A DNA stretch of 64,000 nucleotides. Origin: an uncultured Bacillota bacterium. GTDB taxonomy: Bacteria; Bacillota; Clostridia; Christensenellales; UBA1242. The notes under the pieces were generated by a model, which searched no databases, was not told the DNA's origin, and was given only the letters and a program-made list of their open reading frames with translations. The translations under genes and the position numbers were made by a program. Of this stretch, positions 1-64,000 are shown piece by piece; the first letter of the stretch is position 1, and each line of letters opens with the position of its first letter. The stretch is taken from assembly GCA_946499835.1 (NCBI GenBank), contig CAMMTJ010000002.1, positions 13,292-77,291 on the forward strand. The letters are read 5' to 3'.

Positions 1-3000
1 ACAGTCAGAGACAGTTATGCTGTTGCTGACATCCTCTATCGTGCAGGTATTGAGGAGATAGAAGATGATCTTGACACCCCAGAAAATGAGAGCGAGACGG
101 TTTACGGCTCAATGTCTGGATTGGTGGGCAGCGGCTCTGCTTCAATTTATGGATCTTTCAGCGGTGGAAGACTGAGCACATATATTGATGCAAACATGTA
201 TGCCTTCTCACAAGGAAGCCACACAATCACAAATTCATACACTTACACAACTCTGGACTGGAATGACCACACAAGCGAAAAAACTGAACCAGCAGATACG
301 ACTATTATTTCTGTGTTTGGTAGTGTAACCAACGAGAGTAGTAATTTGTATTATGATGCAAAAGCATTGAATAGATCTCTTAAAAATGACACCAATAAAG
401 GAAGTGCATTTGGTACATCAACTACAATGTCAACTGATGGTTGGGGAACGTTTAACTTAAAAATTGGAGATAGAGAATTTAAAGATACAAATGGTTTATA
501 CAACTTTGGCTACTCAGTGAGATCAAACTTCAAATATCTCGCTCCATCATCTCTATACACAAGACCAGAAGCAGATGATAGCGATAATGGTGATGATATC
601 AGTTATGAAGATTGTATTAAAGAATATGACTACACTCGTTTGTCTCTTGAAAAAACGTTGTATTTGATAGGAAATGACAACAACAACGCTTCCAACACAG
701 CATATGGCATTCCAAACTATACTGTCTTGACAAAAATGATTGGACAGGTAGGCAATAAATATAATATTTATGTTTTGACAAATGATATAGACAACTATGA
801 GAATACATCATCAAGCAGAAAGAACTGGACTCCAACAAGCCTTGGCGTATCTGAACTTGATGGCAATGGACATACAATCAACAACTTGGGTGCAACGATG
901 TTCACAAGTTTGTCTACTTCATCTGTTAAGCAAACCGTTAGAAACATCAGACTGACAAATGATAACAATTTGCATTTGGCTTACGCAATTTTGGCTCAAT
1001 CATTGAAGACTGGCACAACTATTTCAAATGTGACATTGTCTGGGTATATTGTTGAAGGTGATGAAAGCAAGAATTTGGCTGCTTTGGCAGGACTTGCAGA
1101 TGGAACTGATATAACAATCAACGCTGTGACAAACCTTGCTCATGTAAGGAAGACAGGAAAGAACACTGACAACTGTGCTGGTGGATTGATTGGATATGTA
1201 AACGATGGTGCAAATGTGACAATAAATTATAGTTCAAACTATGGAACCATCCAAAATGATAATGGATCATCTAAGGCAGGAAATGACAATGCAAAAACAG
1301 CCCATGCAGGAGGTCTTGTTGGTGGAGTTGGTGGAACATTAACTATCGAAAATTCATACAACGCAAACTCTGTTATTGTAAATTACACCAGCACATCAGA
1401 CGAGAAGGATATGACAACTCATGCAGGTGGACTTGTTGGCTGGGCAACTGGAACAGTTAACATTTCAAACTCATACAACTCTGGTATAGTAAAAGCCGGC
1501 AACAAAAAAGTGGGAACAAATGGCTCATCTGTATCATACGCAGGTGGAATCATTGGCTATGGCACAACAGGAAAAATCGAAAACTGCTTCAACGAAGGCT
1601 CAATCGAAGCGCTGGGCAAGAATCCGGAATTTGAACTTGGGTATACAATTGGTATTGATGAAAAACGGATACTTGAATATCCAAATATGGATACCGTCAA
1701 AGGAGCCTTTTGGGCAGCTGGAGTGCTTCAAGTAAGTTTTTATGGAATTTATAACTATTACATTAAAGAAGTTTATGTCGAACAAAAATCAGAATTGTCA
1801 CAAAATGTTTACGCACTTGGTATAGGATATTTGACAAATAATAGTCAAGAAGAAGATAATGGAGACAATTATAATAATGGAAATATAAAAAATAATGGAA
1901 CTAAACAACTTAGTAATGAAGGAGATCGTAAACTAGCAATAGTTGACATGACAGACAAAACGAAAATAACAAATGGTTCAATATTATATCAGGATAGAGG
2001 GTATGTGCCAGTTAGCGTGGCTTCACAAGGCGTTTTCAAAACGCGCCCTTATTATAACGCTACTGAAGAAAATGGGAAATACAATATTAATTTTGATAAT
2101 TTAGGATATGATCAGGATTTTTATAATAGTAAAATAAATCCTAATTCTGCTGTTATTATTAAATCGACAGGTTTTGATGAAAATGGTATGCCAGTTAGTG
2201 CAGTGATTAAAGTTCCAAATGTTGTTACAGTCGGAATGTCATCATCATGGACAGCGACTGACAAAAGTTATGTGAATGCAGATCTTTATTCAATAGATTT
2301 TCAATCAGGAGGACTGATTGATTATCAATCAAAATTTGAAACTGATGGCGTAAATGTAGATGTCGCAAGTGTGGATACCAATAACATTGAAACTATTCGA
2401 TCAAGCACTAGATCAAAAGAAGCTGGATCGTATGAAACGATAGAAATTAATGGCGAGTCATATTATCTTGCAAATTCAAACAATGTGAATGCCTTGTTTA
2501 GTGCAGGTGTGTATTCATATACTCTTGAAGTAGATGTTGATCAAAGTTGGCAATACTTGTCTGCACGTGATTTACAATTGTCAAATCCGATGGTCGGAAG
2601 TACTAGCGTAAATGCAAGAGTTAGCCAAATTTATATTGATCAAGGACAAACGAAAGTGTCAATTATAATTTCTTCTTCTGAGCCGTTCTCAGGGAACTTT
2701 ACGGCAACACTTTCTGCAAACTATCAAACACAATCTATTGTGGACATCAGTAATTTTGTTTATTATTATGATGTTGAGACTGAATTGTATGGGATTTTAA
2801 CAAATTATAGCACCGAAGAGCTAGGTTATTTAGGAGAAGGGTATACTTTATCTTCAGGAAGTCAAGTATATCAAGGAGCGCAAGTAATACAATTGCTGAA
2901 AAGCGATAGATATAATGAAATAAATAACTCAAGTAATGATAATTCTGCAATAACAATGCCAGGTTTTGAAGATTCTGATTATATTTACATGATCTGGGAT

Positions 3001-6000
3001 GAAAATGACAAAGCACTATTGTATTTGCCAAATGCGACCTTAAAGGACCCAGATGGACAAGATTATGATGTCAATGCAACTCCTTTCACTAACATTATTG
3101 CAGAAGAGATTAGTTATAATAATATTTACATCTCTGCAGAAGAAACAATTCAGGTTGCAATTGATTTCTCCGAGTATCAACACAACGAGACTTTAATAGA
3201 AACTGCTGGGGAAGATGATGTTGAAGGAACAATTTCTGTTGGAGAAGTTTTATCAGATATGGGTGGACAAATTAATACTCAGTATGATAGTGAGATAACA
3301 CTCAATTTCTCAATTAAAGACACTATTGAAGGTGTTTCAGCAGGCACATATGATTTGGTTTACAAAGGTTCTGAGGAATCTATAATTGCTCAAATTGTTG
3401 GGCAGGATATTGATGGTGTAATATCTTTCACAATGAGTGGCGTTGAAAGCACCACGATTGGTTTTGAAAATTACACTTTTGTAGTTAATTATGACAATGA
3501 AACAGGTCGCCTTATATTGACACTTTCAGGTTTGGATATGACCAATAGTGGTTTATTACAAGAAGCAGAGAGAATAGTCAATGCGATATCTGATCTGTTT
3601 GTTCTAAGATATGAAGATGAAAGTCAAGTTGCACAGGAGATAAGTTTCGATCAAATACTTAATCTTACCTATACTTATCAAGAGAAAGCGGGGGCATTTA
3701 ATATAACAGGGTTTAATGCAAATCCTACAGAGTTTATGTTATTAGATCAAAATATACCTATGATTGCAAGAAGCAATTCTGGAAGTTTTGTAGTTAACGA
3801 AGAACAACAAGTTACATTTACAATAAATGATATTGTTTATACTGCCAGATTTGAAGTTTTGGAGAATAATATAGGTGTAAGGCTTGTATTTAATGAACAA
3901 ATCTCAAATGACATTTTGGCTGAATTGCAATCTCAAATCAGAAGTTATCTATCTGGATTGATGGCAATTTCAAATAATGAAAATGAGAATAGTATGGATA
4001 TAGAAGATCTATTCCCTGAGAAACAAGATATATCAGACTCAATAATTTTTGGCGACGAAGGACAATTTACAATTGGTTATAACCAAGTTATTGGAAAAGA
4101 TTGGATATTGGATGAGACTTTGAGCGATATATTTGAAATTACAAAACATGAAAATGGAGATGTAACCATTTCTGTTAAAGACGAAGCGATTACGGTTTAT
4201 ACTCTTGGTGATGTTGAAATTTATAGGTATGAGTATGAATATTCACTAAGACAATCTTGGTGGACAGAACGTCTGTCAGCAACTTTATCCACACAATCCC
4301 AAGAAGAAAAGATTATGGCAGGATTGACATTAAAGGGAGTAACTCAAACAGGAGATCTTATCAGTGGTATCTCAAATGAGGTTGAAAATATTACCGATGA
4401 AAACATAAATTTGATCGCTGAAATATATTCTCAATATCATTTGGCTGAAAACGATAATTATTCTATCAGTGCAATAATTGAAAAAGATAATAGTTATGCA
4501 TCTGTAGTACTTGTATATAATAACGAATCAAGTAGTTGGCAATTAGGAACTGTGGGCTATATTTATGCCGTGGAAGGTAATAATTATGGAGTTATTTCAG
4601 TAAAAACAACTGATGGTACTACAATTTGGTATGATACTAACGAAAATACAATTTTGCGTTTAGAAGATGGCGTTTACACAACATATTATAACAGTCAATA
4701 TAACTATTACGAACAAACGCATACATCTTTGCCAGAAACTATTTATACTTCTGCTACATTAAGTGATGGTACATCTGGAATACCAGGCACAAGTTTTGAT
4801 ACCAATAACTTTATGATTTTTGAGAATATAGAAGAATCATATCATATAACAGAAGATGGATATCTGTATTTTACGAATGGATATGCAGTTGTAAATAAGC
4901 TGAATGATAGATATTATACACAGTCAGAAAGAGATAATGTTGTTTCAGGTTATATTTTGACATTCCCTAAATATGAAATTATGGAATATAAGCCAAATAT
5001 AGGAACTGTTGATTTATATGAAATAAAAGATGATAAGGTTGTCTATAAAAAAGATGAGAATGAGAACAAAATAAATATTTTATGGAAAAAGGATGCATCA
5101 GCAAGCAGTGCAATAGTCACATTTTCTATTGGCGGAAATAAGGTATTGAATACGTCTGTTAGTTCTGGAAGTAGTGTAACCCCAGGAAATATAATCTTGA
5201 TGCAAGATATTTCGCTAGCTGCCGTTACTGCTGGAATTGACAAAAATGAACTTATTAATATATCAGGTAACGATTATTTATTATCTTTCTATAGCACAGT
5301 AGAAGGTACTAGTCTATATAATTCAACGATATCTAAAGATAACAATGGATATTTCAAAAACATTAAATTTTTAGTAGAGTTAAATAATGCAAGTTTGTTG
5401 CCGAGCAATTCAAGTACAAACTATATAAATCTTTCAGGTTACGGAGTTGTCAATTCGGCATCAGATGGATATGGATTATTTGCAGATACTACCATAAACG
5501 GTCAAACTAATAATGCAATTTCGCGTAATTTATCTTTTGAGAACAATATTTCTATTGTAGGAATAGACGGGACAAATGCAAATGAATCTGGTTCGGATGG
5601 ACAAAAAGGAGCGACTATCGGTTTTGCCGAAAGTTATAAATCTGAAACATTTGAAGATGAAAATGGTGAGGATCAAGTTAATGTATTGGCTTATTTTGAA
5701 AAATTAACAAATTATGGGTTTATAGACGCTGGTGACGGAGGTACAGGATACAAAGGAAATGATGGTGAATCATCTAGAAAAGCAGGGTTGACAGGAGGAG
5801 ACGGTGGAGATGGAGGATCTATCTTATGGCAAGGCAGTTTGGACAATTATGGATTATTAAAACTTGGAGATGCCGGAAATGCTGGTGCTGGAGGAACGGG
5901 ATATAACGGAAAAGATGCTCCACAAGGTAATAATGTAAAGAATATCGGAAATTGGGATGAAACTATTGATTCGTTGCCTGGAGATGAAGGAAGCCCTGGT

Positions 6001-6411
6001 GACAATGGAAATAAGGGAAACCTTCCTGAAGACTCAGATATTAAAACAGGAATAATTTCTGGAACGGGCATTGAGTTCCAAAGTACTACTGGTGGTAGAG
6101 GAAGATTTGGGTTCGGAGGTATTGGAATGTTTCAGGAAACTTGGGGAGCTGGGCCTTTGGCTGTCGTGCGTATATCTTCCTGGATACCACTAAAAAGTAC
6201 TTATTATGAATTTGACACATACAGCACAGGGAATAGAGGATATAAAGATAAAGTTTTTGATAATAATTGGGATTTGCTTGTGTACGGTTCTGATGAACTA
6301 CAGGACGAACTGCAAGGGAAAATTAATCTAATGATGTGTGTATTTGGATATGAAGAATTAGATTCAATATATAAAGGCATAATGCCATTTAGTGTTCGAA
6401 TGCCATCTTAA
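1..6411 (+). CDS. Giant GLUG-repeat surface protein, 5' end cut by the window edge (at least 2136 aa)
   Basis: Frame 1 has no stop from nt 1 to the first ATG at 112 (TVRDSYAVADILYRAG...), so the gene starts left of the window; stop at 6409-6411. It contains 'LDGNGHTINNL' and at least four ~30-aa repeats of the form (A/H)GG(L/I)(V/I)G...N.S.N.G, typical of GLUG-motif adhesin / IgA-protease-like proteins. A Gly-rich tract lies near the C-terminus. Confidence 0.8.
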   Translation, partial: TVRDSYAVADILYRAGIEEIEDDLDTPENESETVYGSMSGLVGSGSASIYGSFSGGRLSTYIDANMYAFSQGSHTITNSYTYTTLDWNDHTSEKTEPADTTIISVFGSVTNESSNLYYDAKALNRSLKNDTNKGSAFGTSTTMSTDGWGTFNLKIGDREFKDTNGLYNFGYSVRSNFKYLAPSSLYTRPEADDSDNGDDISYEDCIKEYDYTRLSLEKTLYLIGNDNNNASNTAYGIPNYTVLTKMIGQVGNKYNIYVLTNDIDNYENTSSSRKNWTPTSLGVSELDGNGHTINNLGATMFTSLSTSSVKQTVRNIRLTNDNNLHLAYAILAQSLKTGTTISNVTLSGYIVEGDESKNLAALAGLADGTDITINAVTNLAHVRKTGKNTDNCAGGLIGYVNDGANVTINYSSNYGTIQNDNGSSKAGNDNAKTAHAGGLVGGVGGTLTIENSYNANSVIVNYTSTSDEKDMTTHAGGLVGWATGTVNISNSYNSGIVKAGNKKVGTNGSSVSYAGGIIGYGTTGKIENCFNEGSIEALGKNPEFELGYTIGIDEKRILEYPNMDTVKGAFWAAGVLQVSFYGIYNYYIKEVYVEQKSELSQNVYALGIGYLTNNSQEEDNGDNYNNGNIKNNGTKQLSNEGDRKLAIVDMTDKTKITNGSILYQDRGYVPVSVASQGVFKTRPYYNATEENGKYNINFDNLGYDQDFYNSKINPNSAVIIKSTGFDENGMPVSAVIKVPNVVTVGMSSSWTATDKSYVNADLYSIDFQSGGLIDYQSKFETDGVNVDVASVDTNNIETIRSSTRSKEAGSYETIEINGESYYLANSNNVNALFSAGVYSYTLEVDVDQSWQYLSARDLQLSNPMVGSTSVNARVSQIYIDQGQTKVSIIISSSEPFSGNFTATLSANYQTQSIVDISNFVYYYDVETELYGILTNYSTEELGYLGEGYTLSSGSQVYQGAQVIQLLKSDRYNEINNSSNDNSAITMPGFEDSDYIYMIWDENDKALLYLPNATLKDPDGQDYDVNATPFTNIIAEEISYNNIYISAEETIQVAIDFSEYQHNETLIETAGEDDVEGTISVGEVLSDMGGQINTQYDSEITLNFSIKDTIEGVSAGTYDLVYKGSEESIIAQIVGQDIDGVISFTMSGVESTTIGFENYTFVVNYDNETGRLILTLSGLDMTNSGLLQEAERIVNAISDLFVLRYEDESQVAQEISFDQILNLTYTYQEKAGAFNITGFNANPTEFMLLDQNIPMIARSNSGSFVVNEEQQVTFTINDIVYTARFEVLENNIGVRLVFNEQISNDILAELQSQIRSYLSGLMAISNNENENSMDIEDLFPEKQDISDSIIFGDEGQFTIGYNQVIGKDWILDETLSDIFEITKHENGDVTISVKDEAITVYTLGDVEIYRYEYEYSLRQSWWTERLSATLSTQSQEEKIMAGLTLKGVTQTGDLISGISNEVENITDENINLIAEIYSQYHLAENDNYSISAIIEKDNSYASVVLVYNNESSSWQLGTVGYIYAVEGNNYGVISVKTTDGTTIWYDTNENTILRLEDGVYTTYYNSQYNYYEQTHTSLPETIYTSATLSDGTSGIPGTSFDTNNFMIFENIEESYHITEDGYLYFTNGYAVVNKLNDRYYTQSERDNVVSGYILTFPKYEIMEYKPNIGTVDLYEIKDDKVVYKKDENENKINILWKKDASASSAIVTFSIGGNKVLNTSVSSGSSVTPGNIILMQDISLAAVTAGIDKNELINISGNDYLLSFYSTVEGTSLYNSTISKDNNGYFKNIKFLVELNNASLLPSNSSTNYINLSGYGVVNSASDGYGLFADTTINGQTNNAISRNLSFENNISIVGIDGTNANESGSDGQKGATIGFAESYKSETFEDENGEDQVNVLAYFEKLTNYGFIDAGDGGTGYKGNDGESSRKAGLTGGDGGDGGSILWQGSLDNYGLLKLGDAGNAGAGGTGYNGKDAPQGNNVKNIGNWDETIDSLPGDEGSPGDNGNKGNLPEDSDIKTGIISGTGIEFQSTTGGRGRFGFGGIGMFQETWGAGPLAVVRISSWIPLKSTYYEFDTYSTGNRGYKDKVFDNNWDLLVYGSDELQDELQGKINLMMCVFGYEELDSIYKGIMPFSVRMPS

Positions 6412-6422
6412 AAGGAGAGTGA

Positions 6423-7130
6423 GTGATGATGAAAAAGGATGATGGGAAAAATATCCATGCTGGGCATAGGGAGAGATTATCAAATCTGGTCGCTAAGGCT
6501 GGGATTGAAAATGTTTCTGATGTTCAAGCGCTGGAATTTGTTCTCACATACATATTTCCAAGAGGGGATGTAAATCCCCTCGCTCACCGTCTTCTTGACA
6601 AGTTTGGCACTTTTGCCGATGTGCTTGATGCCGATCCTCTCGAACTTGAATCGGTCAATGGTATTGGGCCAAGAGCATCAAGAATGATTTCGCTCTTACC
6701 AGAAATATTTCATCTTTACACAATCAGCAGAATTACTGGAAAAATTCCTGTAAACGATCTATCCAGCATACTTGACTATTGCGAACAACTTTTACGTTTC
6801 AAAAACACCGAAGAGTTTTACATCGTTGGACTTGATTCTTCAAGCAAAATTATTGCTAGACGGAAACTTGCAAGCGGATCAATAAATGCGGTTGGTATTC
6901 AGCCGATTGAAGTTTCAAAATTTATTGCATCTTCACGTGCTGTCATGGTGTTTATCACTCACAATCATCCTGGTGGCAGTGCAAGACCTTCCAAACAAGA
7001 CAACAGTGCGACTGACATCTTTGAGAAGTTTTGCAATTCGCTCGGTGTGCACTTCATTGACCACATTATTGTTGGCAGTGATGGAGTGTATAGTTTCAAT
7101 TACAAAAGCATGGTTAGGACTTTCGCCTAA
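6423..7130 (+). CDS. radC: RadC-family JAB/MPN domain protein
   Basis: N-terminal 'HAGHRERL' and helix-hairpin-helix-like 'LELESVNGIGPRASRMI'. C-terminal JAMM signature 'HNHPGGSARPSKQD'. AGGAG lies upstream; the true start may be the ATG at 6426. Confidence 0.8.
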   Translation: MMMKKDDGKNIHAGHRERLSNLVAKAGIENVSDVQALEFVLTYIFPRGDVNPLAHRLLDKFGTFADVLDADPLELESVNGIGPRASRMISLLPEIFHLYTISRITGKIPVNDLSSILDYCEQLLRFKNTEEFYIVGLDSSSKIIARRKLASGSINAVGIQPIEVSKFIASSRAVMVFITHNHPGGSARPSKQDNSATDIFEKFCNSLGVHFIDHIIVGSDGVYSFNYKSMVRTFA

Positions 7131-7147
7131 CCATGTTTTTTTAGAAG

Positions 7148-7513
7148 TTAAATGATAAAACTTGCTATGATTGCGCCAAGCAGTCCACCGATAAAGGCGA
7201 GCAGTGGAACGAGCAAGAAAACCAGCCAAAAGGGTTTGTTTGATTCCTTGACGCCTTTTGTATGTTCATTTTCAATGAGTTCATAGCCAAAAGGCAGCAC
7301 GCTTAGGCAATAAAGTCCATTTTCTTCATATTTGATTGAAATGCAATCAAGATGTTCAAGATAGTCAATGATATGACAAAGCCCACTTCCATCAACTTTA
7401 TATTTTGATGGCAACTGAGAGATTATTTCCTTGCTTTCAATGATCTCATATTCACCATTTGGGCACAGATTTGCAAGCAGTTTTAACACCAATTTTGATT
7501 TTATATCAAGCAT
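7148..7513 (-). CDS. Small membrane-tethered winged-helix-like protein (paralog 1)
   Basis: 121 aa. The N-terminal ~85 aa have a helix-turn-helix plus wing pattern (KLVLKLLANL...IIESKEIISQL...LCHIIDYLEHLDCISIKYEENGLYCLSVLPFG). A single C-terminal hydrophobic span follows (FWLVFLLVPLLAFIGGLLGAIIASFII). Same architecture as 8522-8881. Confidence 0.55.
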   Translation of the reverse strand: MLDIKSKLVLKLLANLCPNGEYEIIESKEIISQLPSKYKVDGSGLCHIIDYLEHLDCISIKYEENGLYCLSVLPFGYELIENEHTKGVKESNKPFWLVFLLVPLLAFIGGLLGAIIASFII

Positions 7514-7582
7514 ATATTTATCATTTTGAATAAAAATATATTTATTCGACCATTGACAACATTCGACAACTTATTGTCACTA

Positions 7583-7611
7583 TTGACAAAGATTGAACTT
7601 AATGATATACT
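7583..7611 (+). promoter_or_regulatory. Sigma-70-type promoter, TTGACA-17-TATACT
   Basis: TTGACA at 7583-7588, a 17-nt spacer, TATACT at 7606-7611. GGGGGA and the ATG at 7631 follow. Confidence 0.65.
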
Positions 7612-7630
7612 ATCGGCAAATGGGGGATTT

Positions 7631-8419
7631 ATGGCAAAAGTTGAAACAGATTGGGTGAACATATTAGATGAAGTTTTTTCTTTTTATGTAAAAGGTTATC
7701 GAAACAAACAGTTGACACTTTCAGATGACTTCTACATTGTTGCTGAAAAGGTGCTTGCTGGTGGTATTGATGAGTATATGGCTGGTTATGACCATTATAC
7801 AACATCGCCAAGCAGAGATTTTTCTGAGTATAACTTCACCACAAAGGCAAGGTATGTTCTGCAAAAGATATTTAATATGCATGATGGGGCAATTTTCTTT
7901 AATCTTAAACTGTTAAACGAAAAGGCAGTCAAAAATTCTCTTGAAAGGCAAAAGAAAAGCGTTAATGATATGGATAACAATGGATACAAATTGCCAAAGA
8001 AGAGAATAAAGACAGAAAACAAACAAGAAATTTTTGATACATTAAACTTTCATGAAGACAGAGTAATAAACCAAGAACTTACCAATCAAGATCATGACAA
8101 ACTTTTTGATGAGGATTATGAAGATGCTTGCGACAGCCCTTATGGATCAGCACTTGTAAAGTCACGAAATGATGCTTATGAGAAGATAGTTGCAAGAAGG
8201 AAAAGAAATGTTGAGGCTTGGCAAGAGAAGAAAAAGTATGGTGGTCGATGGACATATATTGTTGGCGATGAAATACTTTCTTCAAAAGATTTTGAAGAGG
8301 CTGGGGCACAGTATGATATAGTGGGGGCTGACTTTTCAAAAGCATTTTCAAACAAATGTGCAAAACTGGGAATTGATAGTGCAAAACTGATCCTTTCTAA
8401 TATTGAACAAGGAATGTAA
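7631..8419 (+). CDS. Hypothetical protein (262 aa), no recognisable motif
   Basis: Long ORF. I moved the start from the track's TTG at 7526 to the ATG at 7631, because 7526-7630 contains the consensus promoter and a GGGGGA SD. The protein is soluble, charged and K/E/D-rich in its centre. Confidence 0.6.
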   Translation: MAKVETDWVNILDEVFSFYVKGYRNKQLTLSDDFYIVAEKVLAGGIDEYMAGYDHYTTSPSRDFSEYNFTTKARYVLQKIFNMHDGAIFFNLKLLNEKAVKNSLERQKKSVNDMDNNGYKLPKKRIKTENKQEIFDTLNFHEDRVINQELTNQDHDKLFDEDYEDACDSPYGSALVKSRNDAYEKIVARRKRNVEAWQEKKKYGGRWTYIVGDEILSSKDFEEAGAQYDIVGADFSKAFSNKCAKLGIDSAKLILSNIEQGM

Positions 8420-8448
8420 ACAGGTTTTTGATAAACCTGTTTTATTTT
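8420..8448 (+). terminator. Intrinsic terminator
   Basis: Stem ACAGGTTT (8420-8427) / AAACCTGT (8433-8440), loop TTGAT, then TTTATTTT. Confidence 0.6.
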
Positions 8449-8521
8449 GGCATAGTTATCACAATTTTTGTCAAAAATGATATTAAAAGCAAGGCGTTTG
8501 TCTTATTGCAAGAGGAGGAGA

Positions 8522-8881
8522 ATGTCAGACCGAAAAGACAAAATGGTGATGGCTTATCTTTGTGGGGTGTGTAAAGATGAAGGAGCACACCTTGTTTCTC
8601 CGCACGCTATTGCAGAGGCGCTATGTCACAAAGTTGTGTTGTCAGTTGCTGAGATTGATGAGATTATGACAAATCTTTCTATGCAAAATTACCTCGATTT
8701 TGTTGTGTCTGACAGCAAAAATGGTTATTATTATTGTATAACATTAAAAAGCAAAGGCAGATCATTTTTAATTGATGCAAAAAAGCAAAGAAAAGCACTT
8801 TTGATGCTCATACTTCGAAGTATGTTTCTTGCGACAGTCAGTTTTGTGTTTGGAATAATATTGAAAGCAATTTTCAAATGA
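8522..8881 (+). CDS. Small membrane-tethered winged-helix-like protein (paralog 2)
   Basis: The ATG at 8522 is preceded by AGAGGAGGAG. 119 aa. wHTH-like N-terminal part (VSPHAIAEAL...LSVAEIDEIMTNLSMQNYLDFVVSDSKNGYYYCITLKSKGRSF) followed by one C-terminal TM span (LLMLILRSMFLATVSFVFGIILKAIF). It ends 12 nt before uvrB with no terminator in between. Confidence 0.55.
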   Translation: MSDRKDKMVMAYLCGVCKDEGAHLVSPHAIAEALCHKVVLSVAEIDEIMTNLSMQNYLDFVVSDSKNGYYYCITLKSKGRSFLIDAKKQRKALLMLILRSMFLATVSFVFGIILKAIFK

Positions 8882-8893
8882 TAAGGAGGAGAG

Positions 8894-10867
8894 GTGAAAG
8901 ACAAAGAAGAGCATGAATTTGATCTTCAATCAAAATACAAGCCAGCAGGCGATCAGCCACAGGCTATTGAAAAACTGGTAGAAGGTCTTGAAGATGGGTT
9001 GAAAGAACAAGTGCTTCTTGGCGTAACAGGTTCAGGCAAAACTTTCACGATGGCAAACATAATCCAAAGAGCAAAAAAGCCAACGCTTGTCATTGCACAT
9101 AACAAGACTTTGGCGGCACAACTTTGCAATGAGTTTCGTGAGTTCTTTCCGCATAACAGGGTGGAATATTTTGTTTCATATTATGACTATTATCAGCCAG
9201 AGGCGTATATTGTTTCAACTGACACTTACATAGAAAAAGACATGGCAATAAATGACGAGATTGACAAGTTGCGTTCCAGTGCGACCTCTTCAATTTTGGA
9301 AAGAGATGATGTCATCATTGTTGCATCGGTGTCTTGTATTTATGGTCTTGGCAATCCAGACGAATATTACAACTTACACATCTCTCTTCGTGAAGGCGAA
9401 ATTGTGGACAGAGATGAAGTTATCGCAAGGCTTATTGAAATTCAATATACAAGAAATGATATCGACTTCAAGCGTTCTACCTTTCGAGTGAAAGGTGACA
9501 TTCTTGATATCTTCCCTGCCAGCCAATCTGAAATGGCTGTGCGAGTGCAGTTTTTTGGTGACGAAATTGAAAAGATTTATGAGTTTGATCCAGTGTCTGG
9601 CAATTTGATAAATGAAGTGAGCGTTGTTGCCATTTATCCTGCCACACATTATGCGGTTGGACAAGGCAGGCTTCAAACGGCGCTTGCACAGATTGAACAA
9701 GATCGCGAGAAGGCGATTGCTGATTTTACTGCACAAGGAAAACTTATTGAAGCAGAGAGAATTGGTCAGCGTGTGGCTTATGATATAGAAATGATGAGAG
9801 AGGTTGGCTATTGCAGTGGTATTGAAAATTATTCCAGATATTTTGACGGAAGAAAACCGGGTGAGGCACCTTATACCCTCATAGACTATTTTCCAAAAGG
9901 CTTTTTGACAATCATTGATGAAAGCCACATGACCCTTCCACAAATCCGTGCTATGTATAACGGGGACAAAGCCAGAAAACAATCGCTTGTTGAATATGGT
10001 TTCCGCTTGGAGGCTGCAAAAGATAATAGACCGCTGACATTTGATGAGTTTAATTCAAAACTGGGGCAAGTCATTTATGTTTCTGCAACACCTGGAAAGT
10101 ATGAAACTGGCAGAGCAGGTCAAATTGTAAATCAAGTGATAAGACCAACAGGACTCCTTGATCCAATGATTGAGGTTAAGCCTATCAAAAACCAGATAGA
10201 AGTCTTGATGGAAGAGGCGAGAGGCGTTATTGAGAGAAATGGCAGAATACTGGTGACGACTCTGACAAAGAAAATGGCAGAGAGTTTGACCACATACTTG
10301 CAAGAGCGCAATTTCAAAACAAAATATATGCACTCTGAAATTGACACAATGGAAAGAGTGGAGATTGTCAACGGGCTTAGAAGCGGAGAATTTGACATTT
10401 TGGTTGGGATCAACCTTTTGAGAGAAGGTCTTGATATGCCAGAGGTGGAACTCGTTTGCATACTCGATGCAGATAAGGAAGGCTTTTTGAGAAGTGAAGG
10501 TGCATTGATTCAAACAATTGGAAGGGCAGCACGAAATGCAAATGGCAGGGTGATAATGTTTGCTGACACCATGACTGATTCTATGAAAAGAGCGATAGAC
10601 ACCACACTTGAAAGAAGAAAACTGCAAGAGAAATTCAACAAAGATCATGGCATAGTGCCGAAGACAATTATCAAACCAATCAGCAATACGCTTGAAATCA
10701 GCAAGAAGGTTGATGACAAGAAGATAAGAAAAGAAGACCTACCAAAAGAGATAGAAAAACTCACTGCGATGATGAAAATTGCATCATCAAGCCTTGATTT
10801 TGAAAGAGCCATTGAACTTCGAAATCAAATTCAACTTTTGCGTAAGCGCCTAAACAGCAAAAAGTAG
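8894..10867 (+). CDS. uvrB: Excinuclease ABC subunit B
   Basis: GTG start after AAGGAGGAG. Motifs: '[10 protein letters not shown]', Walker A '[10 protein letters not shown]', 'DESH', helicase motifs and a C-terminal UVR domain ('[17 protein letters not shown]'). Confidence 0.95.
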
Positions 10868-10889
10868 GAGCCAAGTCAGAGTTTTGTTA

Positions 10890-10918
10890 TTGACAGCAAG
10901 GTCAAAAAGTGATAAACT
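10890..10918 (+). promoter_or_regulatory. Promoter, TTGACA-17-TAAACT with upstream TG
   Basis: TTGACA at 10890-10895, a 17-nt spacer ending in GTGA, TAAACT at 10913-10918. It lies upstream of the ATG at 10942. Confidence 0.5.
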
Positions 10919-10941
10919 ATTCTTATAACAAAGGGGGAAAT

Positions 10942-12414
10942 ATGAGGAAAAAAATCATATGTGCGACCATATCAGGCATTTTGTTTGTCGCTTGCGTAGT
11001 GATTCTTATCTTGGTGCTTTGTGGCGTGATTGGCGATCGTGACAGTTTTAGAGCGACAAGGATTCAAGTGGACACTCAAAATGCACAGACACAGTTTTAT
11101 GAAGGAGAAAATTTCAACAGCAATGGTTTGGTGGTTACCGCAATCAATGTTGAAGGAGAAGAAAAGGTAGTTGAAAATTATTCAGTAAATAGTTCTGCTT
11201 TCAATAGCGGTGAAACTGGAACTTATACAATAAATGTCTATTATCAAGATGTTTATACCACATATGAGGTGGATGTTGTCAGTGCAGAAGAGTTTTTGAT
11301 TGGTCTTTTAAGTAGCGAGGAAACAAAAAACTTTGCACAGAGCGTTAATTCAATTTCAATCGACCAAGGCCAGGTCAACGCAACTTACAGAGTGCTTGAT
11401 GATCAGTTTTATATTTACAACGGTATCAATATTGAGCAATGGGGACGTGATGGTTATCTCTATTCTTATAGCAATATTTTCGACAGCGAAGTGTATAGCG
11501 TTGAACCTTTCAATGAATCAAACTTTTTGAAAGGTATCGCAGGGGACAGTTTTGAAGTCCAAGAAGGATGGACTTATGCGCAAAACCTTGCTTATGCCTT
11601 CTCTCTTGAACCAATTGCTCAGTTGCAAGCAAATGAAGTGCGATTCGACAGCGTGACCGTTATTGGCAACGACTATATTATTTGGGGCAGACAGACAGTA
11701 GAAACAAGTGAGCATCCTTATTCTGTCAGAGTGGATGCAAGAAATCACTATGTCAAAGAATGGATCAGATACAGCGATGATCAACAAGATGTTGTTGCAA
11801 GATGGACATATTACTATAACACAAGCGTGTCAATTCCACTTATGCCAGAAGATGCTGTTTGGCAGGCAAATGTTGGCACAAGCATTGACGAAATCAAAAA
11901 CTTCCTTTTGACTGAAAAGACAAGAAGTTTTGCACAAAGCATAATTTCAGTTAGATTGCAGTCGGCAGGAGAAGACTATAAAGTCTTTACAAACAATGGC
12001 GTATATTCACTCATCACTCGCGATGGTGGTGGAAAAAAAGAAGTGTGGCAAACTGCAACAGAAAAAGTTGTCAAAGACACAACAGCAGATGGAACAGAAA
12101 CTGTCACAAGGGTCTCATCATCATATGAGACAGAACTTTCTGCGACAGAGGGATTTGTATATAACAGTGACTGGACAGTTGCACAAAATTATTATTACAA
12201 CCTTTTCTTCAAATTTTTCCAAGCGACAGGAGATGTTCAAGAGTTTGCAGTTTCACAAGAAGGAAATCTTTTGACAATACAAGGTGGGACTGAAATGCTT
12301 GTTATTGATTTAAGCAACAACAAAATTGTGAACTCAACAGAGAGCATATATGAGGGGACGGCTACGTTCACACTTGAGTATAACGGGCAAACAGATATGC
12401 CTCAAATGCCTTAA
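10942..12414 (+). CDS. N-terminally anchored extracellular protein with an Ig-like domain and an internally duplicated module
   Basis: The ATG at 10942 follows AAGGGGGA. TM span ICATISGILFVACVVILILVLCGVI. The segment 'FYEGENFNSNGLVVTAINVEGEEKVVENYSVNSSAFNSGETGTYTINVYYQDVYTTYEVDV' looks like a bacterial Ig-like domain. Two related ~170-aa modules follow. Confidence 0.6.
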   Translation: MRKKIICATISGILFVACVVILILVLCGVIGDRDSFRATRIQVDTQNAQTQFYEGENFNSNGLVVTAINVEGEEKVVENYSVNSSAFNSGETGTYTINVYYQDVYTTYEVDVVSAEEFLIGLLSSEETKNFAQSVNSISIDQGQVNATYRVLDDQFYIYNGINIEQWGRDGYLYSYSNIFDSEVYSVEPFNESNFLKGIAGDSFEVQEGWTYAQNLAYAFSLEPIAQLQANEVRFDSVTVIGNDYIIWGRQTVETSEHPYSVRVDARNHYVKEWIRYSDDQQDVVARWTYYYNTSVSIPLMPEDAVWQANVGTSIDEIKNFLLTEKTRSFAQSIISVRLQSAGEDYKVFTNNGVYSLITRDGGGKKEVWQTATEKVVKDTTADGTETVTRVSSSYETELSATEGFVYNSDWTVAQNYYYNLFFKFFQATGDVQEFAVSQEGNLLTIQGGTEMLVIDLSNNKIVNSTESIYEGTATFTLEYNGQTDMPQMP

Positions 12415-12430
12415 ACAAAATCACAAAACA

Positions 12431-12460
12431 AAGAATGCAAAACTGCATTCTTTTTCTTTA
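12431..12460 (+). terminator. Intrinsic terminator
   Basis: 9-bp stem AAGAATGCA (12431-12439) / TGCATTCTT (12444-12452), loop AAAC, followed by a T-rich run. Confidence 0.75.
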
Positions 12461-12486
12461 TATTTTTTTGTAACAAATGTGCAAAG

Positions 12487-12497
12487 TGTGGTATAAT
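12487..12497 (+). promoter_or_regulatory. Extended -10 promoter element TGTGGTATAAT
   Basis: TRTGnTATAAT-type element. The TATAAT at 12492-12497 ends 6 nt before the uvrA ATG. Confidence 0.6.
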
Positions 12498-12503
12498 AAT
12501 CTT

Positions 12504-15341
12504 ATGAAAAATTCAATAAAAATACGTGGAGCAAAAGAAAACAACTTAAAAAATATAGACCTTGAATTACCAAAAGACAAACTTGTTGTTTTTACCGGAG
12601 TCTCAGGAAGCGGAAAGTCAAGTTTGGCGTTTGGGACAATTTTTGCAGAGGGACAGAGAAGATATATTGAAAGCCTCTCTTCTTATGCACGCCAATTTTT
12701 GGGACAAGCACAAAAGCCAGATGTAGAGTCTATTGAAGGGCTTTCGCCAGCAATTTCTATTGACCAAAAGACAACAAACCACAATCCAAGATCAACAGTC
12801 GGGACAGTCACTGAAATTTATGACTATCTCAGGCTTTTGTATGCCAGAGTGGGCACGCCATATTGTCCACATTGCCACAAAGCGATCAAACAGCAAAGTA
12901 TTGACCAAATCGTTGACGCTGTTTTTGCACTTGGCGAGGGGACAAAATTGACAGTCCTTGCACCAATTGTCAGAGAGCAAAAGGGCGCTTTTGCAAAAAC
13001 TTTTGAGAACTTGAAAAAAAGCGGTTATGTGCGTGTTTGGGTTGACGGCAACATTTGGACGCTTGATGAAGAAATCGTGCTAGACAAAAACCTTAAACAC
13101 AACATACGAGTGGTGATAGACCGAATTGTGCTAAAAGAAAGTGCAAGATCAAGACTTAATGACAGTTTGGAAACTGCAATAAAATTGGCGGAGGGGCTTG
13201 TCATTGTCGAACATGACGAAAAGGAAGACCTTTTCAGCACAAATTATGCTTGTCCAACTTGCGGATGGACACTTGAAGAAATCACGCCAAGGCTCTTTTC
13301 ATTCAATGCACCTTTTGGTGCTTGTCCCAACTGCTCAGGACTTGGAGAAACAACAGATGTTGATGAAAGTTTGATTTTGAGAAATGGTGACTTATCTATT
13401 GAAGAGGGGGCACTTGATCATACTGGTTGGCGCTTTGATGGTGCAATGGCAGGAAGGTATTTCAGGGCACTTTCAAGAAAATATGGTATTCCACTTGACA
13501 AACCAATCAAAAAACTCAAAAGAAAGGAAATTGAAATTCTGTTGTATGGCAATGAAGGGGAAGAACTTGACCTTTTTGAAGATGACAAGAAAAACAAAAC
13601 CTTTGAACATTTCAACGGGAAAAAAGCACTTTCTTTTGAAGGGATAATCAACAATCTTAAAAGAAGACTTGCAGAAAGCAAAAGTGAATTTATTCGCTAT
13701 GAAATTTCAAAGTTTGTCAGAGAACAAACTTGTCCTGTCTGCAATGGAAAGAGACTCAATGAAAGCGCTCTTGCAGTGAAAATAAATGGAAAAGACATCG
13801 CTCAGGTTTGTGATATGAGTGTGGGCGAACTTGTGCCATACTTCCAAAATCTTAAACTGACAAAAACTGAAAATGAAATTGCACACAGCATACTCAAAGA
13901 AATAAATTCAAGATTAAAGTTTTTGCTCGATGTTGGACTTGACTATTTGACGCTTTCACGTTCAGCAGAAACTTTGTCTGGCGGTGAAGCACAACGCATT
14001 CGTCTTGCCACACAGATAGGCAGTGGACTTTCAGGCGTTTTGTATATTCTTGATGAGCCAAGCATTGGACTTCATCAAAGAGATAATGAAAGACTTATCA
14101 AAACCATGCAAAACCTTCGTGATCTTGGCAACACTTTGATTGTTGTTGAGCATGATGAGGACACCATAAGAGCAGCCGATTGGATTGTTGATGTAGGCCC
14201 TTACGCAGGTGTGCATGGCGGAGAAATTGTTGCAAATGGCACTTTTGACAAAATCATAAAAGCAAAAGACTCTGTCACTGCAAAATTTTTGCGTGGTGAA
14301 GAAAAAATTGAAGTGCCTTCTGTTAGACGCAAGGCAAAGAAATTTTTGAAAGTTTACGGGGCAGGAGAGCATAACCTAAAAGATATTGATGTGAATATTC
14401 CGCTTGGAGTTTTCACTTGTGTGACAGGTGTTTCTGGCAGTGGCAAGTCAAGTCTTGTCAATGAAATTCTTTATCCTTATCTTGCCAACACACTCAATGG
14501 CGCAAGATTGGAAAATGGCAAGTTTGACAAAATTGAAAACGTCAAAGAACTTGACAAAGTTATTGCAATCGACCAGTCTCCAATTGGAAGAACGCCACGT
14601 TCAAACCCAGCAACTTACTGCAATATCTTCACGCCTATTCGAGAACTTTTTGCCAGCATCCCAGACGCAAAGATGAGAGGATATACTCCAAGCAGATTTA
14701 GTTTCAATGTGTCAGGCGGTAGGTGTGAAATCTGCGAAGGCGCAGGCGTCAAAGAGATTGAGATGTATTTCTTGCCAGACATTCTTGTGCCTTGTGAGGT
14801 GTGCAAAGGCAAGAGATACAATCGTGAAACACTGGAAGTTAAGTATAAAGGCAAAACAATCAGTGATGTGCTTGATATGACTGTGGAAGAGGCTCTTAAA
14901 TTCTTTGAAAACATACCTGCAATAAAAAACAAAATTCAAGCGTTGCATGATGTTGGACTTGACTATATCAAACTTGGTCAAAGTGCAACAACGCTTTCAG
15001 GCGGTGAGGCACAGCGTGTCAAACTGGCGAGCGAACTTGCACGAAAATCAACAGGAAAAACGATATATCTGCTTGACGAACCAACGACAGGACTGCATAT
15101 GTATGATGTCAAAAAATTGATAAAGATTTTGGACAGACTTGTTGAAAACGGCAACACTGTTGTTGTGATTGAACACAACCTTGATGTAATCAAATCTGCT
15201 GACTATATCATTGATCTTGGTCCAGAAGGGGGATTCCGAGGTGGAACAATAGTTGCCGAAGGCACACCTGAGGAAATTGCACAGTGCGAACAATCATACA
15301 CTGGCAAATTTCTCAAACCAATGCTGGAAAACAAGAACTAG
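12504..15341 (+). CDS. uvrA: Excinuclease ABC subunit A
   Basis: '[39 protein letters not shown]', two ABC modules (second Walker A '[11 protein letters not shown]'; two 'LSGGEAQR' signatures) and zinc-finger CxxC pairs. Start set at the ATG at 12504, which gives the canonical UvrA N-terminus, rather than at 12477. Confidence 0.95.
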
Positions 15342-15380
15342 ATTTTTGATAAGAATATCAAACCAACTTAAATCCATACA

Positions 15381-15410
15381 AAAAAAAGAGGCGATCGCCT
15401 CTTTTTTATT
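15381..15410. terminator. Bidirectional intrinsic terminator between convergent genes
   Basis: Palindrome AGAGGCGATCGCCTCT (15387-15402) flanked by an A-run on one side and a T-run on the other. Confidence 0.8.
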
Positions 15411-15430
15411 TTGTATGATCTATTTATGCA

Positions 15431-17389
15431 CTATTCAAGTGATTTGCCATAATCATCCAACATCTGTGGGATTATTTCCTCTCTCAAAGATTTTTTAACA
15501 TCTTTTTTATCTTCATTAGTAGTTATAGTGCGTGCTGCAACATCGCTGCAATAATGCATGCCGACATGCACAGAAAGTTGATTGGTGATGTTCGTTGCCT
15601 TTATACTTGAATCAAGGTTGTTAGGGTCAATATTGCTTTTGTAAAATTCAATATTTGCGAAAAGATCGTTAAGTTTTTGGGCTTTCTCGTGGTCACCTTC
15701 CTTTGTCGCTTTTTTTGACATTCTTTTTATTTCAGTTTTCAACCAGCCAAGAGCCATCTTGTAAGGATCTTGTGGTTTTTTTAGTCTTGGTTTCGCATTA
15801 ACAGCAGCATCAGAAATTCTGTTCTCAGCCGTTAAACGTTCAATTTCTTCATCCTTTTCAGTATTTTTTCTGTGTAGAACTCTTTTTTCATTTATTATGA
15901 CATCTTTGTCATAAGCCAATTTGTTTTTTTCAGCTGTTAAACGTTTAATTTCTTCATCTTTTTTAGCATTTTCTTTTTCTAAAGCATCTTTCTTAGTTGA
16001 CAACTCATTTCTTTCAGCTGTTAAACGTTTAATTTTTTCATCTTTTTCAGCATTTTCTTTTTCTAAAGATTTTTTCTTAGTTGAGTAGTATGTTTTTTCA
16101 ACTGTTAAACGTTTGATTTTAAGTTCGTCAGATTCTGCGCTAAAAATATCAGAGATTCCAGCAATTGCACTGATTTCAGGATCAGTTGTGCAAAGTTTTT
16201 GCATTTTTTCAAGAATTGCAACTTTTTCTTGGTCTGTCATTGAAGCATTGAGTTCTGTTGCAGGCAAAACAAGTGTTGCAACAAGTTTGTCAAAATCTTC
16301 TTTTTTGCTTGGGTCAACACCTTTTTCGATTGTTGAAAGCAGATTAAGGGTTGTAAGCAAGATTGTTTGAGCATCAACTTTGTTCAATTCTTCAAGTTTG
16401 ATTTGGTTTGTTTTATATTCCTTTCCAGTAAGAGATGCCCCAACTTTATTTATCAATGAATAAGCATATGCATCATGTGAAGGATGTGCTTTCAAATTGT
16501 TAAGCATTTCTTGAATTGACATGTCAATTAATCGCATATCATGAAAATAATTTGTGATTCTTCCATTGTCGTTAAATGCAATGAATGTGTTTGCAGCGTC
16601 CTTTGTAAAACTATAATTCCATTCAGAAGGTGTGGTACTGCTCGAATGTGTTTGGTCATAAATATTCAATGCTGAAAAGTATTTTTTCACATTTTCTTCT
16701 GGGAGTCCGCATTTTCTTAAAGCAGAACGAGTTAGTTCACAAATTTCATCAAAAATTTCAGAAGAGTGTTTTTTAGTTTCCTCAGGCAAAGTTGCGTAAA
16801 GGGCAGATGCCAAAAATTTGTCAATTTCATTTGCTTGTTTTATAAGGTTTTCTGAACCTAAAGATGCGCATTTTGCAACCAAAGCGGTTGTCATAATTCC
16901 AGTAAAAATCTTCCTTGAGTTGTCTATTTCATCATAGTCTTCTGGCATTATCTTTTGAGAAATTGTATAAATCATCTCTCCGAGTTTTACAGGAGATTTT
17001 TTTGGCACATCGCCTGTGATTTTCGTGTAAAGTTCTGAGTAATCATTTTTATCATCGACGCTTTTATATAATTCTCTATTAAATGATAGAAAATCTTCTT
17101 TTGCATATTTCTCTTTTTTCTTCTTTCCATCATTAAGTCCCATAAAAATCTCGTAGCTTTTTGCATCATATTGCTCTGGCATAAACAGTGATCTAAATTC
17201 GTCCAAAATTTTGCTATATAGAGTGTTTGGATAGTCGAACATCAAAAAAGCAGTAGGATATTGTGTCCCTTCATCAAAAAGATGTGAATTTATGCCGAGT
17301 GGATAAATAAGATCTTTATCAATCACATCACGAACATCTTTTTTTGATACAACTGCTTTCAAAAAGTCTGAAACCAATGATTTTGCCAT
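15431..17389 (-). CDS. Hypothetical 652-aa protein with a central coiled-coil tandem repeat
   Basis: Long ORF with an AAGGAGGG SD. The central region repeats '(K/E)KENA.KDE.I(K/E)RLTAE.N.L'. No enzymatic motif recognised. Confidence 0.7.
   Translation of the reverse strand: MAKSLVSDFLKAVVSKKDVRDVIDKDLIYPLGINSHLFDEGTQYPTAFLMFDYPNTLYSKILDEFRSLFMPEQYDAKSYEIFMGLNDGKKKKEKYAKEDFLSFNRELYKSVDDKNDYSELYTKITGDVPKKSPVKLGEMIYTISQKIMPEDYDEIDNSRKIFTGIMTTALVAKCASLGSENLIKQANEIDKFLASALYATLPEETKKHSSEIFDEICELTRSALRKCGLPEENVKKYFSALNIYDQTHSSSTTPSEWNYSFTKDAANTFIAFNDNGRITNYFHDMRLIDMSIQEMLNNLKAHPSHDAYAYSLINKVGASLTGKEYKTNQIKLEELNKVDAQTILLTTLNLLSTIEKGVDPSKKEDFDKLVATLVLPATELNASMTDQEKVAILEKMQKLCTTDPEISAIAGISDIFSAESDELKIKRLTVEKTYYSTKKKSLEKENAEKDEKIKRLTAERNELSTKKDALEKENAKKDEEIKRLTAEKNKLAYDKDVIINEKRVLHRKNTEKDEEIERLTAENRISDAAVNAKPRLKKPQDPYKMALGWLKTEIKRMSKKATKEGDHEKAQKLNDLFANIEFYKSNIDPNNLDSSIKATNITNQLSVHVGMHYCSDVAARTITTNEDKKDVKKSLREEIIPQMLDDYGKSLE
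15826..16125 (-). repeat. In-frame tandem DNA repeat (84-bp period, one 105-bp unit) inside the coiled-coil gene
   Basis: The plus-strand motif CAGCTGTTAAACGTTTAATTTCTTCATC and close variants start at 15826, 15931, 16015 and 16099. Confidence 0.8.
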
Positions 17390-17416
17390 AAGAATTCCCT
17401 CCTTATTTTCTGATAT

Positions 17417-17445
17417 ATTATATCACATATTTTATGACAATTCAA
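17417..17445 (-). promoter_or_regulatory. Promoter, TTGAAT-17-TATAAT with extended TGTGA
   Basis: Minus strand: TTGAAT (17445-17440), a 17-nt spacer, TGTGATATAAT (17427-17417). It lies upstream of the start at 17389. Confidence 0.6.
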
Positions 17446-17559
17446 GGGGTATTTTCAAAAAAGGTGCCATTTTGCATGTCGAATGGCCATTATTTTGCCT
17501 TTTTTAACTTAGATTTGTGTAATAACTCTATTATTTATGCAAAAAAAAGGATGATGACT

Positions 17560-18342
17560 TTATTTAAGTCTAAAAATCACCCCAGGTTTTGTTGTTGCTA
17601 CATCGATCTTAAATCCTTCACCTTCACACAGATCTTTTTTTGCAAGTTGTTTGCAAATTGATGTGTAGGCAAGGGTTGGGCTGTTGTTTTCTTCACTCAA
17701 ATGAGAAAGAATGATCTGTCTGGTGCCAGAGAGCACCAATCTTTCAATGGCGTCAGCAGATGCGATATTTGAAAGGTGTCCGTTTGGCCCATCAATTCGT
17801 CTTTTCAGTGAAAGTGGATATTTTTGGCTTGCCATAAGCATTGACCTGTCATAATTTGCCTCTATGTATGCGATTTGACTTCCGCTTATGCTGGCCAAAA
17901 TTTTGTCATTGATATGTCCAAGATCTGTGACGACAGATATTTTTTTGTTGTCATGTTCAAAAGAGAATCCAAAACACTTGACATCGTGTGGCACTTCTAC
18001 TGGACGGATGTTAAGCCCTTGAAATTCAAAGTCACCTGTGAAAACCTTCCTGTTTTTGTCTTGAACATTTTTTAGGATGTTGTCAAGATTTGCCCAGACC
18101 TCTTGATGTGCAAACACAGGAGTGCCATATTTTTTTGAAAAGACATCTATTCCTTTGATGTGGTCGTTATGCTCGTGAGTAACCATGATTGCATCTATTT
18201 GAGTAGGGGATATGCCAAGAAGAGACAGCCTTTTGACAGTTTCTTGACATGACAAACCATCATCCACAAGAATTTTTGTGTTTTCAGTTTCAAGATATGT
18301 CAAATTTCCTTTGCTTCCAGATGATAGATTTACAATACGCAT
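17560..18342 (-). CDS. MBL-fold metallo-hydrolase (YycJ/WalJ-like)
   Basis: 'MRIVNLSSGSKGNLTYLE' N-terminus and metallo-beta-lactamase 'HEHNDH' motif; 260 aa. Confidence 0.8.
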   Translation of the reverse strand: MRIVNLSSGSKGNLTYLETENTKILVDDGLSCQETVKRLSLLGISPTQIDAIMVTHEHNDHIKGIDVFSKKYGTPVFAHQEVWANLDNILKNVQDKNRKVFTGDFEFQGLNIRPVEVPHDVKCFGFSFEHDNKKISVVTDLGHINDKILASISGSQIAYIEANYDRSMLMASQKYPLSLKRRIDGPNGHLSNIASADAIERLVLSGTRQIILSHLSEENNSPTLAYTSICKQLAKKDLCEGEGFKIDVATTKPGVIFRLK

Positions 18343-18348
18343 AGAAAG

Positions 18349-18359
18349 ATTATATCACA
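18349..18359 (-). promoter_or_regulatory. Extended -10 element TGTGATATAAT
   Basis: Minus strand: TGTGATATAAT (18359-18349), then CTTTCT, then the ATG at 18342. Confidence 0.55.
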
Positions 18360-18394
18360 ATATTCGTTTGAATTAAAGAAAAAGATATAAGATT

Positions 18395-18421
18395 AAAGAA
18401 AAAAAGCGAAATATTTCGCTT
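18395..18421 (-). terminator. Intrinsic terminator after metG
   Basis: Palindrome AGCGAAATATTTCGCT (18405-18420), followed on the minus strand by a T-run. Confidence 0.7.
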
Positions 18422-20008
18422 TTATTTTTTATTTACCAAATTTGCCAATTTTTCAAACTCAGCCTCTTTGTCAAGTCTTGGGAAAAGTATTCCTGGGCTT
18501 TCAAGTGTTGTGCCAGCCTTGACGCCATCAAAATTGTCCATATTTTCAAATTCACCTTTGCTGTCTATGCCAAGCGCGTTCAAAACTTTTGTTGAAGACT
18601 CTGGAAGGAATGGTTGCAAAAGTTGTGAGCCAAGTCTGATTGATTCGATAAGGTTTTTCATAACAACGGCAAGTCTATCTTTTTTGTTTTCATCTTTTGC
18701 AAGAGCCCAAGGTTCAACCTTTTGAATGTATGTGTTTGCAAGAGTAAAGATGTTGAAAATTGACATCAATGCTTTTGACACATCAAAGTTTTTCATATAT
18801 TCAAAGGTGTTGTTCACTTCTGCAAGCACTTCTTTTTGCAAGGTTACATCATCTTCTTCGGTTGCCTTTGGAGTATTAGGGAGAACAGAGCCGAAGTATT
18901 TTTTAAGCATGCTCAGTGACCTTGAAACAAGATTTCCAAAGTTGTTTGACAAATCGCTGTTAAAACGTGTGAGGAATATGTCAGTTGAATAATTTCCGTC
19001 AGAGCCAAAAGGTATTTCACGCAAAAGAATATATCTGACAGCGTCTGCGCTATAAAGAGGGATGAGAATGCGTGGATCAATGCACTCAACAGTGCCAGTA
19101 TCTTTGCTCTTTGAAAGTTTGTCTCCACCAAAAAGCATCCAGCCATGTCCATAAACTTTCTTTGGAAGAGGAAGGTCAAGAGCCATAAGAATTGCAGGCC
19201 AAATGATTGCATGGAATCTTACAATTTCCTTTCCAATCATGTGGATGTCAGCAGGCCAATATTTTTCAAACAATGTTTGGTCATCACTGCCATATCCAAG
19301 AGCGGTGATATAGTTTGAAAGCGCATCAATCCAAACATAAATTGTATGTTTTGGATCAAAGTCAACAGGCACGCCCCATTTCACAGAAGTTCTTGAAACG
19401 CAGAGGTCTGAAAGCCCTGGTTTGAGGAAGTTGTTTACCATTTCATTTACTCTGGTTTGAGGTTGCAAAAACTCAGGGTTGTTTTTATACAGGTCAAGCA
19501 GTTTGTCAGTGAAGAGCGAAAGTTTGAAAAAGTAAGCCTCTTCTTTTTGAGGTGTGACTTCTCTTCCGCAATCTGGACATTTGCCGTCAACAAGTTGGCT
19601 TTCTGTCCAAAATGCCTCACATGGAGTGCAATAAAGCCCTTCATATTCGCCTTTGTAGATATATTCCTTTTTATAAAGTTCGGTAAAGATCTTTTGCACT
19701 GCTTTTTCGTGATAGTCATCAGTCGTTCTTATGAATTTGTTGTAAGTTATGCCAAGCATTTCCCAAAGTGCTTTTGTGTCAGACACGATTTCATTGAGAT
19801 ATTCCATTTCGCTGACACCTTTTACCTTGGCAGAAAGTGAGATTTTTTGTCCATGTTCATCTGTTCCAGTCAAGAAGAAAACGTCTTTGCCCATTTTACG
19901 ATTAAATCTTGCCACAGCGTCACAGATAACGGTGGTATAGCAGTTTCCAAGTGTCATCTTTTGACTTGGATAATAAATTGGTGTGGTGATATAAAATTTT
20001 TCTTTCAT
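18422..20008 (-). CDS. metG: Methionine--tRNA ligase (short form, no C-terminal tRNA-binding domain)
   Basis: 'FYITTPIYYP', 'FLTGTDEHGQKI', zinc knuckle 'CTPCEAFW...CPDCG' and a KMSKS-type 'KLSKS'. The HIGH position reads TLGN (see findings). Confidence 0.9.
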   Translation of the reverse strand: MKEKFYITTPIYYPSQKMTLGNCYTTVICDAVARFNRKMGKDVFFLTGTDEHGQKISLSAKVKGVSEMEYLNEIVSDTKALWEMLGITYNKFIRTTDDYHEKAVQKIFTELYKKEYIYKGEYEGLYCTPCEAFWTESQLVDGKCPDCGREVTPQKEEAYFFKLSLFTDKLLDLYKNNPEFLQPQTRVNEMVNNFLKPGLSDLCVSRTSVKWGVPVDFDPKHTIYVWIDALSNYITALGYGSDDQTLFEKYWPADIHMIGKEIVRFHAIIWPAILMALDLPLPKKVYGHGWMLFGGDKLSKSKDTGTVECIDPRILIPLYSADAVRYILLREIPFGSDGNYSTDIFLTRFNSDLSNNFGNLVSRSLSMLKKYFGSVLPNTPKATEEDDVTLQKEVLAEVNNTFEYMKNFDVSKALMSIFNIFTLANTYIQKVEPWALAKDENKKDRLAVVMKNLIESIRLGSQLLQPFLPESSTKVLNALGIDSKGEFENMDNFDGVKAGTTLESPGILFPRLDKEAEFEKLANLVNKK

Positions 20009-20057
20009 CTTGTCTCCTTTATTAGTATAAAATATAATTCTTTTTTATTGTAAAAAC

Positions 20058-20087
20058 ATATTAGCACACAAGCCTCAAAAAAGTCAA
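20058..20087 (-). promoter_or_regulatory. Promoter, TTGACT-18-TAATAT with TGTG extension
   Basis: Minus strand: TTGACT (20087-20082) and TGTGCTAATAT (20068-20058). It lies upstream of metG. Confidence 0.5.
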
Positions 20088-20102
20088 CTTTATTGCTTGC
20101 AA

Positions 20103-20133
20103 AGAAAAAACAGGAAAAGCAATTTTCCTGTTT
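20103..20133 (-). terminator. Intrinsic terminator after nrdG
   Basis: Stem ACAGGAAAA / TTTTCCTGT (20110-20131), with a T-run on the minus strand. Confidence 0.75.
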
Positions 20134-20664
20134 TTAGTTTTTCTTTGGATTTTTTGTCCATCTTTCACTTTTTTCAAGCACAACTTTGCCTTCTTTAAGT
20201 GATTGTGACACATTGATTGTCCTTTGATTTTTTGACCCTTTGAATGCAAGGTCAAGGCTACGCTGACTGAGCACAAACTTTCCGTCAATAAGCACATCGA
20301 TATAGTTCAAAAGTTCACGAGCACCTTTGACTTGATCAGAGGCGAGTTGTTCAAACACAAAACCGGTATAGCAAGCAAGTTCAAGTCCCGCCTCTTTTAT
20401 CATTTTTGCAAGTGGAACAAGTGTCTTTGCTTGCACAAATGGTTCTCCACCTGAAAATGTCACTCCACTTAGAAGGGGATTTGCCTTAATTTGAGCAAAG
20501 ATTTTTTTGATGCTGGCGTTATATCCGCCCTTAAAGTCATGCGTTTGTGGATTGTGACAGCCTGGGCAGTTGTGTGGACACCCTTGTGTGAAAAGGGTGA
20601 ATCTCAGCCCAGGGCCATCAACGATTGAGTCATTGACGCAACCTGAGATACGAAGTTTTGCCAT
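20134..20664 (-). CDS. nrdG: Anaerobic ribonucleoside-triphosphate reductase activating protein (radical SAM)
   Basis: 'DSIVDGPGLRFTLFTQGCPHNCPGCHNPQT' with a CxxxCxxC cluster. It lies immediately downstream of nrdD. Confidence 0.9.
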   Translation of the reverse strand: MAKLRISGCVNDSIVDGPGLRFTLFTQGCPHNCPGCHNPQTHDFKGGYNASIKKIFAQIKANPLLSGVTFSGGEPFVQAKTLVPLAKMIKEAGLELACYTGFVFEQLASDQVKGARELLNYIDVLIDGKFVLSQRSLDLAFKGSKNQRTINVSQSLKEGKVVLEKSERWTKNPKKN

Positions 20665-20666
20665 GA

Positions 20667-23000
20667 TTATTTAAGATCCTCTGCAACTGTGTGTTTTACG
20701 CGGTCATGTTCCTCAGCGCGTTTTGCGTTGTTGAATCTGTCAAGAGTTCCTACAAGGTATCCTGTGATACGACGAATTCTTTCAAAGCCAAGATCACCTT
20801 CATCTTCTTTACGTCCGCAGTGTGGGCAGGTGTCACCGATGATACCGTTGTATCCACAAATTGGGTCGCGGTCGATTGGGTGGTTGATTGCTGCATAACC
20901 CATATTCTTTTCTTTCATATGACGAATGATTTTTTCAAATGCTTCAAGGTTTGAAGATGTGTCGCCATCAAGTTCGATATATGAAATGTGTCCACCATTG
21001 CAAAGTTCATGGAAAGGTGCTTCCAAATCAATCTTCTTTTCAGCAGAGATAGGGAAGTAAACTGGAATGTGGAATGAGTTTGTATAATAGTCTCTGTCTG
21101 TGATGCCTTTGATTTTGCCATATTTTTTTGCGTCAATCTTAACAAATCTTCCGCTAAGACCTTCGGCTGGTGTTGCGATAACTGTGAAATTAAGTTTGTA
21201 TTCTTGTGATTTTTTATCAGCATAATCTCTCATATGTTTGATGATTTCATAGCCGAGTTTCCAAGATTTTTGGCTTTGTCCATGGTGTTTGCCAGTGAGT
21301 GCAACAAGGGTTTCTGCAAGTCCAATAAATCCATAAGTAAGAGATCCGTGTTTGAGCACTTCGCTTACGCTGTCGTATGGTTTAAGTTTTTCAGAGTCAA
21401 TCCACACCCCTTGCCCCATAAGGAAAGGATAGTTGTAAACATGTTTTGATTGTTGGATAGCAAATCTGTCAAGAAGTTGTCTTGTCACAAGATCCATCAT
21501 TTTGTCAAGTGAAGCATAGAATTTTTTGATATCGCCCTTTGCTTCAATTCCAAGACGAGGAAGGTTGATTGTGGTGAATGAAAGGTTGCCTCTTCCATAA
21601 GTGATTTCTCTTGTTGGGTCATAAACATTTCCCATAACCCTTGTTCTGCAACCCATATAAGCAACTTCTGTTTCTGGGTGGCCTGGTTTGTAATATTGAA
21701 GGTTGAAAGGTGAGTCAATGAATGAGAAGTTTGGAAACATTCTCTTTGCACTTACTCTAATTGCCATTTTGAAAAGGTCATAGTTAGGGTCGCCAACATT
21801 GTAGTTGACACCTTCTTTAAGTTTGAAAATACTGATAGGGAAGATGGCTGTTTCGCCATTGCCAAGACCTTCTTCTGTTGCTCTAAGCATATTTTTTGTG
21901 ACCATTCTGCCTTCTGGTGTGGTGTCAGTGCCATAGTTGAGTGATGAGAATGGCACTTGTGCACCAGCACGAGAGTGCATTGTGTTGAGGTTATGAAGAA
22001 GTGCTTCCATTGCTTGATGTGTTGCATTGTCAGTTTCTTCATAAGCGTGTTCTTCTGCAAATTTCTTTATGGATTTGTATGCTTTTGCATCAACTTTCAT
22101 TTTATCCATAAGTGCTTTTTCTTGTTTGTCATAAGCCTTATTTCCAGCGAGTGTTGGATAAACACCTTTTTCTTTTTCTATATTTTTAAGAAGAGAGATT
22201 ATTTCATCTTCACTCTTTTTGCCGACTTTGAGATCATATGCCTTTGCAAAGTTGATGTAATAAAGTTTTTTGTATGTCTTTGCTACGCCAGGTGCACAGC
22301 CATAATCAAAGTTTGGCACACTTTGTCCACCATGTTGATCATTTTGGTTTGCTTGAATTGCAATGCAAACAAGTGAGGCATAAGTTCTTATGTCATTTGG
22401 CTCTCTGATAAAGCCGTGTCCGGTGTGGAATCCACCTTTGAAGAGTTTGATGATATCAATTTGACAGCAGGTTTCTGTCAAAGTGTAAAAGTCAAAATCA
22501 TGAATATGAATGTCACCATTTACATAGGCTTTTGCCTGATCTGGTGGCAAAATGGCGTTGAGATAATAATTTTTTGCCCCTTCTGAGCCATATTTGAGCA
22601 TAACGCCCATTGCTGTATCGCCATCAATGTTGGCATTTTCTCTTTTGATGTCCTCATCTTTGGCAGAAGAGTTTGTGATTTTGTCATAAGTTTTCATAAG
22701 ATCGGTGTTGAGCACTCTCACACGATTTCGTTTGTCACGATAGAGAATATATGCCTTTGCGACATCTTCTTGACCATGACTCATAAGAGTTTTTTCAACA
22801 ACATCTTGAATTTGTTCAACGGTAGGATTTTTCTCGTCAAATTCCTTATCAAGTCTTTCTTGAACAAATTGAGCCAGTTTTTTTGCAGTTTTGAGTTCTC
22901 TCTCACCAACAGCGTTCATTGCTTTGATGATGGCATTTTCAATTTTTGAAATGTCATAATCAACAACTCTGCCATCTCTTTTTACTATCTGTTTTACCAT
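20667..23000 (-). CDS. nrdD: Anaerobic ribonucleoside-triphosphate reductase
   Basis: N-terminal ATP-cone ('VKRDGRVVDYDISKI'), a C-terminal Zn ribbon ('CPHCG') and the glycyl-radical motif 'RRITGYLVG'. Start set at the ATG at 23000, preceded by AAGGAGGGAG, rather than at 23036. Confidence 0.93.
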   Translation of the reverse strand: MVKQIVKRDGRVVDYDISKIENAIIKAMNAVGERELKTAKKLAQFVQERLDKEFDEKNPTVEQIQDVVEKTLMSHGQEDVAKAYILYRDKRNRVRVLNTDLMKTYDKITNSSAKDEDIKRENANIDGDTAMGVMLKYGSEGAKNYYLNAILPPDQAKAYVNGDIHIHDFDFYTLTETCCQIDIIKLFKGGFHTGHGFIREPNDIRTYASLVCIAIQANQNDQHGGQSVPNFDYGCAPGVAKTYKKLYYINFAKAYDLKVGKKSEDEIISLLKNIEKEKGVYPTLAGNKAYDKQEKALMDKMKVDAKAYKSIKKFAEEHAYEETDNATHQAMEALLHNLNTMHSRAGAQVPFSSLNYGTDTTPEGRMVTKNMLRATEEGLGNGETAIFPISIFKLKEGVNYNVGDPNYDLFKMAIRVSAKRMFPNFSFIDSPFNLQYYKPGHPETEVAYMGCRTRVMGNVYDPTREITYGRGNLSFTTINLPRLGIEAKGDIKKFYASLDKMMDLVTRQLLDRFAIQQSKHVYNYPFLMGQGVWIDSEKLKPYDSVSEVLKHGSLTYGFIGLAETLVALTGKHHGQSQKSWKLGYEIIKHMRDYADKKSQEYKLNFTVIATPAEGLSGRFVKIDAKKYGKIKGITDRDYYTNSFHIPVYFPISAEKKIDLEAPFHELCNGGHISYIELDGDTSSNLEAFEKIIRHMKEKNMGYAAINHPIDRDPICGYNGIIGDTCPHCGRKEDEGDLGFERIRRITGYLVGTLDRFNNAKRAEEHDRVKHTVAEDLK

Positions 23001-23030
23001 TTTTCTCCCTCCTTGGCAAAATGTATAGTT

Positions 23031-23076
23031 ATACAATATCTAGTGTTTTTATAAGATTTTGCACAAGATGTTGTAT
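23031..23076 (-). promoter_or_regulatory. Two candidate NrdR boxes in the nrdD 5' region
   Basis: ATACAATATCTAGTGT (23031-23046) and GCACAAGATGTTGTAT (23061-23076) match my recollection of the NrdR consensus acaCwAnAtnTwGtgt at 15/16 and 14/16 positions. Centres are 30 bp apart. Both lie between the putative promoter and the start codon. Confidence 0.45.
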
Positions 23077-23099
23077 GCTTACGATACATATACTAGACT

Positions 23100-23128
23100 T
23101 TTGCAAAAAAAATGTCAACAAATTTTTC
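23100..23128 (-). promoter_or_regulatory. Candidate nrdD promoter, TTGACA-17-TAGTAT
   Basis: Minus strand: TTGACA (23128-23123), a 17-nt spacer, TAGTAT (23105-23100). Confidence 0.4.
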
Positions 23129-23160
23129 AACAATTTTTCAACAATTTTTTGAAAAAATGA
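23126..23160. repeat. Three tandem ~11-bp units, CAACAA(A)TTTTT
   Basis: Units at 23126-23137, 23138-23148 and 23149-23160. These are phased A/T tracts directly upstream (in the minus-strand sense) of the candidate nrdD -35. Confidence 0.7.
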
Positions 23161-23420
23161 GACATGGTTATTGTTATATAACGAAGCGTCTTTTGTTAGA
23201 GCAAAAGAAGTCCATTTGACAAATTCAACATTTTTAGACAAATTTTGACCTTTTGGGCTTATTTGACAATTTTTGTCTTGTCAGCATAGGAAAATGAATG
23301 TGAAAAAATGAAAGATAATGAGTTAAAATCATCTTTTTTGGCAATAACCTTGTCTAGAGAATGCTTTCAAAAAAGTTGAAAAAATTTTTATAATGGTATA
23401 TTATATCTTTTATAAAGGAG

Positions 23421-26360
23421 ATGGCTATGGGTGTTGGTTCAATGGTCGGACTTATATTAAACTTGCTTTTTGTGCTGATTTTGGTTATAGGATTTTTGCT
23501 CGGTATATGGAGAGGACTGAAAAAATCTGCCGTAAGTGCTGCTTTTTCTGTTGTGGGCGTGATTGTCGCCTTTTTTGTGACACCTCTCATCACAAACGCA
23601 ATTCTTGGCATCAGTATAAATGTTGATGGCACGCAAGTGACCCTCAATCAATATATTGTTGATCAATTAAGATCAAATCCAGATATTGCAAATCTTCTTG
23701 CAAATACTCCATCTTTTGAAAACTTTATCGCAAATGTCCCTTCGGCAGTTGCAAACACAGTGATTTTTATTGTTGTGACATTTCTTGTTGAACTTGTGTT
23801 GTATGTCCCATATCGCATTATCGCATCAGTTTGCTTAAAGCAAAAAGGACAAAAGAAATATCGTTGGTGGGGTGGTGCTGTTGGCGTTGTGAAAGCCTTT
23901 CTTGTTGCACTTTTGGTGTTTATGCCACTTTCATCACTTTCAGGGACAGTGTCAGAGGCTTTGACGCAAGAGGCTGTTTTTGTTGAAAAGAAAGATGATG
24001 ACAAAAGCACCTTTGCAGAAGGTGAGATGCAAGAAGAGCAAAATCAAGAAGGTGACAAACAAGAGGAGTCACAACAAGAAAACTCCACAATTTTGGCTGA
24101 GGTATTGCCAGCAGAGGTGATTGATGCAATTTCGGCAGTCAACAGTTCAGCCTTTGGTGTGCTTGGTGGTGCAGTTGGACTTGACAATGCTATGTTTGAT
24201 TATCTTTCAAAAGTTGACATGGAAAATGGAAATGTATATATTAGGCAAGAACTTGTCAATTATTTTGATGCTTACAATATTTTTACGCAAATTTCAAATG
24301 AAATGCAAAAAGAAAATGGAAAGAGTTTGACTCAACTCAATTTTGAAAAAATTGACAAAGTGATTGAAGGTGTGCTTAATGGTGGACTTTACAGAAGTGT
24401 GGTTGTGGAAGTTTTGACAGAAGTGATTGTTGATTATCAAAATTATTCTTTTATGCAAAATGAAACTTTTGTTGAATATTATCCACTTTTTGACAGTGTG
24501 GGATTGAGTTTGAAGACAAATTTGTCACAAAATATTGAAGGAGCAATTCAATATTTTTCAAATGATATAAAAGAAGTTTACAGTGCTTTCAAAACTCTTG
24601 CAACAAATGGTGTGCTTGATCAAATGAGAAATTTAAGTGAAGAGGAGTCAATTCTTGATATTCTCACAACAAAAGAAAATGTTGAAAGTTTAACTATTGT
24701 TGTTGATGATTTATTCTCAATGAATATGGTTAGAGATGGTGTCACTTTTGTGGCAAACAAAATGCTTTCATCACTTATAGAAGGCGTTGACGAAATTGCT
24801 GTTGATGTCAAAGATTGGACAGAAGAGAAGTGGGATCAACTTTCTTTGGACATTACAAATGTGCTTAAAAGTGCAATTTCAGTTGTTGATCAAGTGGACA
24901 TTTCACAAGTTATTGACGATCCAACATCGATTTTGGAGGATAAAGAACTTGATGTTACCTCAATTTTAACCGACCTTGGCAATCTCATCGATCAAATTCG
25001 TGGAATACAGTTATTCAAAAATGAACAAGGTCAATCGATAGTTGATAGTCTTTTGACAGACAATGGATTTACTTTGCCAAGTGCTGATGAGGTCATCTAT
25101 AACACCAATGGAGAAAAGGTGACCATTGACAGTTACACAGATCTTTTGACATTCTTTGCTCCATCATTTGAAAAAATTCAAGAGATAGGACTATTTAGTC
25201 AAATTGAAAATTCAACCGATGCCGAAACTCTTATCAAATATTTTGCAGAGCAGATCAGTCTTGATGACACATTGCTTTCAACAGTTATTTTGCCTTTGAC
25301 ACAAGTTGAACCTGCAAAAAGTTTGATCACTGATTTGTTTGTGCAAAATGTTCAATCAGACCTCATAAATTTGAGCGAGATTGAGGGTTATGATATGTGG
25401 AAGAGTGAACTTGAAAGTTTGACAAGCATTTTGACAACACTCAATCAAGAATCACCAGTTGAAGGAAAGACATATCTTGATTTTGCATTTGAAGGTGATG
25501 TATCTGGCATCCTCAACAATCTCGGCTCAAATGTGACAATAAGTCAAATTCTTTCACCAGTTTTGACTGCAAAGTCAACAGATGGACTGAAAAAACAAGT
25601 GTTCCAGACAATAGACGAAATGCTCAATGAAGTTGTTGGCACAAGTGAAAACTTTGGCGATCTTGAAAGTCTTGACTTTGACACAATCTTTATCAAAGAA
25701 GGCGGAATTGAAGATCAAACAAAAGAGATATGCAACATCTTTGAAAATGTGATTGAAATTTACAAAGATTACACAGAAGCGACAGAAGACGGCGGAAGTT
25801 ATGACCTTGCAAGCATGGATAAAACAATGCTTGGAATACTTGCTGACAGCATCAAAGCAAATGCATACAGAGTGGAAATTGCTTCTCAAAACGGAGAAGA
25901 AAATAGGCCTCAAAATAATGGAATATTTAGAACAGCGTTTGACAATTTGTATGACCAAATGCTCTCTTCATTTGAAAACGGAAATATCAGACAACTTATT
26001 GAAGGAAAAGAAATTTGGCAAATTTCATTCACAAGTCTTATGGCATCAGTTGAGGCATTTGAAGATGTCGCACAATCTGACTTTGTGAAAGAAGTTAGCG
26101 ATATCTTGACAAGCGGAAGCGATATTACGATCAGTGATGTTGAAAACCTTGTTGGAACGATCACTGAGGACACAGCACAAGAGGTTGTTGACCAAATTGA
26201 CAATCTGCTTGACAACTTGGGAGATCTTGAAGTCAAGATTGATCTGCCTTCTGTCAATGAAGAGCAGATTGACAGTGCACTTGCAAGCAACGGAGTGCTC
26301 ACAGAAAAATATCCAGATCTTGCAGACAAAATAAAGAATATTTTCAATTTTAACGCATAA
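23421..26360 (+). CDS. CvpA-like membrane domain fused to a ~780-aa highly acidic domain
   Basis: The N-terminal ~190 aa contain several TM spans and the CvpA-like 'GFLLGIWRGLKKSAVSAAFSVVGVIVAFFV'. The remainder is D/E-rich and predicted helical, with no motif I recognise. The start could be the second ATG at 23427 (AAGGAG at 23415-23420). Confidence 0.6.
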   Translation: MAMGVGSMVGLILNLLFVLILVIGFLLGIWRGLKKSAVSAAFSVVGVIVAFFVTPLITNAILGISINVDGTQVTLNQYIVDQLRSNPDIANLLANTPSFENFIANVPSAVANTVIFIVVTFLVELVLYVPYRIIASVCLKQKGQKKYRWWGGAVGVVKAFLVALLVFMPLSSLSGTVSEALTQEAVFVEKKDDDKSTFAEGEMQEEQNQEGDKQEESQQENSTILAEVLPAEVIDAISAVNSSAFGVLGGAVGLDNAMFDYLSKVDMENGNVYIRQELVNYFDAYNIFTQISNEMQKENGKSLTQLNFEKIDKVIEGVLNGGLYRSVVVEVLTEVIVDYQNYSFMQNETFVEYYPLFDSVGLSLKTNLSQNIEGAIQYFSNDIKEVYSAFKTLATNGVLDQMRNLSEEESILDILTTKENVESLTIVVDDLFSMNMVRDGVTFVANKMLSSLIEGVDEIAVDVKDWTEEKWDQLSLDITNVLKSAISVVDQVDISQVIDDPTSILEDKELDVTSILTDLGNLIDQIRGIQLFKNEQGQSIVDSLLTDNGFTLPSADEVIYNTNGEKVTIDSYTDLLTFFAPSFEKIQEIGLFSQIENSTDAETLIKYFAEQISLDDTLLSTVILPLTQVEPAKSLITDLFVQNVQSDLINLSEIEGYDMWKSELESLTSILTTLNQESPVEGKTYLDFAFEGDVSGILNNLGSNVTISQILSPVLTAKSTDGLKKQVFQTIDEMLNEVVGTSENFGDLESLDFDTIFIKEGGIEDQTKEICNIFENVIEIYKDYTEATEDGGSYDLASMDKTMLGILADSIKANAYRVEIASQNGEENRPQNNGIFRTAFDNLYDQMLSSFENGNIRQLIEGKEIWQISFTSLMASVEAFEDVAQSDFVKEVSDILTSGSDITISDVENLVGTITEDTAQEVVDQIDNLLDNLGDLEVKIDLPSVNEEQIDSALASNGVLTEKYPDLADKIKNIFNFNA

Positions 26361-26373
26361 AACAGAGGAAAAA

Positions 26374-27303
26374 ATGAATTTTGAACATAAACCGGTGCTT
26401 TTGAATGAAGTTATCGCTGGGCTTGAAATCAAGCCTGGTGGGGTTTATGTTGATTGCACTGTTGGTGGCGGAGGACATTCTTTTGAAATTGCAAAAAGAA
26501 TGGCAAATGGACATCTTTATGCTTTTGACAGAGATCAAGAGGCTATTGTTGCGAGCAAAGAAAGATTGAAAGAGTTTGACAATGTGACCTTCATTCACGA
26601 CAACTATAAAAACGCAAAAGAAGATCTTGACAATCTGGGAGTGGCAGGCGTTGATGGAGTGCTTATTGATCTTGGCGTAAGTTCTCCACAACTAGATCAT
26701 GGAGAAAGAGGCTTTTCATTTTTGCATGAAGGCAGACTTGATATGAGAATGGACAGACGTCAAAAACTTTCAGCATATGAGGTTGTCAACACTTATCCAA
26801 GAGAAAAACTTGTTGAAATCTTGTATAAATATGGAGAGGAGTCAAATGCAAAAAACATTGTCCAAAAGATAATGGAAGCAAGAGAAAAATCGCCTATTGA
26901 GACCACGACAGAACTGAAAAATATTGTGGAGAGCGCTTTTCCAAAAAAGGTGATTTATGGCAAAGGTGGAGTGAGCAAACAGACATTTCAAGCCATAAGA
27001 ATTGAGGTTAATGGAGAACTTGATGGACTTGAACAGGCGTTGTCAGACTTGGCAGGCAAATTAAGTTCAGGTGGGCGTATGGCTGTCATTTCCTTCCATT
27101 CACTTGAAGATCGAATTGTCAAGAATCTTTTCAAAAATCTTTCCACCGATTGCATATGTCCACCAAAGACACCAGTTTGCATTTGCGGACACAAGGCAAG
27201 CGTGAAACTGATAAACAAAAAACCGATAACGGCAAGCAAAGAAGAACTTGAATTTAATCCAAGGAGTTCATCAGCCAAACTTCGAATAATTGAAAAATTG
27301 TAG
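26374..27303 (+). CDS. rsmH: 16S rRNA (cytosine1402-N4)-methyltransferase
   Basis: 'HKPVLLNEVI', SAM-binding 'DCTVGGGGHS', 'DLGVSSPQLD' and 'SFHSLEDRIVK'. Confidence 0.93.
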   Translation: MNFEHKPVLLNEVIAGLEIKPGGVYVDCTVGGGGHSFEIAKRMANGHLYAFDRDQEAIVASKERLKEFDNVTFIHDNYKNAKEDLDNLGVAGVDGVLIDLGVSSPQLDHGERGFSFLHEGRLDMRMDRRQKLSAYEVVNTYPREKLVEILYKYGEESNAKNIVQKIMEAREKSPIETTTELKNIVESAFPKKVIYGKGGVSKQTFQAIRIEVNGELDGLEQALSDLAGKLSSGGRMAVISFHSLEDRIVKNLFKNLSTDCICPPKTPVCICGHKASVKLINKKPITASKEELEFNPRSSSAKLRIIEKL

Positions 27304-27334
27304 GTTATAAATTTGCAAGGGAGGTTCGTATAAT

Positions 27335-28009
27335 ATGGAAGAAGAACGCATTGTGACCTTGACAGAAAAACTTAAAGAAACAAAGACTGAAAAATTGGAA
27401 AAGATTGAAGAGTCCTCACCATCAGTGCAAACAGCACAAAACAACGTTGTGCCAGAGAAAAAGCCAGAGAAAAAGAGTGCTGTTCAATCTAAAAAATATT
27501 TCAATGCTTTTTCATCTTCATCTTTTTCAGAAGATAAAGTGGAAAAGACTGTCATTCCAGAAAAAATTGAGGCAAGGGCAGAGGGTTCTTCAATAATTGA
27601 AAAACCCAACTATGATTTCATTGAACCTTTGACAAGTGAAGAGGCAGAAAAGATTTACAAGATTGAAAAGCAGGAAAAGGCGGAGGGGAAGAGTTCAAAA
27701 TTTGGCAAAAGATTGCGTATTGCACTGTTTTCACTCGTGATGGCAGTTTGTGGCATATGGGGAATTGCAAACATCGTCAATATCAACACAGTGAAAGCAG
27801 AACTTGACTCTTTAAGCAATATTTATTACAACATCAATCTTCCTTCATACCTACGAAATCTTACTCAACTTGATGCCGTCAATCAAGATAATATGGAAAA
27901 TCTTTTCCAGACCATTCCAGAGGAGGCACAACCTCCAACTCAGATTGAGGCAAAGTCCAACTGGTTTGATAGGTTATGTGAATTTTTAGCGGGGTTGTTT
28001 GGAGGTTAA
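27335..28009 (+). CDS. Bitopic membrane protein in the ftsL position (FtsL-like, long K/E-rich N-terminal extension)
   Basis: Located between rsmH and the class B PBP. It has a single TM span (IALFSLVMAVCGIWGIANIV) followed by ~75 aa. Confidence 0.45.
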   Translation: MEEERIVTLTEKLKETKTEKLEKIEESSPSVQTAQNNVVPEKKPEKKSAVQSKKYFNAFSSSSFSEDKVEKTVIPEKIEARAEGSSIIEKPNYDFIEPLTSEEAEKIYKIEKQEKAEGKSSKFGKRLRIALFSLVMAVCGIWGIANIVNINTVKAELDSLSNIYYNINLPSYLRNLTQLDAVNQDNMENLFQTIPEEAQPPTQIEAKSNWFDRLCEFLAGLFGG

Positions 28010-28011
28010 AC

Positions 28012-29910
28012 TTGCTTAAACCCTACACATTATTTTCGCTGAGAAAAAGGATACTCGCCATAACGCTGGTGATATCCTTTATTTTTTGTTCACTTGCAAT
28101 CAGGCTTTTTGTCATACAGATCATCAACGGGGAAGAGTTGCAGATCAGGGCAACCGATCAGTGGACAAGAGACCTTACCATTGTTGCTCCTCGCGGTGAT
28201 ATACTCGACAGCACCGGCACATCGCTTGCCGTAAGTTACACCACATACAATGTCTATGTCAGGGCAAGGGAAGTTTCATCTTCAACCACGACGGCAACCG
28301 TGCTTTCATCTCTTTTGGGGCTTGATTTTGACAGCGTTTATCAAAAGGTGACAAAAAAAGGTGTGTCCGAAGTGCTTATCAAAATGGGGGTATCGGCAGA
28401 TGTGGCGGAGGAAATATACAAGCAAGGACTGAGCGGTGTGTATTTGGCAGAAAATGTGGCAAGATATTACACCTATGGCAATCTTTTAACGCAGGTGCTG
28501 GGCTTTACAAGTATTGACAATGTTGGACAAAGTGGGGTTGAGGCATATTTCAATGACACTCTTGCTGGCGTTGATGGATATAGTTATGTGCAAAGCGACC
28601 TTCAAGGCAAGGAAATTGGCGGAAGTTTGCGTTATTATGTGGCAGGAGAAAAAGGTGATGATTTGACACTTACAATAGATTCAAAAATTGAACTTATTTT
28701 GGAACAATCACTTGAAAAAATAATGAAAGAACAAAAGGCAAAAAGTGTGACAGGAATGGTGCTCGATCCAAACACAGGAGAAATCTTGGCACTTTCTTCC
28801 AAGCCAAGTTTTGACTTAAATGAAGTGCCAAGAGATGATCTTACCGCTCTTTTTGATCAATCGAAAGTCAAGGCAGTGACAGATGTCTATGAGCCAGGTT
28901 CCACATTTAAGATTTTGACGGTCGCCGCCGCTCTTGAAGAAGGTGTGGTAAGCCTTGATGACAAGTTTTATTGCCCAGGCTATCGCGTTATTGATGGGGT
29001 GAGGATCAAGTGCTGGCGAACGATTGGACATGGCAGTCAAACTTTGACAGAGGCTTTCGCAAATTCTTGCAACTGCTGTTTTATGGATCTTGCATTACGA
29101 CTTGGCGTTGACAAATTTTATTCTTATCTTCAAAAATTTGGGCTTGGACAAAAAACAGGAGTGACAATAAGTGGTGAAGCAAGTGGAATACTTATGGACA
29201 AAAGCCTTGTCAAAAATGTTGACCTTGCAAGAATGGGATTTGGTCATGCGGTAGCCCTCACGCCTATTCAACTTATGAGCGCTGTCGCCTCAATAGTAAA
29301 TGGCGGGAATATGTTCACGCCTTCGCTTGTCAAAAGCGTGACAAATGCTCAGGGGGAGGTCGAGAAGAGTTTTGAACCTACGCTCAAAGGGCAAACGGTC
29401 AGCCAAAGCACCTCACAAACTGTCAATTATCTGCTTGAAATGGCGGAGAATAAACAGGGAAAATATACCTTTGTTGAAGGATATAATGTTGGTGGAAAAA
29501 CAGGAACAGCACAGAAATATAAGGAAACAGGAGGGGTTGATCCAGGCAAATATATTTCAAGTTTTATAGGCACATATCCGGCGGATAACCCACAATATCT
29601 TCTTCTTATTATGGTTGATGAGCCTAGTGCTGGGGCATATTATGGAAGCATGGTTGCCGCACCATATGGCAAAGAGGTCTTTACTGGCTTGTTTGACTAT
29701 CTTGGCGAAGAAAAGCAAGATCCACTTGTTCAAGTGGAAGAAGTTGCCATGCCAGATCTTGTTGGGTTAAGTTTGACTGATGCACTACTCAAACTTGATG
29801 AGATTGGGCTTAACTATGAAATTGACGGCGATGGCGGTGTTGTTTCGGGCCAACTTCCACCAGTTGGAACTATGATGGATAAGGGTAGTTATATCATATT
29901 GATAACATAG
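28012..29910 (+). CDS. Class B penicillin-binding protein (FtsI/PBP2B-like) with a C-terminal PASTA domain
   Basis: TTG start 6 nt after a GGAGG that overlaps the upstream stop codon. N-terminal TM span; SxxK 'STFK', SxN 'SCN', 'KTGTA'. C-terminal 'MPDLVGLSLTDALLKLDEIGLNYEIDG' is PASTA-like. Confidence 0.9.
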   Translation: MLKPYTLFSLRKRILAITLVISFIFCSLAIRLFVIQIINGEELQIRATDQWTRDLTIVAPRGDILDSTGTSLAVSYTTYNVYVRAREVSSSTTTATVLSSLLGLDFDSVYQKVTKKGVSEVLIKMGVSADVAEEIYKQGLSGVYLAENVARYYTYGNLLTQVLGFTSIDNVGQSGVEAYFNDTLAGVDGYSYVQSDLQGKEIGGSLRYYVAGEKGDDLTLTIDSKIELILEQSLEKIMKEQKAKSVTGMVLDPNTGEILALSSKPSFDLNEVPRDDLTALFDQSKVKAVTDVYEPGSTFKILTVAAALEEGVVSLDDKFYCPGYRVIDGVRIKCWRTIGHGSQTLTEAFANSCNCCFMDLALRLGVDKFYSYLQKFGLGQKTGVTISGEASGILMDKSLVKNVDLARMGFGHAVALTPIQLMSAVASIVNGGNMFTPSLVKSVTNAQGEVEKSFEPTLKGQTVSQSTSQTVNYLLEMAENKQGKYTFVEGYNVGGKTGTAQKYKETGGVDPGKYISSFIGTYPADNPQYLLLIMVDEPSAGAYYGSMVAAPYGKEVFTGLFDYLGEEKQDPLVQVEEVAMPDLVGLSLTDALLKLDEIGLNYEIDGDGGVVSGQLPPVGTMMDKGSYIILIT

Positions 29911-29981
29911 AATGATTTCAAATTATCCTCTATTTTTCAATTTGCTTGATTTTTTAAGGCAAAAAAGATTATATTATATCT

Positions 29982-30701
29982 ATGAGAACAGATCATATTA
30001 TCATTATCGCTTGTGTTGCTCTGGCAGTTGTCATTTGCCTTTGTCTTGCAATAGCAAACAATGGCTATGAGAAATTTTTGGCAACTTGGCAAAAATATAA
30101 CAAAATGGGCTTGGAAATTGGCGACTATATGACGCCAGAATTGTTTGTAAATCAAATAAATACTGAAAAATTTGCATCTTCTTTGCAAGTTTTGATGATT
30201 TCCACAATTGCAGGAGATGCTTATTCAAAAGGCAAACTTTTCTTATCAACTTCAACACTTTCTTCAAACTCAATTGCATCATATACAGTTATTGCTCATG
30301 AGATTGGCCATGCTGAGCAGGACAGAGACGGCAAAAAGATAAAAACACTCAATTTTCTTCGCCGTCTTGGCAGATTTGTTGGAGTCTTTTTCTGGCCACT
30401 TATCATATTAGGCGTGATATTTCTTATCATTTCACAAGATTTGTTTTTGGCAGGAGTTATCGTGCTTGCCAGCGCAGTAGCAATTTTCCTTTTGTCGCTG
30501 ATAATCAAGTTTATCACCATTTCTATTGAGAAAGATGCGTCAAAAAAGGCAATTTCTTATCTAAAACTTGTTATGAACGACGAGGAAATAAAATGTGCAA
30601 AAAAACTTCTTAATGATGCAAAATTGACATATTGGGCAGATTTTTTCAGATCGCTCTTTGCATGGACTTTCATGACGAGAAAAACAAAGATGTTCAATTA
30701 A
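29982..30701 (+). CDS. Membrane zinc metallopeptidase, YugP-like (copy 1)
   Basis: 'VIAHEIGHAEQD' HExxH motif flanked by TM spans; 239 aa. Confidence 0.7.
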   Translation: MRTDHIIIIACVALAVVICLCLAIANNGYEKFLATWQKYNKMGLEIGDYMTPELFVNQINTEKFASSLQVLMISTIAGDAYSKGKLFLSTSTLSSNSIASYTVIAHEIGHAEQDRDGKKIKTLNFLRRLGRFVGVFFWPLIILGVIFLIISQDLFLAGVIVLASAVAIFLLSLIIKFITISIEKDASKKAISYLKLVMNDEEIKCAKKLLNDAKLTYWADFFRSLFAWTFMTRKTKMFN

Positions 30702-30711
30702 AGGAGAGACT

Positions 30712-31428
30712 ATGATTTTTATGTATTTATATATTGGTGCGGGCGTCCTTTTGTTCGTTGCGATCATCGTTGCAATGATTGCAGAGATCAAGGTGAAGTC
30801 GACATATAACAAATATAAAGATGTTGCTGTGCAAAAAGATATAACAGGGCAAATGTTGGCAGAGATGATAGCCCAAAAAGAGGGGTTAAACGTGTCAGTA
30901 AAACAGTGTAAGGGAACACTGACTGATCATTATAACCCAACAGATAAATCAATCAATATTTCAGCGCCAAACTTCAATCAAAACTCAATAGCCGCTCTCG
31001 GTGTGGTTGCACACGAAATGGGTCACGCAATGCAAGACAAACAAGGTTGGGGACTGTATAAAGTTAGGCAATTTGTTGTAAAAATGTCAAATTTTGCTTC
31101 AAAAATCTTATTGCCACTGCTTATTATTGGAATTATCACAAACCTTATGTATGTGGGTGGAATTATTGGGCTGGCATTTATTTGGATTGCTGTTGCCTTT
31201 TATGGACTTTCAGTGCTGACAAACCTTGCTACTTTGCCGGTGGAGTTTAACGCTTCAAAACGGGCGCTGACCACCTTGCAGGGTATGGAAATTATGGATG
31301 AGGTGGAACTTGACCACGCAAAAAAAGTATTATCGGCAGCAGCACTGACATACCTTGCATCACTTCTTGTCTCCATTGCCTACTTTTTGCGATTTGTCCT
31401 AATTTTGTTTGTCGCAAGAGATGATTAA
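30712..31428 (+). CDS. Membrane zinc metallopeptidase, YugP-like (copy 2)
   Basis: 'VVAHEMGHAMQD' and 'LTDHYNPTDKSINIS', with the same TM layout as copy 1. AAGGAGAG SD. Confidence 0.75.
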   Translation: MIFMYLYIGAGVLLFVAIIVAMIAEIKVKSTYNKYKDVAVQKDITGQMLAEMIAQKEGLNVSVKQCKGTLTDHYNPTDKSINISAPNFNQNSIAALGVVAHEMGHAMQDKQGWGLYKVRQFVVKMSNFASKILLPLLIIGIITNLMYVGGIIGLAFIWIAVAFYGLSVLTNLATLPVEFNASKRALTTLQGMEIMDEVELDHAKKVLSAAALTYLASLLVSIAYFLRFVLILFVARDD

Positions 31429-31459
31429 AAAAAACATAGGTTGAGCCTATGTTTTTTTG
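31427..31459. terminator. Bidirectional intrinsic terminator
   Basis: Stem ACATAGG (31434-31440) / CCTATGT (31446-31452) flanked by an A-run and a T-run, between convergent genes. Confidence 0.8.
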
Positions 31460-33814
31460 TTAAGCAATCCATGCTGTCCATTCGCTATTTGAAGTGATAT
31501 TGCTTGTGATATCCTCGCTCCATGATTGACCTATCCATGACAATCCTTTTGGAATAGGGCAACTGCCAGCGGCAGACAATACAAAGTCAGAAAAATCATT
31601 TCCGTAAAAATATTTCATGTCACCAGCAAACCAAAGGCAATTTGTGAAAGTGCCCTGATTTGTTTGATATGGAGAAATATCATTTTCAACAACTGCATAA
31701 CAATTTTCAACAATTCCAGAAGCTGAAATTTCTCCCACAAACATTCCTACGCTTTTTCCTGTGACGGTTGCATTTTCCAGTCCACAGTGTGAAAGTTTGA
31801 CAGAAAGAGTGCCATTTGCAATTTTTCCAACAATTCCACCGACAACTGCCTTTCCATATACATTTCCACTGTTTAAGCAAGAAAATATTGTTATGTCATA
31901 ATTTGCATTCACCATGCCAACTATGCCACCGACGCACTCTTCTCCTTTGACATATCCCCAGTTGAAGCAACCTTGAAGTGTAGCATTATTTTCAATAGAG
32001 CCAACAATTCCGCCAATATATTGATTTTGTCCATCTATTTTTCCAAAATTGCAGTTATTTTGAATGACTGAATTGGCTTGAGGATAACCAACAATCCCAG
32101 CCGAATGATACAATCCTCGCACTATACCGTAATTGTTGCAATCAGTGATTATTGCGTTGTTTGTTGAACCAACAATCCCACCAACATAATAATTTCCTTG
32201 CACACATGAATTTGTCAAGTTGATATTTGAAATAGTTGCTATATTGTCTTGATTTTCGCCACCAACAACGCCAAACAAACCTTGATAGTCATTCACTCTA
32301 CTTGTTGAACCTGGCGAGGTGTAAATTCCAGAAATAGTGCATTTTCCACCGTCGTAATGTCCTGAAAATGTGGCAGGATCTTGTGAGCCATCACGCTTTG
32401 TTTGCAGTCCGATTGGTTGCCAGTAATATTGTGCAAAATCTAGGTTTGCTGTTTGCTTAAAATATTTGTCTTCATAGAAATATATATCGTTGTCGGCAGA
32501 AGATGAGTTTTCATTTTTTGTATAAAGTGACCAACTTAAATATACAAGATCCCATTCTGATTGGATAAGATATGGATCTGTGGCAGAACCTGAACCTTTC
32601 CAGTTATGAGAATTGAAGTTTTGCCCAGCACCACTCCAAACTGCATCATCTATCCAAAAGGCATTGTTTTCTGGTGTTACAGAAGTGAAATAGATGATTA
32701 GAGTTATTTCTTTGGGTGGCATTTTGATTTTTATTCGTTCATTTGTGCTGTCTGCCATTTCAACTGATGGGTCTGAAAGAGAATAAGTGTATTCTGAATA
32801 GAAATTTTTTGTTTTTATATCATAAATTTCTATTATAGCGTCTGATGCAAGTCCATCCCAAAAGTCGTCAAGATTGTTGCCAACTTCTACGCCATCAACG
32901 CTCATAGAAAAGGAAATTTCTGATGCAGCACCATTATCAACTCCGTCAAGGGCATTGTTGACATCAAATATATATATTGCAGTATAGCCAGGATAGAGAG
33001 TTGCACCAGGGGTATAGGCATAATCGTTTACAAAATATCCATCAGCATCAAGCACTTTCACACCTGTTTTATCTGGCCCAGACCAAAAGCCATCCAAAAC
33101 ATAACCACTTTGTTGATAATCGCTTGGGTTAAGGGTTGTCTCTCTTGAAAGCCCACCAGCAAGTTCGGTGGCGACAGAGCCATTTGAAACACGGACAGCA
33201 TTTCCATTGATATAATACTGATAAACAAGCACAGCATCATAAAGCATATTTATGTCGTATGCGCCACTTCCTTGAATTGTTCCAAATGTGCTATCACGAT
33301 CAACTGTTTCCCCATATAAAAATTCGGTTTGGGTGGAATTGATGCCATAATCAGTGTTGCTATTTAACACATAAAATCCACTTGCATTTTTGGCAGACAC
33401 TCTGACTTGTCTGAGATAAACATTTGACATACTTCTTATTTCTACTCTGTAACGGATATCATAATAGTTGGTGTTTGTTCCTTGATGTTGACTTCCAGAG
33501 TATGTCACACCATTGCTATCACAAACAGCACCTTGGGCAGTTGTCATAAAACCATTATAATCGCCACCGATGAGAGAATAGCCACCAACAACCAAAACGA
33601 CGAATCCTAGTCTTGAATTGTCTTCAATTGGCGAGTAGACTTCTTCTCCTGAGCCATTTGAATATGGCGTAAATCTTGTGTATGAGTGACCAGTCCAATC
33701 AATTGCTGCATCTGTCCCTGTTGATGGGATAATAAAAACTATGCCAACCGAAGTTAACAACAAGACGCAAAGAATAATAAAAAATAGTAAAATCGGACGC
33801 TTTTTTGATATCAC
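31460..33814 (-). CDS. N-terminally anchored GLUG-repeat surface protein (784 aa from the GTG at 33814)
   Basis: The GTG at 33814 follows GGAGA; the track's ATG at 33916 lies in an A/T-rich region with no SD. TM span PILLFFIILCVLLLTSVGIVFII. 'GSGSATDPYLIQSEWDL' and 'FSGHYDGGKCTISGI' are followed by five (V/I)GGIVG...N.G GLUG-type repeats. Confidence 0.8.
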   Translation of the reverse strand: MISKKRPILLFFIILCVLLLTSVGIVFIIPSTGTDAAIDWTGHSYTRFTPYSNGSGEEVYSPIEDNSRLGFVVLVVGGYSLIGGDYNGFMTTAQGAVCDSNGVTYSGSQHQGTNTNYYDIRYRVEIRSMSNVYLRQVRVSAKNASGFYVLNSNTDYGINSTQTEFLYGETVDRDSTFGTIQGSGAYDINMLYDAVLVYQYYINGNAVRVSNGSVATELAGGLSRETTLNPSDYQQSGYVLDGFWSGPDKTGVKVLDADGYFVNDYAYTPGATLYPGYTAIYIFDVNNALDGVDNGAASEISFSMSVDGVEVGNNLDDFWDGLASDAIIEIYDIKTKNFYSEYTYSLSDPSVEMADSTNERIKIKMPPKEITLIIYFTSVTPENNAFWIDDAVWSGAGQNFNSHNWKGSGSATDPYLIQSEWDLVYLSWSLYTKNENSSSADNDIYFYEDKYFKQTANLDFAQYYWQPIGLQTKRDGSQDPATFSGHYDGGKCTISGIYTSPGSTSRVNDYQGLFGVVGGENQDNIATISNINLTNSCVQGNYYVGGIVGSTNNAIITDCNNYGIVRGLYHSAGIVGYPQANSVIQNNCNFGKIDGQNQYIGGIVGSIENNATLQGCFNWGYVKGEECVGGIVGMVNANYDITIFSCLNSGNVYGKAVVGGIVGKIANGTLSVKLSHCGLENATVTGKSVGMFVGEISASGIVENCYAVVENDISPYQTNQGTFTNCLWFAGDMKYFYGNDFSDFVLSAAGSCPIPKGLSWIGQSWSEDITSNITSNSEWTAWIA

Positions 33815-33994
33815 TTTTTTTTCTCCAATTGTATTATGTCTTATTATTTTTATATATATTATAATTAGTAACTTGCTTTTTTCAAAATGTTTTGAAGTGT
33901 TTAAGATTAGTTGCATATTAAAAAAATGCCAGCAAAACCAGCATTTTTTTAGATAAATATTATTTTTTTGATAACTTAGAAAAATTGAGATGTC

Positions 33995-35374
33995 TTAGTT
34001 AAATTTTATTCTCTCTGCCACATAAGAGATCAGGTTTGAGATTGGAACTCTAATTTGCTCCATACTATCTCTGTCACGAATTGTCACAGAGTTATTTTCA
34101 AGAGTGTCAAAGTCAATAGTTACACAGAAAGGTGTGCCGATTTCATCTTGACGGCGATAGCGTTTTCCAATTGAGCCAGCCTCGTCATAATCACACATAA
34201 ATTCTTTTGAGAGAATGCTGTAAACCTCTTTTGCTTTTTCTGACAAATTCTTTTGAAGTGGCAAGATTGCAACTTTGTATGGTGCAATTGCAGGGTGGAA
34301 GTGCATCACAACTCGTGTTTCGCCATTTTCAAGATTTTCTTCATCATATGCTTCGCAAAGAAGAGCAAGGGTCAATCTATCAGCACCGATTGAATATTCA
34401 ATAACATTTGGGATATATTTTTCATTTGTGTATGGGTCAAGGTAGAGCATGCTCTTTCCGCTGTATTCTTGGTGACGAGAAAGGTCATAATCACTTCTAT
34501 TGTGGATGCCGTTGAGTTCGTTCCAGCCCATAGGGAAGAGATATTGAATGTCGCAGGCTGCACGGGCATAATGTGCAAGTTTGTCATGGTCATGAAAACG
34601 CAAATGGTCTTTATCTATGCCAAGGTCAAGCACATAACGCATTGCCTTTTCTTTGTATTCATTGTAATATTTTTCATCATCACCATTTTTGCAGAACCAT
34701 TGATGTTCCATTTGCTCAAATTCGATTGTTCTGAAAATGAAGTTTCCAGGTGTGATTTCATTTCTAAACGCTTTGCCAACTTGTGCAATTCCAAAAGGCA
34801 CTTTTGCCCTGCAAGCGCGTTGAACATTGAGGAAATTGACAAATTCGCCTTGTGCTGTTTCTGGACGCAAATAAATTTTGTTTTGTCCTTCTTCTGTTAC
34901 ACCACGAGAAGTTTCAAACATAAGGTTGAATTGTCTTATTGCTGTCCAGTTGAAATTTCCACATTTTGGACAGCATACTTTGTGCTCCATAATGTAGTTT
35001 TGCATCTCTTCATTGCTCATAAGGTCAGGATTAACCTTGCCTTTTGAGTGTGCTTCAATGAGATTGTCTGCGCGGTGTCTTGTTTTGCAGTTTTTGCAGT
35101 CCATTTGAGGATCAGAGAAAGATGTTGTGTGTCCACTTGCTTCCCAAACTCTGCTGTTCATGAGTATGGCAGCATCAACACCATATGTGTTTGGATTTTC
35201 TTGCACAAATCTTTTCCACCAAGTGCGCTTTATATTGTTCTTAAACTCCACACCGACAGGGCCATAGTCCCAAGTGTTTCCCATTCCGCCATAAATTTCA
35301 CTTCCTGGGAAGATAATGCCTCTGTTTTTGCAGAGATTGACAATTTTGTCCATAGTTGCTTTGATTTCTTTCAT
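33995..35374 (-). CDS. glyQS: Glycine--tRNA ligase (dimeric alpha2 type)
   Basis: '[39 protein letters not shown]', class II motifs and 459 aa. It is preceded by a Gly-specific T-box leader. Confidence 0.93.
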
Positions 35375-35394
35375 TTTTTCTCTCCTTTTGGGGC

Positions 35395-35540
35395 AATTAA
35401 AAAACGCCCCTTGCTTTTATGCAATAGGGGCGATTTATGGTCGCTGTTCCACCCTAAATTCACATCAAAAAGATGCCTCATTTGGTTGTCTTTTCGCCGA
35501 CAAGCGTTTGCTCGGGAGTTGCCAATTCCGTCATTGCATG
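35395..35540 (-). promoter_or_regulatory. T-box riboswitch leader, specifier GGC (Gly), with terminator/antiterminator
   Basis: Minus strand: T-box core AATTTAGGGTGGAACAGCG (35460-35442). Terminator stem CGCCCCT/AGGGGCG (35432-35405) followed by a T-run. Candidate specifier GGC followed by A (35477-35474). UGGA in the T-box bulge fits a tRNA-Gly UCCA 3' end. Confidence 0.8.
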
Positions 35541-35543
35541 GTT

Positions 35544-35572
35544 ATTTTATGTCAAAATGAATTTTTTGTCAA
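35544..35572 (-). promoter_or_regulatory. Promoter, TTGACA-17-TAAAAT
   Basis: Minus strand: TTGACA (35572-35567), a 17-nt spacer, TAAAAT (35549-35544). It lies directly upstream of the T-box leader. Confidence 0.7.
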
Positions 35573-35582
35573 CAATTTTTGT

Positions 35583-37163
35583 CTATTTGCCATACTTTTC
35601 CACATATTCTTCATATGTTCCTGTGAAGTCGATCACATGATCTTCATCAACAATTTCAATAATTCTGTTTGCAACAGTTTCAATTATCTCTTGGTCGTGT
35701 GTTGAGAAGAGGAGGACGCCTTTATAGTTTTGCATACCTTTGTTGAGAGCAGTTATGCTTTCAAGGTCAAGGTGGTTTGTTGGCTCGTCCAAGATGAGCA
35801 GGTTTGATTGTTCAAGCATGATCTTTGCAAGCATACATCTCACGCGTTCACCACCAGAGATAACTTTTGCCATTTTCATGTTTTCTTCACCAGTGAAAAG
35901 CATTCTTCCAAGCCAACTTCTGATATATGTTTCATTTTGATCTTTTGAAAATTGTCTGAGCCAGTCCACAAGTGAAAGGTCGCAGTTTTCAAAATATGGG
36001 TTGTTGTTTTGTGGAAGAGATGAGATTTTGATTGTCTTTCCAACATGCACGCTTCCGCTGTCTGATTTTTCCTGTCCGATAATAATATTGAAAAGAGTGG
36101 TCAAAATTTGACTATTTTTTGCAAAAAATGCCACTTTTTGCCCTTTTTCTATGTTAAAGTTGAGATTTTTGAACATTCCTGCCTTTGAAAGTCCATCGAC
36201 TTTCAACACCTCTTTTCCAATTTCTTGCGTAAATTCAAAGTTGATGTATGGATATTTTCTTGAAGAAGGTTTAAGGTCTTCGATGGTCAATTTTTCAAGT
36301 TCTCTCTTTCTGCTTGTTGCCTGTCTTGATTTTGATGCGTTTGCTGAGAAGCGGGCAATAAATTCTTTAAGTTCCTTTGCGCGTTGTTCAGCCTTTTTGT
36401 TTTGATCCTTTTGCTGTCTTAAAATAAGTTGACTTGATTCATACCAGAAATCATAATTTCCAAGAAACATATTGATTTGTCCATAGTCCACATCGCAAAT
36501 GTGAGTGCAGACTTTGTTGAGAAAGTGTCTGTTGTGAGAAACGATAATGACAGTGTTTGGGAAATCAAGCAAAAAGTTTTCAAGCCAGCGCACAGTTTTG
36601 AAGTCGAGGTTGTTTGTTGGCTCGTCAAGCACCAAGATGTCAGGGTTGCCAAAAAGTGCTTGTGCAAGCAAAACTTTGACCTTAACTTTTGGATCAATCT
36701 CTGCCATCAAGGTATAATATTGATCTTCGCCAATGCCAAGATTTTGCAAAAGTGACTTTGCCTCAGATTCTGCTTCCCAGCCACCAAGTTCTGCAAATTC
36801 AGTTTCAAGTTCGCCAGCACGCACGCCATCTTCTTCTGTGAAATCTTCTTTTGCATAGAGGGCATCCTTTTCCTTTTGGATGTCCATAAGTCTTTTGTGT
36901 CCAAGAAGGACGGTGTCGAGCACTGTTTCGCTGTCATAGGCATTTTGGTTTTGTGCAAGCACGCTCATACGTTCACCAGGGGTAATAAAAACCTCACCGG
37001 TGTTAGGTTCAATTTCACCAGTCAAAATTTTCAAAAAGGTGGACTTTCCTGCTCCGTTTGCACCGATAATGCCATAGCAGTTGCCTTTTGTGAATTTCAA
37101 ATTCACATCTTTATAAAGTGTCCTTCCTCCAAAAGCAAGGGACACATTTGAAACTTGTATCAT
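35583..37163 (-). CDS. ABC-F family ATPase (two ABC domains, no TM domain; YbiT/EttA-like)
   Basis: 'GIIGANGAGKSTF', an 'LSGG'-type signature, a charged inter-domain linker and a second ABC module; 526 aa. Confidence 0.85.
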   Translation of the reverse strand: MIQVSNVSLAFGGRTLYKDVNLKFTKGNCYGIIGANGAGKSTFLKILTGEIEPNTGEVFITPGERMSVLAQNQNAYDSETVLDTVLLGHKRLMDIQKEKDALYAKEDFTEEDGVRAGELETEFAELGGWEAESEAKSLLQNLGIGEDQYYTLMAEIDPKVKVKVLLAQALFGNPDILVLDEPTNNLDFKTVRWLENFLLDFPNTVIIVSHNRHFLNKVCTHICDVDYGQINMFLGNYDFWYESSQLILRQQKDQNKKAEQRAKELKEFIARFSANASKSRQATSRKRELEKLTIEDLKPSSRKYPYINFEFTQEIGKEVLKVDGLSKAGMFKNLNFNIEKGQKVAFFAKNSQILTTLFNIIIGQEKSDSGSVHVGKTIKISSLPQNNNPYFENCDLSLVDWLRQFSKDQNETYIRSWLGRMLFTGEENMKMAKVISGGERVRCMLAKIMLEQSNLLILDEPTNHLDLESITALNKGMQNYKGVLLFSTHDQEIIETVANRIIEIVDEDHVIDFTGTYEEYVEKYGK

Positions 37164-37197
37164 TGTCTTTCTCCCAAATTTTTCCTAAGTCTTTGAT

Positions 37198-37226
37198 ATT
37201 ATATTAAAAATAAAATATAAAGTCAA
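37198..37226 (-). promoter_or_regulatory. Promoter, TTGACT-17-TATAAT
   Basis: Minus strand: TTGACT (37226-37221), a 17-nt spacer, TATAAT (37203-37198). It lies upstream of the ABC-F start. Confidence 0.7.
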
Positions 37227-37320
37227 TATAAAAATGCACCATAGGCAAAATTTGTATTATTTGAAAAAATAACAAAAAAATCAAAAATAAATAAAAATTA
37301 TCAAAAAAAACACAAAATTT

Positions 37321-37344
37321 TGCAATTTTTTATGCAATTTTTTA
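37321..37344. repeat. Tandem 12-bp repeat TGCAATTTTTTA x2 within a 425-bp extremely AT-rich intergenic region
   Basis: Exact copies at 37321-37332 and 37333-37344, followed by further T-tract units (TATTTTTAATATTTTTTATTTTTT). Confidence 0.85.
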
Positions 37345-37503
37345 TATTTTTAATATTTTTTATTTTTTCAAAAGATTTTTATGCAAATAAAAATAAATTG
37401 TTTTTATTTCAAAAGTTTTTCTTTTCCGCAAAATCAAACGGAAATAAATATTTTTGTTAATTATATTTATAATATAAATAAATTGACAATATTTGATTTT
37501 TAT

Positions 37504-37532
37504 TTGCTTTTTTCGGGATAAAAATCTATAAT
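37504..37532 (+). promoter_or_regulatory. Candidate promoter of the giant gene, TTGCTT-17-TATAAT
   Basis: TTGCTT at 37504-37509, a 17-nt spacer, TATAAT at 37527-37532, about 55 nt upstream of the ATG at 37589. Confidence 0.5.
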
Positions 37533-37588
37533 AAAATTGTTTAGTTTGACGTGCTTGATTTTCACTTTGAAAAAAAGGAGTGCTTGTT

Positions 37589-40500
37589 ATGGCAAAAGAT
37601 AAAGAAAAAGTAAAAGTTGCTGGCACAGGGAAAAAGTGGGCAGTGTGGAAAACGGTGCTCGTTGTTATCTCCTCTGTCATTTTTGTTGCTGGCGTAACTC
37701 TTCTTGGAATATACCTTGCAGGAGGACTTCGCAATCCTGTCACACCACCAGATGACATTGCTTTTGTTGTTGACGATGATTTATATAGCGCTGACAATGC
37801 TCAGTTTGAAGTGACTGAGGATTTTGAACTTGTCATAACTTCTTCCACAGAACAAGTCACTGAAAGACAAGTGCGTTTGTCATTCACTGGTTCGACAACC
37901 ACGAATCCATCCACAGGAACAATTTCTGATGGAGTGATCACTGTTCCTCAAATTGTCAATATTGGAGAGCCTTTCCAAGTTACTCTCAACATGACACGCT
38001 ATCAAGAACTTGGTGGACAAAACTGGATCGCAGGTGGAATTTCAACTCTTATTGCCACATCTATGTCAAATGATCAAGCAGACCCAACAAGCGTGAAAAT
38101 TGCAGTTGATGTCCCTGTTTATGATATTGAAATTGAACTTTATGACGAATACGGAAATCAAATTTCACAAGTGACAGAACTTGAAAGATTTTATCCTCGT
38201 GCAAAATTCTTGCCAGAAAAGAGTAGGTATCGTTACAGCGATGACGCAATCGTTGCAGAGGATGGTGTCACTGTCGAGAGAAGGACAAAAAATGTTTACT
38301 TTGAAGGACAGAGTTCTGACAATATTGTCTTTTTCTTCAATGATGGAGATCCTTACTTTGAAGCAGGTGAACTTTCAACTGAAAACAATTTCTCAATAGT
38401 TGGTTACACCTTTATCCATGCCGATGATCAAGCAAACACTTTAACAGAACTTGAAACTTTATATCAAGGGGAGCAACTTTACAACAATATCATCACTGCA
38501 CTCGGTGATGCAAATATCGGAAAGTCAAACACAGGCACTTTTGAAATTGTTCAAGCAAGCATAAAATCATTCACTGTTGGCAGATCATCAATTTCTGTTA
38601 CAGCAGGTATGACAAGCAGAATTGCAGTCGCATCTTCTCAAAATGCTGACGCATCACTTGGCGCATCCATCATCTCAACAGACGACGAAAGCCTTGAAGG
38701 CATGCTCAGAAATGTGGCAATCAGATTTACAAGAGTTGAAGGATCTGGAATTGTTGAAGCAAACGATGCTCTCAATGTTCGTGGCGGAGAAGAGGTTGTC
38801 ATTGATGGCAACACTTACATAAAAGTCAACGACGATGTGCTTGACTACAATTATTCATATCTTGATATTTCGCCAATGGTCGCTGGCACTTACAATATGG
38901 AAGTGGTTCTTCTTATGAGAGATGGATCTGACGGATATCGTCTCTTTGAAGTTGACGGAGAGGCTGTTATCAACTCAATCATACTTAATGTTAAACAAAA
39001 CACAGAAGCGCAACTGTCTTGGTCTAATGGTGGCACAGACATTACCATCCCACTCCAATATCAAAATGGAGTTGTTCAACCAGCACTCTATGACTTGTCA
39101 GGTTTTGGTATCGTGCCAGAAGGCAATGCATATCAAACAGTGGTATATTTTGCATCATTTGAAAACTCAGGCGGTATAAGTGCTGAGGATGTCTTGGTGT
39201 CATGGCAGAGTGGCAGAGAAGGAGATTATCTTGTTGGTGCAGATATCAGATGGTTGTATCCTTTCCAAGGATCAAGTTTCTCTGTTGATGGTGATGGCGA
39301 GTTTGAACTCTATTTCGCAACAGTCCGCACAATCAATGGACAAATTCAATATAACGAAGACGGCACTTATCAAACAGTGCAATTTGTGTCTGATCCAATC
39401 ACAGTCAGAGTGGAAAGATCTTTGCATGAGGACTCAGTCACAAATCTCACAACCACGCTCAATGGCAATGGTTTTGACCATGCTGGGGGAATTTATGTTC
39501 AAGAAGGCTCAACCGCTTCAATTGACTTGACTTTTGCAGTTGACGTAAACTCTTATGAAACATTTGCAGAAGTCTTCAATCAAAACATGCTTGAATTGAG
39601 AGTTTTCAGCGTGGGTGGACAAGATATTTCAACCAGCTTCACAATCAGCAAAGGGACTCTTACACCAGGTGAGGAGAAAGACGCCAATGGCACTCTTTCA
39701 TATAACCTTGCAATCAACCCATCACTTGGACTTGGAATAAACGAATTTTTGACAATCGGAACTGTTGAGTTGACTGACAGAGATAGTGGGCTTGTTTGGA
39801 GCATGCCAGTAGTTACTGCTGGCGAGGACGGCAGACAAATCACTCTTTACTCACCACAACCAGTTTCAATCACTCTTGAAAGCAATGACATTGAATTGAA
39901 TGAGCAAATCAGCGTTGTTCAAGCATTGACAAATGACGGTTTTACCACCACAATCACGCAGGGTGGAGAAAGCATTGCAAGCAGCATAGATGAATTGATT
40001 GGAAAATTGTCAGTTCAAGTGATCGACCAAATCGGGCAAACGTCAACTCTTGGAAGTTGGATTTGGGCAACAGATAATGAAAGTGCAGTGACAGTCAACG
40101 GACAATCTTTCTCTTTCAGAAGCACAAATGGACAGGAGCCTGTTTCTGCAAACATCTGGGTGACATATACAAATTATTCAAACATCACAAGCGAGGCAAG
40201 ACTTAATCTTTCAATCAGTTCAACTGGTGTTGCTGCAATTACTTATGACAACACACAAATACTTAAAGACGCGCAACCTCCTTTGGTTGACTGGACGGAC
40301 GGTCTTGGAGAAGTTTCACTTTCAAAATATGGTGCAAAAGGTAAAACTATCAGACTTGCAGATTTGGTGAAACTATATTTAGATGAAGACAAGGGTCAAG
40401 AATATACAACACCAAAATTCCGATTTAACGCAAACGAACTTTATCTTCTAGAGGATGATGTGGTTTCATTGTTTGGTGCGACAAAGGGAATAATCAGTTT

Positions 40501-43500
40501 AACATTGGAAGAAGGAGAAGTGACATCTGATGATGCAAATGAAATTTGTTCAGTGCTGACAAGTTCTTATGTGACAAGCCTTACATTCAAAAACAATTTT
40601 GGCACATCTCAAACATTGAGATTTGAAATTGTTGATGAGGGATTGACAGGTGCGGTTGACATTGACTTAAATTTGCAAATCTTGGCAAACAGCACGCTTC
40701 AAACAGCAGTCAATTCTGTTGAGGCATATGCTGCCACAAACATTGTTTTTAGAGATTTCTCAATAACAAACAACAATGATACATCTTCAACAACACTGAC
40801 TGACTATTTGAAAGAATTGTATAAAGATAGATATATGTATATCGTTCAAGACAATTCTGGAACTGGAAACATTTACACGATTTCAAAAGATTCTGCTGGA
40901 GCAGTTGGGTCGGTAAATGATGACGGCACAATCACATTCTATGATTTCTGGGATGAAGAAACAAGAGAGTTTGCACTCAGGCTTTATCTTGACGGCATAA
41001 ATGTGACAAACACATTTGCACCAGTTGCAACGATCAACTTCACAATTTCAAGAAACGTGAGGGTGACATATACTGGAACTGCTTACCAGATTTTGGGCGA
41101 CAACAACGCTATTGGGAACTATATCAAAGTAGAAAGAGAAGTATATAGCGAGACACCACTTCTAGATGCAAGTTACGCCTTTGCAAGTGGCGCTCCACTT
41201 GAAATAACAGATGGTACAATTTCTCAATCACAAACATATTTCTTTGATTACAATGAGATCACAAAGACTTGCTCTTTGACTGTAAGTGTTGGTGGAAGTG
41301 TTATTGCAACATTTGACAATTTTGCCTATACTCTTGGCGAGGGGACTTATGGAAGTATTGCAAAGGAGTTTACAGGCACAATAGAGGTAGAAAAATACCA
41401 AGCAGGGACAATTCAAACTGTGGCAAATGAAGAGGGAGAAGAGGTGCAATATCTCTATCTTACAACAGGAAACTGGTCATTTGGTTCAGATGTTAATGGA
41501 ATTGGTGATATATTCCCTGGTTATAATGTTCTATTAAGAGCACGTTTTAAAATTGAAGACGTCCCAGATGGGGTCAATTCAGCATATTTATCAGTCAACA
41601 CAAACTACACAATGACTGAAAATTGGCAGGCAAACTTCCCAAACAGAACTTCAGTTATGACAGGGCTTGACAATCCAAATGTATATATTCAGTTTGAGGT
41701 TGTTTCAAGCAACAACCTCGTTGTTGCAAGAATAGTTATGCCTCTCATTGTTTCAAACTATGGAAAAGTCTTCGGCGTTTTTGATAATTATCTTTCAAAT
41801 GATGACTCTCTTACAGATCATACAAAAGATCACAAAGATATGTCACTTGCAAACATTTTGAGCGATGCAAACACCTTGATTGAAAATAAAATTTACACTG
41901 AGGTTTATGCAGGACAAAGAGTGGTTGTTGCAAGACGTATGGGGCTTAATGAGATGTTTGACGAAAACAAAGCCACAGGATTATATTATCTTCCAGATGA
42001 CGCACAGGTGAGCGCAAGGGTAACTCTTATCACCGACAATGAAGGCTATCGTGAAGGGCTTTTGAGACGAGTATCTTCTGGCTCTGGACTTGTTGATTTC
42101 GAATACAATTCAGCAAGCGGTGAGTATAGTGTTTCACTCAATCACTTGGAGTCATCAGAAAGTGAAGTTTATGTTGCAGTGCAATTTGCTTTACGCTATG
42201 CAGATGACGAACAATATTTCACTTATGTTTTGAAAGTTTTGCCAACGGTTGATGTAAAAGAGGGCGTTTATGCTTACAACACACCAACAGAATATTTGAC
42301 ACCAGACGATAACAACCAAATTGAAGTTGATTTGGCACAAGAGTTTGGCAACACCACTTTGCATAATGGTGAGACCAGATTTGATTATGATTTTGAAGAT
42401 GGTGCTCAAAAAGAAGAGGGTGTTCAAAAGGTTGACCTTAAATATAGTTACAGCGTTGAAAGTTTGACACTTGACAACGATCAAGTTTTGACAGAAGAGA
42501 GCGATTGGAGCAGATATATCTCATTTGCAGTTGATGAAAATGAGATCATGCGAATCGTGGTTCAAGATCTTGGAAGTGGACAACCACTTAGACTTCAAAT
42601 TGCAAGAGTATATGATGGTGGCAGTGACGGACTTGCTGTCATTGGTGACAACGGGGCATTTAGACAAACTTACAACTTCACAATCAATGGCTCAGTATCA
42701 TATAGATTGAATTACGGAACGCCAAATTCTGGAAATTTGTCTTCAAGTGGCAATGACGCAACTTGGGACATCAACTCAATCACAAACGGTTGGGAAGAAG
42801 GATCTTACACAACAGTTGCAGGCACTCTTGTTGGCGGAGACAATCCAACATATTATCTTTCAAATACCGGAGTAGATTATTATTACTTTGCATCAACGGA
42901 TGTGACTTATGACAGTTCTGGCGCTGAGCGTGGTCAACTTGGCAAGGAATTAAAAATTCTTGCAACAGCAAAAAAGATTCAAATAACAATAAATGGTGAG
43001 CAAGTGGAGTGTTTCCAAGTCCCAGAAACAGGAACTTATGTAAAAGTCTCAGATGGTGAGAAAAGAAATTCAATCACAAACGTTCAACTGCTTTACTTCA
43101 CAAAAGATGCGACAATTTATAGTAACACAAATCAAGACTCAACAATAGGAACAATTCCTGCTGGTGAACATAAAGCATATGTGGAAGATACTGATAACGA
43201 TACGGATGACAATACCGTTGCTGGCTATTATAAACTTGCCGAAGGACAATATGTTGAAAAGACAACAGCCGTTGTGGTGGCAGGCAAAGAGTTTGACAAA
43301 GATGTGACAACTGTTTATCAAGATGCACAAGGTGCACAACCAACAGACCCAGTCCTGAAACTTTCAGAAAACTATATTGTTCTTTGCCAATACAGATTGC
43401 CTATCACACTATTCAGTGCCAGTGGCTCGACCAGCACTCCAATCACTGGCGTGCTTCAAGCAAACGCATGGGCAAGCAGTGGAGAACTCACAGATATTGT

Positions 43501-46500
43501 CGCTGATGTGATTTATGACGGCTCAAATTCAATTTTGACAATAACACCACTTCAATATCTTGGCTCAGATCAAACTTTCTATATCTCTTTCTATACAGGT
43601 TATGGATATATCGGTGGCTTGACTGTCAATGTTGCCGGAAGTGCAAGCGTAACTATGAAAGAAGATCCTGATTTGATTGCCGGCACAACACCATCTATCA
43701 AAAATTTGATTGCAAAAGTTGTATTTAGCGGTGTGGATGTAACAAAGAAAAATTACACTGTTTCTGAGGTAACAATAAATTCTGTGACCACCACAAATAA
43801 AGATGGTGAAGTGACATACGATAAGGATGAGCAGGATTACATAACTTGGGATCCTGCCAACACTGAAACGAGCACTGCTGACACTTTGACACTGCGAACA
43901 TCAGTCAGAGACTATACTGCTGACTTGACAATTACTTTGAATTATGAAGGTCAAACATACACATTCAATCACACAATTGAAGTGAAATCAAACATTTCAC
44001 AAGTAAAAAATGACAATGTTGTTGGTTTGACAAAGGCAACAGCCCAGACAATCTCAGTTGGAGATGTTGTTGCAGGCACACCGAAAGAAATTGACCAGCC
44101 AGAGTTGTTTACACTTAAAAATAAAAACAATGCTACCTTTACATACTCATGGGAATCAAACAACACAGGCGTGATTGAAGATGGTGACAATAAAACAAAT
44201 GATGGCGCAGTTACCTTCACACCGAAAAATGTTGCAAATGCTGGACAAGATGTCACATTGATGGTGGAAGTGACCATGACTGACGGTGAACTCGAAAACA
44301 TATTCTATGTCAGATTGCAAATCCATGTCGTTTGTGCAGGAAAGGTGACTGTGACTTATCCTGTGATTGGAGAAACCAAACTTCAAGCAGAATATCTTGA
44401 AAGCACCAAAGACTCTCCCGCAGAATTTGCCAGTGCACAATCATTCTTCTTTGGAAGCAAAGCCGTGTTTGCAGGGAACATCCGTGTTCAACTTGCAGAT
44501 GTTTCATTGGACGAAAGCGGAGAGCAAACATCAACGCCAGTGACTCAACCTATTGCTGGTGAAGATCCTAAGCCATCAATCACAATCATAGGTGCACAAA
44601 ACATCGATGTTATGCAAGGTGGGACACATAAAAATGCTTCAACGGGCAACAACGAAATCGCTTTGAGTAGCGATCTCAAATTTGTGCTTGGCAACTGGAA
44701 TGATGAAACAAGAAAAAACACCGATACTGGTGAAGAGTCATATGTGATATTTAGAATCGAATATAGAGGCTACACAGCAGAATATACCGTCTATGTTCAA
44801 GAAACTGTTTACGGACTCAGTTTCAATGGTGCAACAAACAATATGACAGCAGGTGGAGATGGCACAGAGGTTGAAAACTTCTATGTTGAAAATCTGCTTT
44901 CAGATACAAAAATTTTCGCAAACAATCGTATGCTGAAATATACTGTCCGAGAAGGTGCACCAACAGGAACATATTATTTAGGCTTTACCACTGCTGAGAA
45001 TCAAGAGACACCTGAGAAATATCTTTCATTCGTTATCACAGAGAGTGACCGCGGACAGACAAAGTATATCGAACTTGGCAAACCATATAAGTCATTTACA
45101 GGAATTTACAGCAGGACAGGAGAAACAGGGCCTTACACTCCGTTGCCAAACGACTCTTACTTTGATGGCACTCCAACTTTGACCGCTCGTGTCACATTCA
45201 CATACACTGCAGGTGAAAACAGATATGAAGTGCCTTATGCCACATTCTCAGAGCAGATCAAATTTACTGCTGGCAATCAATCAGAACAAACACTCGCAGA
45301 TTATAGAATTTCACAAAAAACAAACAATCTTGGCAACACACAAACTTTGAAAGATTTCATATTTGTTTTGGGAAATGGACAAATTGCAACTGACGGAGCA
45401 AACAAAGAGTTTGCAAACACCTATTCTTATACACTTGCACTCGATGTTGGGGCAACAACTTATGCACATGACGGAAATTTCCCAATCGAAGAAATTGATG
45501 CAAGGGATGAAATCAACCTTGTTGAAACGGTTGGGCTGATCAGACAAAGCACTGGGGAAGCCTATTCAAGAGAAATGTTCAATGAGAATAGGACTGAAAC
45601 GAGTGGCAATTACCTCTCATTCTCAATGGTGGATCCAACCAATCCAACTGGGAATGATACAAGCATCTTGCTTGGACTTTACAACTATATGAACAACGCA
45701 AGCAAAACAACAGTTGACGAAGATGTTCAAAACGCGTTTGCAATTGCAGCAACAGGCAACTACAACTACATGGCTTACTCACCAGTAAATGAAGAAAATG
45801 GCAAAGATGAGACTGCATATGACATTCGTGCATGGGGACAAGGTGCGCCTATCGGTGGCACAATAGTTGTTGGAAAATTGACTTACAATGTTAAGACAAG
45901 TGAAACTGAACCGTTCACACAAGACTTCTATGTTGTTTTCAGAATCTTGCCAGCATACACAATCTCAGTCAATGGCTCAGCAATGACAGTAGAAGATACA
46001 ACTTATCTTTCAAACATCACCAATCCATACGAGGCGACAATCACGGAATCAAGTGATGAATATAGCATTGACTTGACAGCAACAAGTTCACCTCTTGTGG
46101 TTGGTTATGAACATGAGACCACAGCATCAAATCTTCTTAATCAATTTGATAAAGAAGTCACAACAGGAGAACGCGTCAATGGCGTGGAATACAACAATAA
46201 GTTGAATGCAAAGAATAAGAATGTGTTCCCATCTGGGACTGATAATGATAATGAACATTTCTGGAGTAATAGTTCTGACACAACTTACAAATGTTCTCGA
46301 GGTGCTGGCACAACTCTTGCTCCAGCACAAGTTCATTTTGCTGATCAGAAATATAGGATCAAGATGACTGATGTCTATGGATATTATTTCTATTTCTATT
46401 TCACTTTGAAGGCAACAGGCTCAGCACCAACACTTCAGACGACAAACATCACTTTGACTGAGGGAGACACATTTGACTTCACAACATCAAGCACGGTGAT

Positions 46501-48181
46501 TTCAATCACAGGGGCAACTGGTGAAGAAGCAGATCAAACACTTACTATGCGCTCTGCATCACATAGCGCACCAACAACACAAATTAACAATGCAGTGACA
46601 ATCGAACTGAGTGGATTCTCATTCTGGTTCTTTGATGATTATTATACAAAACCAGAAAGCAATGGTCGTCCTGCTTATCTGCAAGAATCTGATAGCGCTT
46701 ATATCGGAGCAGAAATAGATGGTCAATCTGGTAGCCACTATGAAATTCCTACAGAATATAAAACTTACCTTGAACCAAGCACCTATAACAATATAGCAGT
46801 GAGCGAGATTACTTTGCTTGGTCCAAACGGTGAGGAGTTGGGATGTGAAGTAGATTTGGCTGAATCTGCCGGAGGAAATCGTCTTAAAGTGGGCGTTGGC
46901 GAAATACTTGAACACGCAACAGGATCTGCTGCCCAACTTGACACAAGTGGTGGATTGACTTATACCGTTCCAACCATAGCCGGATCAGCACCTTGGGAAG
47001 GAAGTGGAAGTATGAGTGCCACTATGGCTGTAACATTCATGTATGATCCAGATGGTACAAGCGGGACAACAGATGATAATGAAGAATATTGTGTTGTTGA
47101 CATTCCAATCACTCTCAAACGCAAGACACAAATCACATCACCAAACTCATATGTTCGTGATGGTGAGGCGTTTACTCTTACAGAGTATATCGGCTTGCAA
47201 AAAGGCACATCAAATATTACACCTACCTTCATTGATGACACGCTGGAAGTTTACGTTCCTGCAAACTCAGGAGTGACACTGGAAATCTATATTACAGATT
47301 CAGAGGGTAATAATCGTGCACCTGAAGAAGGATATGCATCAATAACAACCAAAACATACCATACAAGACAACAAACATATTATTATTCAATTTCTCAAAC
47401 GGTCGGAAGAAATCTTCAAGCGGGCGATTTGATCTATGTCAGAGCAACCAGTGCATCAAGTGCTACTGTTAATGCAGGGAATGCAAATAGTCCATTTGAG
47501 GGCTATGCGATTGGATATTCTGCTGGTGTCAATGAAGGGAATAATAATAAAACAATTTTAGGTGGAGGCTTAAATGTATGGCTTGACAGCAATCCTACTG
47601 AAGATCCACAAGGACCAACCTTCACGGCAGTCACAATTAAACAAGACAAAATCGGCATACCAGATACCGTTCACTTCACAAATGGAAATTACGCAGAAGT
47701 TCAACAATATTATGTTATCAATGCAGAAATTGGTGGAACTCAGGTTAGTTATCAATACACAAAAACTTACCGCGTGACTTGGGCATATAGCAATGTAACA
47801 GTCAATGACATCGGCAGAGTGGGTGCTACCAAACAGGATGACGATAGCTATATAATTTCTTGGAAGAATATATTAAATAAACTTGGCTTCTCATATCTTG
47901 GTGAAGGAAATGTTACGAAACCTATTAGTGATAATAAAACTGTATCTGCAAAGCAATTCAGGCTCGAAGTGACTGAGGCTGGATCTGGTAGTGCAAGTGT
48001 TGATGAAGATGGTAATATCACAACTTCTACTAATTTCAATCAACAAAACGAATATATCACTTTGGTGTTCTATCGAAAAGCGTCAGGTGCAGATGGATTG
48101 TTTGGAACAGCGGACGATGTGGCAGCAACGCAACCATTCTTGACATTTAGATTCCAAATATACCAAGAATCAACAATTTAG
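37589..48181 (+). CDS. Giant (3530 aa) N-terminally anchored surface protein, no recognisable family
   Basis: Uninterrupted 10.6-kb ORF. The ATG at 37589 lies 8 nt after AAGGAG. N-terminus: 'MAKDKEKVKVAGTGKK' then a TM span 'WAVWKTVLVVISSVIFVAGVTLLGIYLAGGL'. The rest is T/S/N/G/V/Y/D/E-rich and Cys-poor, with no obvious tandem repeats, no LPXTG and no C-terminal TM. Confidence 0.85.
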   Translation: MAKDKEKVKVAGTGKKWAVWKTVLVVISSVIFVAGVTLLGIYLAGGLRNPVTPPDDIAFVVDDDLYSADNAQFEVTEDFELVITSSTEQVTERQVRLSFTGSTTTNPSTGTISDGVITVPQIVNIGEPFQVTLNMTRYQELGGQNWIAGGISTLIATSMSNDQADPTSVKIAVDVPVYDIEIELYDEYGNQISQVTELERFYPRAKFLPEKSRYRYSDDAIVAEDGVTVERRTKNVYFEGQSSDNIVFFFNDGDPYFEAGELSTENNFSIVGYTFIHADDQANTLTELETLYQGEQLYNNIITALGDANIGKSNTGTFEIVQASIKSFTVGRSSISVTAGMTSRIAVASSQNADASLGASIISTDDESLEGMLRNVAIRFTRVEGSGIVEANDALNVRGGEEVVIDGNTYIKVNDDVLDYNYSYLDISPMVAGTYNMEVVLLMRDGSDGYRLFEVDGEAVINSIILNVKQNTEAQLSWSNGGTDITIPLQYQNGVVQPALYDLSGFGIVPEGNAYQTVVYFASFENSGGISAEDVLVSWQSGREGDYLVGADIRWLYPFQGSSFSVDGDGEFELYFATVRTINGQIQYNEDGTYQTVQFVSDPITVRVERSLHEDSVTNLTTTLNGNGFDHAGGIYVQEGSTASIDLTFAVDVNSYETFAEVFNQNMLELRVFSVGGQDISTSFTISKGTLTPGEEKDANGTLSYNLAINPSLGLGINEFLTIGTVELTDRDSGLVWSMPVVTAGEDGRQITLYSPQPVSITLESNDIELNEQISVVQALTNDGFTTTITQGGESIASSIDELIGKLSVQVIDQIGQTSTLGSWIWATDNESAVTVNGQSFSFRSTNGQEPVSANIWVTYTNYSNITSEARLNLSISSTGVAAITYDNTQILKDAQPPLVDWTDGLGEVSLSKYGAKGKTIRLADLVKLYLDEDKGQEYTTPKFRFNANELYLLEDDVVSLFGATKGIISLTLEEGEVTSDDANEICSVLTSSYVTSLTFKNNFGTSQTLRFEIVDEGLTGAVDIDLNLQILANSTLQTAVNSVEAYAATNIVFRDFSITNNNDTSSTTLTDYLKELYKDRYMYIVQDNSGTGNIYTISKDSAGAVGSVNDDGTITFYDFWDEETREFALRLYLDGINVTNTFAPVATINFTISRNVRVTYTGTAYQILGDNNAIGNYIKVEREVYSETPLLDASYAFASGAPLEITDGTISQSQTYFFDYNEITKTCSLTVSVGGSVIATFDNFAYTLGEGTYGSIAKEFTGTIEVEKYQAGTIQTVANEEGEEVQYLYLTTGNWSFGSDVNGIGDIFPGYNVLLRARFKIEDVPDGVNSAYLSVNTNYTMTENWQANFPNRTSVMTGLDNPNVYIQFEVVSSNNLVVARIVMPLIVSNYGKVFGVFDNYLSNDDSLTDHTKDHKDMSLANILSDANTLIENKIYTEVYAGQRVVVARRMGLNEMFDENKATGLYYLPDDAQVSARVTLITDNEGYREGLLRRVSSGSGLVDFEYNSASGEYSVSLNHLESSESEVYVAVQFALRYADDEQYFTYVLKVLPTVDVKEGVYAYNTPTEYLTPDDNNQIEVDLAQEFGNTTLHNGETRFDYDFEDGAQKEEGVQKVDLKYSYSVESLTLDNDQVLTEESDWSRYISFAVDENEIMRIVVQDLGSGQPLRLQIARVYDGGSDGLAVIGDNGAFRQTYNFTINGSVSYRLNYGTPNSGNLSSSGNDATWDINSITNGWEEGSYTTVAGTLVGGDNPTYYLSNTGVDYYYFASTDVTYDSSGAERGQLGKELKILATAKKIQITINGEQVECFQVPETGTYVKVSDGEKRNSITNVQLLYFTKDATIYSNTNQDSTIGTIPAGEHKAYVEDTDNDTDDNTVAGYYKLAEGQYVEKTTAVVVAGKEFDKDVTTVYQDAQGAQPTDPVLKLSENYIVLCQYRLPITLFSASGSTSTPITGVLQANAWASSGELTDIVADVIYDGSNSILTITPLQYLGSDQTFYISFYTGYGYIGGLTVNVAGSASVTMKEDPDLIAGTTPSIKNLIAKVVFSGVDVTKKNYTVSEVTINSVTTTNKDGEVTYDKDEQDYITWDPANTETSTADTLTLRTSVRDYTADLTITLNYEGQTYTFNHTIEVKSNISQVKNDNVVGLTKATAQTISVGDVVAGTPKEIDQPELFTLKNKNNATFTYSWESNNTGVIEDGDNKTNDGAVTFTPKNVANAGQDVTLMVEVTMTDGELENIFYVRLQIHVVCAGKVTVTYPVIGETKLQAEYLESTKDSPAEFASAQSFFFGSKAVFAGNIRVQLADVSLDESGEQTSTPVTQPIAGEDPKPSITIIGAQNIDVMQGGTHKNASTGNNEIALSSDLKFVLGNWNDETRKNTDTGEESYVIFRIEYRGYTAEYTVYVQETVYGLSFNGATNNMTAGGDGTEVENFYVENLLSDTKIFANNRMLKYTVREGAPTGTYYLGFTTAENQETPEKYLSFVITESDRGQTKYIELGKPYKSFTGIYSRTGETGPYTPLPNDSYFDGTPTLTARVTFTYTAGENRYEVPYATFSEQIKFTAGNQSEQTLADYRISQKTNNLGNTQTLKDFIFVLGNGQIATDGANKEFANTYSYTLALDVGATTYAHDGNFPIEEIDARDEINLVETVGLIRQSTGEAYSREMFNENRTETSGNYLSFSMVDPTNPTGNDTSILLGLYNYMNNASKTTVDEDVQNAFAIAATGNYNYMAYSPVNEENGKDETAYDIRAWGQGAPIGGTIVVGKLTYNVKTSETEPFTQDFYVVFRILPAYTISVNGSAMTVEDTTYLSNITNPYEATITESSDEYSIDLTATSSPLVVGYEHETTASNLLNQFDKEVTTGERVNGVEYNNKLNAKNKNVFPSGTDNDNEHFWSNSSDTTYKCSRGAGTTLAPAQVHFADQKYRIKMTDVYGYYFYFYFTLKATGSAPTLQTTNITLTEGDTFDFTTSSTVISITGATGEEADQTLTMRSASHSAPTTQINNAVTIELSGFSFWFFDDYYTKPESNGRPAYLQESDSAYIGAEIDGQSGSHYEIPTEYKTYLEPSTYNNIAVSEITLLGPNGEELGCEVDLAESAGGNRLKVGVGEILEHATGSAAQLDTSGGLTYTVPTIAGSAPWEGSGSMSATMAVTFMYDPDGTSGTTDDNEEYCVVDIPITLKRKTQITSPNSYVRDGEAFTLTEYIGLQKGTSNITPTFIDDTLEVYVPANSGVTLEIYITDSEGNNRAPEEGYASITTKTYHTRQQTYYYSISQTVGRNLQAGDLIYVRATSASSATVNAGNANSPFEGYAIGYSAGVNEGNNNKTILGGGLNVWLDSNPTEDPQGPTFTAVTIKQDKIGIPDTVHFTNGNYAEVQQYYVINAEIGGTQVSYQYTKTYRVTWAYSNVTVNDIGRVGATKQDDDSYIISWKNILNKLGFSYLGEGNVTKPISDNKTVSAKQFRLEVTEAGSGSASVDEDGNITTSTNFNQQNEYITLVFYRKASGADGLFGTADDVAATQPFLTFRFQIYQESTI

Positions 48182-48194
48182 GTGAGGTGAGCGC

Positions 48195-49646
48195 ATGAAC
48201 TGGTTTACCACACTTATCACTGTCACCGCTTGCATCAACTTTCTTCTGCTGATTATTATGGTTTTCCTCGAAAGAAGAAAATTGCAAACGATTATTGCAT
48301 GGCTGACAGTTTTGACCTTTCTTCCTATCTTCGGCTTCTTGCTTTACATCATATTTGGAAGCGGACTCAGCATCAGAACGAGGCGAATGATAAGGAAGAA
48401 GGCCATTTCTGAAAGCGATATCTTGAAAAATATTGAAAACATTGATTCTCTTGCAAATGCCAAAGTTGAAGGCATTGCAAGAGATGAGATGCCGTCAATA
48501 AATTTATGTATGAAATATAGTTCATATCCATTGCCGGGAAATGATATTCAAATCTATTGCAATGGACTTGAAAAAATGCAAGCACTCAAAGAAGATATCA
48601 TGAATGCAAAACATTCAATCAATCTTGAATACTATATTTTTGACGATGATTTGACTGGGAAAGATTTTATGAATCTTCTATGCCAAAAAGCAAGAGAGGG
48701 TGTTGAAGTCAGACTGATATATGATTCAATTGGCTCTCGAAAAGCACCCAGACGCTTTTTCAATAAGGTGAAAAAAGCAGGGGGACAGGTGGCTGAGTTT
48801 TTTCCACCTTTTATGCATATAAGGCTTATCAACCTCAAACTCAATTATCGCAATCACAGAAAAATTGCTGTGATTGATGGGCGTATCGGCTATACAGGTG
48901 GCATCAATATTCGTGATGACCACATGGGGCTTGACAAAAAACTGAGGCCTTGGCGTGACACCCATATTCGCATTGAGGGAAGTGGGGTGTATGCTCTTCA
49001 AAATATTTTTCTTGATGATTGGCGTTATGCAAAGAAGGAAAATTGCAAGCCTATTGAATATATCGAAAAGGGATATTTTCCTGCTCCTAAGATTTGTGGC
49101 GATGCACTTGTTCAAGTGATTGCTTCTGGGCCAGACAGCAGTGTGCAAAAAATCAAAGAAGCGTATGTAAAACTTATCACAAACGCAAAGAAGAGGGTGT
49201 ATATTCAAACTCCATACTTCATTCCAGATGATGTCTTTTTCTCAGCACTTCGTATTGCTGTTGCCAGCGGTGTTGATGTCAGAATTATGGTGCCAAGAAA
49301 ACCAGACAAGAGGACTGTCTATCTTGCAACTCTTTCATACCTAAAAGAGATGGCAGATATGGGGATACGAGTGTTTCTCTATGATGGATTTTTGCATAGC
49401 AAAACGCTCATGATTGACGACAACAAAGTCTCAATTGGCACTTGCAATATGGACAACAGATCTTTTGGGCTAAACTTTGAAAACACGGCAATTATCTATT
49501 CCACAAAAATAAACGCTCAGCACAGTCAGATCTTTGAAAAAGATATGACAAATTCGCTGGAAGTTGGCAAGGAATATTTTGCTAAAAAAAGGTGGCTTAC
49601 AAAAATTCTTCAAGCAATAATGAGATTGCTCTCAGCATTGTTTTGA
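48195..49646 (+). CDS. cls: Cardiolipin synthase (PLD superfamily, two HKD motifs)
   Basis: Two N-terminal TM spans. HKD motifs 'HRKIAVIDGRIGYTGGINIRD' and 'LHSKTLMIDDNKVSIGTCNMDNRS'. It starts 13 nt after the giant gene's stop. Confidence 0.9.
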   Translation: MNWFTTLITVTACINFLLLIIMVFLERRKLQTIIAWLTVLTFLPIFGFLLYIIFGSGLSIRTRRMIRKKAISESDILKNIENIDSLANAKVEGIARDEMPSINLCMKYSSYPLPGNDIQIYCNGLEKMQALKEDIMNAKHSINLEYYIFDDDLTGKDFMNLLCQKAREGVEVRLIYDSIGSRKAPRRFFNKVKKAGGQVAEFFPPFMHIRLINLKLNYRNHRKIAVIDGRIGYTGGINIRDDHMGLDKKLRPWRDTHIRIEGSGVYALQNIFLDDWRYAKKENCKPIEYIEKGYFPAPKICGDALVQVIASGPDSSVQKIKEAYVKLITNAKKRVYIQTPYFIPDDVFFSALRIAVASGVDVRIMVPRKPDKRTVYLATLSYLKEMADMGIRVFLYDGFLHSKTLMIDDNKVSIGTCNMDNRSFGLNFENTAIIYSTKINAQHSQIFEKDMTNSLEVGKEYFAKKRWLTKILQAIMRLLSALF

Positions 49647-49660
49647 AAAAAACAGTCACA

Positions 49661-49692
49661 AAAAAAACTCTGCTTTTGCAGAGTTTTTTTTT
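49661..49692. terminator. Bidirectional intrinsic terminator
   Basis: Stem ACTCTGC (49667-49673) / GCAGAGT (49678-49684), loop TTTT, flanked by an A-run and a T-run, between convergent genes. Confidence 0.8.
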
Positions 49693-49694
49693 GA

Positions 49695-49946
49695 TTACTT
49701 CTTGTCTGATTTTTCTTCTTTGTCGCATTTGTCGCCTTTGATTGAACTTGCAACGCCAACTGCTGTCAAAACTATGCCAGAAAGCGTTGCAACGATATAT
49801 CCAATGTTGTTGAGTGCAATTGCAAGAAAAGTGCCGTCATATGTGCCTGTGCCAGCCCAGTCAATGCCTTGCAAAATTCCTCCAACAAGCACCATTGCAA
49901 GTCCAACGCTCAAAAGCACGATTGCCGTTGTGATAAGTTTTTTCAT
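49695..49946 (-). CDS. Small membrane protein (83 aa, ~3 TM spans, K/E-rich tail)
   Basis: AAGGAGGGAGGG SD upstream; hydrophobic spans; no known motif. Confidence 0.55.
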   Translation of the reverse strand: MKKLITTAIVLLSVGLAMVLVGGILQGIDWAGTGTYDGTFLAIALNNIGYIVATLSGIVLTAVGVASSIKGDKCDKEEKSDKK

Positions 49947-50050
49947 AATCCCTCCCTCCTTTATAAAGAGTATATAATTTAACAGGAAAAAATGTCAAAT
50001 ATATTTTTGAAAAACTTTTAGAAAAAATCGATTTTACACTTACAATTATA

Positions 50051-50079
50051 TTGCATTTTTTTTTGTGTTATGCTATACT
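50051..50079 (+). promoter_or_regulatory. Promoter, TTGCAT-17-TATACT, upstream of the tRNA region
   Basis: TTGCAT at 50051-50056, a 17-nt spacer, TATACT at 50074-50079. The first downstream element is the truncated tRNA 5' fragment, not the intact tRNA. Confidence 0.6.
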
Positions 50080-50099
50080 ATGTGAGCAAACAAAGGGAA

Positions 50100-50123
50100 A
50101 TTTGCGTCGCTAGCTCAGCTGGA
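50100..50123 (+). pseudogene. tRNA-Arg 5' fragment (acceptor 5' strand plus D-arm; exact 24-nt copy of 50259-50282)
   Basis: ATTTGCGTCGCTAGCTCAGCTGGA is identical to the 4 nt upstream plus the first 20 nt of the intact tRNA. After the D-loop the sequence diverges into a small hairpin, TCACC-TGC-GGTGA. Confidence 0.85.
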
Positions 50124-50262
50124 AATCACCTGCGGTGATGCGACTGCGTCAAACCTTTGCTAGAAAGTGCCTTTCTGCAAAATCTTTTCCTTGTCTAATG
50201 AGCGTAACGCTCTCTCCAGCAGTTGGATTGCAAGAAAAAGAGAAACTGAAATAAAAGTATTT

Positions 50263-50339
50263 GCGTCGCTAGCTCAGCTGGATAGAGCGTTGGTCTACGG
50301 AACCAAAGGTCAGGGGTTCGAATCCCTTGCGACGCACCA
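50263..50339 (+). tRNA. tRNA-Arg (anticodon ACG), CCA encoded
   Basis: Manual cloverleaf. Acceptor GCGTCGC/GCGACGC. D-stem GCTC/GAGC. Anticodon stem TTGGT/ACCAA with loop CTACGGA. Variable loop AGGTC. T-arm AGGGG-TTCGAAT-CCCTT. Discriminator A plus CCA; 77 nt. Confidence 0.92.
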
Positions 50340-50381
50340 AGAGAAATGTCCAAGAAGAGGGTGTTTTTTAATTTAATTAAG

Positions 50382-50396
50382 CCCTGACCTTTGGTT
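50382..50396 (-). repeat. Inverted 15-nt copy of the tRNA-Arg anticodon-stem / variable / T-stem segment
   Basis: CCCTGACCTTTGGTT is the reverse complement of 50301-50315 (AACCAAAGGTCAGGG). Confidence 0.8.
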
Positions 50397-50501
50397 GTTG
50401 GGTTCCCTGAAAATCGTGAGATTTTTAGGGGCGAAGAAATTTTGCTGATAATGCAAGTTTTTTTTCGAAAAAAAACAGCCAGAAGCAATAATTTCGGAGC
50501 A

Positions 50502-50539
50502 GTCAGGGGTTCGAATCCCTTGCGACGCACCAAGAGAAA
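50502..50539 (+). pseudogene. tRNA-Arg 3' fragment (T-arm, acceptor 3' strand, CCA and 7 nt of flank; exact 38-nt copy of 50309-50346)
   Basis: GTCAGGGGTTCGAATCCCTTGCGACGCACCAAGAGAAA occurs identically at both positions. Confidence 0.9.
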
Positions 50540-50761
50540 AAACTGCGCTTCTGTCTTGGATTTGCTCTGCAAATCGCTCGACGGTGGCGCTTGTTTTTTT
50601 CTCTTTCGCGACCAAACGCAACTCTTGTTTCACTTCGAGTTGGTCGCGACTTTGTGCAATGAAGTTTATGCGAAGGAGATTTTTATGGTTGCATCTCATA
50701 AAAATTTTGCTCCAAATTTTTAATAGATTTTTGCAAAAAAGTTTTTTGTTGGTAATTGTAG

Positions 50762-50783
50762 AAAAAAAAGTGCAATCAGCACT
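50762..50783 (-). terminator. Intrinsic terminator after the glycosyltransferase gene
   Basis: Stem AGTGC (50769-50773) / GCACT (50779-50783), with a T-run on the minus strand (the plus-strand A-run at 50762-50769). Confidence 0.55.
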
Positions 50784-50793
50784 CTTATTTTTT

Positions 50794-52023
50794 TTATCTT
50801 TTTGTTGATTTTTTCTTTGAAAATTTTTTCTTTTCTATCTTCTTTTTATTTTCTTCTATCAAATAGTTATACCTGTCAAAGGCTTTTTCAACAACTTCTT
50901 CCCAAGTTAAATAAAGGTCGTCAAAAGCCTTTTGACATACAGTATTATATTTTTCTTCATTGGAAAAAATTTCAACAATTTTGTTTGCATAGTCAAGTTC
51001 GCCATGTTCACTCACATAGCCATTGACTTCTGGCGTAATGGTGTCAGAGGTGGCAGAGCCTTTAAGGAAAAGGGCAGGTGTTTTTTGGCTTGCTGCTTCA
51101 ATTTGAACAAGTGATGAGCAGTCGTAAAGAGATGGAAAGAGAAAGAGGTCTGCAAGTGCATAATGGCAAGCAAGTTCTTCTCTATCTGTTATTTTTCCAG
51201 TAAAGATGACATCCTTTGTCATTTTGAGAGATTTGACCTGTTTTTTGATTAAGTCTTCATCTTGTCCAGTCCCTACAAAAATCATTTTGAAAGGAAAATG
51301 TTTTTCTTTGAGTATCTTCAAACTTCTGACCAAAAATGGCAGATTTTTGAGAATATTGATTCTTCCAACAAACAAAAACACCTTTTCGTCAGGAGAAATA
51401 TTATATTTTTTTCTTAAAGTATCAATCTTTGCATTGTCTGTCACAGGTTGCATATCAGTGCCGTTTAACATAACTATTGGCTTGTTTTTCACCTTGTATT
51501 CTTCATGAAAAATTCGCCCAACTTCGCCATTGACAGCCCAGTTTTCTGTTGTGTTGTTGAATACGCTTCTTATTGATGCCATAAGTATGGACACGATTGG
51601 GCTGAGAAGTGGAGTTTTGACACTTCTTTTGAAATCGCGTTTGAACTGGCTGTGCATTGTTGCCACGCAAGGTATGTGATGCTTTTTTGCATACTCTAGT
51701 CCAATCTTTCCAATAGTGAAAGGTGAATGTATATGCACGATATCAAGTTTGGTGTTTTTCAAAATCTTTTTGAAGTGGCTGTCAAGTTGTGGAAGAGGGA
51801 GGTCATAATCAAGGAAAAACACACGCATGCGTTTGGAACGCACAACTTCATAAGGGAAGGCGTCTTTGTAATGTTTGTCTCGACCTTTTGGCACAAAGAC
51901 GAGGACGTTTGCTTTTTTGCTCAAAAGCCGTGCATAATTGTCCACCACTTGCACTACGCCATCAACAAATGGATAAAAGACATCATTGAAAAAACCAATT
52001 GTCAATTTCTTTTCATTTTCCAT
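50794..52023 (-). CDS. GT4-family glycosyltransferase, likely a diacylglycerol glycosyltransferase (glycolipid synthase)
   Basis: 'LTIGFFNDVFYPFVDGVVQVVDNYARLL' N-terminus, as in GT4 lipid glycosyltransferases. C-terminal 'FPSLYDCSSLVQIEAASQKTPALF' (EX7E-like). Lys-rich tail. GGAGAA SD. Confidence 0.7.
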   Translation of the reverse strand: MENEKKLTIGFFNDVFYPFVDGVVQVVDNYARLLSKKANVLVFVPKGRDKHYKDAFPYEVVRSKRMRVFFLDYDLPLPQLDSHFKKILKNTKLDIVHIHSPFTIGKIGLEYAKKHHIPCVATMHSQFKRDFKRSVKTPLLSPIVSILMASIRSVFNNTTENWAVNGEVGRIFHEEYKVKNKPIVMLNGTDMQPVTDNAKIDTLRKKYNISPDEKVFLFVGRINILKNLPFLVRSLKILKEKHFPFKMIFVGTGQDEDLIKKQVKSLKMTKDVIFTGKITDREELACHYALADLFLFPSLYDCSSLVQIEAASQKTPALFLKGSATSDTITPEVNGYVSEHGELDYANKIVEIFSNEEKYNTVCQKAFDDLYLTWEEVVEKAFDRYNYLIEENKKKIEKKKFSKKKSTKR

Positions 52024-52099
52024 ATTTTCTCCATTTCACCAATCAACAACTTTGTGTGAGGGTGATTTTATATCGTCATAATAATCAAAATATTTTGAC

Positions 52100-52726
52100 T
52101 TAAACGATTTTGTTTTTTGGTTGTCTTGTTGTTTTTTGTTCACTTTTGTTTTTACCATGCTTCAATTCTCCAAAAGAAATTTCGCTTCTCATAATTGCCA
52201 GTGCTCGCATTTGTTCCACCACCACTTTTGAGCGTCTGAAACAAAGAATAGAAACGGCTTCCCACTCAAACACTGTGCCAGCAATTTCTATAAAAAGATT
52301 TATTAAAGATGGCACGGGAGTAAAAGATAACCCAAATGACAACCCAAGCAGTAATATCCCCACCACAATCATCAAACTTGAAACAATGATTTGTTTTTTG
52401 CGTTCTCTTCCACACTCAACAAATTCATTTTCATAATGATTTCTTATTCCAAAAGTTATCTTTGATTGTTCTTCTTTTTCAATTTCTTTTTTCGTGAAAA
52501 TTTTGATGTGCAATCTTGTTTTTGGTGGATACAACTTGACCTTGTTGTCAAGATAATCTGAAAAATCATTGCTTATGACAGCACCATCTTCATCTGACAA
52601 AGGTGATAAAACATCGTTGGTGTCTTTGATTGATACGCTTATCATCATTCTGCCATTTTCATCAGTTTTTGAAGTTTGCCTAAATTTTTCTTTTATTTCT
52701 TGGCGTGCTTGTTTTAATGGTTTCAT
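52100..52726 (-). CDS. Hypothetical membrane protein (208 aa, two central TM spans)
   Basis: The ATG at 52726 follows GGAGAAAGAA. TM spans: 'IIVSSLMIVVGILLLGLSFGL' and 'LINLFIEIAGTVFEWEAVSILCF'. Confidence 0.55.
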   Translation of the reverse strand: MKPLKQARQEIKEKFRQTSKTDENGRMMISVSIKDTNDVLSPLSDEDGAVISNDFSDYLDNKVKLYPPKTRLHIKIFTKKEIEKEEQSKITFGIRNHYENEFVECGRERKKQIIVSSLMIVVGILLLGLSFGLSFTPVPSLINLFIEIAGTVFEWEAVSILCFRRSKVVVEQMRALAIMRSEISFGELKHGKNKSEQKTTRQPKNKIV

Positions 52727-52822
52727 TTCTTTCTCCAAAAACAAGTATAACAAAATTTTTTATAAACAAAAAGCAATATTGACCTATTGCATCAATTTTT
52801 AACTTTTACTTTTTCAAAATTC

Positions 52823-52851
52823 TTTACTAGAAATCTTTTTTGTGGTATAAT
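52823..52851 (+). promoter_or_regulatory. Promoter, TTTACT-17-TATAAT with TGTGG extension
   Basis: TTTACT at 52823-52828; TGTGGTATAAT at 52841-52851. It lies upstream of aspS. Confidence 0.6.
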
Positions 52852-52872
52852 TTGTGAGTAATTGGAGTGACT

Positions 52873-54627
52873 ATGAAACAAAATATTTATCACACACATT
52901 CTTGTGGGGAACTTAGACTTGAAAATGTTGGCGAGCATGTGGTTATCTCTGGCTGGCTTGCCTCAATTCGCAAACTCGGTGGAATTGTCTTTTGCACCGT
53001 CCGCGACAATTATGGCATAACTCAAATTGTTGTGCATGACGAAAAGATGCTTGATGGCATTTGCAAAGAGACGGTTGTGAGAGTTGAAGGCGATGTTGTG
53101 GAGCGTTCTTCAAAAAACGGAAAGATGGCAACAGGCGACATTGAAATAAATGTATCTTCTCTTTCTGTGCTTGGAAAATGCAATCCAATTTTACCTTTTG
53201 AAATCAGTGATGCACCAAACACGAAGGAAGAACTTCGTTTCAAATATCGTTATCTTGACCTAAGAAATCCTCAAACTCATGAGGTGTTGAAGAAAAGAAG
53301 TGAACTTCTTCATTTTATCAGAAACAAAATGCATGACAATGGCTTTGTGGAAGTCCAAACACCTATTCTTGCTTCAAGTTCGCCAGAAGGGGCTAGAGAT
53401 TTTATTGTGCCAACCTTCTTCAACAAAGGTGAATTTTATGCTCTTCCACAAGCACCACAACAATTCAAACAACTGCTTATGGTAAGTGGGTATGAAAAAT
53501 ATTTCCAAATTGCACCATGTTTCCGCAATGAAGCGGCAAGAGCGGACAGAACACCGGGAGAATTTTATCAAGTTGACTTTGAAATGAGTTTTGCAACGCA
53601 AGAGGATATTTTTGAAGTTTGTGAAGATCTTGTGTGCGGAATTTATCAAAATTTCACAAATTATGACATTTCAAAAGCACCTTTTGTGAGAATTCCATAT
53701 AAAGAAGCGATTGAAAAATATTGCTCAGACAAACCAGACCTTCGCAATCCACTTATTGTGCATGACTTAACAGATATTTTCAAAAACACATCTTTCAATG
53801 CTTTCAAAGGAAAATGTGTGAAAGCAATCTCTGCTCATTGTGCTGACAAGCCAAGAAGATATTTTGATGAACTTTCAACCTTTATCGTCTCTTATGAAGG
53901 CAAAGGTGTGGCATATCTTAAATATGAAAATGGCGCGCTTTCAGGCTCTATTGCAAAATTTTTGACTGATGAAGAAAAAGAAAATATTATTGCAAAAACT
54001 GGAATGGGAGAAGGTGATGCGGTCATGATGATTGCAGACGGCAAGTCTATGGCGATCAAACTTGCATCTTTCCTTAGAAACAAACTTGGTCAAGATCTTG
54101 GACTTATCGATGAAAACAAAGTCATTTTCTGTTGGATTGTGGATTTTCCATTCTATGAAATAAACGAAGAGACTGGAAAACTTGACTTCTCACACAACCC
54201 ATTTTCAATGCCACAAGGCGGGCTTGAAAGTTTGAAAAATAAAAATCCTCTTGATATAGTTGCCTTCCAATATGACCTTGTGTGCAATGGCTATGAAATG
54301 CTCTCCGGTGGAGTGCGCAATCATGACCAAGAAACAATGGTCAAAGCGTTTGAACTTGTTGGTTATGACAAGTCAGTTGTTGAAAGCAAGTTTTCAGCAC
54401 TTTTCAATGCATTCTCATATGGCGCTCCTCCTCACGCAGGCGGTGCAATAGGATTTGATAGAATGCTTATGCAAATTTTGGGTTATGATTTGATAAGAGA
54501 AGTTATTGCCTTCCCACTCAACAAAAATGGAAGAGACCTTCTTATGAACACGCCAAGCAAGATAAGTGATGAAACTTTGAAAGATTTGGGCTTACAAGTG
54601 ATAAATTCAGACAAAAAGAAAGACTAA
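52873..54627 (+). CDS. aspS: Aspartate--tRNA ligase
   Basis: N-terminal OB-fold anticodon-binding region ('HSCGELRLENVGEHVVISGWL'), 'LRFKYRYLDLR', class II motifs ('FYQVDFEMSF', 'GGAIGFDRMLM') and a bacterial-type insertion domain. The ATG at 52873 follows GGAG. Confidence 0.93.
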   Translation: MKQNIYHTHSCGELRLENVGEHVVISGWLASIRKLGGIVFCTVRDNYGITQIVVHDEKMLDGICKETVVRVEGDVVERSSKNGKMATGDIEINVSSLSVLGKCNPILPFEISDAPNTKEELRFKYRYLDLRNPQTHEVLKKRSELLHFIRNKMHDNGFVEVQTPILASSSPEGARDFIVPTFFNKGEFYALPQAPQQFKQLLMVSGYEKYFQIAPCFRNEAARADRTPGEFYQVDFEMSFATQEDIFEVCEDLVCGIYQNFTNYDISKAPFVRIPYKEAIEKYCSDKPDLRNPLIVHDLTDIFKNTSFNAFKGKCVKAISAHCADKPRRYFDELSTFIVSYEGKGVAYLKYENGALSGSIAKFLTDEEKENIIAKTGMGEGDAVMMIADGKSMAIKLASFLRNKLGQDLGLIDENKVIFCWIVDFPFYEINEETGKLDFSHNPFSMPQGGLESLKNKNPLDIVAFQYDLVCNGYEMLSGGVRNHDQETMVKAFELVGYDKSVVESKFSALFNAFSYGAPPHAGGAIGFDRMLMQILGYDLIREVIAFPLNKNGRDLLMNTPSKISDETLKDLGLQVINSDKKKD

Positions 54628-54646
54628 AAAAATCTTTCTTTTTTTA
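54616..54646 (+). terminator. Intrinsic terminator after aspS
   Basis: Stem AAGAAAGA (54616-54623) / TCTTTCTT (54633-54640), followed by a T-run. The stop codon lies in the loop. Confidence 0.65.
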
Positions 54647-54711
54647 TGCAACAAAAACATTTTTGAAGATATATTGATAACAGGGGCTTCCCCGATAACG
54701 AAGGAGAAATC

Positions 54712-55506
54712 GTGTCAAACACACTTATCACAGCACTTGGAATAATATTTATCTTCGCAATGACAACGCTTGGTTCAGCATCGGTGTTTTTGTTCAAAAA
54801 AGGGGCAAGCGACAAACTTAACTCTCTCTTTCTAGGCTTATCTTCTGGCGTAATGATCGCAGCATCAGTTTGGTCACTGCTTTTGCCAGCATTATCACAG
54901 GCAGAAGAGGGAGGTTGGGGAGAAATTTCATTTCTTCCAGTTGCAATAGGACTTGTTATTGGAAGTTTGTTTTTGATTTTTATTGAAAAAATTTGTTTTT
55001 TAATTCAAAAAGAAAGGCATAAGGATATTTCTCCGCAATCATTTATGAAAAAGTCAACAAAACTTTTTCTAGCGGTGACTGTGCACAATATTCCAGAAGG
55101 CTTGTCTGTCGGACTTGCTTTTGGCAACGCTTTTGTGACAGGCGGTGAAAACGGTTTTATTCTGGCTCTTGCACTTGCAATAGGCATAGGCGTGCAAAAC
55201 TTGCCAGAAGGTGCTGCGATAAGCCTTCCCATGGCAAAAGGGCTTGGAAGCAAATGGAAGGCGTTTGGCTTTGGAGCACTGAGCGGTGCTGTTGAACCTG
55301 TAATGGCTGTGATTGGCATTTTGCTGTCAACCGTTCTCACTCCTATTATGCCTTGGCTTCTTGCCTTTTCTGCTGGCGCAATGATCTATGTTGTGATAGA
55401 AGAACTCTTGCCAGAAGGCAAAGAAAAAACAAATTCAAAGATAAGCACGTGGGGTTTTATTGCTGGCTTTGTGATAATGATGATTTTGGACGTTGCACTA
55501 GGATAA
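54712..55506 (+). CDS. ZIP-family divalent metal (zinc) transporter
   Basis: GTG start after AAGGAGAA. Multiple TM spans and the ZIP signature 'HNIPEGLSVGLAF'. Confidence 0.8.
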   Translation: MSNTLITALGIIFIFAMTTLGSASVFLFKKGASDKLNSLFLGLSSGVMIAASVWSLLLPALSQAEEGGWGEISFLPVAIGLVIGSLFLIFIEKICFLIQKERHKDISPQSFMKKSTKLFLAVTVHNIPEGLSVGLAFGNAFVTGGENGFILALALAIGIGVQNLPEGAAISLPMAKGLGSKWKAFGFGALSGAVEPVMAVIGILLSTVLTPIMPWLLAFSAGAMIYVVIEELLPEGKEKTNSKISTWGFIAGFVIMMILDVALG

Positions 55507-55511
55507 ATGTC

Positions 55512-55540
55512 TTGCAAATTTTGACAAAAGGTTATATAAT
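55512..55540 (+). promoter_or_regulatory. Promoter, TTGCAA-17-TATAAT
   Basis: TTGCAA at 55512-55517, a 17-nt spacer, TATAAT at 55535-55540, only 11 nt before the ATG at 55552. Confidence 0.6.
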
Positions 55541-55551
55541 CAAAGTGACTT

Positions 55552-57732
55552 ATGCTTAAAGATTTTGAAGTGCTTGCGCCAGTTGGCAACAAAGAGAGTT
55601 TTATGAGCGCCATAAATTGTGGCGCTGATGCTTTATATTTGGGAGTTGACGTGTTCAATGCACGTGCAAATATTGCAAACTTTTCGCTGGAAGATCTTGG
55701 CTCTATGCTTTCTTATGCGCACCTATTTGGAGTCAAAATTTATTTGACGCTCAACATTCTTTTTTATGATGATGAATTTGCACAGGTTGATAAAATAGTT
55801 TCTTATGCTTTGGAAAATGGCATTGACGGCTTTATTATTCAAGATATAGGACTTTATTATTATCTAAAAAATCGTTTTCCAAATGCGCCACTTCATGCAA
55901 GCACGCAAATGGGGATATGCAATTTGGAAGGGGCAAAGTTTGTTGAAAGTCTTGGTTTTGAAAGAGTGGTGCTTGCCAGAGAAGCATTGCTTGGAGAAAT
56001 TGCACGTGTGTCACAAGGGACAAAACTTGATATTGAATATTTTGTTCAAGGCGCACTTTGCGTATCATTTTCTGGAAACTGCTATCTTTCTTCTCTCCTT
56101 GCTGGTTGCAGTGGGAATAGAGGCAAGTGTAAGCAGTTTTGCAGATTGCCATTTTCAATTTCAAACGGCAAAGAGAAAAAAGAAGGATTTCTTCTCAGTT
56201 CAAAAGATTTTTGTATGAGCGAAAGGCTTGCTGACCTTGCAAAAGCAGGAGTGAAGTCTTTCAAAATTGAGGGGAGAGCTAGGCGTGCAACTTATGTCGG
56301 ACAAGCAGTGCGAACATACAAATCAGTTATACAAAATGGCTTGAAAGGGCAGAAGATTGACAGACTTAATCTTGCAAAAGTTTTCAATCGTGGAAATTTC
56401 ACAGATGGCTATTTTTCTGGTCAGAACATAATTTATCCACAAACTCAAAATCATATAGGCGTGGAAATAGGTTATGTCAAAGATGTGAAAAAGGGCAAAA
56501 AATTCAATGAAATCACAATTTTTTCAACTCATAATCTTCAAAAAGGAGATGCAATCAAGTTTTTTGTGGGTGAAAAAGAAGTTGACAGTATGGCTGTCCA
56601 TGATGTGAAAAAAATTGGAAAAAACTTGTTCATATTGACTGGTAAGGCTTTGCCAATTAAAAATGGAAAAGTGAATTTGATTGTTGATAGCGTTCAGGAA
56701 GAGGAAATATCAAAAATTTATCGCAAAATTGAAGTGAATGCGCACTTTGAGGCAAAGGTTGGGCAAAAGGCCGTTTTGACGTTTGAGGCAAACAATGTTT
56801 CTGTTTCCGTCACAAGTGATGAGGTCTGCCAAAAGGCACTGACGCGAGGAGTGAGCGAGGAGAATTGTCAAAGACAATTTGCCAAACTTGGCAAGATATT
56901 TGTTCTTAACAACATTGCCTGCGAGATGGAAGATGTGTTTATTCCACTTGGACAACTCAATGAGTTAAGACGCAAGGCGGAGGAGCAACTGCAAAGAAAA
57001 ATGCTTGAGCAGTATAACGAAAAAAACAATGTGAAAGAAAGGTCATATTGCTCACAGACAAAAATTTTGCTTGAAGACAAGCCTTATGGCTCATGCAAGA
57101 TGTTTGTGTTTGATAACAGTCAAAAACTCGTTGAGAGTTTCAACCATAAAGATATCTTTGTTTATAGTCCTTCTGAATATAACCGAGATGAGATTTCTTC
57201 CCTTTGCAAAAAGGCGGATGGGATGATATTTCTGTCTCTTCCAGTCATGGCAAGGGAGGAAGATATAGTTTTTCTCAAATCAATCTTTGCTCAAAATGAC
57301 AATCTTGGACTTGTAGCAAACAACTATTATGCTTTGTCACTTCTTCCAAAGGAAAAGGTGATTGTGGGAAGTGGCATGAATGTTGTCAATAGTTATGCTG
57401 TCAAGTTTTATGTTGATAATGGCTACAACAAAATCATATTAAGTCCTGAACTTGACGAAAGAAGAGTTGTCAGCAGTGGCGGAATGCTGTTTGCACCAGA
57501 AAAATTTTATCCTGAGTATATGAATTTTGCACATTGTCCAGTCAAAGAACATCTTGGCGGAAATTGTGGCAACTGTCGTTACACAAAAAGCATAAAGTAT
57601 AATTTTTCTGGCAAAGAGTTTGCACTTGTGCGAAGAAAAATGAAAAGTTGTCAATTTGTGCTCAAAGGCAACATTCCACTGCAAAGAAAGGTTTTTGTCA
57701 ATCCTTTGATAGAAGAATTTGATCAAGGCTGA
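55552..57732 (+). CDS. Peptidase U32 family protein (long form)
   Basis: 'EVLAPVGNKESFMSAINCGADALYLG', 'THASTQMG' and 'EYFVQGALCVSFSGNCYLS', typical of the U32 family; 726 aa. Confidence 0.85.
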   Translation: MLKDFEVLAPVGNKESFMSAINCGADALYLGVDVFNARANIANFSLEDLGSMLSYAHLFGVKIYLTLNILFYDDEFAQVDKIVSYALENGIDGFIIQDIGLYYYLKNRFPNAPLHASTQMGICNLEGAKFVESLGFERVVLAREALLGEIARVSQGTKLDIEYFVQGALCVSFSGNCYLSSLLAGCSGNRGKCKQFCRLPFSISNGKEKKEGFLLSSKDFCMSERLADLAKAGVKSFKIEGRARRATYVGQAVRTYKSVIQNGLKGQKIDRLNLAKVFNRGNFTDGYFSGQNIIYPQTQNHIGVEIGYVKDVKKGKKFNEITIFSTHNLQKGDAIKFFVGEKEVDSMAVHDVKKIGKNLFILTGKALPIKNGKVNLIVDSVQEEEISKIYRKIEVNAHFEAKVGQKAVLTFEANNVSVSVTSDEVCQKALTRGVSEENCQRQFAKLGKIFVLNNIACEMEDVFIPLGQLNELRRKAEEQLQRKMLEQYNEKNNVKERSYCSQTKILLEDKPYGSCKMFVFDNSQKLVESFNHKDIFVYSPSEYNRDEISSLCKKADGMIFLSLPVMAREEDIVFLKSIFAQNDNLGLVANNYYALSLLPKEKVIVGSGMNVVNSYAVKFYVDNGYNKIILSPELDERRVVSSGGMLFAPEKFYPEYMNFAHCPVKEHLGGNCGNCRYTKSIKYNFSGKEFALVRRKMKSCQFVLKGNIPLQRKVFVNPLIEEFDQG

Positions 57733-57751
57733 CCTGTTCAGCCTTTTTTTT
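57727..57751 (+). terminator. Intrinsic terminator
   Basis: Stem GGCTGA (57727-57732) / TCAGCC (57738-57743), followed by eight T residues. Confidence 0.8.
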
Positions 57752-57786
57752 GCGACAAAAAGAAAAGTCAAATCATATAAAATAGC

Positions 57787-58824
57787 ATGATTTCAAAAAA
57801 GATTATTTTCAGTAGCAATTTTTTTGATAACCTCGCTTACATAAAAGAGCAAGCCTATGACAAAAAAATTTGTCTTATGATCAAGGCGGATGGCTATGGG
57901 CATGGCATGGATGAGATTGTCAAACTTGCAACTGGCAGAATTGATGTGTTTGGAGTTTCAAATCAAGAAGAGGCTCTCCATTTTCGCAAACTTTCAAAAA
58001 GGGACAAAGTTATTGTTTTTGGAGCGTGCGAGAATTATGCTTTGTGCGCAAAAGAGGATATTGAGGTTGCTCTTTTTTCATACGATCAACTCAAAAAGAT
58101 TTTGAAGTCTTGCAAAAAAGCAGGCGTCAAACCAAAACTTCATCTCAACATCAACACGGGTATGAACCGTTTTGGCATTCAAAGCAAGAAAGAGTTTTTC
58201 AAAATTATCTCTCGACTTGTCAAAGAAAATTTGACGCTGGCAGGCATTTATACACACTTTTCTTCACTGACCACAGATGAAGAATATTCTCAAAGACAAA
58301 AAATGATTTTTGAAGAATATGCAAACGCCTTGCCATATGATTGGGATACCTGTGTTCACGTTGGCGGAGGTGGATCTTTGTTTGAAGATGTTGAATGTGA
58401 TATGATCAGGGTTGGTATGCTTGCTTATGGCTATGGCAATGAGTATGTAAAACCGGTGATGGCTATTGAGTCAGAAATTGCTGATATGCAATATGTCAAA
58501 GCGGGCGAGCATGTTGGTTATCTATGCGGTTTTACTGCACGTGAAGATATGGTGGTGGCAACAGTTCCGCTTGGTTATGCAGATGGGCTTCCAAGACTGT
58601 TATCAAACAATTTTGATGTCAAGATTGCTCTCAGGAAGGCAAGAAGCACGGGCAATATTTGCATGGACACCTTTATGGTTGATGTCAGTCACATTCCAGT
58701 TCAGGTCGGAGATAAGGTGATTGTGATGCAAGATGCTTCTCCGCTTGCGAAAATTTGCAAAACGACGCCTTATGAAATCTGCACAAATTTTATAAAATTT
58801 AGGGGAGAAAGTGTGATAAAATAA
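57787..58824 (+). CDS. alr: Alanine racemase
   Basis: PLP-lysine motif 'MIKADGYGHG', 'VHVGGGGS' and 'VPLGYADG'. At 345 aa it seems somewhat short for the family, by my recollection. Confidence 0.85.
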   Translation: MISKKIIFSSNFFDNLAYIKEQAYDKKICLMIKADGYGHGMDEIVKLATGRIDVFGVSNQEEALHFRKLSKRDKVIVFGACENYALCAKEDIEVALFSYDQLKKILKSCKKAGVKPKLHLNINTGMNRFGIQSKKEFFKIISRLVKENLTLAGIYTHFSSLTTDEEYSQRQKMIFEEYANALPYDWDTCVHVGGGGSLFEDVECDMIRVGMLAYGYGNEYVKPVMAIESEIADMQYVKAGEHVGYLCGFTAREDMVVATVPLGYADGLPRLLSNNFDVKIALRKARSTGNICMDTFMVDVSHIPVQVGDKVIVMQDASPLAKICKTTPYEICTNFIKFRGESVIK

Positions 58825-58854
58825 ACACTTTTTCTTTTTATTTTCGACAAAAGG

Positions 58855-58882
58855 TTGCATAAAAAATATTTTGTGGTATAAT
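58855..58882 (+). promoter_or_regulatory. Promoter, TTGCAT-16-TATAAT with TGTGG extension
   Basis: TTGCAT at 58855-58860; TGTGGTATAAT at 58872-58882. Confidence 0.6.
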
Positions 58883-58902
58883 AAAATTAAGGAGAAAAGA
58901 TC

Positions 58903-59424
58903 ATGTGGTTTTTTGGAAAGAAGAAAAAAGAAGAGAAGAGAGTAAAGGTTGAAGAAAAAGAGATAAAACAAGATATTCAAGAAGAGGTTGCAGAAAAAAA
59001 ACCTCAGAAAAAAGTTGAAAAGAAAAGCGGGCAAAAAAAGACCTCTGGTGCAAAGACAACAAAATCACAATCAGAAAAAAAACCTGAGAAAAAGGTTGTG
59101 AAAAAAGCAGAAACTCCAAAGACTGAGAAAAAGGCTGAACAGGTCAAAGCAGAAAAGAAGTCTGTGACAGTTAAGGCAGAAAAACCTGCTGATGCAAAAG
59201 CAGACAAAAAGACAGATGTGAAAAAAGAAAAGAAGGCTTTATACCGAGTTGTGTATGACAAAGAAAGCAAATCTTGGAAGATAAAGAAAGATGGCGCAAA
59301 ACGTGTTATAGATTCAAAGCACACAAAAGAAGAGGCTCTTGCTCGTGTCAACAAACTTGTTGAAAGTCAAGATGCAAAATATGTTGTCCACAAAAAGGAT
59401 GGCAAATTTCAAAAGAAACAATAA
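58903..59424 (+). CDS. Lys-rich low-complexity protein with a C-terminal DUF2188-like domain
   Basis: AAGGAGAA SD. The N-terminal ~110 aa are K/E/P/A repeats (EKKPQKKVEKK, EKKPEKKVVKK, KAEKK). The C-terminal 'YRVVYDKESKSWKIKKDGAKRVIDSKHTKEEALARVNKL...YVVHKKDGKFQ' resembles DUF2188. Confidence 0.6.
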   Translation: MWFFGKKKKEEKRVKVEEKEIKQDIQEEVAEKKPQKKVEKKSGQKKTSGAKTTKSQSEKKPEKKVVKKAETPKTEKKAEQVKAEKKSVTVKAEKPADAKADKKTDVKKEKKALYRVVYDKESKSWKIKKDGAKRVIDSKHTKEEALARVNKLVESQDAKYVVHKKDGKFQKKQ

Positions 59425-59452
59425 AAAACTGCTCAAAAAGAGCAGTTTTTTG
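59423..59452 (+). terminator. Intrinsic terminator
   Basis: Stem ACTGCTC (59428-59434) / GAGCAGT (59440-59446), followed by a T-run. Confidence 0.8.
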
Positions 59453-59473
59453 TTGTAAAAACAAGAATAATGT

Positions 59474-59501
59474 TTGACTGAAAAAAGAAAATTGTGATAA
59501 T
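59474..59501 (+). promoter_or_regulatory. Promoter, TTGACT-16-GATAAT with upstream TG
   Basis: TTGACT at 59474-59479; TGTGATAAT at 59493-59501. Confidence 0.5.
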
Positions 59502-59520
59502 ATCTTTTTAGGAAAAAATT

Positions 59521-61017
59521 ATGGCATTTTTGAAAAAACTCAGAGATTGTTCTTTTGCCGTTTTTGCAATCATTGTTCTGGTTTCGATTTTGATGGCTTG
59601 TGGTGTCGTTCAATTCGATGGTGACCTTTTTTGGAAATTTATCGTAGGGGCGGTCATTTTTGTTGTTGGACAAGCGTTATTTTTGATGAGTGCTCAAACG
59701 GGCATAATGCAAATGGGTCATAGCATTGGCTCAAATATTTCAAAATTCAAGCGAGGATCAGTTGTTTATATCATCGTGCTTCTTATCGCTTTTTCTTTGA
59801 CACTTGCTGAACCTGACATTCAATTATACTTGCAAGAAGTGAGCAAAATCACGCCAAGTATTTCATCTTTTCTTTTGCTTTTATTTTTTGCGATTGGCGT
59901 TGCTCTTTTTGCAATTTTTGGAATATTTAAGGTCACAAAACATATCAAACTGAAATATATCTTGCTTGGTGGATATTTGCTTATATTTTTGCTCATTATC
60001 TTTATGCCAGCAGGATATTTGGGCTTTTCGTTTGATGCCAGCGGTGTGACAACAGGTGCAATCACTGTGCCAGTTCTTCTCACTTTGATGAGCGGTATTT
60101 CAGGACTTAAAGCAAAAAACTCACAAGACGACAGTTTTGGGCTGGTTGGCATTGCATCTTTTGGCCCTATTTTTGTTGTGCTTATCATAGGACTTATTGT
60201 TGGACACCCAGATGATTCACTGATAAATATGGGATCAAATGCAACTTCGTTTTTGTCAATCTTGGGTGACAGCGCATGGAGATCACTTATCGCTTTCGTG
60301 CCAATCTGTATTGTGTTCTTGGTGGTGAATTTCATTGTCTTAAAATTGCCAAAACGTCAAATTGCAAGAATTTTCATCTCTGTCTTATTCAGTTTTGTTG
60401 GTCTTGTTTTGTTTTTTGTAGGTATCTATTTCGGCTTTGCTGGCATGGCAGATCATGTGGGAGAACAACTTGGAAATTTTGTCAACAATAATTCGGCAGG
60501 TTGGGTGCTGATTTTGGCTTTCATGGCAGTGCTTGGATTGACGCTTGTTTTCACTGAGCCGTCAATTGGAATTCTTGCCAATCAAATAAGACAAGTTACA
60601 AATGGTTTTATTAAAAAACGAGTATATTTGCTGATCATGGGCATAGGTATGTCAATTGCACTGATTTTAGGTGCACTGAAAATAATGTTCGAGATAAACA
60701 TTCTCTACATTTTGATTCCTGTGCTTGTGATAATTTTGTTGCTTTCCTTTTTCGTCCAAGAGATCTTTGTCGGCATAGCGTTAGACACAGGGGCGTCAGC
60801 CTCAGGTTCCATGCTGGTCGCATTCGTGTTTCCAATTTTGTTTGCGATTGCTTCCACAATCGGCGTGAGAATCTTTGATTATGCTTTTGGCGTTATTGCA
60901 CTTGTGGCCACCATTCCAATCATCACAGTGGAACTTTTGGGGCTTTCCTATAAAATAAAATTAAAAAGGAGGAAAAAAGATGCACAAATGTCTGATAATA
61001 GAACGAATGAGCAGTGA
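59521..61017 (+). CDS. Polytopic membrane protein, DUF1538-like (duplicated)
   Basis: 498 aa with about 12 hydrophobic spans. 'FDASGVTTGAITVPVLL' and 'LDTGASASGSMLVAFVFPI' look like the two halves of a duplicated DUF1538-type permease. A P-II-like gene follows, which is the usual context for this family. Confidence 0.55.
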   Translation: MAFLKKLRDCSFAVFAIIVLVSILMACGVVQFDGDLFWKFIVGAVIFVVGQALFLMSAQTGIMQMGHSIGSNISKFKRGSVVYIIVLLIAFSLTLAEPDIQLYLQEVSKITPSISSFLLLLFFAIGVALFAIFGIFKVTKHIKLKYILLGGYLLIFLLIIFMPAGYLGFSFDASGVTTGAITVPVLLTLMSGISGLKAKNSQDDSFGLVGIASFGPIFVVLIIGLIVGHPDDSLINMGSNATSFLSILGDSAWRSLIAFVPICIVFLVVNFIVLKLPKRQIARIFISVLFSFVGLVLFFVGIYFGFAGMADHVGEQLGNFVNNNSAGWVLILAFMAVLGLTLVFTEPSIGILANQIRQVTNGFIKKRVYLLIMGIGMSIALILGALKIMFEINILYILIPVLVIILLLSFFVQEIFVGIALDTGASASGSMLVAFVFPILFAIASTIGVRIFDYAFGVIALVATIPIITVELLGLSYKIKLKRRKKDAQMSDNRTNEQ

Positions 61018-61570
61018 AAAAAAGATATTAGACTTGCTTAACGAAAATGGATCTAACAACTATGCCATAGTCTATGGCAGAGGGGCATACAAGGGACTGT
61101 TTGATTTCAAAGAGCATAATCGAAGTTTGATATTTTTTGAAACGAACAACGAAAAACAGATAAAAGACTATGTAAAAAATGAATTGCATTTTGATGAGGG
61201 CAACACTGGAATTATGATAACCTTTAAGGGAGGGAATATGAAAAAGAATTATCAACTTGTCGTAACTATTGTAAGTGCTGGATTCAGTGATGAGGTTATG
61301 AATAAGGCTAGGCAGTGCGGAGCGACTGGTGGCACAATTATTGACGGACGTGGCACTGGTGCAAAGCAGGCATCTTTTATGGGAATGCAAATTGACAGTC
61401 AAAAGGAAATTGTGTTAAGTGTTGTGCCAGATGATATTGCAAATCAAATGGTAAAAAGCATCACAAAATTCATCAAGGAAGATGAAAATGTCAGTGGAAT
61501 TTGTTTTGGACTTCCAGTGAGTGAATATATAGGCATAAATCTTGACAACAATAAACCTGAAAAAAAATAA
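60980..61570 (+). CDS. P-II-like signal transduction protein, apparently two tandem P-II-like domains
   Basis: The ATG at 60980 lies 7 nt after AGGAGG and overlaps the upstream gene by 38 nt. The second half, 'YQLVVTIVSAGFSDEVMNKARQCGATGGTIIDGRGTG...KEIVLSVVPDDIANQMVKSI', has the P-II beta-alpha-beta pattern. The first half shows a weaker version of it. Confidence 0.55.
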   Translation: MHKCLIIERMSSEKKILDLLNENGSNNYAIVYGRGAYKGLFDFKEHNRSLIFFETNNEKQIKDYVKNELHFDEGNTGIMITFKGGNMKKNYQLVVTIVSAGFSDEVMNKARQCGATGGTIIDGRGTGAKQASFMGMQIDSQKEIVLSVVPDDIANQMVKSITKFIKEDENVSGICFGLPVSEYIGINLDNNKPEKK

Positions 61571-61591
61571 AGGCTGAGAAGGAGTTTATAA

Positions 61592-62149
61592 ATGGTAAAT
61601 ACTCAAGAAAAAATAATTCAATGTTCTCTGTGTGGTCATTTACCTAAACTGACAGAAAAGTCCATGCAATATGGAAATACAAATTTTATAATTATTGGAG
61701 AAAGTCCTGCAAAAGATGGATGGATAGAAAGCAAGAGGGCATTTTATAATACCTTGGGTAAGTTGCAAGGCACTGGAAGAGTTTTGGAAAAACTTTTGAA
61801 TAATATTGGATTGTCTATTGATGATATATATTTTACTGAATGTTGCAAATGTGTGATAACTGACAGAAGCAAACTCGAAAAATGTTCAAAAAATTGCATG
61901 CCTATATTAGCAGAACAATTAAACAATATTCCTTGTGAAATTATATTAACTATGGGAGTTCATCCAACACAAGCCATTTTGCATACCAAAATCAAAAAAT
62001 TTGCAGACTATGTTGGAAAAGAATTTGATATATCTATTGGACGAAAAAATTATAAACTTATTCCAATATATCATCCAAGCCCTTTGAATCCAAAAGGATA
62101 TAAGGATAATGTTTCAATATTTGAAAAATTAAAAAAGAACTCAATTTAA
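61592..62149 (+). CDS. Uracil-DNA glycosylase superfamily protein (family 4/5-like, probable 4Fe-4S)
   Basis: 'FIIIGESPAKDGW' (motif A-like) and 'IYHPSPLN' (motif B). The Cys pattern CSLC ... CCKC ... CSKNC is spaced as in the Fe-S UDG families. Confidence 0.7.
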   Translation: MVNTQEKIIQCSLCGHLPKLTEKSMQYGNTNFIIIGESPAKDGWIESKRAFYNTLGKLQGTGRVLEKLLNNIGLSIDDIYFTECCKCVITDRSKLEKCSKNCMPILAEQLNNIPCEIILTMGVHPTQAILHTKIKKFADYVGKEFDISIGRKNYKLIPIYHPSPLNPKGYKDNVSIFEKLKKNSI

Positions 62150-62165
62150 TTATTGAGTTCTTTTT
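62131..62165. terminator. Bidirectional intrinsic terminator
   Basis: Stem GAACTCAAT (62137-62145) / ATTGAGTTC (62152-62160) flanked by an A-run and a T-run. It overlaps the 3' end of the UDG gene and lies between convergent genes. Confidence 0.8.
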
Positions 62166-62172
62166 GTTAGCA

Positions 62173-62835
62173 TCAAAAGCGGGATTCATTGTTTGTTATT
62201 TCAATTTGATTCACTTTGTTTTCAAAAATTCCAATGATACTTTTATGAATTTCTTCAATAGATTTGGTTGCATCAATGACTTTTATGCGTTCTGGTTCTG
62301 TTGAGGCTATGCTGTCATAACCTGCGAGCACTTTTTCGTGAAATGAAAGACCTTCAAGTTCCATCCTGTCAAACACATCATCCTTTTTGCGTGCGAAAGC
62401 CTCGGCAGGGGTTATTCTCAAATAAAAGGTGATGTCTGGTTTAAGTGATGGCATAAACATTTCATGAAGTTTTTTTACGTTTTCAGGTGAAAGGATGCCT
62501 CTTGCACATGATTGATATGCGATTGTTGAATCAATAAAGCGATCTGCAACCACGATCTTGCCTTCATTTAATGCCGGTCTGATCACCTCTTCCACAATTT
62601 GAGCACGGCTGGCACAGAAAAGCAGAAGTTCTGCCATAGGAACAGGTGGGTCTTGTTGGTCACCGAGAAGCAGTTGCCTTATTTTCTCGCCAAGACCAGT
62701 TCCACCAGGCTCTCGTATAAAAACAAAATCATCTTTGTTTGCAAGTGAAGAGACATATTCTTTGAACAGGCGGACTTGTGTTGATTTTCCACAACCTTCT
62801 CCACCTTCAAATGTGATAAAAAGACCTTTTTTCAT
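62173..62835 (-). CDS. tmk: Thymidylate kinase
   Basis: 'GLFITFEGGEGCGKSTQ' P-loop, 'IREPGGT' and 'DRFIDSTIAYQ'. Confidence 0.92.
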   Translation of the reverse strand: MKKGLFITFEGGEGCGKSTQVRLFKEYVSSLANKDDFVFIREPGGTGLGEKIRQLLLGDQQDPPVPMAELLLFCASRAQIVEEVIRPALNEGKIVVADRFIDSTIAYQSCARGILSPENVKKLHEMFMPSLKPDITFYLRITPAEAFARKKDDVFDRMELEGLSFHEKVLAGYDSIASTEPERIKVIDATKSIEEIHKSIIGIFENKVNQIEITNNESRF

Positions 62836-62853
62836 AGTTTTTTCTCCTTTTGT

Positions 62854-64000
62854 TTATTCACCTTTTTTGTCTTTGAAAAATTGATATACAACGTGTGCAT
62901 CTTTTTCACTTATTCCATTTACCGAAGCGATTTCGGCAGGGGAGGCTGATGCAATCTTTTCACTTGTGCCAAACGCTTTCAAAAGGGCGTCTCTTTTCTT
63001 TGGCCCGATACCTTTGATTTGGTCAAGTTCGCTTTCAGTTTGTTTTTTGCCTCTGATTTGCCTGTGGAAAGTGATGGCAAACCTATGAGCCTCATCCCTT
63101 ATGCGTTGAAGCATTTTCAGTTCTGCACTTCCAGGTTTGAGAAGAATAGGTGTGCTCGAATTTGGCTTAAAAACTTCTTCTATCCTTTTGGCAAGGCTGA
63201 CCATATCAATGCCTTGCACACCACTTTCTTGCAAAATTCCGTAGGTGGAAGAAAGTTGCCCCTTTCCGCCGTCTATGATGATGAGGTCAGGCTTTTCTTT
63301 GAAACTTTCGCCATCACCACCAACAAGTCTTTTAAGTCTTCTTGTCAGTGCTTCTGCAAGTGAAGCAAAATCGTTTGAGCCTTTGACCGACTTTATCTTA
63401 AATTTGCGATAGTCTTTCTTGGATGGTTCGCCATTTTTGAAAACAACCATAGAGCAAACTTTGTTTGTCCCGCTTATGTTTGAAATATCATAACATTCCA
63501 TTCTAAGTGGCATATTTGTCAGGTTCAACTTTTCTTTGAGCACTTTGAGAGCACCAAAAGTGTTGTTATATTTCAATCTTTCCTTTTCAATATGTTTTTC
63601 AAGATAATCTTTTGCATTATCCTTTGCCATATCGAGCAGTGTTTTGTTGACGCCATGAGGATTTGAAATAAGGTTGACCTTTTTGCCAAGGTATGTGAAA
63701 AACAGTTCTTTGTCAGGCAGGTCATGACTGAGAATAATATCATGAGGAAGAAGTAGTTTTTGATAATATTGAATCAAAAAGTTGAATAGAGTTTGACTTT
63801 CTTCCAGTTCTGCATCAAGACATGGATAATTGACAACGCCAAGTATCTTTCCGCCACGAACAACCATGTTGGTTATCACGCCAGACAGCCCGTCAGTGAC
63901 AAAAGCAAAAACGTCCTTATTGACATCTTTTGGCAAATTTGCCACAACACGTTGTTTTAGTTTTGCGATCATTTTCAGCCTATCTCGAAGAAGAAGAGCG
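62854..64000 (-). CDS. uvrC: Excinuclease ABC subunit C, N-terminal part beyond the window edge
   Basis: The reading frame stays open from the track's ATG (63972) to nt 64000 (..ALLLRDRLKMIAK..). It has the UvrC endonuclease V-like region ('MECYDISNISGT', 'PDLIIIDGGKGQL', 'RDEAHRFAI') and a C-terminal (HhH)2 ('IKGIGPKKRDALLKAFGT'). The GIY-YIG and UVR domains are missing from the window. Confidence 0.9.
   Translation of the reverse strand, partial: ALLLRDRLKMIAKLKQRVVANLPKDVNKDVFAFVTDGLSGVITNMVVRGGKILGVVNYPCLDAELEESQTLFNFLIQYYQKLLLPHDIILSHDLPDKELFFTYLGKKVNLISNPHGVNKTLLDMAKDNAKDYLEKHIEKERLKYNNTFGALKVLKEKLNLTNMPLRMECYDISNISGTNKVCSMVVFKNGEPSKKDYRKFKIKSVKGSNDFASLAEALTRRLKRLVGGDGESFKEKPDLIIIDGGKGQLSSTYGILQESGVQGIDMVSLAKRIEEVFKPNSSTPILLKPGSAELKMLQRIRDEAHRFAITFHRQIRGKKQTESELDQIKGIGPKKRDALLKAFGTSEKIASASPAEIASVNGISEKDAHVVYQFFKDKKGE

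Follow-up and report, generated by a model that had tools for sequence, protein, structure and literature searches.

Giant Ig-like-domain adhesins of bacteria, which comprise Big-domain arrays such as SiiE, RTX-adhesin extenders and Gram-positive 'periscope' stalks, are very large, acidic, Cys-poor extracellular chains of β-sandwiches. The giant protein described here shares these properties and its structural (Foldseek) matches include an Aeromonas RTX-adhesin extender and SraP; a stalk or fibre role is presumed. However, it differs from these adhesins in several respects: none of 21 family members matches Big_1, Big_2, Big_3 or any other Pfam HMM at threshold, its modules are not near-identical repeats, its putative anchor is an N-terminal membrane span instead of an LPXTG, T1SS or outer-membrane device, and it is encoded by a syntenic core gene and not by an island gene.

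Other multi-domain β-sandwich proteins resemble it in part. The best Foldseek matches are to NUP210 (7r5k_10, E 1.3e-22, and 9hcj_10), which, like the giant protein, is long and single-pass, with many Ig-like domains in a fixed order and no detectable sequence repetition. The NUP210 anchor is C-terminal. NUP210 and the ciliary proteins that are also matched are eukaryotic and the similarity (8–9% identity, TM-scores about 0.1) is an architectural analogy, not homology. The multi-β-sandwich assembly domains of Bacillus anthracis Sap and EA1 are matched at E 1e-9 and 2.5e-7, and both proteins are similarly acidic and Cys-free in composition; unlike them, the giant protein lacks an SLH wall-anchoring domain, is about 4–5 times longer and has an N-terminal membrane span. 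Chains of MG-type β-sandwiches in alpha-2-macroglobulin and complement C3 are matched as well, but the giant protein has neither a thioester motif nor an A2M Pfam match, nor a thioester domain in its modelled thirds.

Giant genes described from Omnitrophota and further phyla (bioRxiv 10.1101/2023.11.21.568195) are likewise metagenome-derived, very long, largely unannotated and envelope-associated. According to that preprint's abstract, proteins of this type exceed 30,000 aa and have many transmembrane regions, and their domains are mostly divergent SecA DEAD helicases, while its Clostridia examples consist of RCC1 and other repeats. Unlike those giants, the family reported here is 3.1–4.9 thousand aa long, with one span and no repeats. 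Literature searches turned up no account of this family. It is new, carries no name in any source, and consists of giant envelope proteins that are Ig chains and whose domain order is unique.

The window analysed, that is, the whole stretch of 64,000 nucleotides, carries the following features at this locus:

35583–37163, minus strand: ABC-F ATPase gene, divergent; the upstream neighbour in every relative with flank available
37164–37588, plus strand: AT-rich spacer between the ABC-F gene and the giant gene, 425 bp, 17.6% GC; presumed to contain the promoter
37574–37580, plus strand: Shine-Dalgarno sequence AAAGGAG, read directly, with an 8-nt spacer to the ATG at 37589
37589–48181, plus strand: giant open reading frame, 3530 codons plus stop, ATG start
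37589–37645, plus strand: aa 1–19, Lys-rich, predicted cytoplasmic head ending in the conserved interface motif KKWAVWKT
37646–37726, plus strand: aa ~20–46, single hydrophobic span ending in the conserved motif LGVYLxGGF
37721–41320, plus strand: aa 45–1244, about ten consecutive predicted Ig-like β-sandwich modules, some with helical inserts (AlphaFold2, Foldseek, conservation)
41321–44578, plus strand: aa 1245–2330, middle third, colinear and conserved in the family
42746–43438, plus strand: aa ~1720–1950, lineage-specific insertion of about 230 aa, common only to the closest relative (P0005)
44096–44329, plus strand: aa 2170–2247, sub-threshold Ig_VWA7 match, the only Pfam signal (20.9 bits versus a 27-bit cut-off)
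44579–48178, plus strand: aa 2331–3530, further predicted β-sandwich chain with few short helices, in the fastest-evolving half (AlphaFold2, Foldseek)
48195–49646, plus strand: cardiolipin synthase gene (cls), PLDc_N plus two PLD domains, starting 13 nt past the giant stop

The longest frame in the open reading frame listing (37580–48181, plus strand, 3533 aa) opens with GTG. This start was rejected because the GTG falls within the Shine-Dalgarno sequence; since the closest relative likewise begins MAKDKEK, the ATG at 37589 and a length of 3530 codons are correct. Recomputed coordinates and composition agree with a sequence-only reading that had proposed this frame, a good Shine-Dalgarno sequence and a 425-bp AT-rich spacer, whose GC content of 17.6% compares with 40% in the giant gene and 37.7% in the window. 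That reading had also given the gene a candidate promoter of its own. The spacer itself stands, but a consensus scan found no strong plus-strand promoter near the giant gene, and only a weak candidate was picked out by eye (TTGCTT-17-TATAAT, 37504–37532, with a -35 element matching 3 of 6 positions). An Rfam scan of the window returned one tRNA only and no leader RNA.

The product has a mass of 386 kDa and a pI of 4.26. It is rich in T (11.0%), G (8.3%), V (8.0%), S (8.0%), N (7.0%) and Y (5.8%), contains 470 D+E versus 218 K+R and has exactly 8 Cys residues, in agreement with its earlier description as acidic, Cys-poor and T/S/N/G/V/Y-rich. A motif scan of the protein found no LPXTG, GLUG, C.EQ or GGxGxD, and LPxT[GASN] is also absent from it. 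Its description as non-repetitive was confirmed at two levels. Self-BLASTP at E<=10 returned the identity match alone, and profile–profile self-comparison with hhalign (1540 tile pairs with 11-sequence profiles and 1830 with 61-sequence profiles) reached at best 83–85% probability over 30 columns, with no pair at 90% or above. Known families were equally elusive, as had been anticipated: Pfam gave no above-threshold match in 21 members (the window protein, 10 close and 10 distant ones; about 80,000 residues), the window protein had no match in NCBIfam, PHROGs or PADLOC, and PDB sequence and profile searches with the single sequence, an 11-sequence full-length profile and a 16-sequence N-terminal profile yielded nothing. 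The stretch at about 44000–44340 that had been likened to Big_2 did not match that family; it gave the sub-threshold Ig_VWA7 signal only.

With respect to the membrane, the giant protein has one hydrophobic region (aa 16–48, Kyte-Doolittle 2.72), the rest never rising above 1.6. All of the 123 full-length members that were examined have a hydrophobic span at the N-terminus, and none of them has a C-terminal anchor or hydrophobic segment, which upholds the proposal of an anchor at the N-terminus only. Within the family, conservation covers the basic head as well as the W-K/Q-T interface and the LGVYLxGGF motif; head charge, scored only in the 37 of the 123 members carrying the WxxW motif, is +3 to +13 net. 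The positive-inside head and the length of the span (24–27 residues) are read as predicting a signal-anchor with N-in/C-out orientation. Several familiar kinds of surface protein were considered and rejected: sortase anchoring (the window protein lacks LPXTG, and the 123 members lack a hydrophobic segment at the C-terminus), an RTX/T1SS adhesin (no GG.G.D motif, and an N-terminal hydrophobic export signal instead), S-layer wall anchoring (no SLH or CWB2 Pfam match in 21 members) and a repeat-array stalk of the 'periscope' type (no near-identical tandem modules by self-BLASTP or hhalign).

Two 1200-aa tiles were modelled with AlphaFold2. Both aa 45–1244 (pLDDT 87.1) and aa 2331–3530 (pLDDT 76.5, with a low-confidence loop at aa 3087–3122) are, in these models, β-sandwich in fold: strings of such domains, nearly all strand. 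Since the pTM values are only 0.44 and 0.55, the models do not fix the inter-domain geometry, extended or compact. Searched against the PDB with Foldseek at E<=1e-3, the two models gave 173 and 95 matches. Top matches include NUP210, titin I65-70, protocadherins, the GhpA neck and ciliary central-apparatus Ig/ASH-array proteins, and also the Sap and EA1 S-layer proteins, MG domains of alpha-2-macroglobulin and C3, and an RTX-adhesin extender. Viral matches are Ig-array tail and decoration proteins. The Foldseek matches, at 7–13% identity and TM-scores of 0.1–0.3, are generic for any Ig chain. The Ig-like β-sandwich fold of Big adhesins is found in both modelled thirds by AlphaFold2 and Foldseek. 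The middle third (aa 1245–2330) is probably β-sandwich as well, judging from weak profile–profile links that join modules at about 1510–1600, 2000–2046, 2099–2174 and 2205–2302 to each other and to the modelled β modules; its insertion, searched as aa 1700–1960, matched only the closest relative. Taken together, the whole protein is predicted to be a membrane-rooted chain of about 25–30 Ig-like domains without sequence repeats. The earlier characterization as 'mostly unique' therefore holds for the sequence but not for the fold, which in the modelled thirds is that of ordinary tandem Ig-like β-sandwiches. This comes near to what the earlier reading had itself named as counter-evidence, an ordinary array of repeated Ig modules, but such an array exists in the structural sense only, the modules not being near-identical.

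The protein had been considered an orphan, which is contradicted by its relatives and their strict synteny. An exhaustive HMMER search recovered 200 clusters of relatives at E<=1e-3, of which 156 also pass E<=1e-30. Full-length members, with 3119–4895 aa, number about 120 and are colinear over the whole protein, and in every match listed the alignment to the profile begins at the N-terminus of the match or close to it. When 118 sequences were aligned, they proved colinear, and conserved columns occur over the entire length. A word-index homology search with aa 1–1200 returned two fragments, and a 15-sequence N-terminal profile two more; full-length members escape that search, so that 'orphan' would be a false conclusion from it. 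The relatives come from metagenome-assembled genomes labelled Christensenella, Christensenellaceae, Eubacteriales or Clostridia, an uncultured gut lineage. The window protein has the traits that define the family: the basic head, the span ending in LGVYLxGGF, a colinear ectodomain of more than 3000 aa and an ABC-F-adjacent locus.

The giant gene is single-copy and found at the same locus in every relative. The gene order PBP, two small open reading frames, aaRS (minus strand), ABC-F (minus strand), giant gene, cls is conserved. The ABC-F gene lies upstream even in distant members (P0085 and P0125). The cls gene usually follows directly 3', at -4 to about +90 nt from the giant stop in most relatives' loci, sometimes overlapping it, and is absent downstream in one distant member (L021/L022). 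No terminator was found between the giant stop and cls in the window, and the two genes probably form an operon and are co-transcribed. Ten genome loci offer sufficient DNA, and all 10 contain an intact ortholog, one uninterrupted colinear frame of 3201–3868 aa; in partial loci the frame reaches the contig end without a stop.

Selection acts unevenly along the gene. Between syntenic genomes the neighbouring genes share 65–90% identity and the giant protein only 27–33%. When the window was compared with one relative (L023), dN/dS was 0.31 for the giant gene versus 0.044 for the adjacent cls at similar dS, and it ran in a gradient from N- to C-terminus, lowest at the membrane end: 0.12 for aa 1–250 and 0.3–0.47 in the distal half. 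The first 250 aa or so of the ectodomain tile (aa 45–1244) are the most conserved, with 45–49% identity and a dN/dS of 0.12. The family evolves fast and has stayed at one chromosomal position in these uncultured gut Clostridia.

A spurious, decaying or misassembled reading frame is refuted for the window copy. Such a reading could appeal to one locus (L001) in which an in-frame TAA-Leu-TAG splits the giant gene, and to two (L002 and L018) that break off inside it. However, the first has a coverage of 3.9x, and the frame is open in all other loci covering those stop positions; the second continues into a Bacteroidota-type SusD-like gene and is therefore a chimeric scaffold; and the third, where homology is lost inside the gene, is a 96%-identical contig from the same study. 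A dN/dS of 0.31 with a clear gradient and the confident AlphaFold2 models also speak against decay. The frame being intact in every adequately covered relative and dN/dS being below 1, this is a genuine giant gene, as had been proposed.

The giant protein is most likely a surface fibre. Our preferred reading, to which we give a probability of about 60%, is a core envelope protein, namely a membrane-anchored, surface-exposed Ig-chain fibre with a probable adhesive or spacer role, probably encoded in an operon with cls. The Lys-rich head would remain cytoplasmic, and the span of 24–27 residues would act as a type II signal-anchor, so that Sec exports the remaining ~3480 residues while the N-terminus is held in the membrane. 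The exported part would fold into about 25–30 consecutive Ig-like β-sandwich modules, each with its own sequence and in an order conserved across the family. The result would be an acidic fibre or stalk whose length, if it is extended, probably exceeds 100 nm. This fibre would cross the wall, so that its distal modules reach the cell surface and serve in adhesion, cell–cell contact or spacing. The strongest constraint falls on the membrane-proximal modules, and the distal two thirds change several times as fast as the housekeeping genes nearby, a pattern to be expected of an exposed surface on which host or phage exerts pressure.

Classical accessory adhesins usually vary in repeat number and presence; for a core gene that is strictly conserved, single-copy and fixed in its domain order, a structural scaffold is the better fit. 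A clearly less probable reading, but the first to be weighed against the fibre, is that the giant protein is no adhesin and serves the envelope as a core scaffold or ruler. Unique Ig modules in fixed order would then assemble into a superstructure of defined form, for instance a wall-spanning tether, a coat or a ring, in the manner of NUP210 or hydin and possibly at cardiolipin-rich membrane domains. The constant locus and the domain order kept over 118 members are consistent with this, as are the best structural matches (NUP210 and the ciliary Ig/ASH-array proteins), the constraint on the membrane-proximal region and the tight, sometimes overlapping adjacency of cls. Nevertheless, the Foldseek matches are those that any Ig chain would give, rapid divergence and lengths from 3119 to 4895 aa do not suit a precise ruler, and cls adjacency is lost in one member (L021). 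A bolder version, in which a single-copy chain of some 30 Ig modules, none exchangeable for another, would be rooted in the membrane next to a cardiolipin synthase translationally coupled to it and form a clade-defining envelope scaffold, the bacterial counterpart of scaffolds such as NUP210 and hydin, is somewhat less probable still; if true, the protein would build a defined wall-spanning or cell-surface superstructure instead of being a simple adhesin.

Retention in the membrane may also be questioned, since A-G-G, a conserved motif of small residues where the span ends on the outer side, may be a signal-peptidase site, and the protein would then be released. It is doubtful, although conceivable, that the span is a long Gram-positive-type signal peptide and the product an S-layer-like lattice, sheath or matrix. 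Foldseek matches to the assembly domains of Sap and EA1 and to an archaeal S-layer, together with an acidic, Cys-poor composition typical of S-layer proteins, point in this direction. Against it, no SLH, CWB2 or other wall-binding domain occurs in 21 members, a span of 24–27 residues has the length of a transmembrane helix, and the S-layer matches do not surpass those to other Ig chains; moreover, few parts of the protein are as conserved as head and span, the rest being only about 30% identical, and a leader that is discarded would not be expected to show this. Bacterial alpha-2-macroglobulins are membrane-tethered, and chains of MG domains from alpha-2-macroglobulin, C3/C5, CD109 and TEP1 are matched by Foldseek, but a protease trap of this kind, or another enzyme-bearing giant, is very improbable and largely refuted: the C.EQ thioester motif, a large helical thioester domain in the two modelled thirds and an A2M Pfam match are all missing, the protein is more than twice as long as alpha-2-macroglobulin, and no catalytic family was matched in Pfam, NCBIfam or PDB.

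The sequence-only reading had grouped the giant with the other large proteins of the window as a lineage-specific surface architecture. This wider idea is weakened: by BLASTP the giant is unrelated to those proteins, the gene for the GLUG protein is missing from syntenic relatives, and the visible part of the 1–6411 product contains no anchor.

Each genome spends about 10.6 kb on the giant gene, which is intact in every adequately covered relative. Defining the family would provide a Pfam-style family and, for an uncultured gut lineage, a synteny marker (ABC-F, giant gene, cls). Bacteria can apparently construct a giant surface chain out of unique Ig modules whose order is fixed, and not from amplified repeats, which bears on the evolution and folding of giant surface proteins. 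In Christensenellales-like gut bacteria the protein is probably a dominant surface antigen, a phage receptor or an adhesin.

The product of the giant gene (the 3530-codon ORF) belongs to a large family and is not an orphan, as the sequence-only reading had supposed. A word-index protein search returned four short fragments and nothing more, but an exhaustive HMMER search, in which an N-terminal profile was compared with 1.84 billion cluster representatives, recovered 200 relatives at E<=1e-3, of which 156 also pass E<=1e-30. Of the 150 matches listed, about 120 have lengths of 3119-4895 aa, and every one of the 150 aligns to the profile from or near its own N-terminus. Thus, an orphan label based on a word-index search alone is unsafe for very long proteins. 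None of the relatives bears a name in any source, and no description of the family was found in the literature; the proteins described in a giant-gene survey (bioRxiv 10.1101/2023.11.21.568195) are much larger, multi-span or repeat-built.

A pattern scan over one genome per species gave 15 loci, all in MAGs of uncultured Clostridia that carry the labels Christensenella sp., Christensenellaceae, Eubacteriales or Clostridia; the names (MGBC, UMGS, metawrap bins) suggest gut metagenomes as their source. Homology to these loci is colinear and in the same frame across all 3530 aa (tblastn); for instance, a single segment of L004 matches aa 17-3521 at 27.7% identity. The ORF is intact (3201-3868 aa) in 10/10 loci with enough DNA, and in the five cut loci it reaches the contig end without a stop. 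An alignment of 118 members is also colinear, with conserved columns over the whole chain. The exception is an insertion of ~230 aa (aa ~1720-1950, nt 42746-43438) common to the giant and its closest relative, P0005, only; apart from P0005, it resembles neither other family members nor the rest of the giant.

Apparently fragmented orthologs, such as had been proposed as a sign of gene decay, were seen beside these intact ones in three loci. In L001 (3.9x coverage) an in-frame TAA-Leu-TAG at 5059-5067 splits the ORF and homology resumes in the same frame; the split reflects a sequencing error or else a nonsense allele or gene fission. Homology in L002 ends at nt ~2667 (window 40217) and is followed by a SusD-like gene; this is a chimeric scaffold. 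In L018, which comes from the same ENA study as L002 and shares 96% identity with the window, homology stops at ~2593 (window nt 38312); beyond this point lie HTH_17/HTH_3 genes resembling a mobile element, so that the contig is a chimera or else carries a genuine insertion. The other loci showed no interruption.

The features surrounding the giant are the following.

33995-35374, - strand, class II aminoacyl-tRNA synthetase (aaRS; tRNA-synt_2b + HGTP_anticodon, 459 aa)
35583-37163, - strand, ABC-F ATPase
37574-37580, + strand, Shine-Dalgarno sequence AAAGGAG, read from the sequence
37589-48181, + strand, giant
48195-49646, + strand, cardiolipin synthase (cls)
50263-50339, + strand, tRNA-Arg(ACG), downstream of cls
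50769-50783, first + strand terminator-like hairpin, past tRNA-Arg(ACG)

The giant is a single uninterrupted + strand ORF. The window ORF listing begins it at a GTG (37580..48181) that lies inside the Shine-Dalgarno sequence, and the ATG at 37589 is 8 nt further on. Because of this spacing and of the MAKDKEK start common to the giant and its closest relative, the ATG is the start, and the previously proposed 37589-48181 and 3530 codons are correct. The AT-rich region noted before the gene corresponds to the 425-bp spacer (17.6% GC) separating it from the divergent ABC-F gene. The promoter suggested there is weak, since a consensus scan found no good + strand site near the giant and only TTGCTT-17-TATAAT (37504-37532) was picked by eye as putative.

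The genes around the giant are housekeeping genes; further neighbours encode a GT4 glycosyltransferase, AspRS, a PASTA-containing PBP, MraW, NrdD and UvrAB. The aaRS is probably a GlyRS rather than a HisRS, because its counterparts in two relatives (L020 and L021) match GlyRS_ins_1. Relatives keep the order PBP, two small ORFs, aaRS(-), ABC-F(-), giant, cls. The distant members P0085 (4717 aa) and P0125 (4895 aa) also adjoin ABC-F, cls being missing downstream of P0125. Only 13 nt, with no terminator, separate the giant stop from the cls start, and the gap is -4 to about +90 nt in most relatives; co-transcription of both genes is therefore likely.

Sequence searches gave no known family, as anticipated: Pfam had no match above threshold in the giant, 10 close members or 10 distant and long members, and NCBIfam, PHROGs, PADLOC and PDB (by single sequence and by profile) gave none. 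The stretch described as Big_2-like has no Big_2 match, only a sub-threshold one to Ig_VWA7 (aa 2170-2247). The giant is indeed non-repetitive in sequence, in agreement with the earlier view. Self-BLASTP at E<=10 returned the identity match only, and profile-profile comparison of tiles gave 0 pairs at >=90% probability, either among 1540 built from 11-sequence profiles or among 1830 built from 61-sequence profiles. At about 85% over 30 columns, aa 1528-1557 vs 2759-2793 scored highest, and weaker links join a few central modules.

AlphaFold2 was run with family alignments on two tiles, aa 45-1244 (37 sequences, mean pLDDT 87.1, pTM 0.44) and aa 2331-3530 (24 sequences, mean pLDDT 76.5, pTM 0.55). 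Both models are nearly all beta-strand with a few short helices, and the DSSP strings of each can be read as some ten modules, each near 115 aa long; given the low pTM, they bear on module fold rather than on overall shape. Foldseek against PDB at E<=1e-3 gave 173 and 95 matches, respectively, all of 7-12% identity, including NUP210 (E 1.3e-22), titin I65-70, protocadherins, desmogleins, the GhpA neck, the S-layer proteins Sap and EA1, MG domains of alpha-2-macroglobulin and C3, ciliary central-apparatus Ig/ASH chains, SGBP-B, an RTX-adhesin extender and SraP. A viral library added Ig-array tail and decoration proteins (8-13% identity). Strand content and matches together, from the two modelled tiles, predict a chain of Ig-like beta-sandwiches; the matches show an architectural resemblance, short of demonstrated homology.

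The product (386 kDa, pI 4.26) is acidic (470 D+E vs 218 K+R), contains 8 Cys in total and has abundant T, G, V, S, N and Y, as described before. Its one hydrophobic span (aa 16-48) is N-terminal, the rest staying below threshold in a Kyte-Doolittle scan, and no LPXTG, GLUG, thioester (C.EQ) or RTX motif was found, which upholds the proposed lack of a C-terminal anchor. The N-terminus consists of a basic head, a W-K/Q-T interface, a span of 24-27 residues and an LGVYLxGGF motif, in that order; the head has a net charge between +3 and +13 in the 37/123 members with a WxxW motif, these alone being scored. The conservation of all four elements, although the rest of the protein is ~30% identical, speaks for a type II signal-anchor that is retained.

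Identity between the compared genomes is 84-90% for ABC-F, 71-89% for aaRS and 65-74% for cls, but only 27-33% for the giant. Between the window and L023, the P0005 contig (71% amino-acid identity), the giant has dN 0.205, dS 0.667 and dN/dS 0.31, whereas the adjacent cls, with similar dS, has dN/dS 0.044. These values indicate purifying selection that is some seven times weaker on the giant than on cls. The strongest constraint lies at the membrane-proximal end (dN/dS 0.12 at aa 1-250, against 0.3-0.47 in most of the distal half).

A lineage-specific surface architecture shared by the large genes of the window, as had been suggested, is not borne out, since the other large products show no similarity to the giant. 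A GLUG-motif protein with an N-terminal span (31460-33916, - strand, 818 aa) is absent from syntenic relatives; its gene is an insertion specific to the lineage of the window, because in relatives the second small ORF directly abuts the aaRS gene. A second very large ORF (1-6411, + strand, at least 2136 aa), cut by the window start, has no Pfam match, no hydrophobic span in its visible part and no BLASTP similarity to the giant. The 979-aa product of 23421-26360 (+ strand) begins with a four-span CvpA (colicin V production) domain of ~190 aa, the remaining ~800 aa having no Pfam match. ORFs 15431-17389 (- strand, 652 aa) and 7526-8419 (+ strand, 297 aa) lack Pfam matches and hydrophobic spans.

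In its mode of action the giant would resemble the very large bacterial surface proteins made of Ig-like domains. The membership tests of their defined families were all negative for it, and it differs in its predicted N-terminal membrane anchor, in modules of distinct sequence arranged in a constant order, in being a syntenic core gene and in adjoining cls. Readings as an alpha-2-macroglobulin, RTX, LPXTG or SLH protein failed motif or domain tests. A scaffold is a serious rival, favored by a single-copy, core gene of fixed domain order, and, less probably, the protein may instead be secreted after cleavage at AGG. In the preferred reading, a surface fibre, Sec would export the acidic Ig chain of ~3480 residues, which would pass through the wall and extend outward from the cell, its conserved proximal modules forming the root and its fast-evolving distal modules the exposed, interacting part. 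Given this fibre-like architecture, adhesion or spacing would be the most economical function of the giant.
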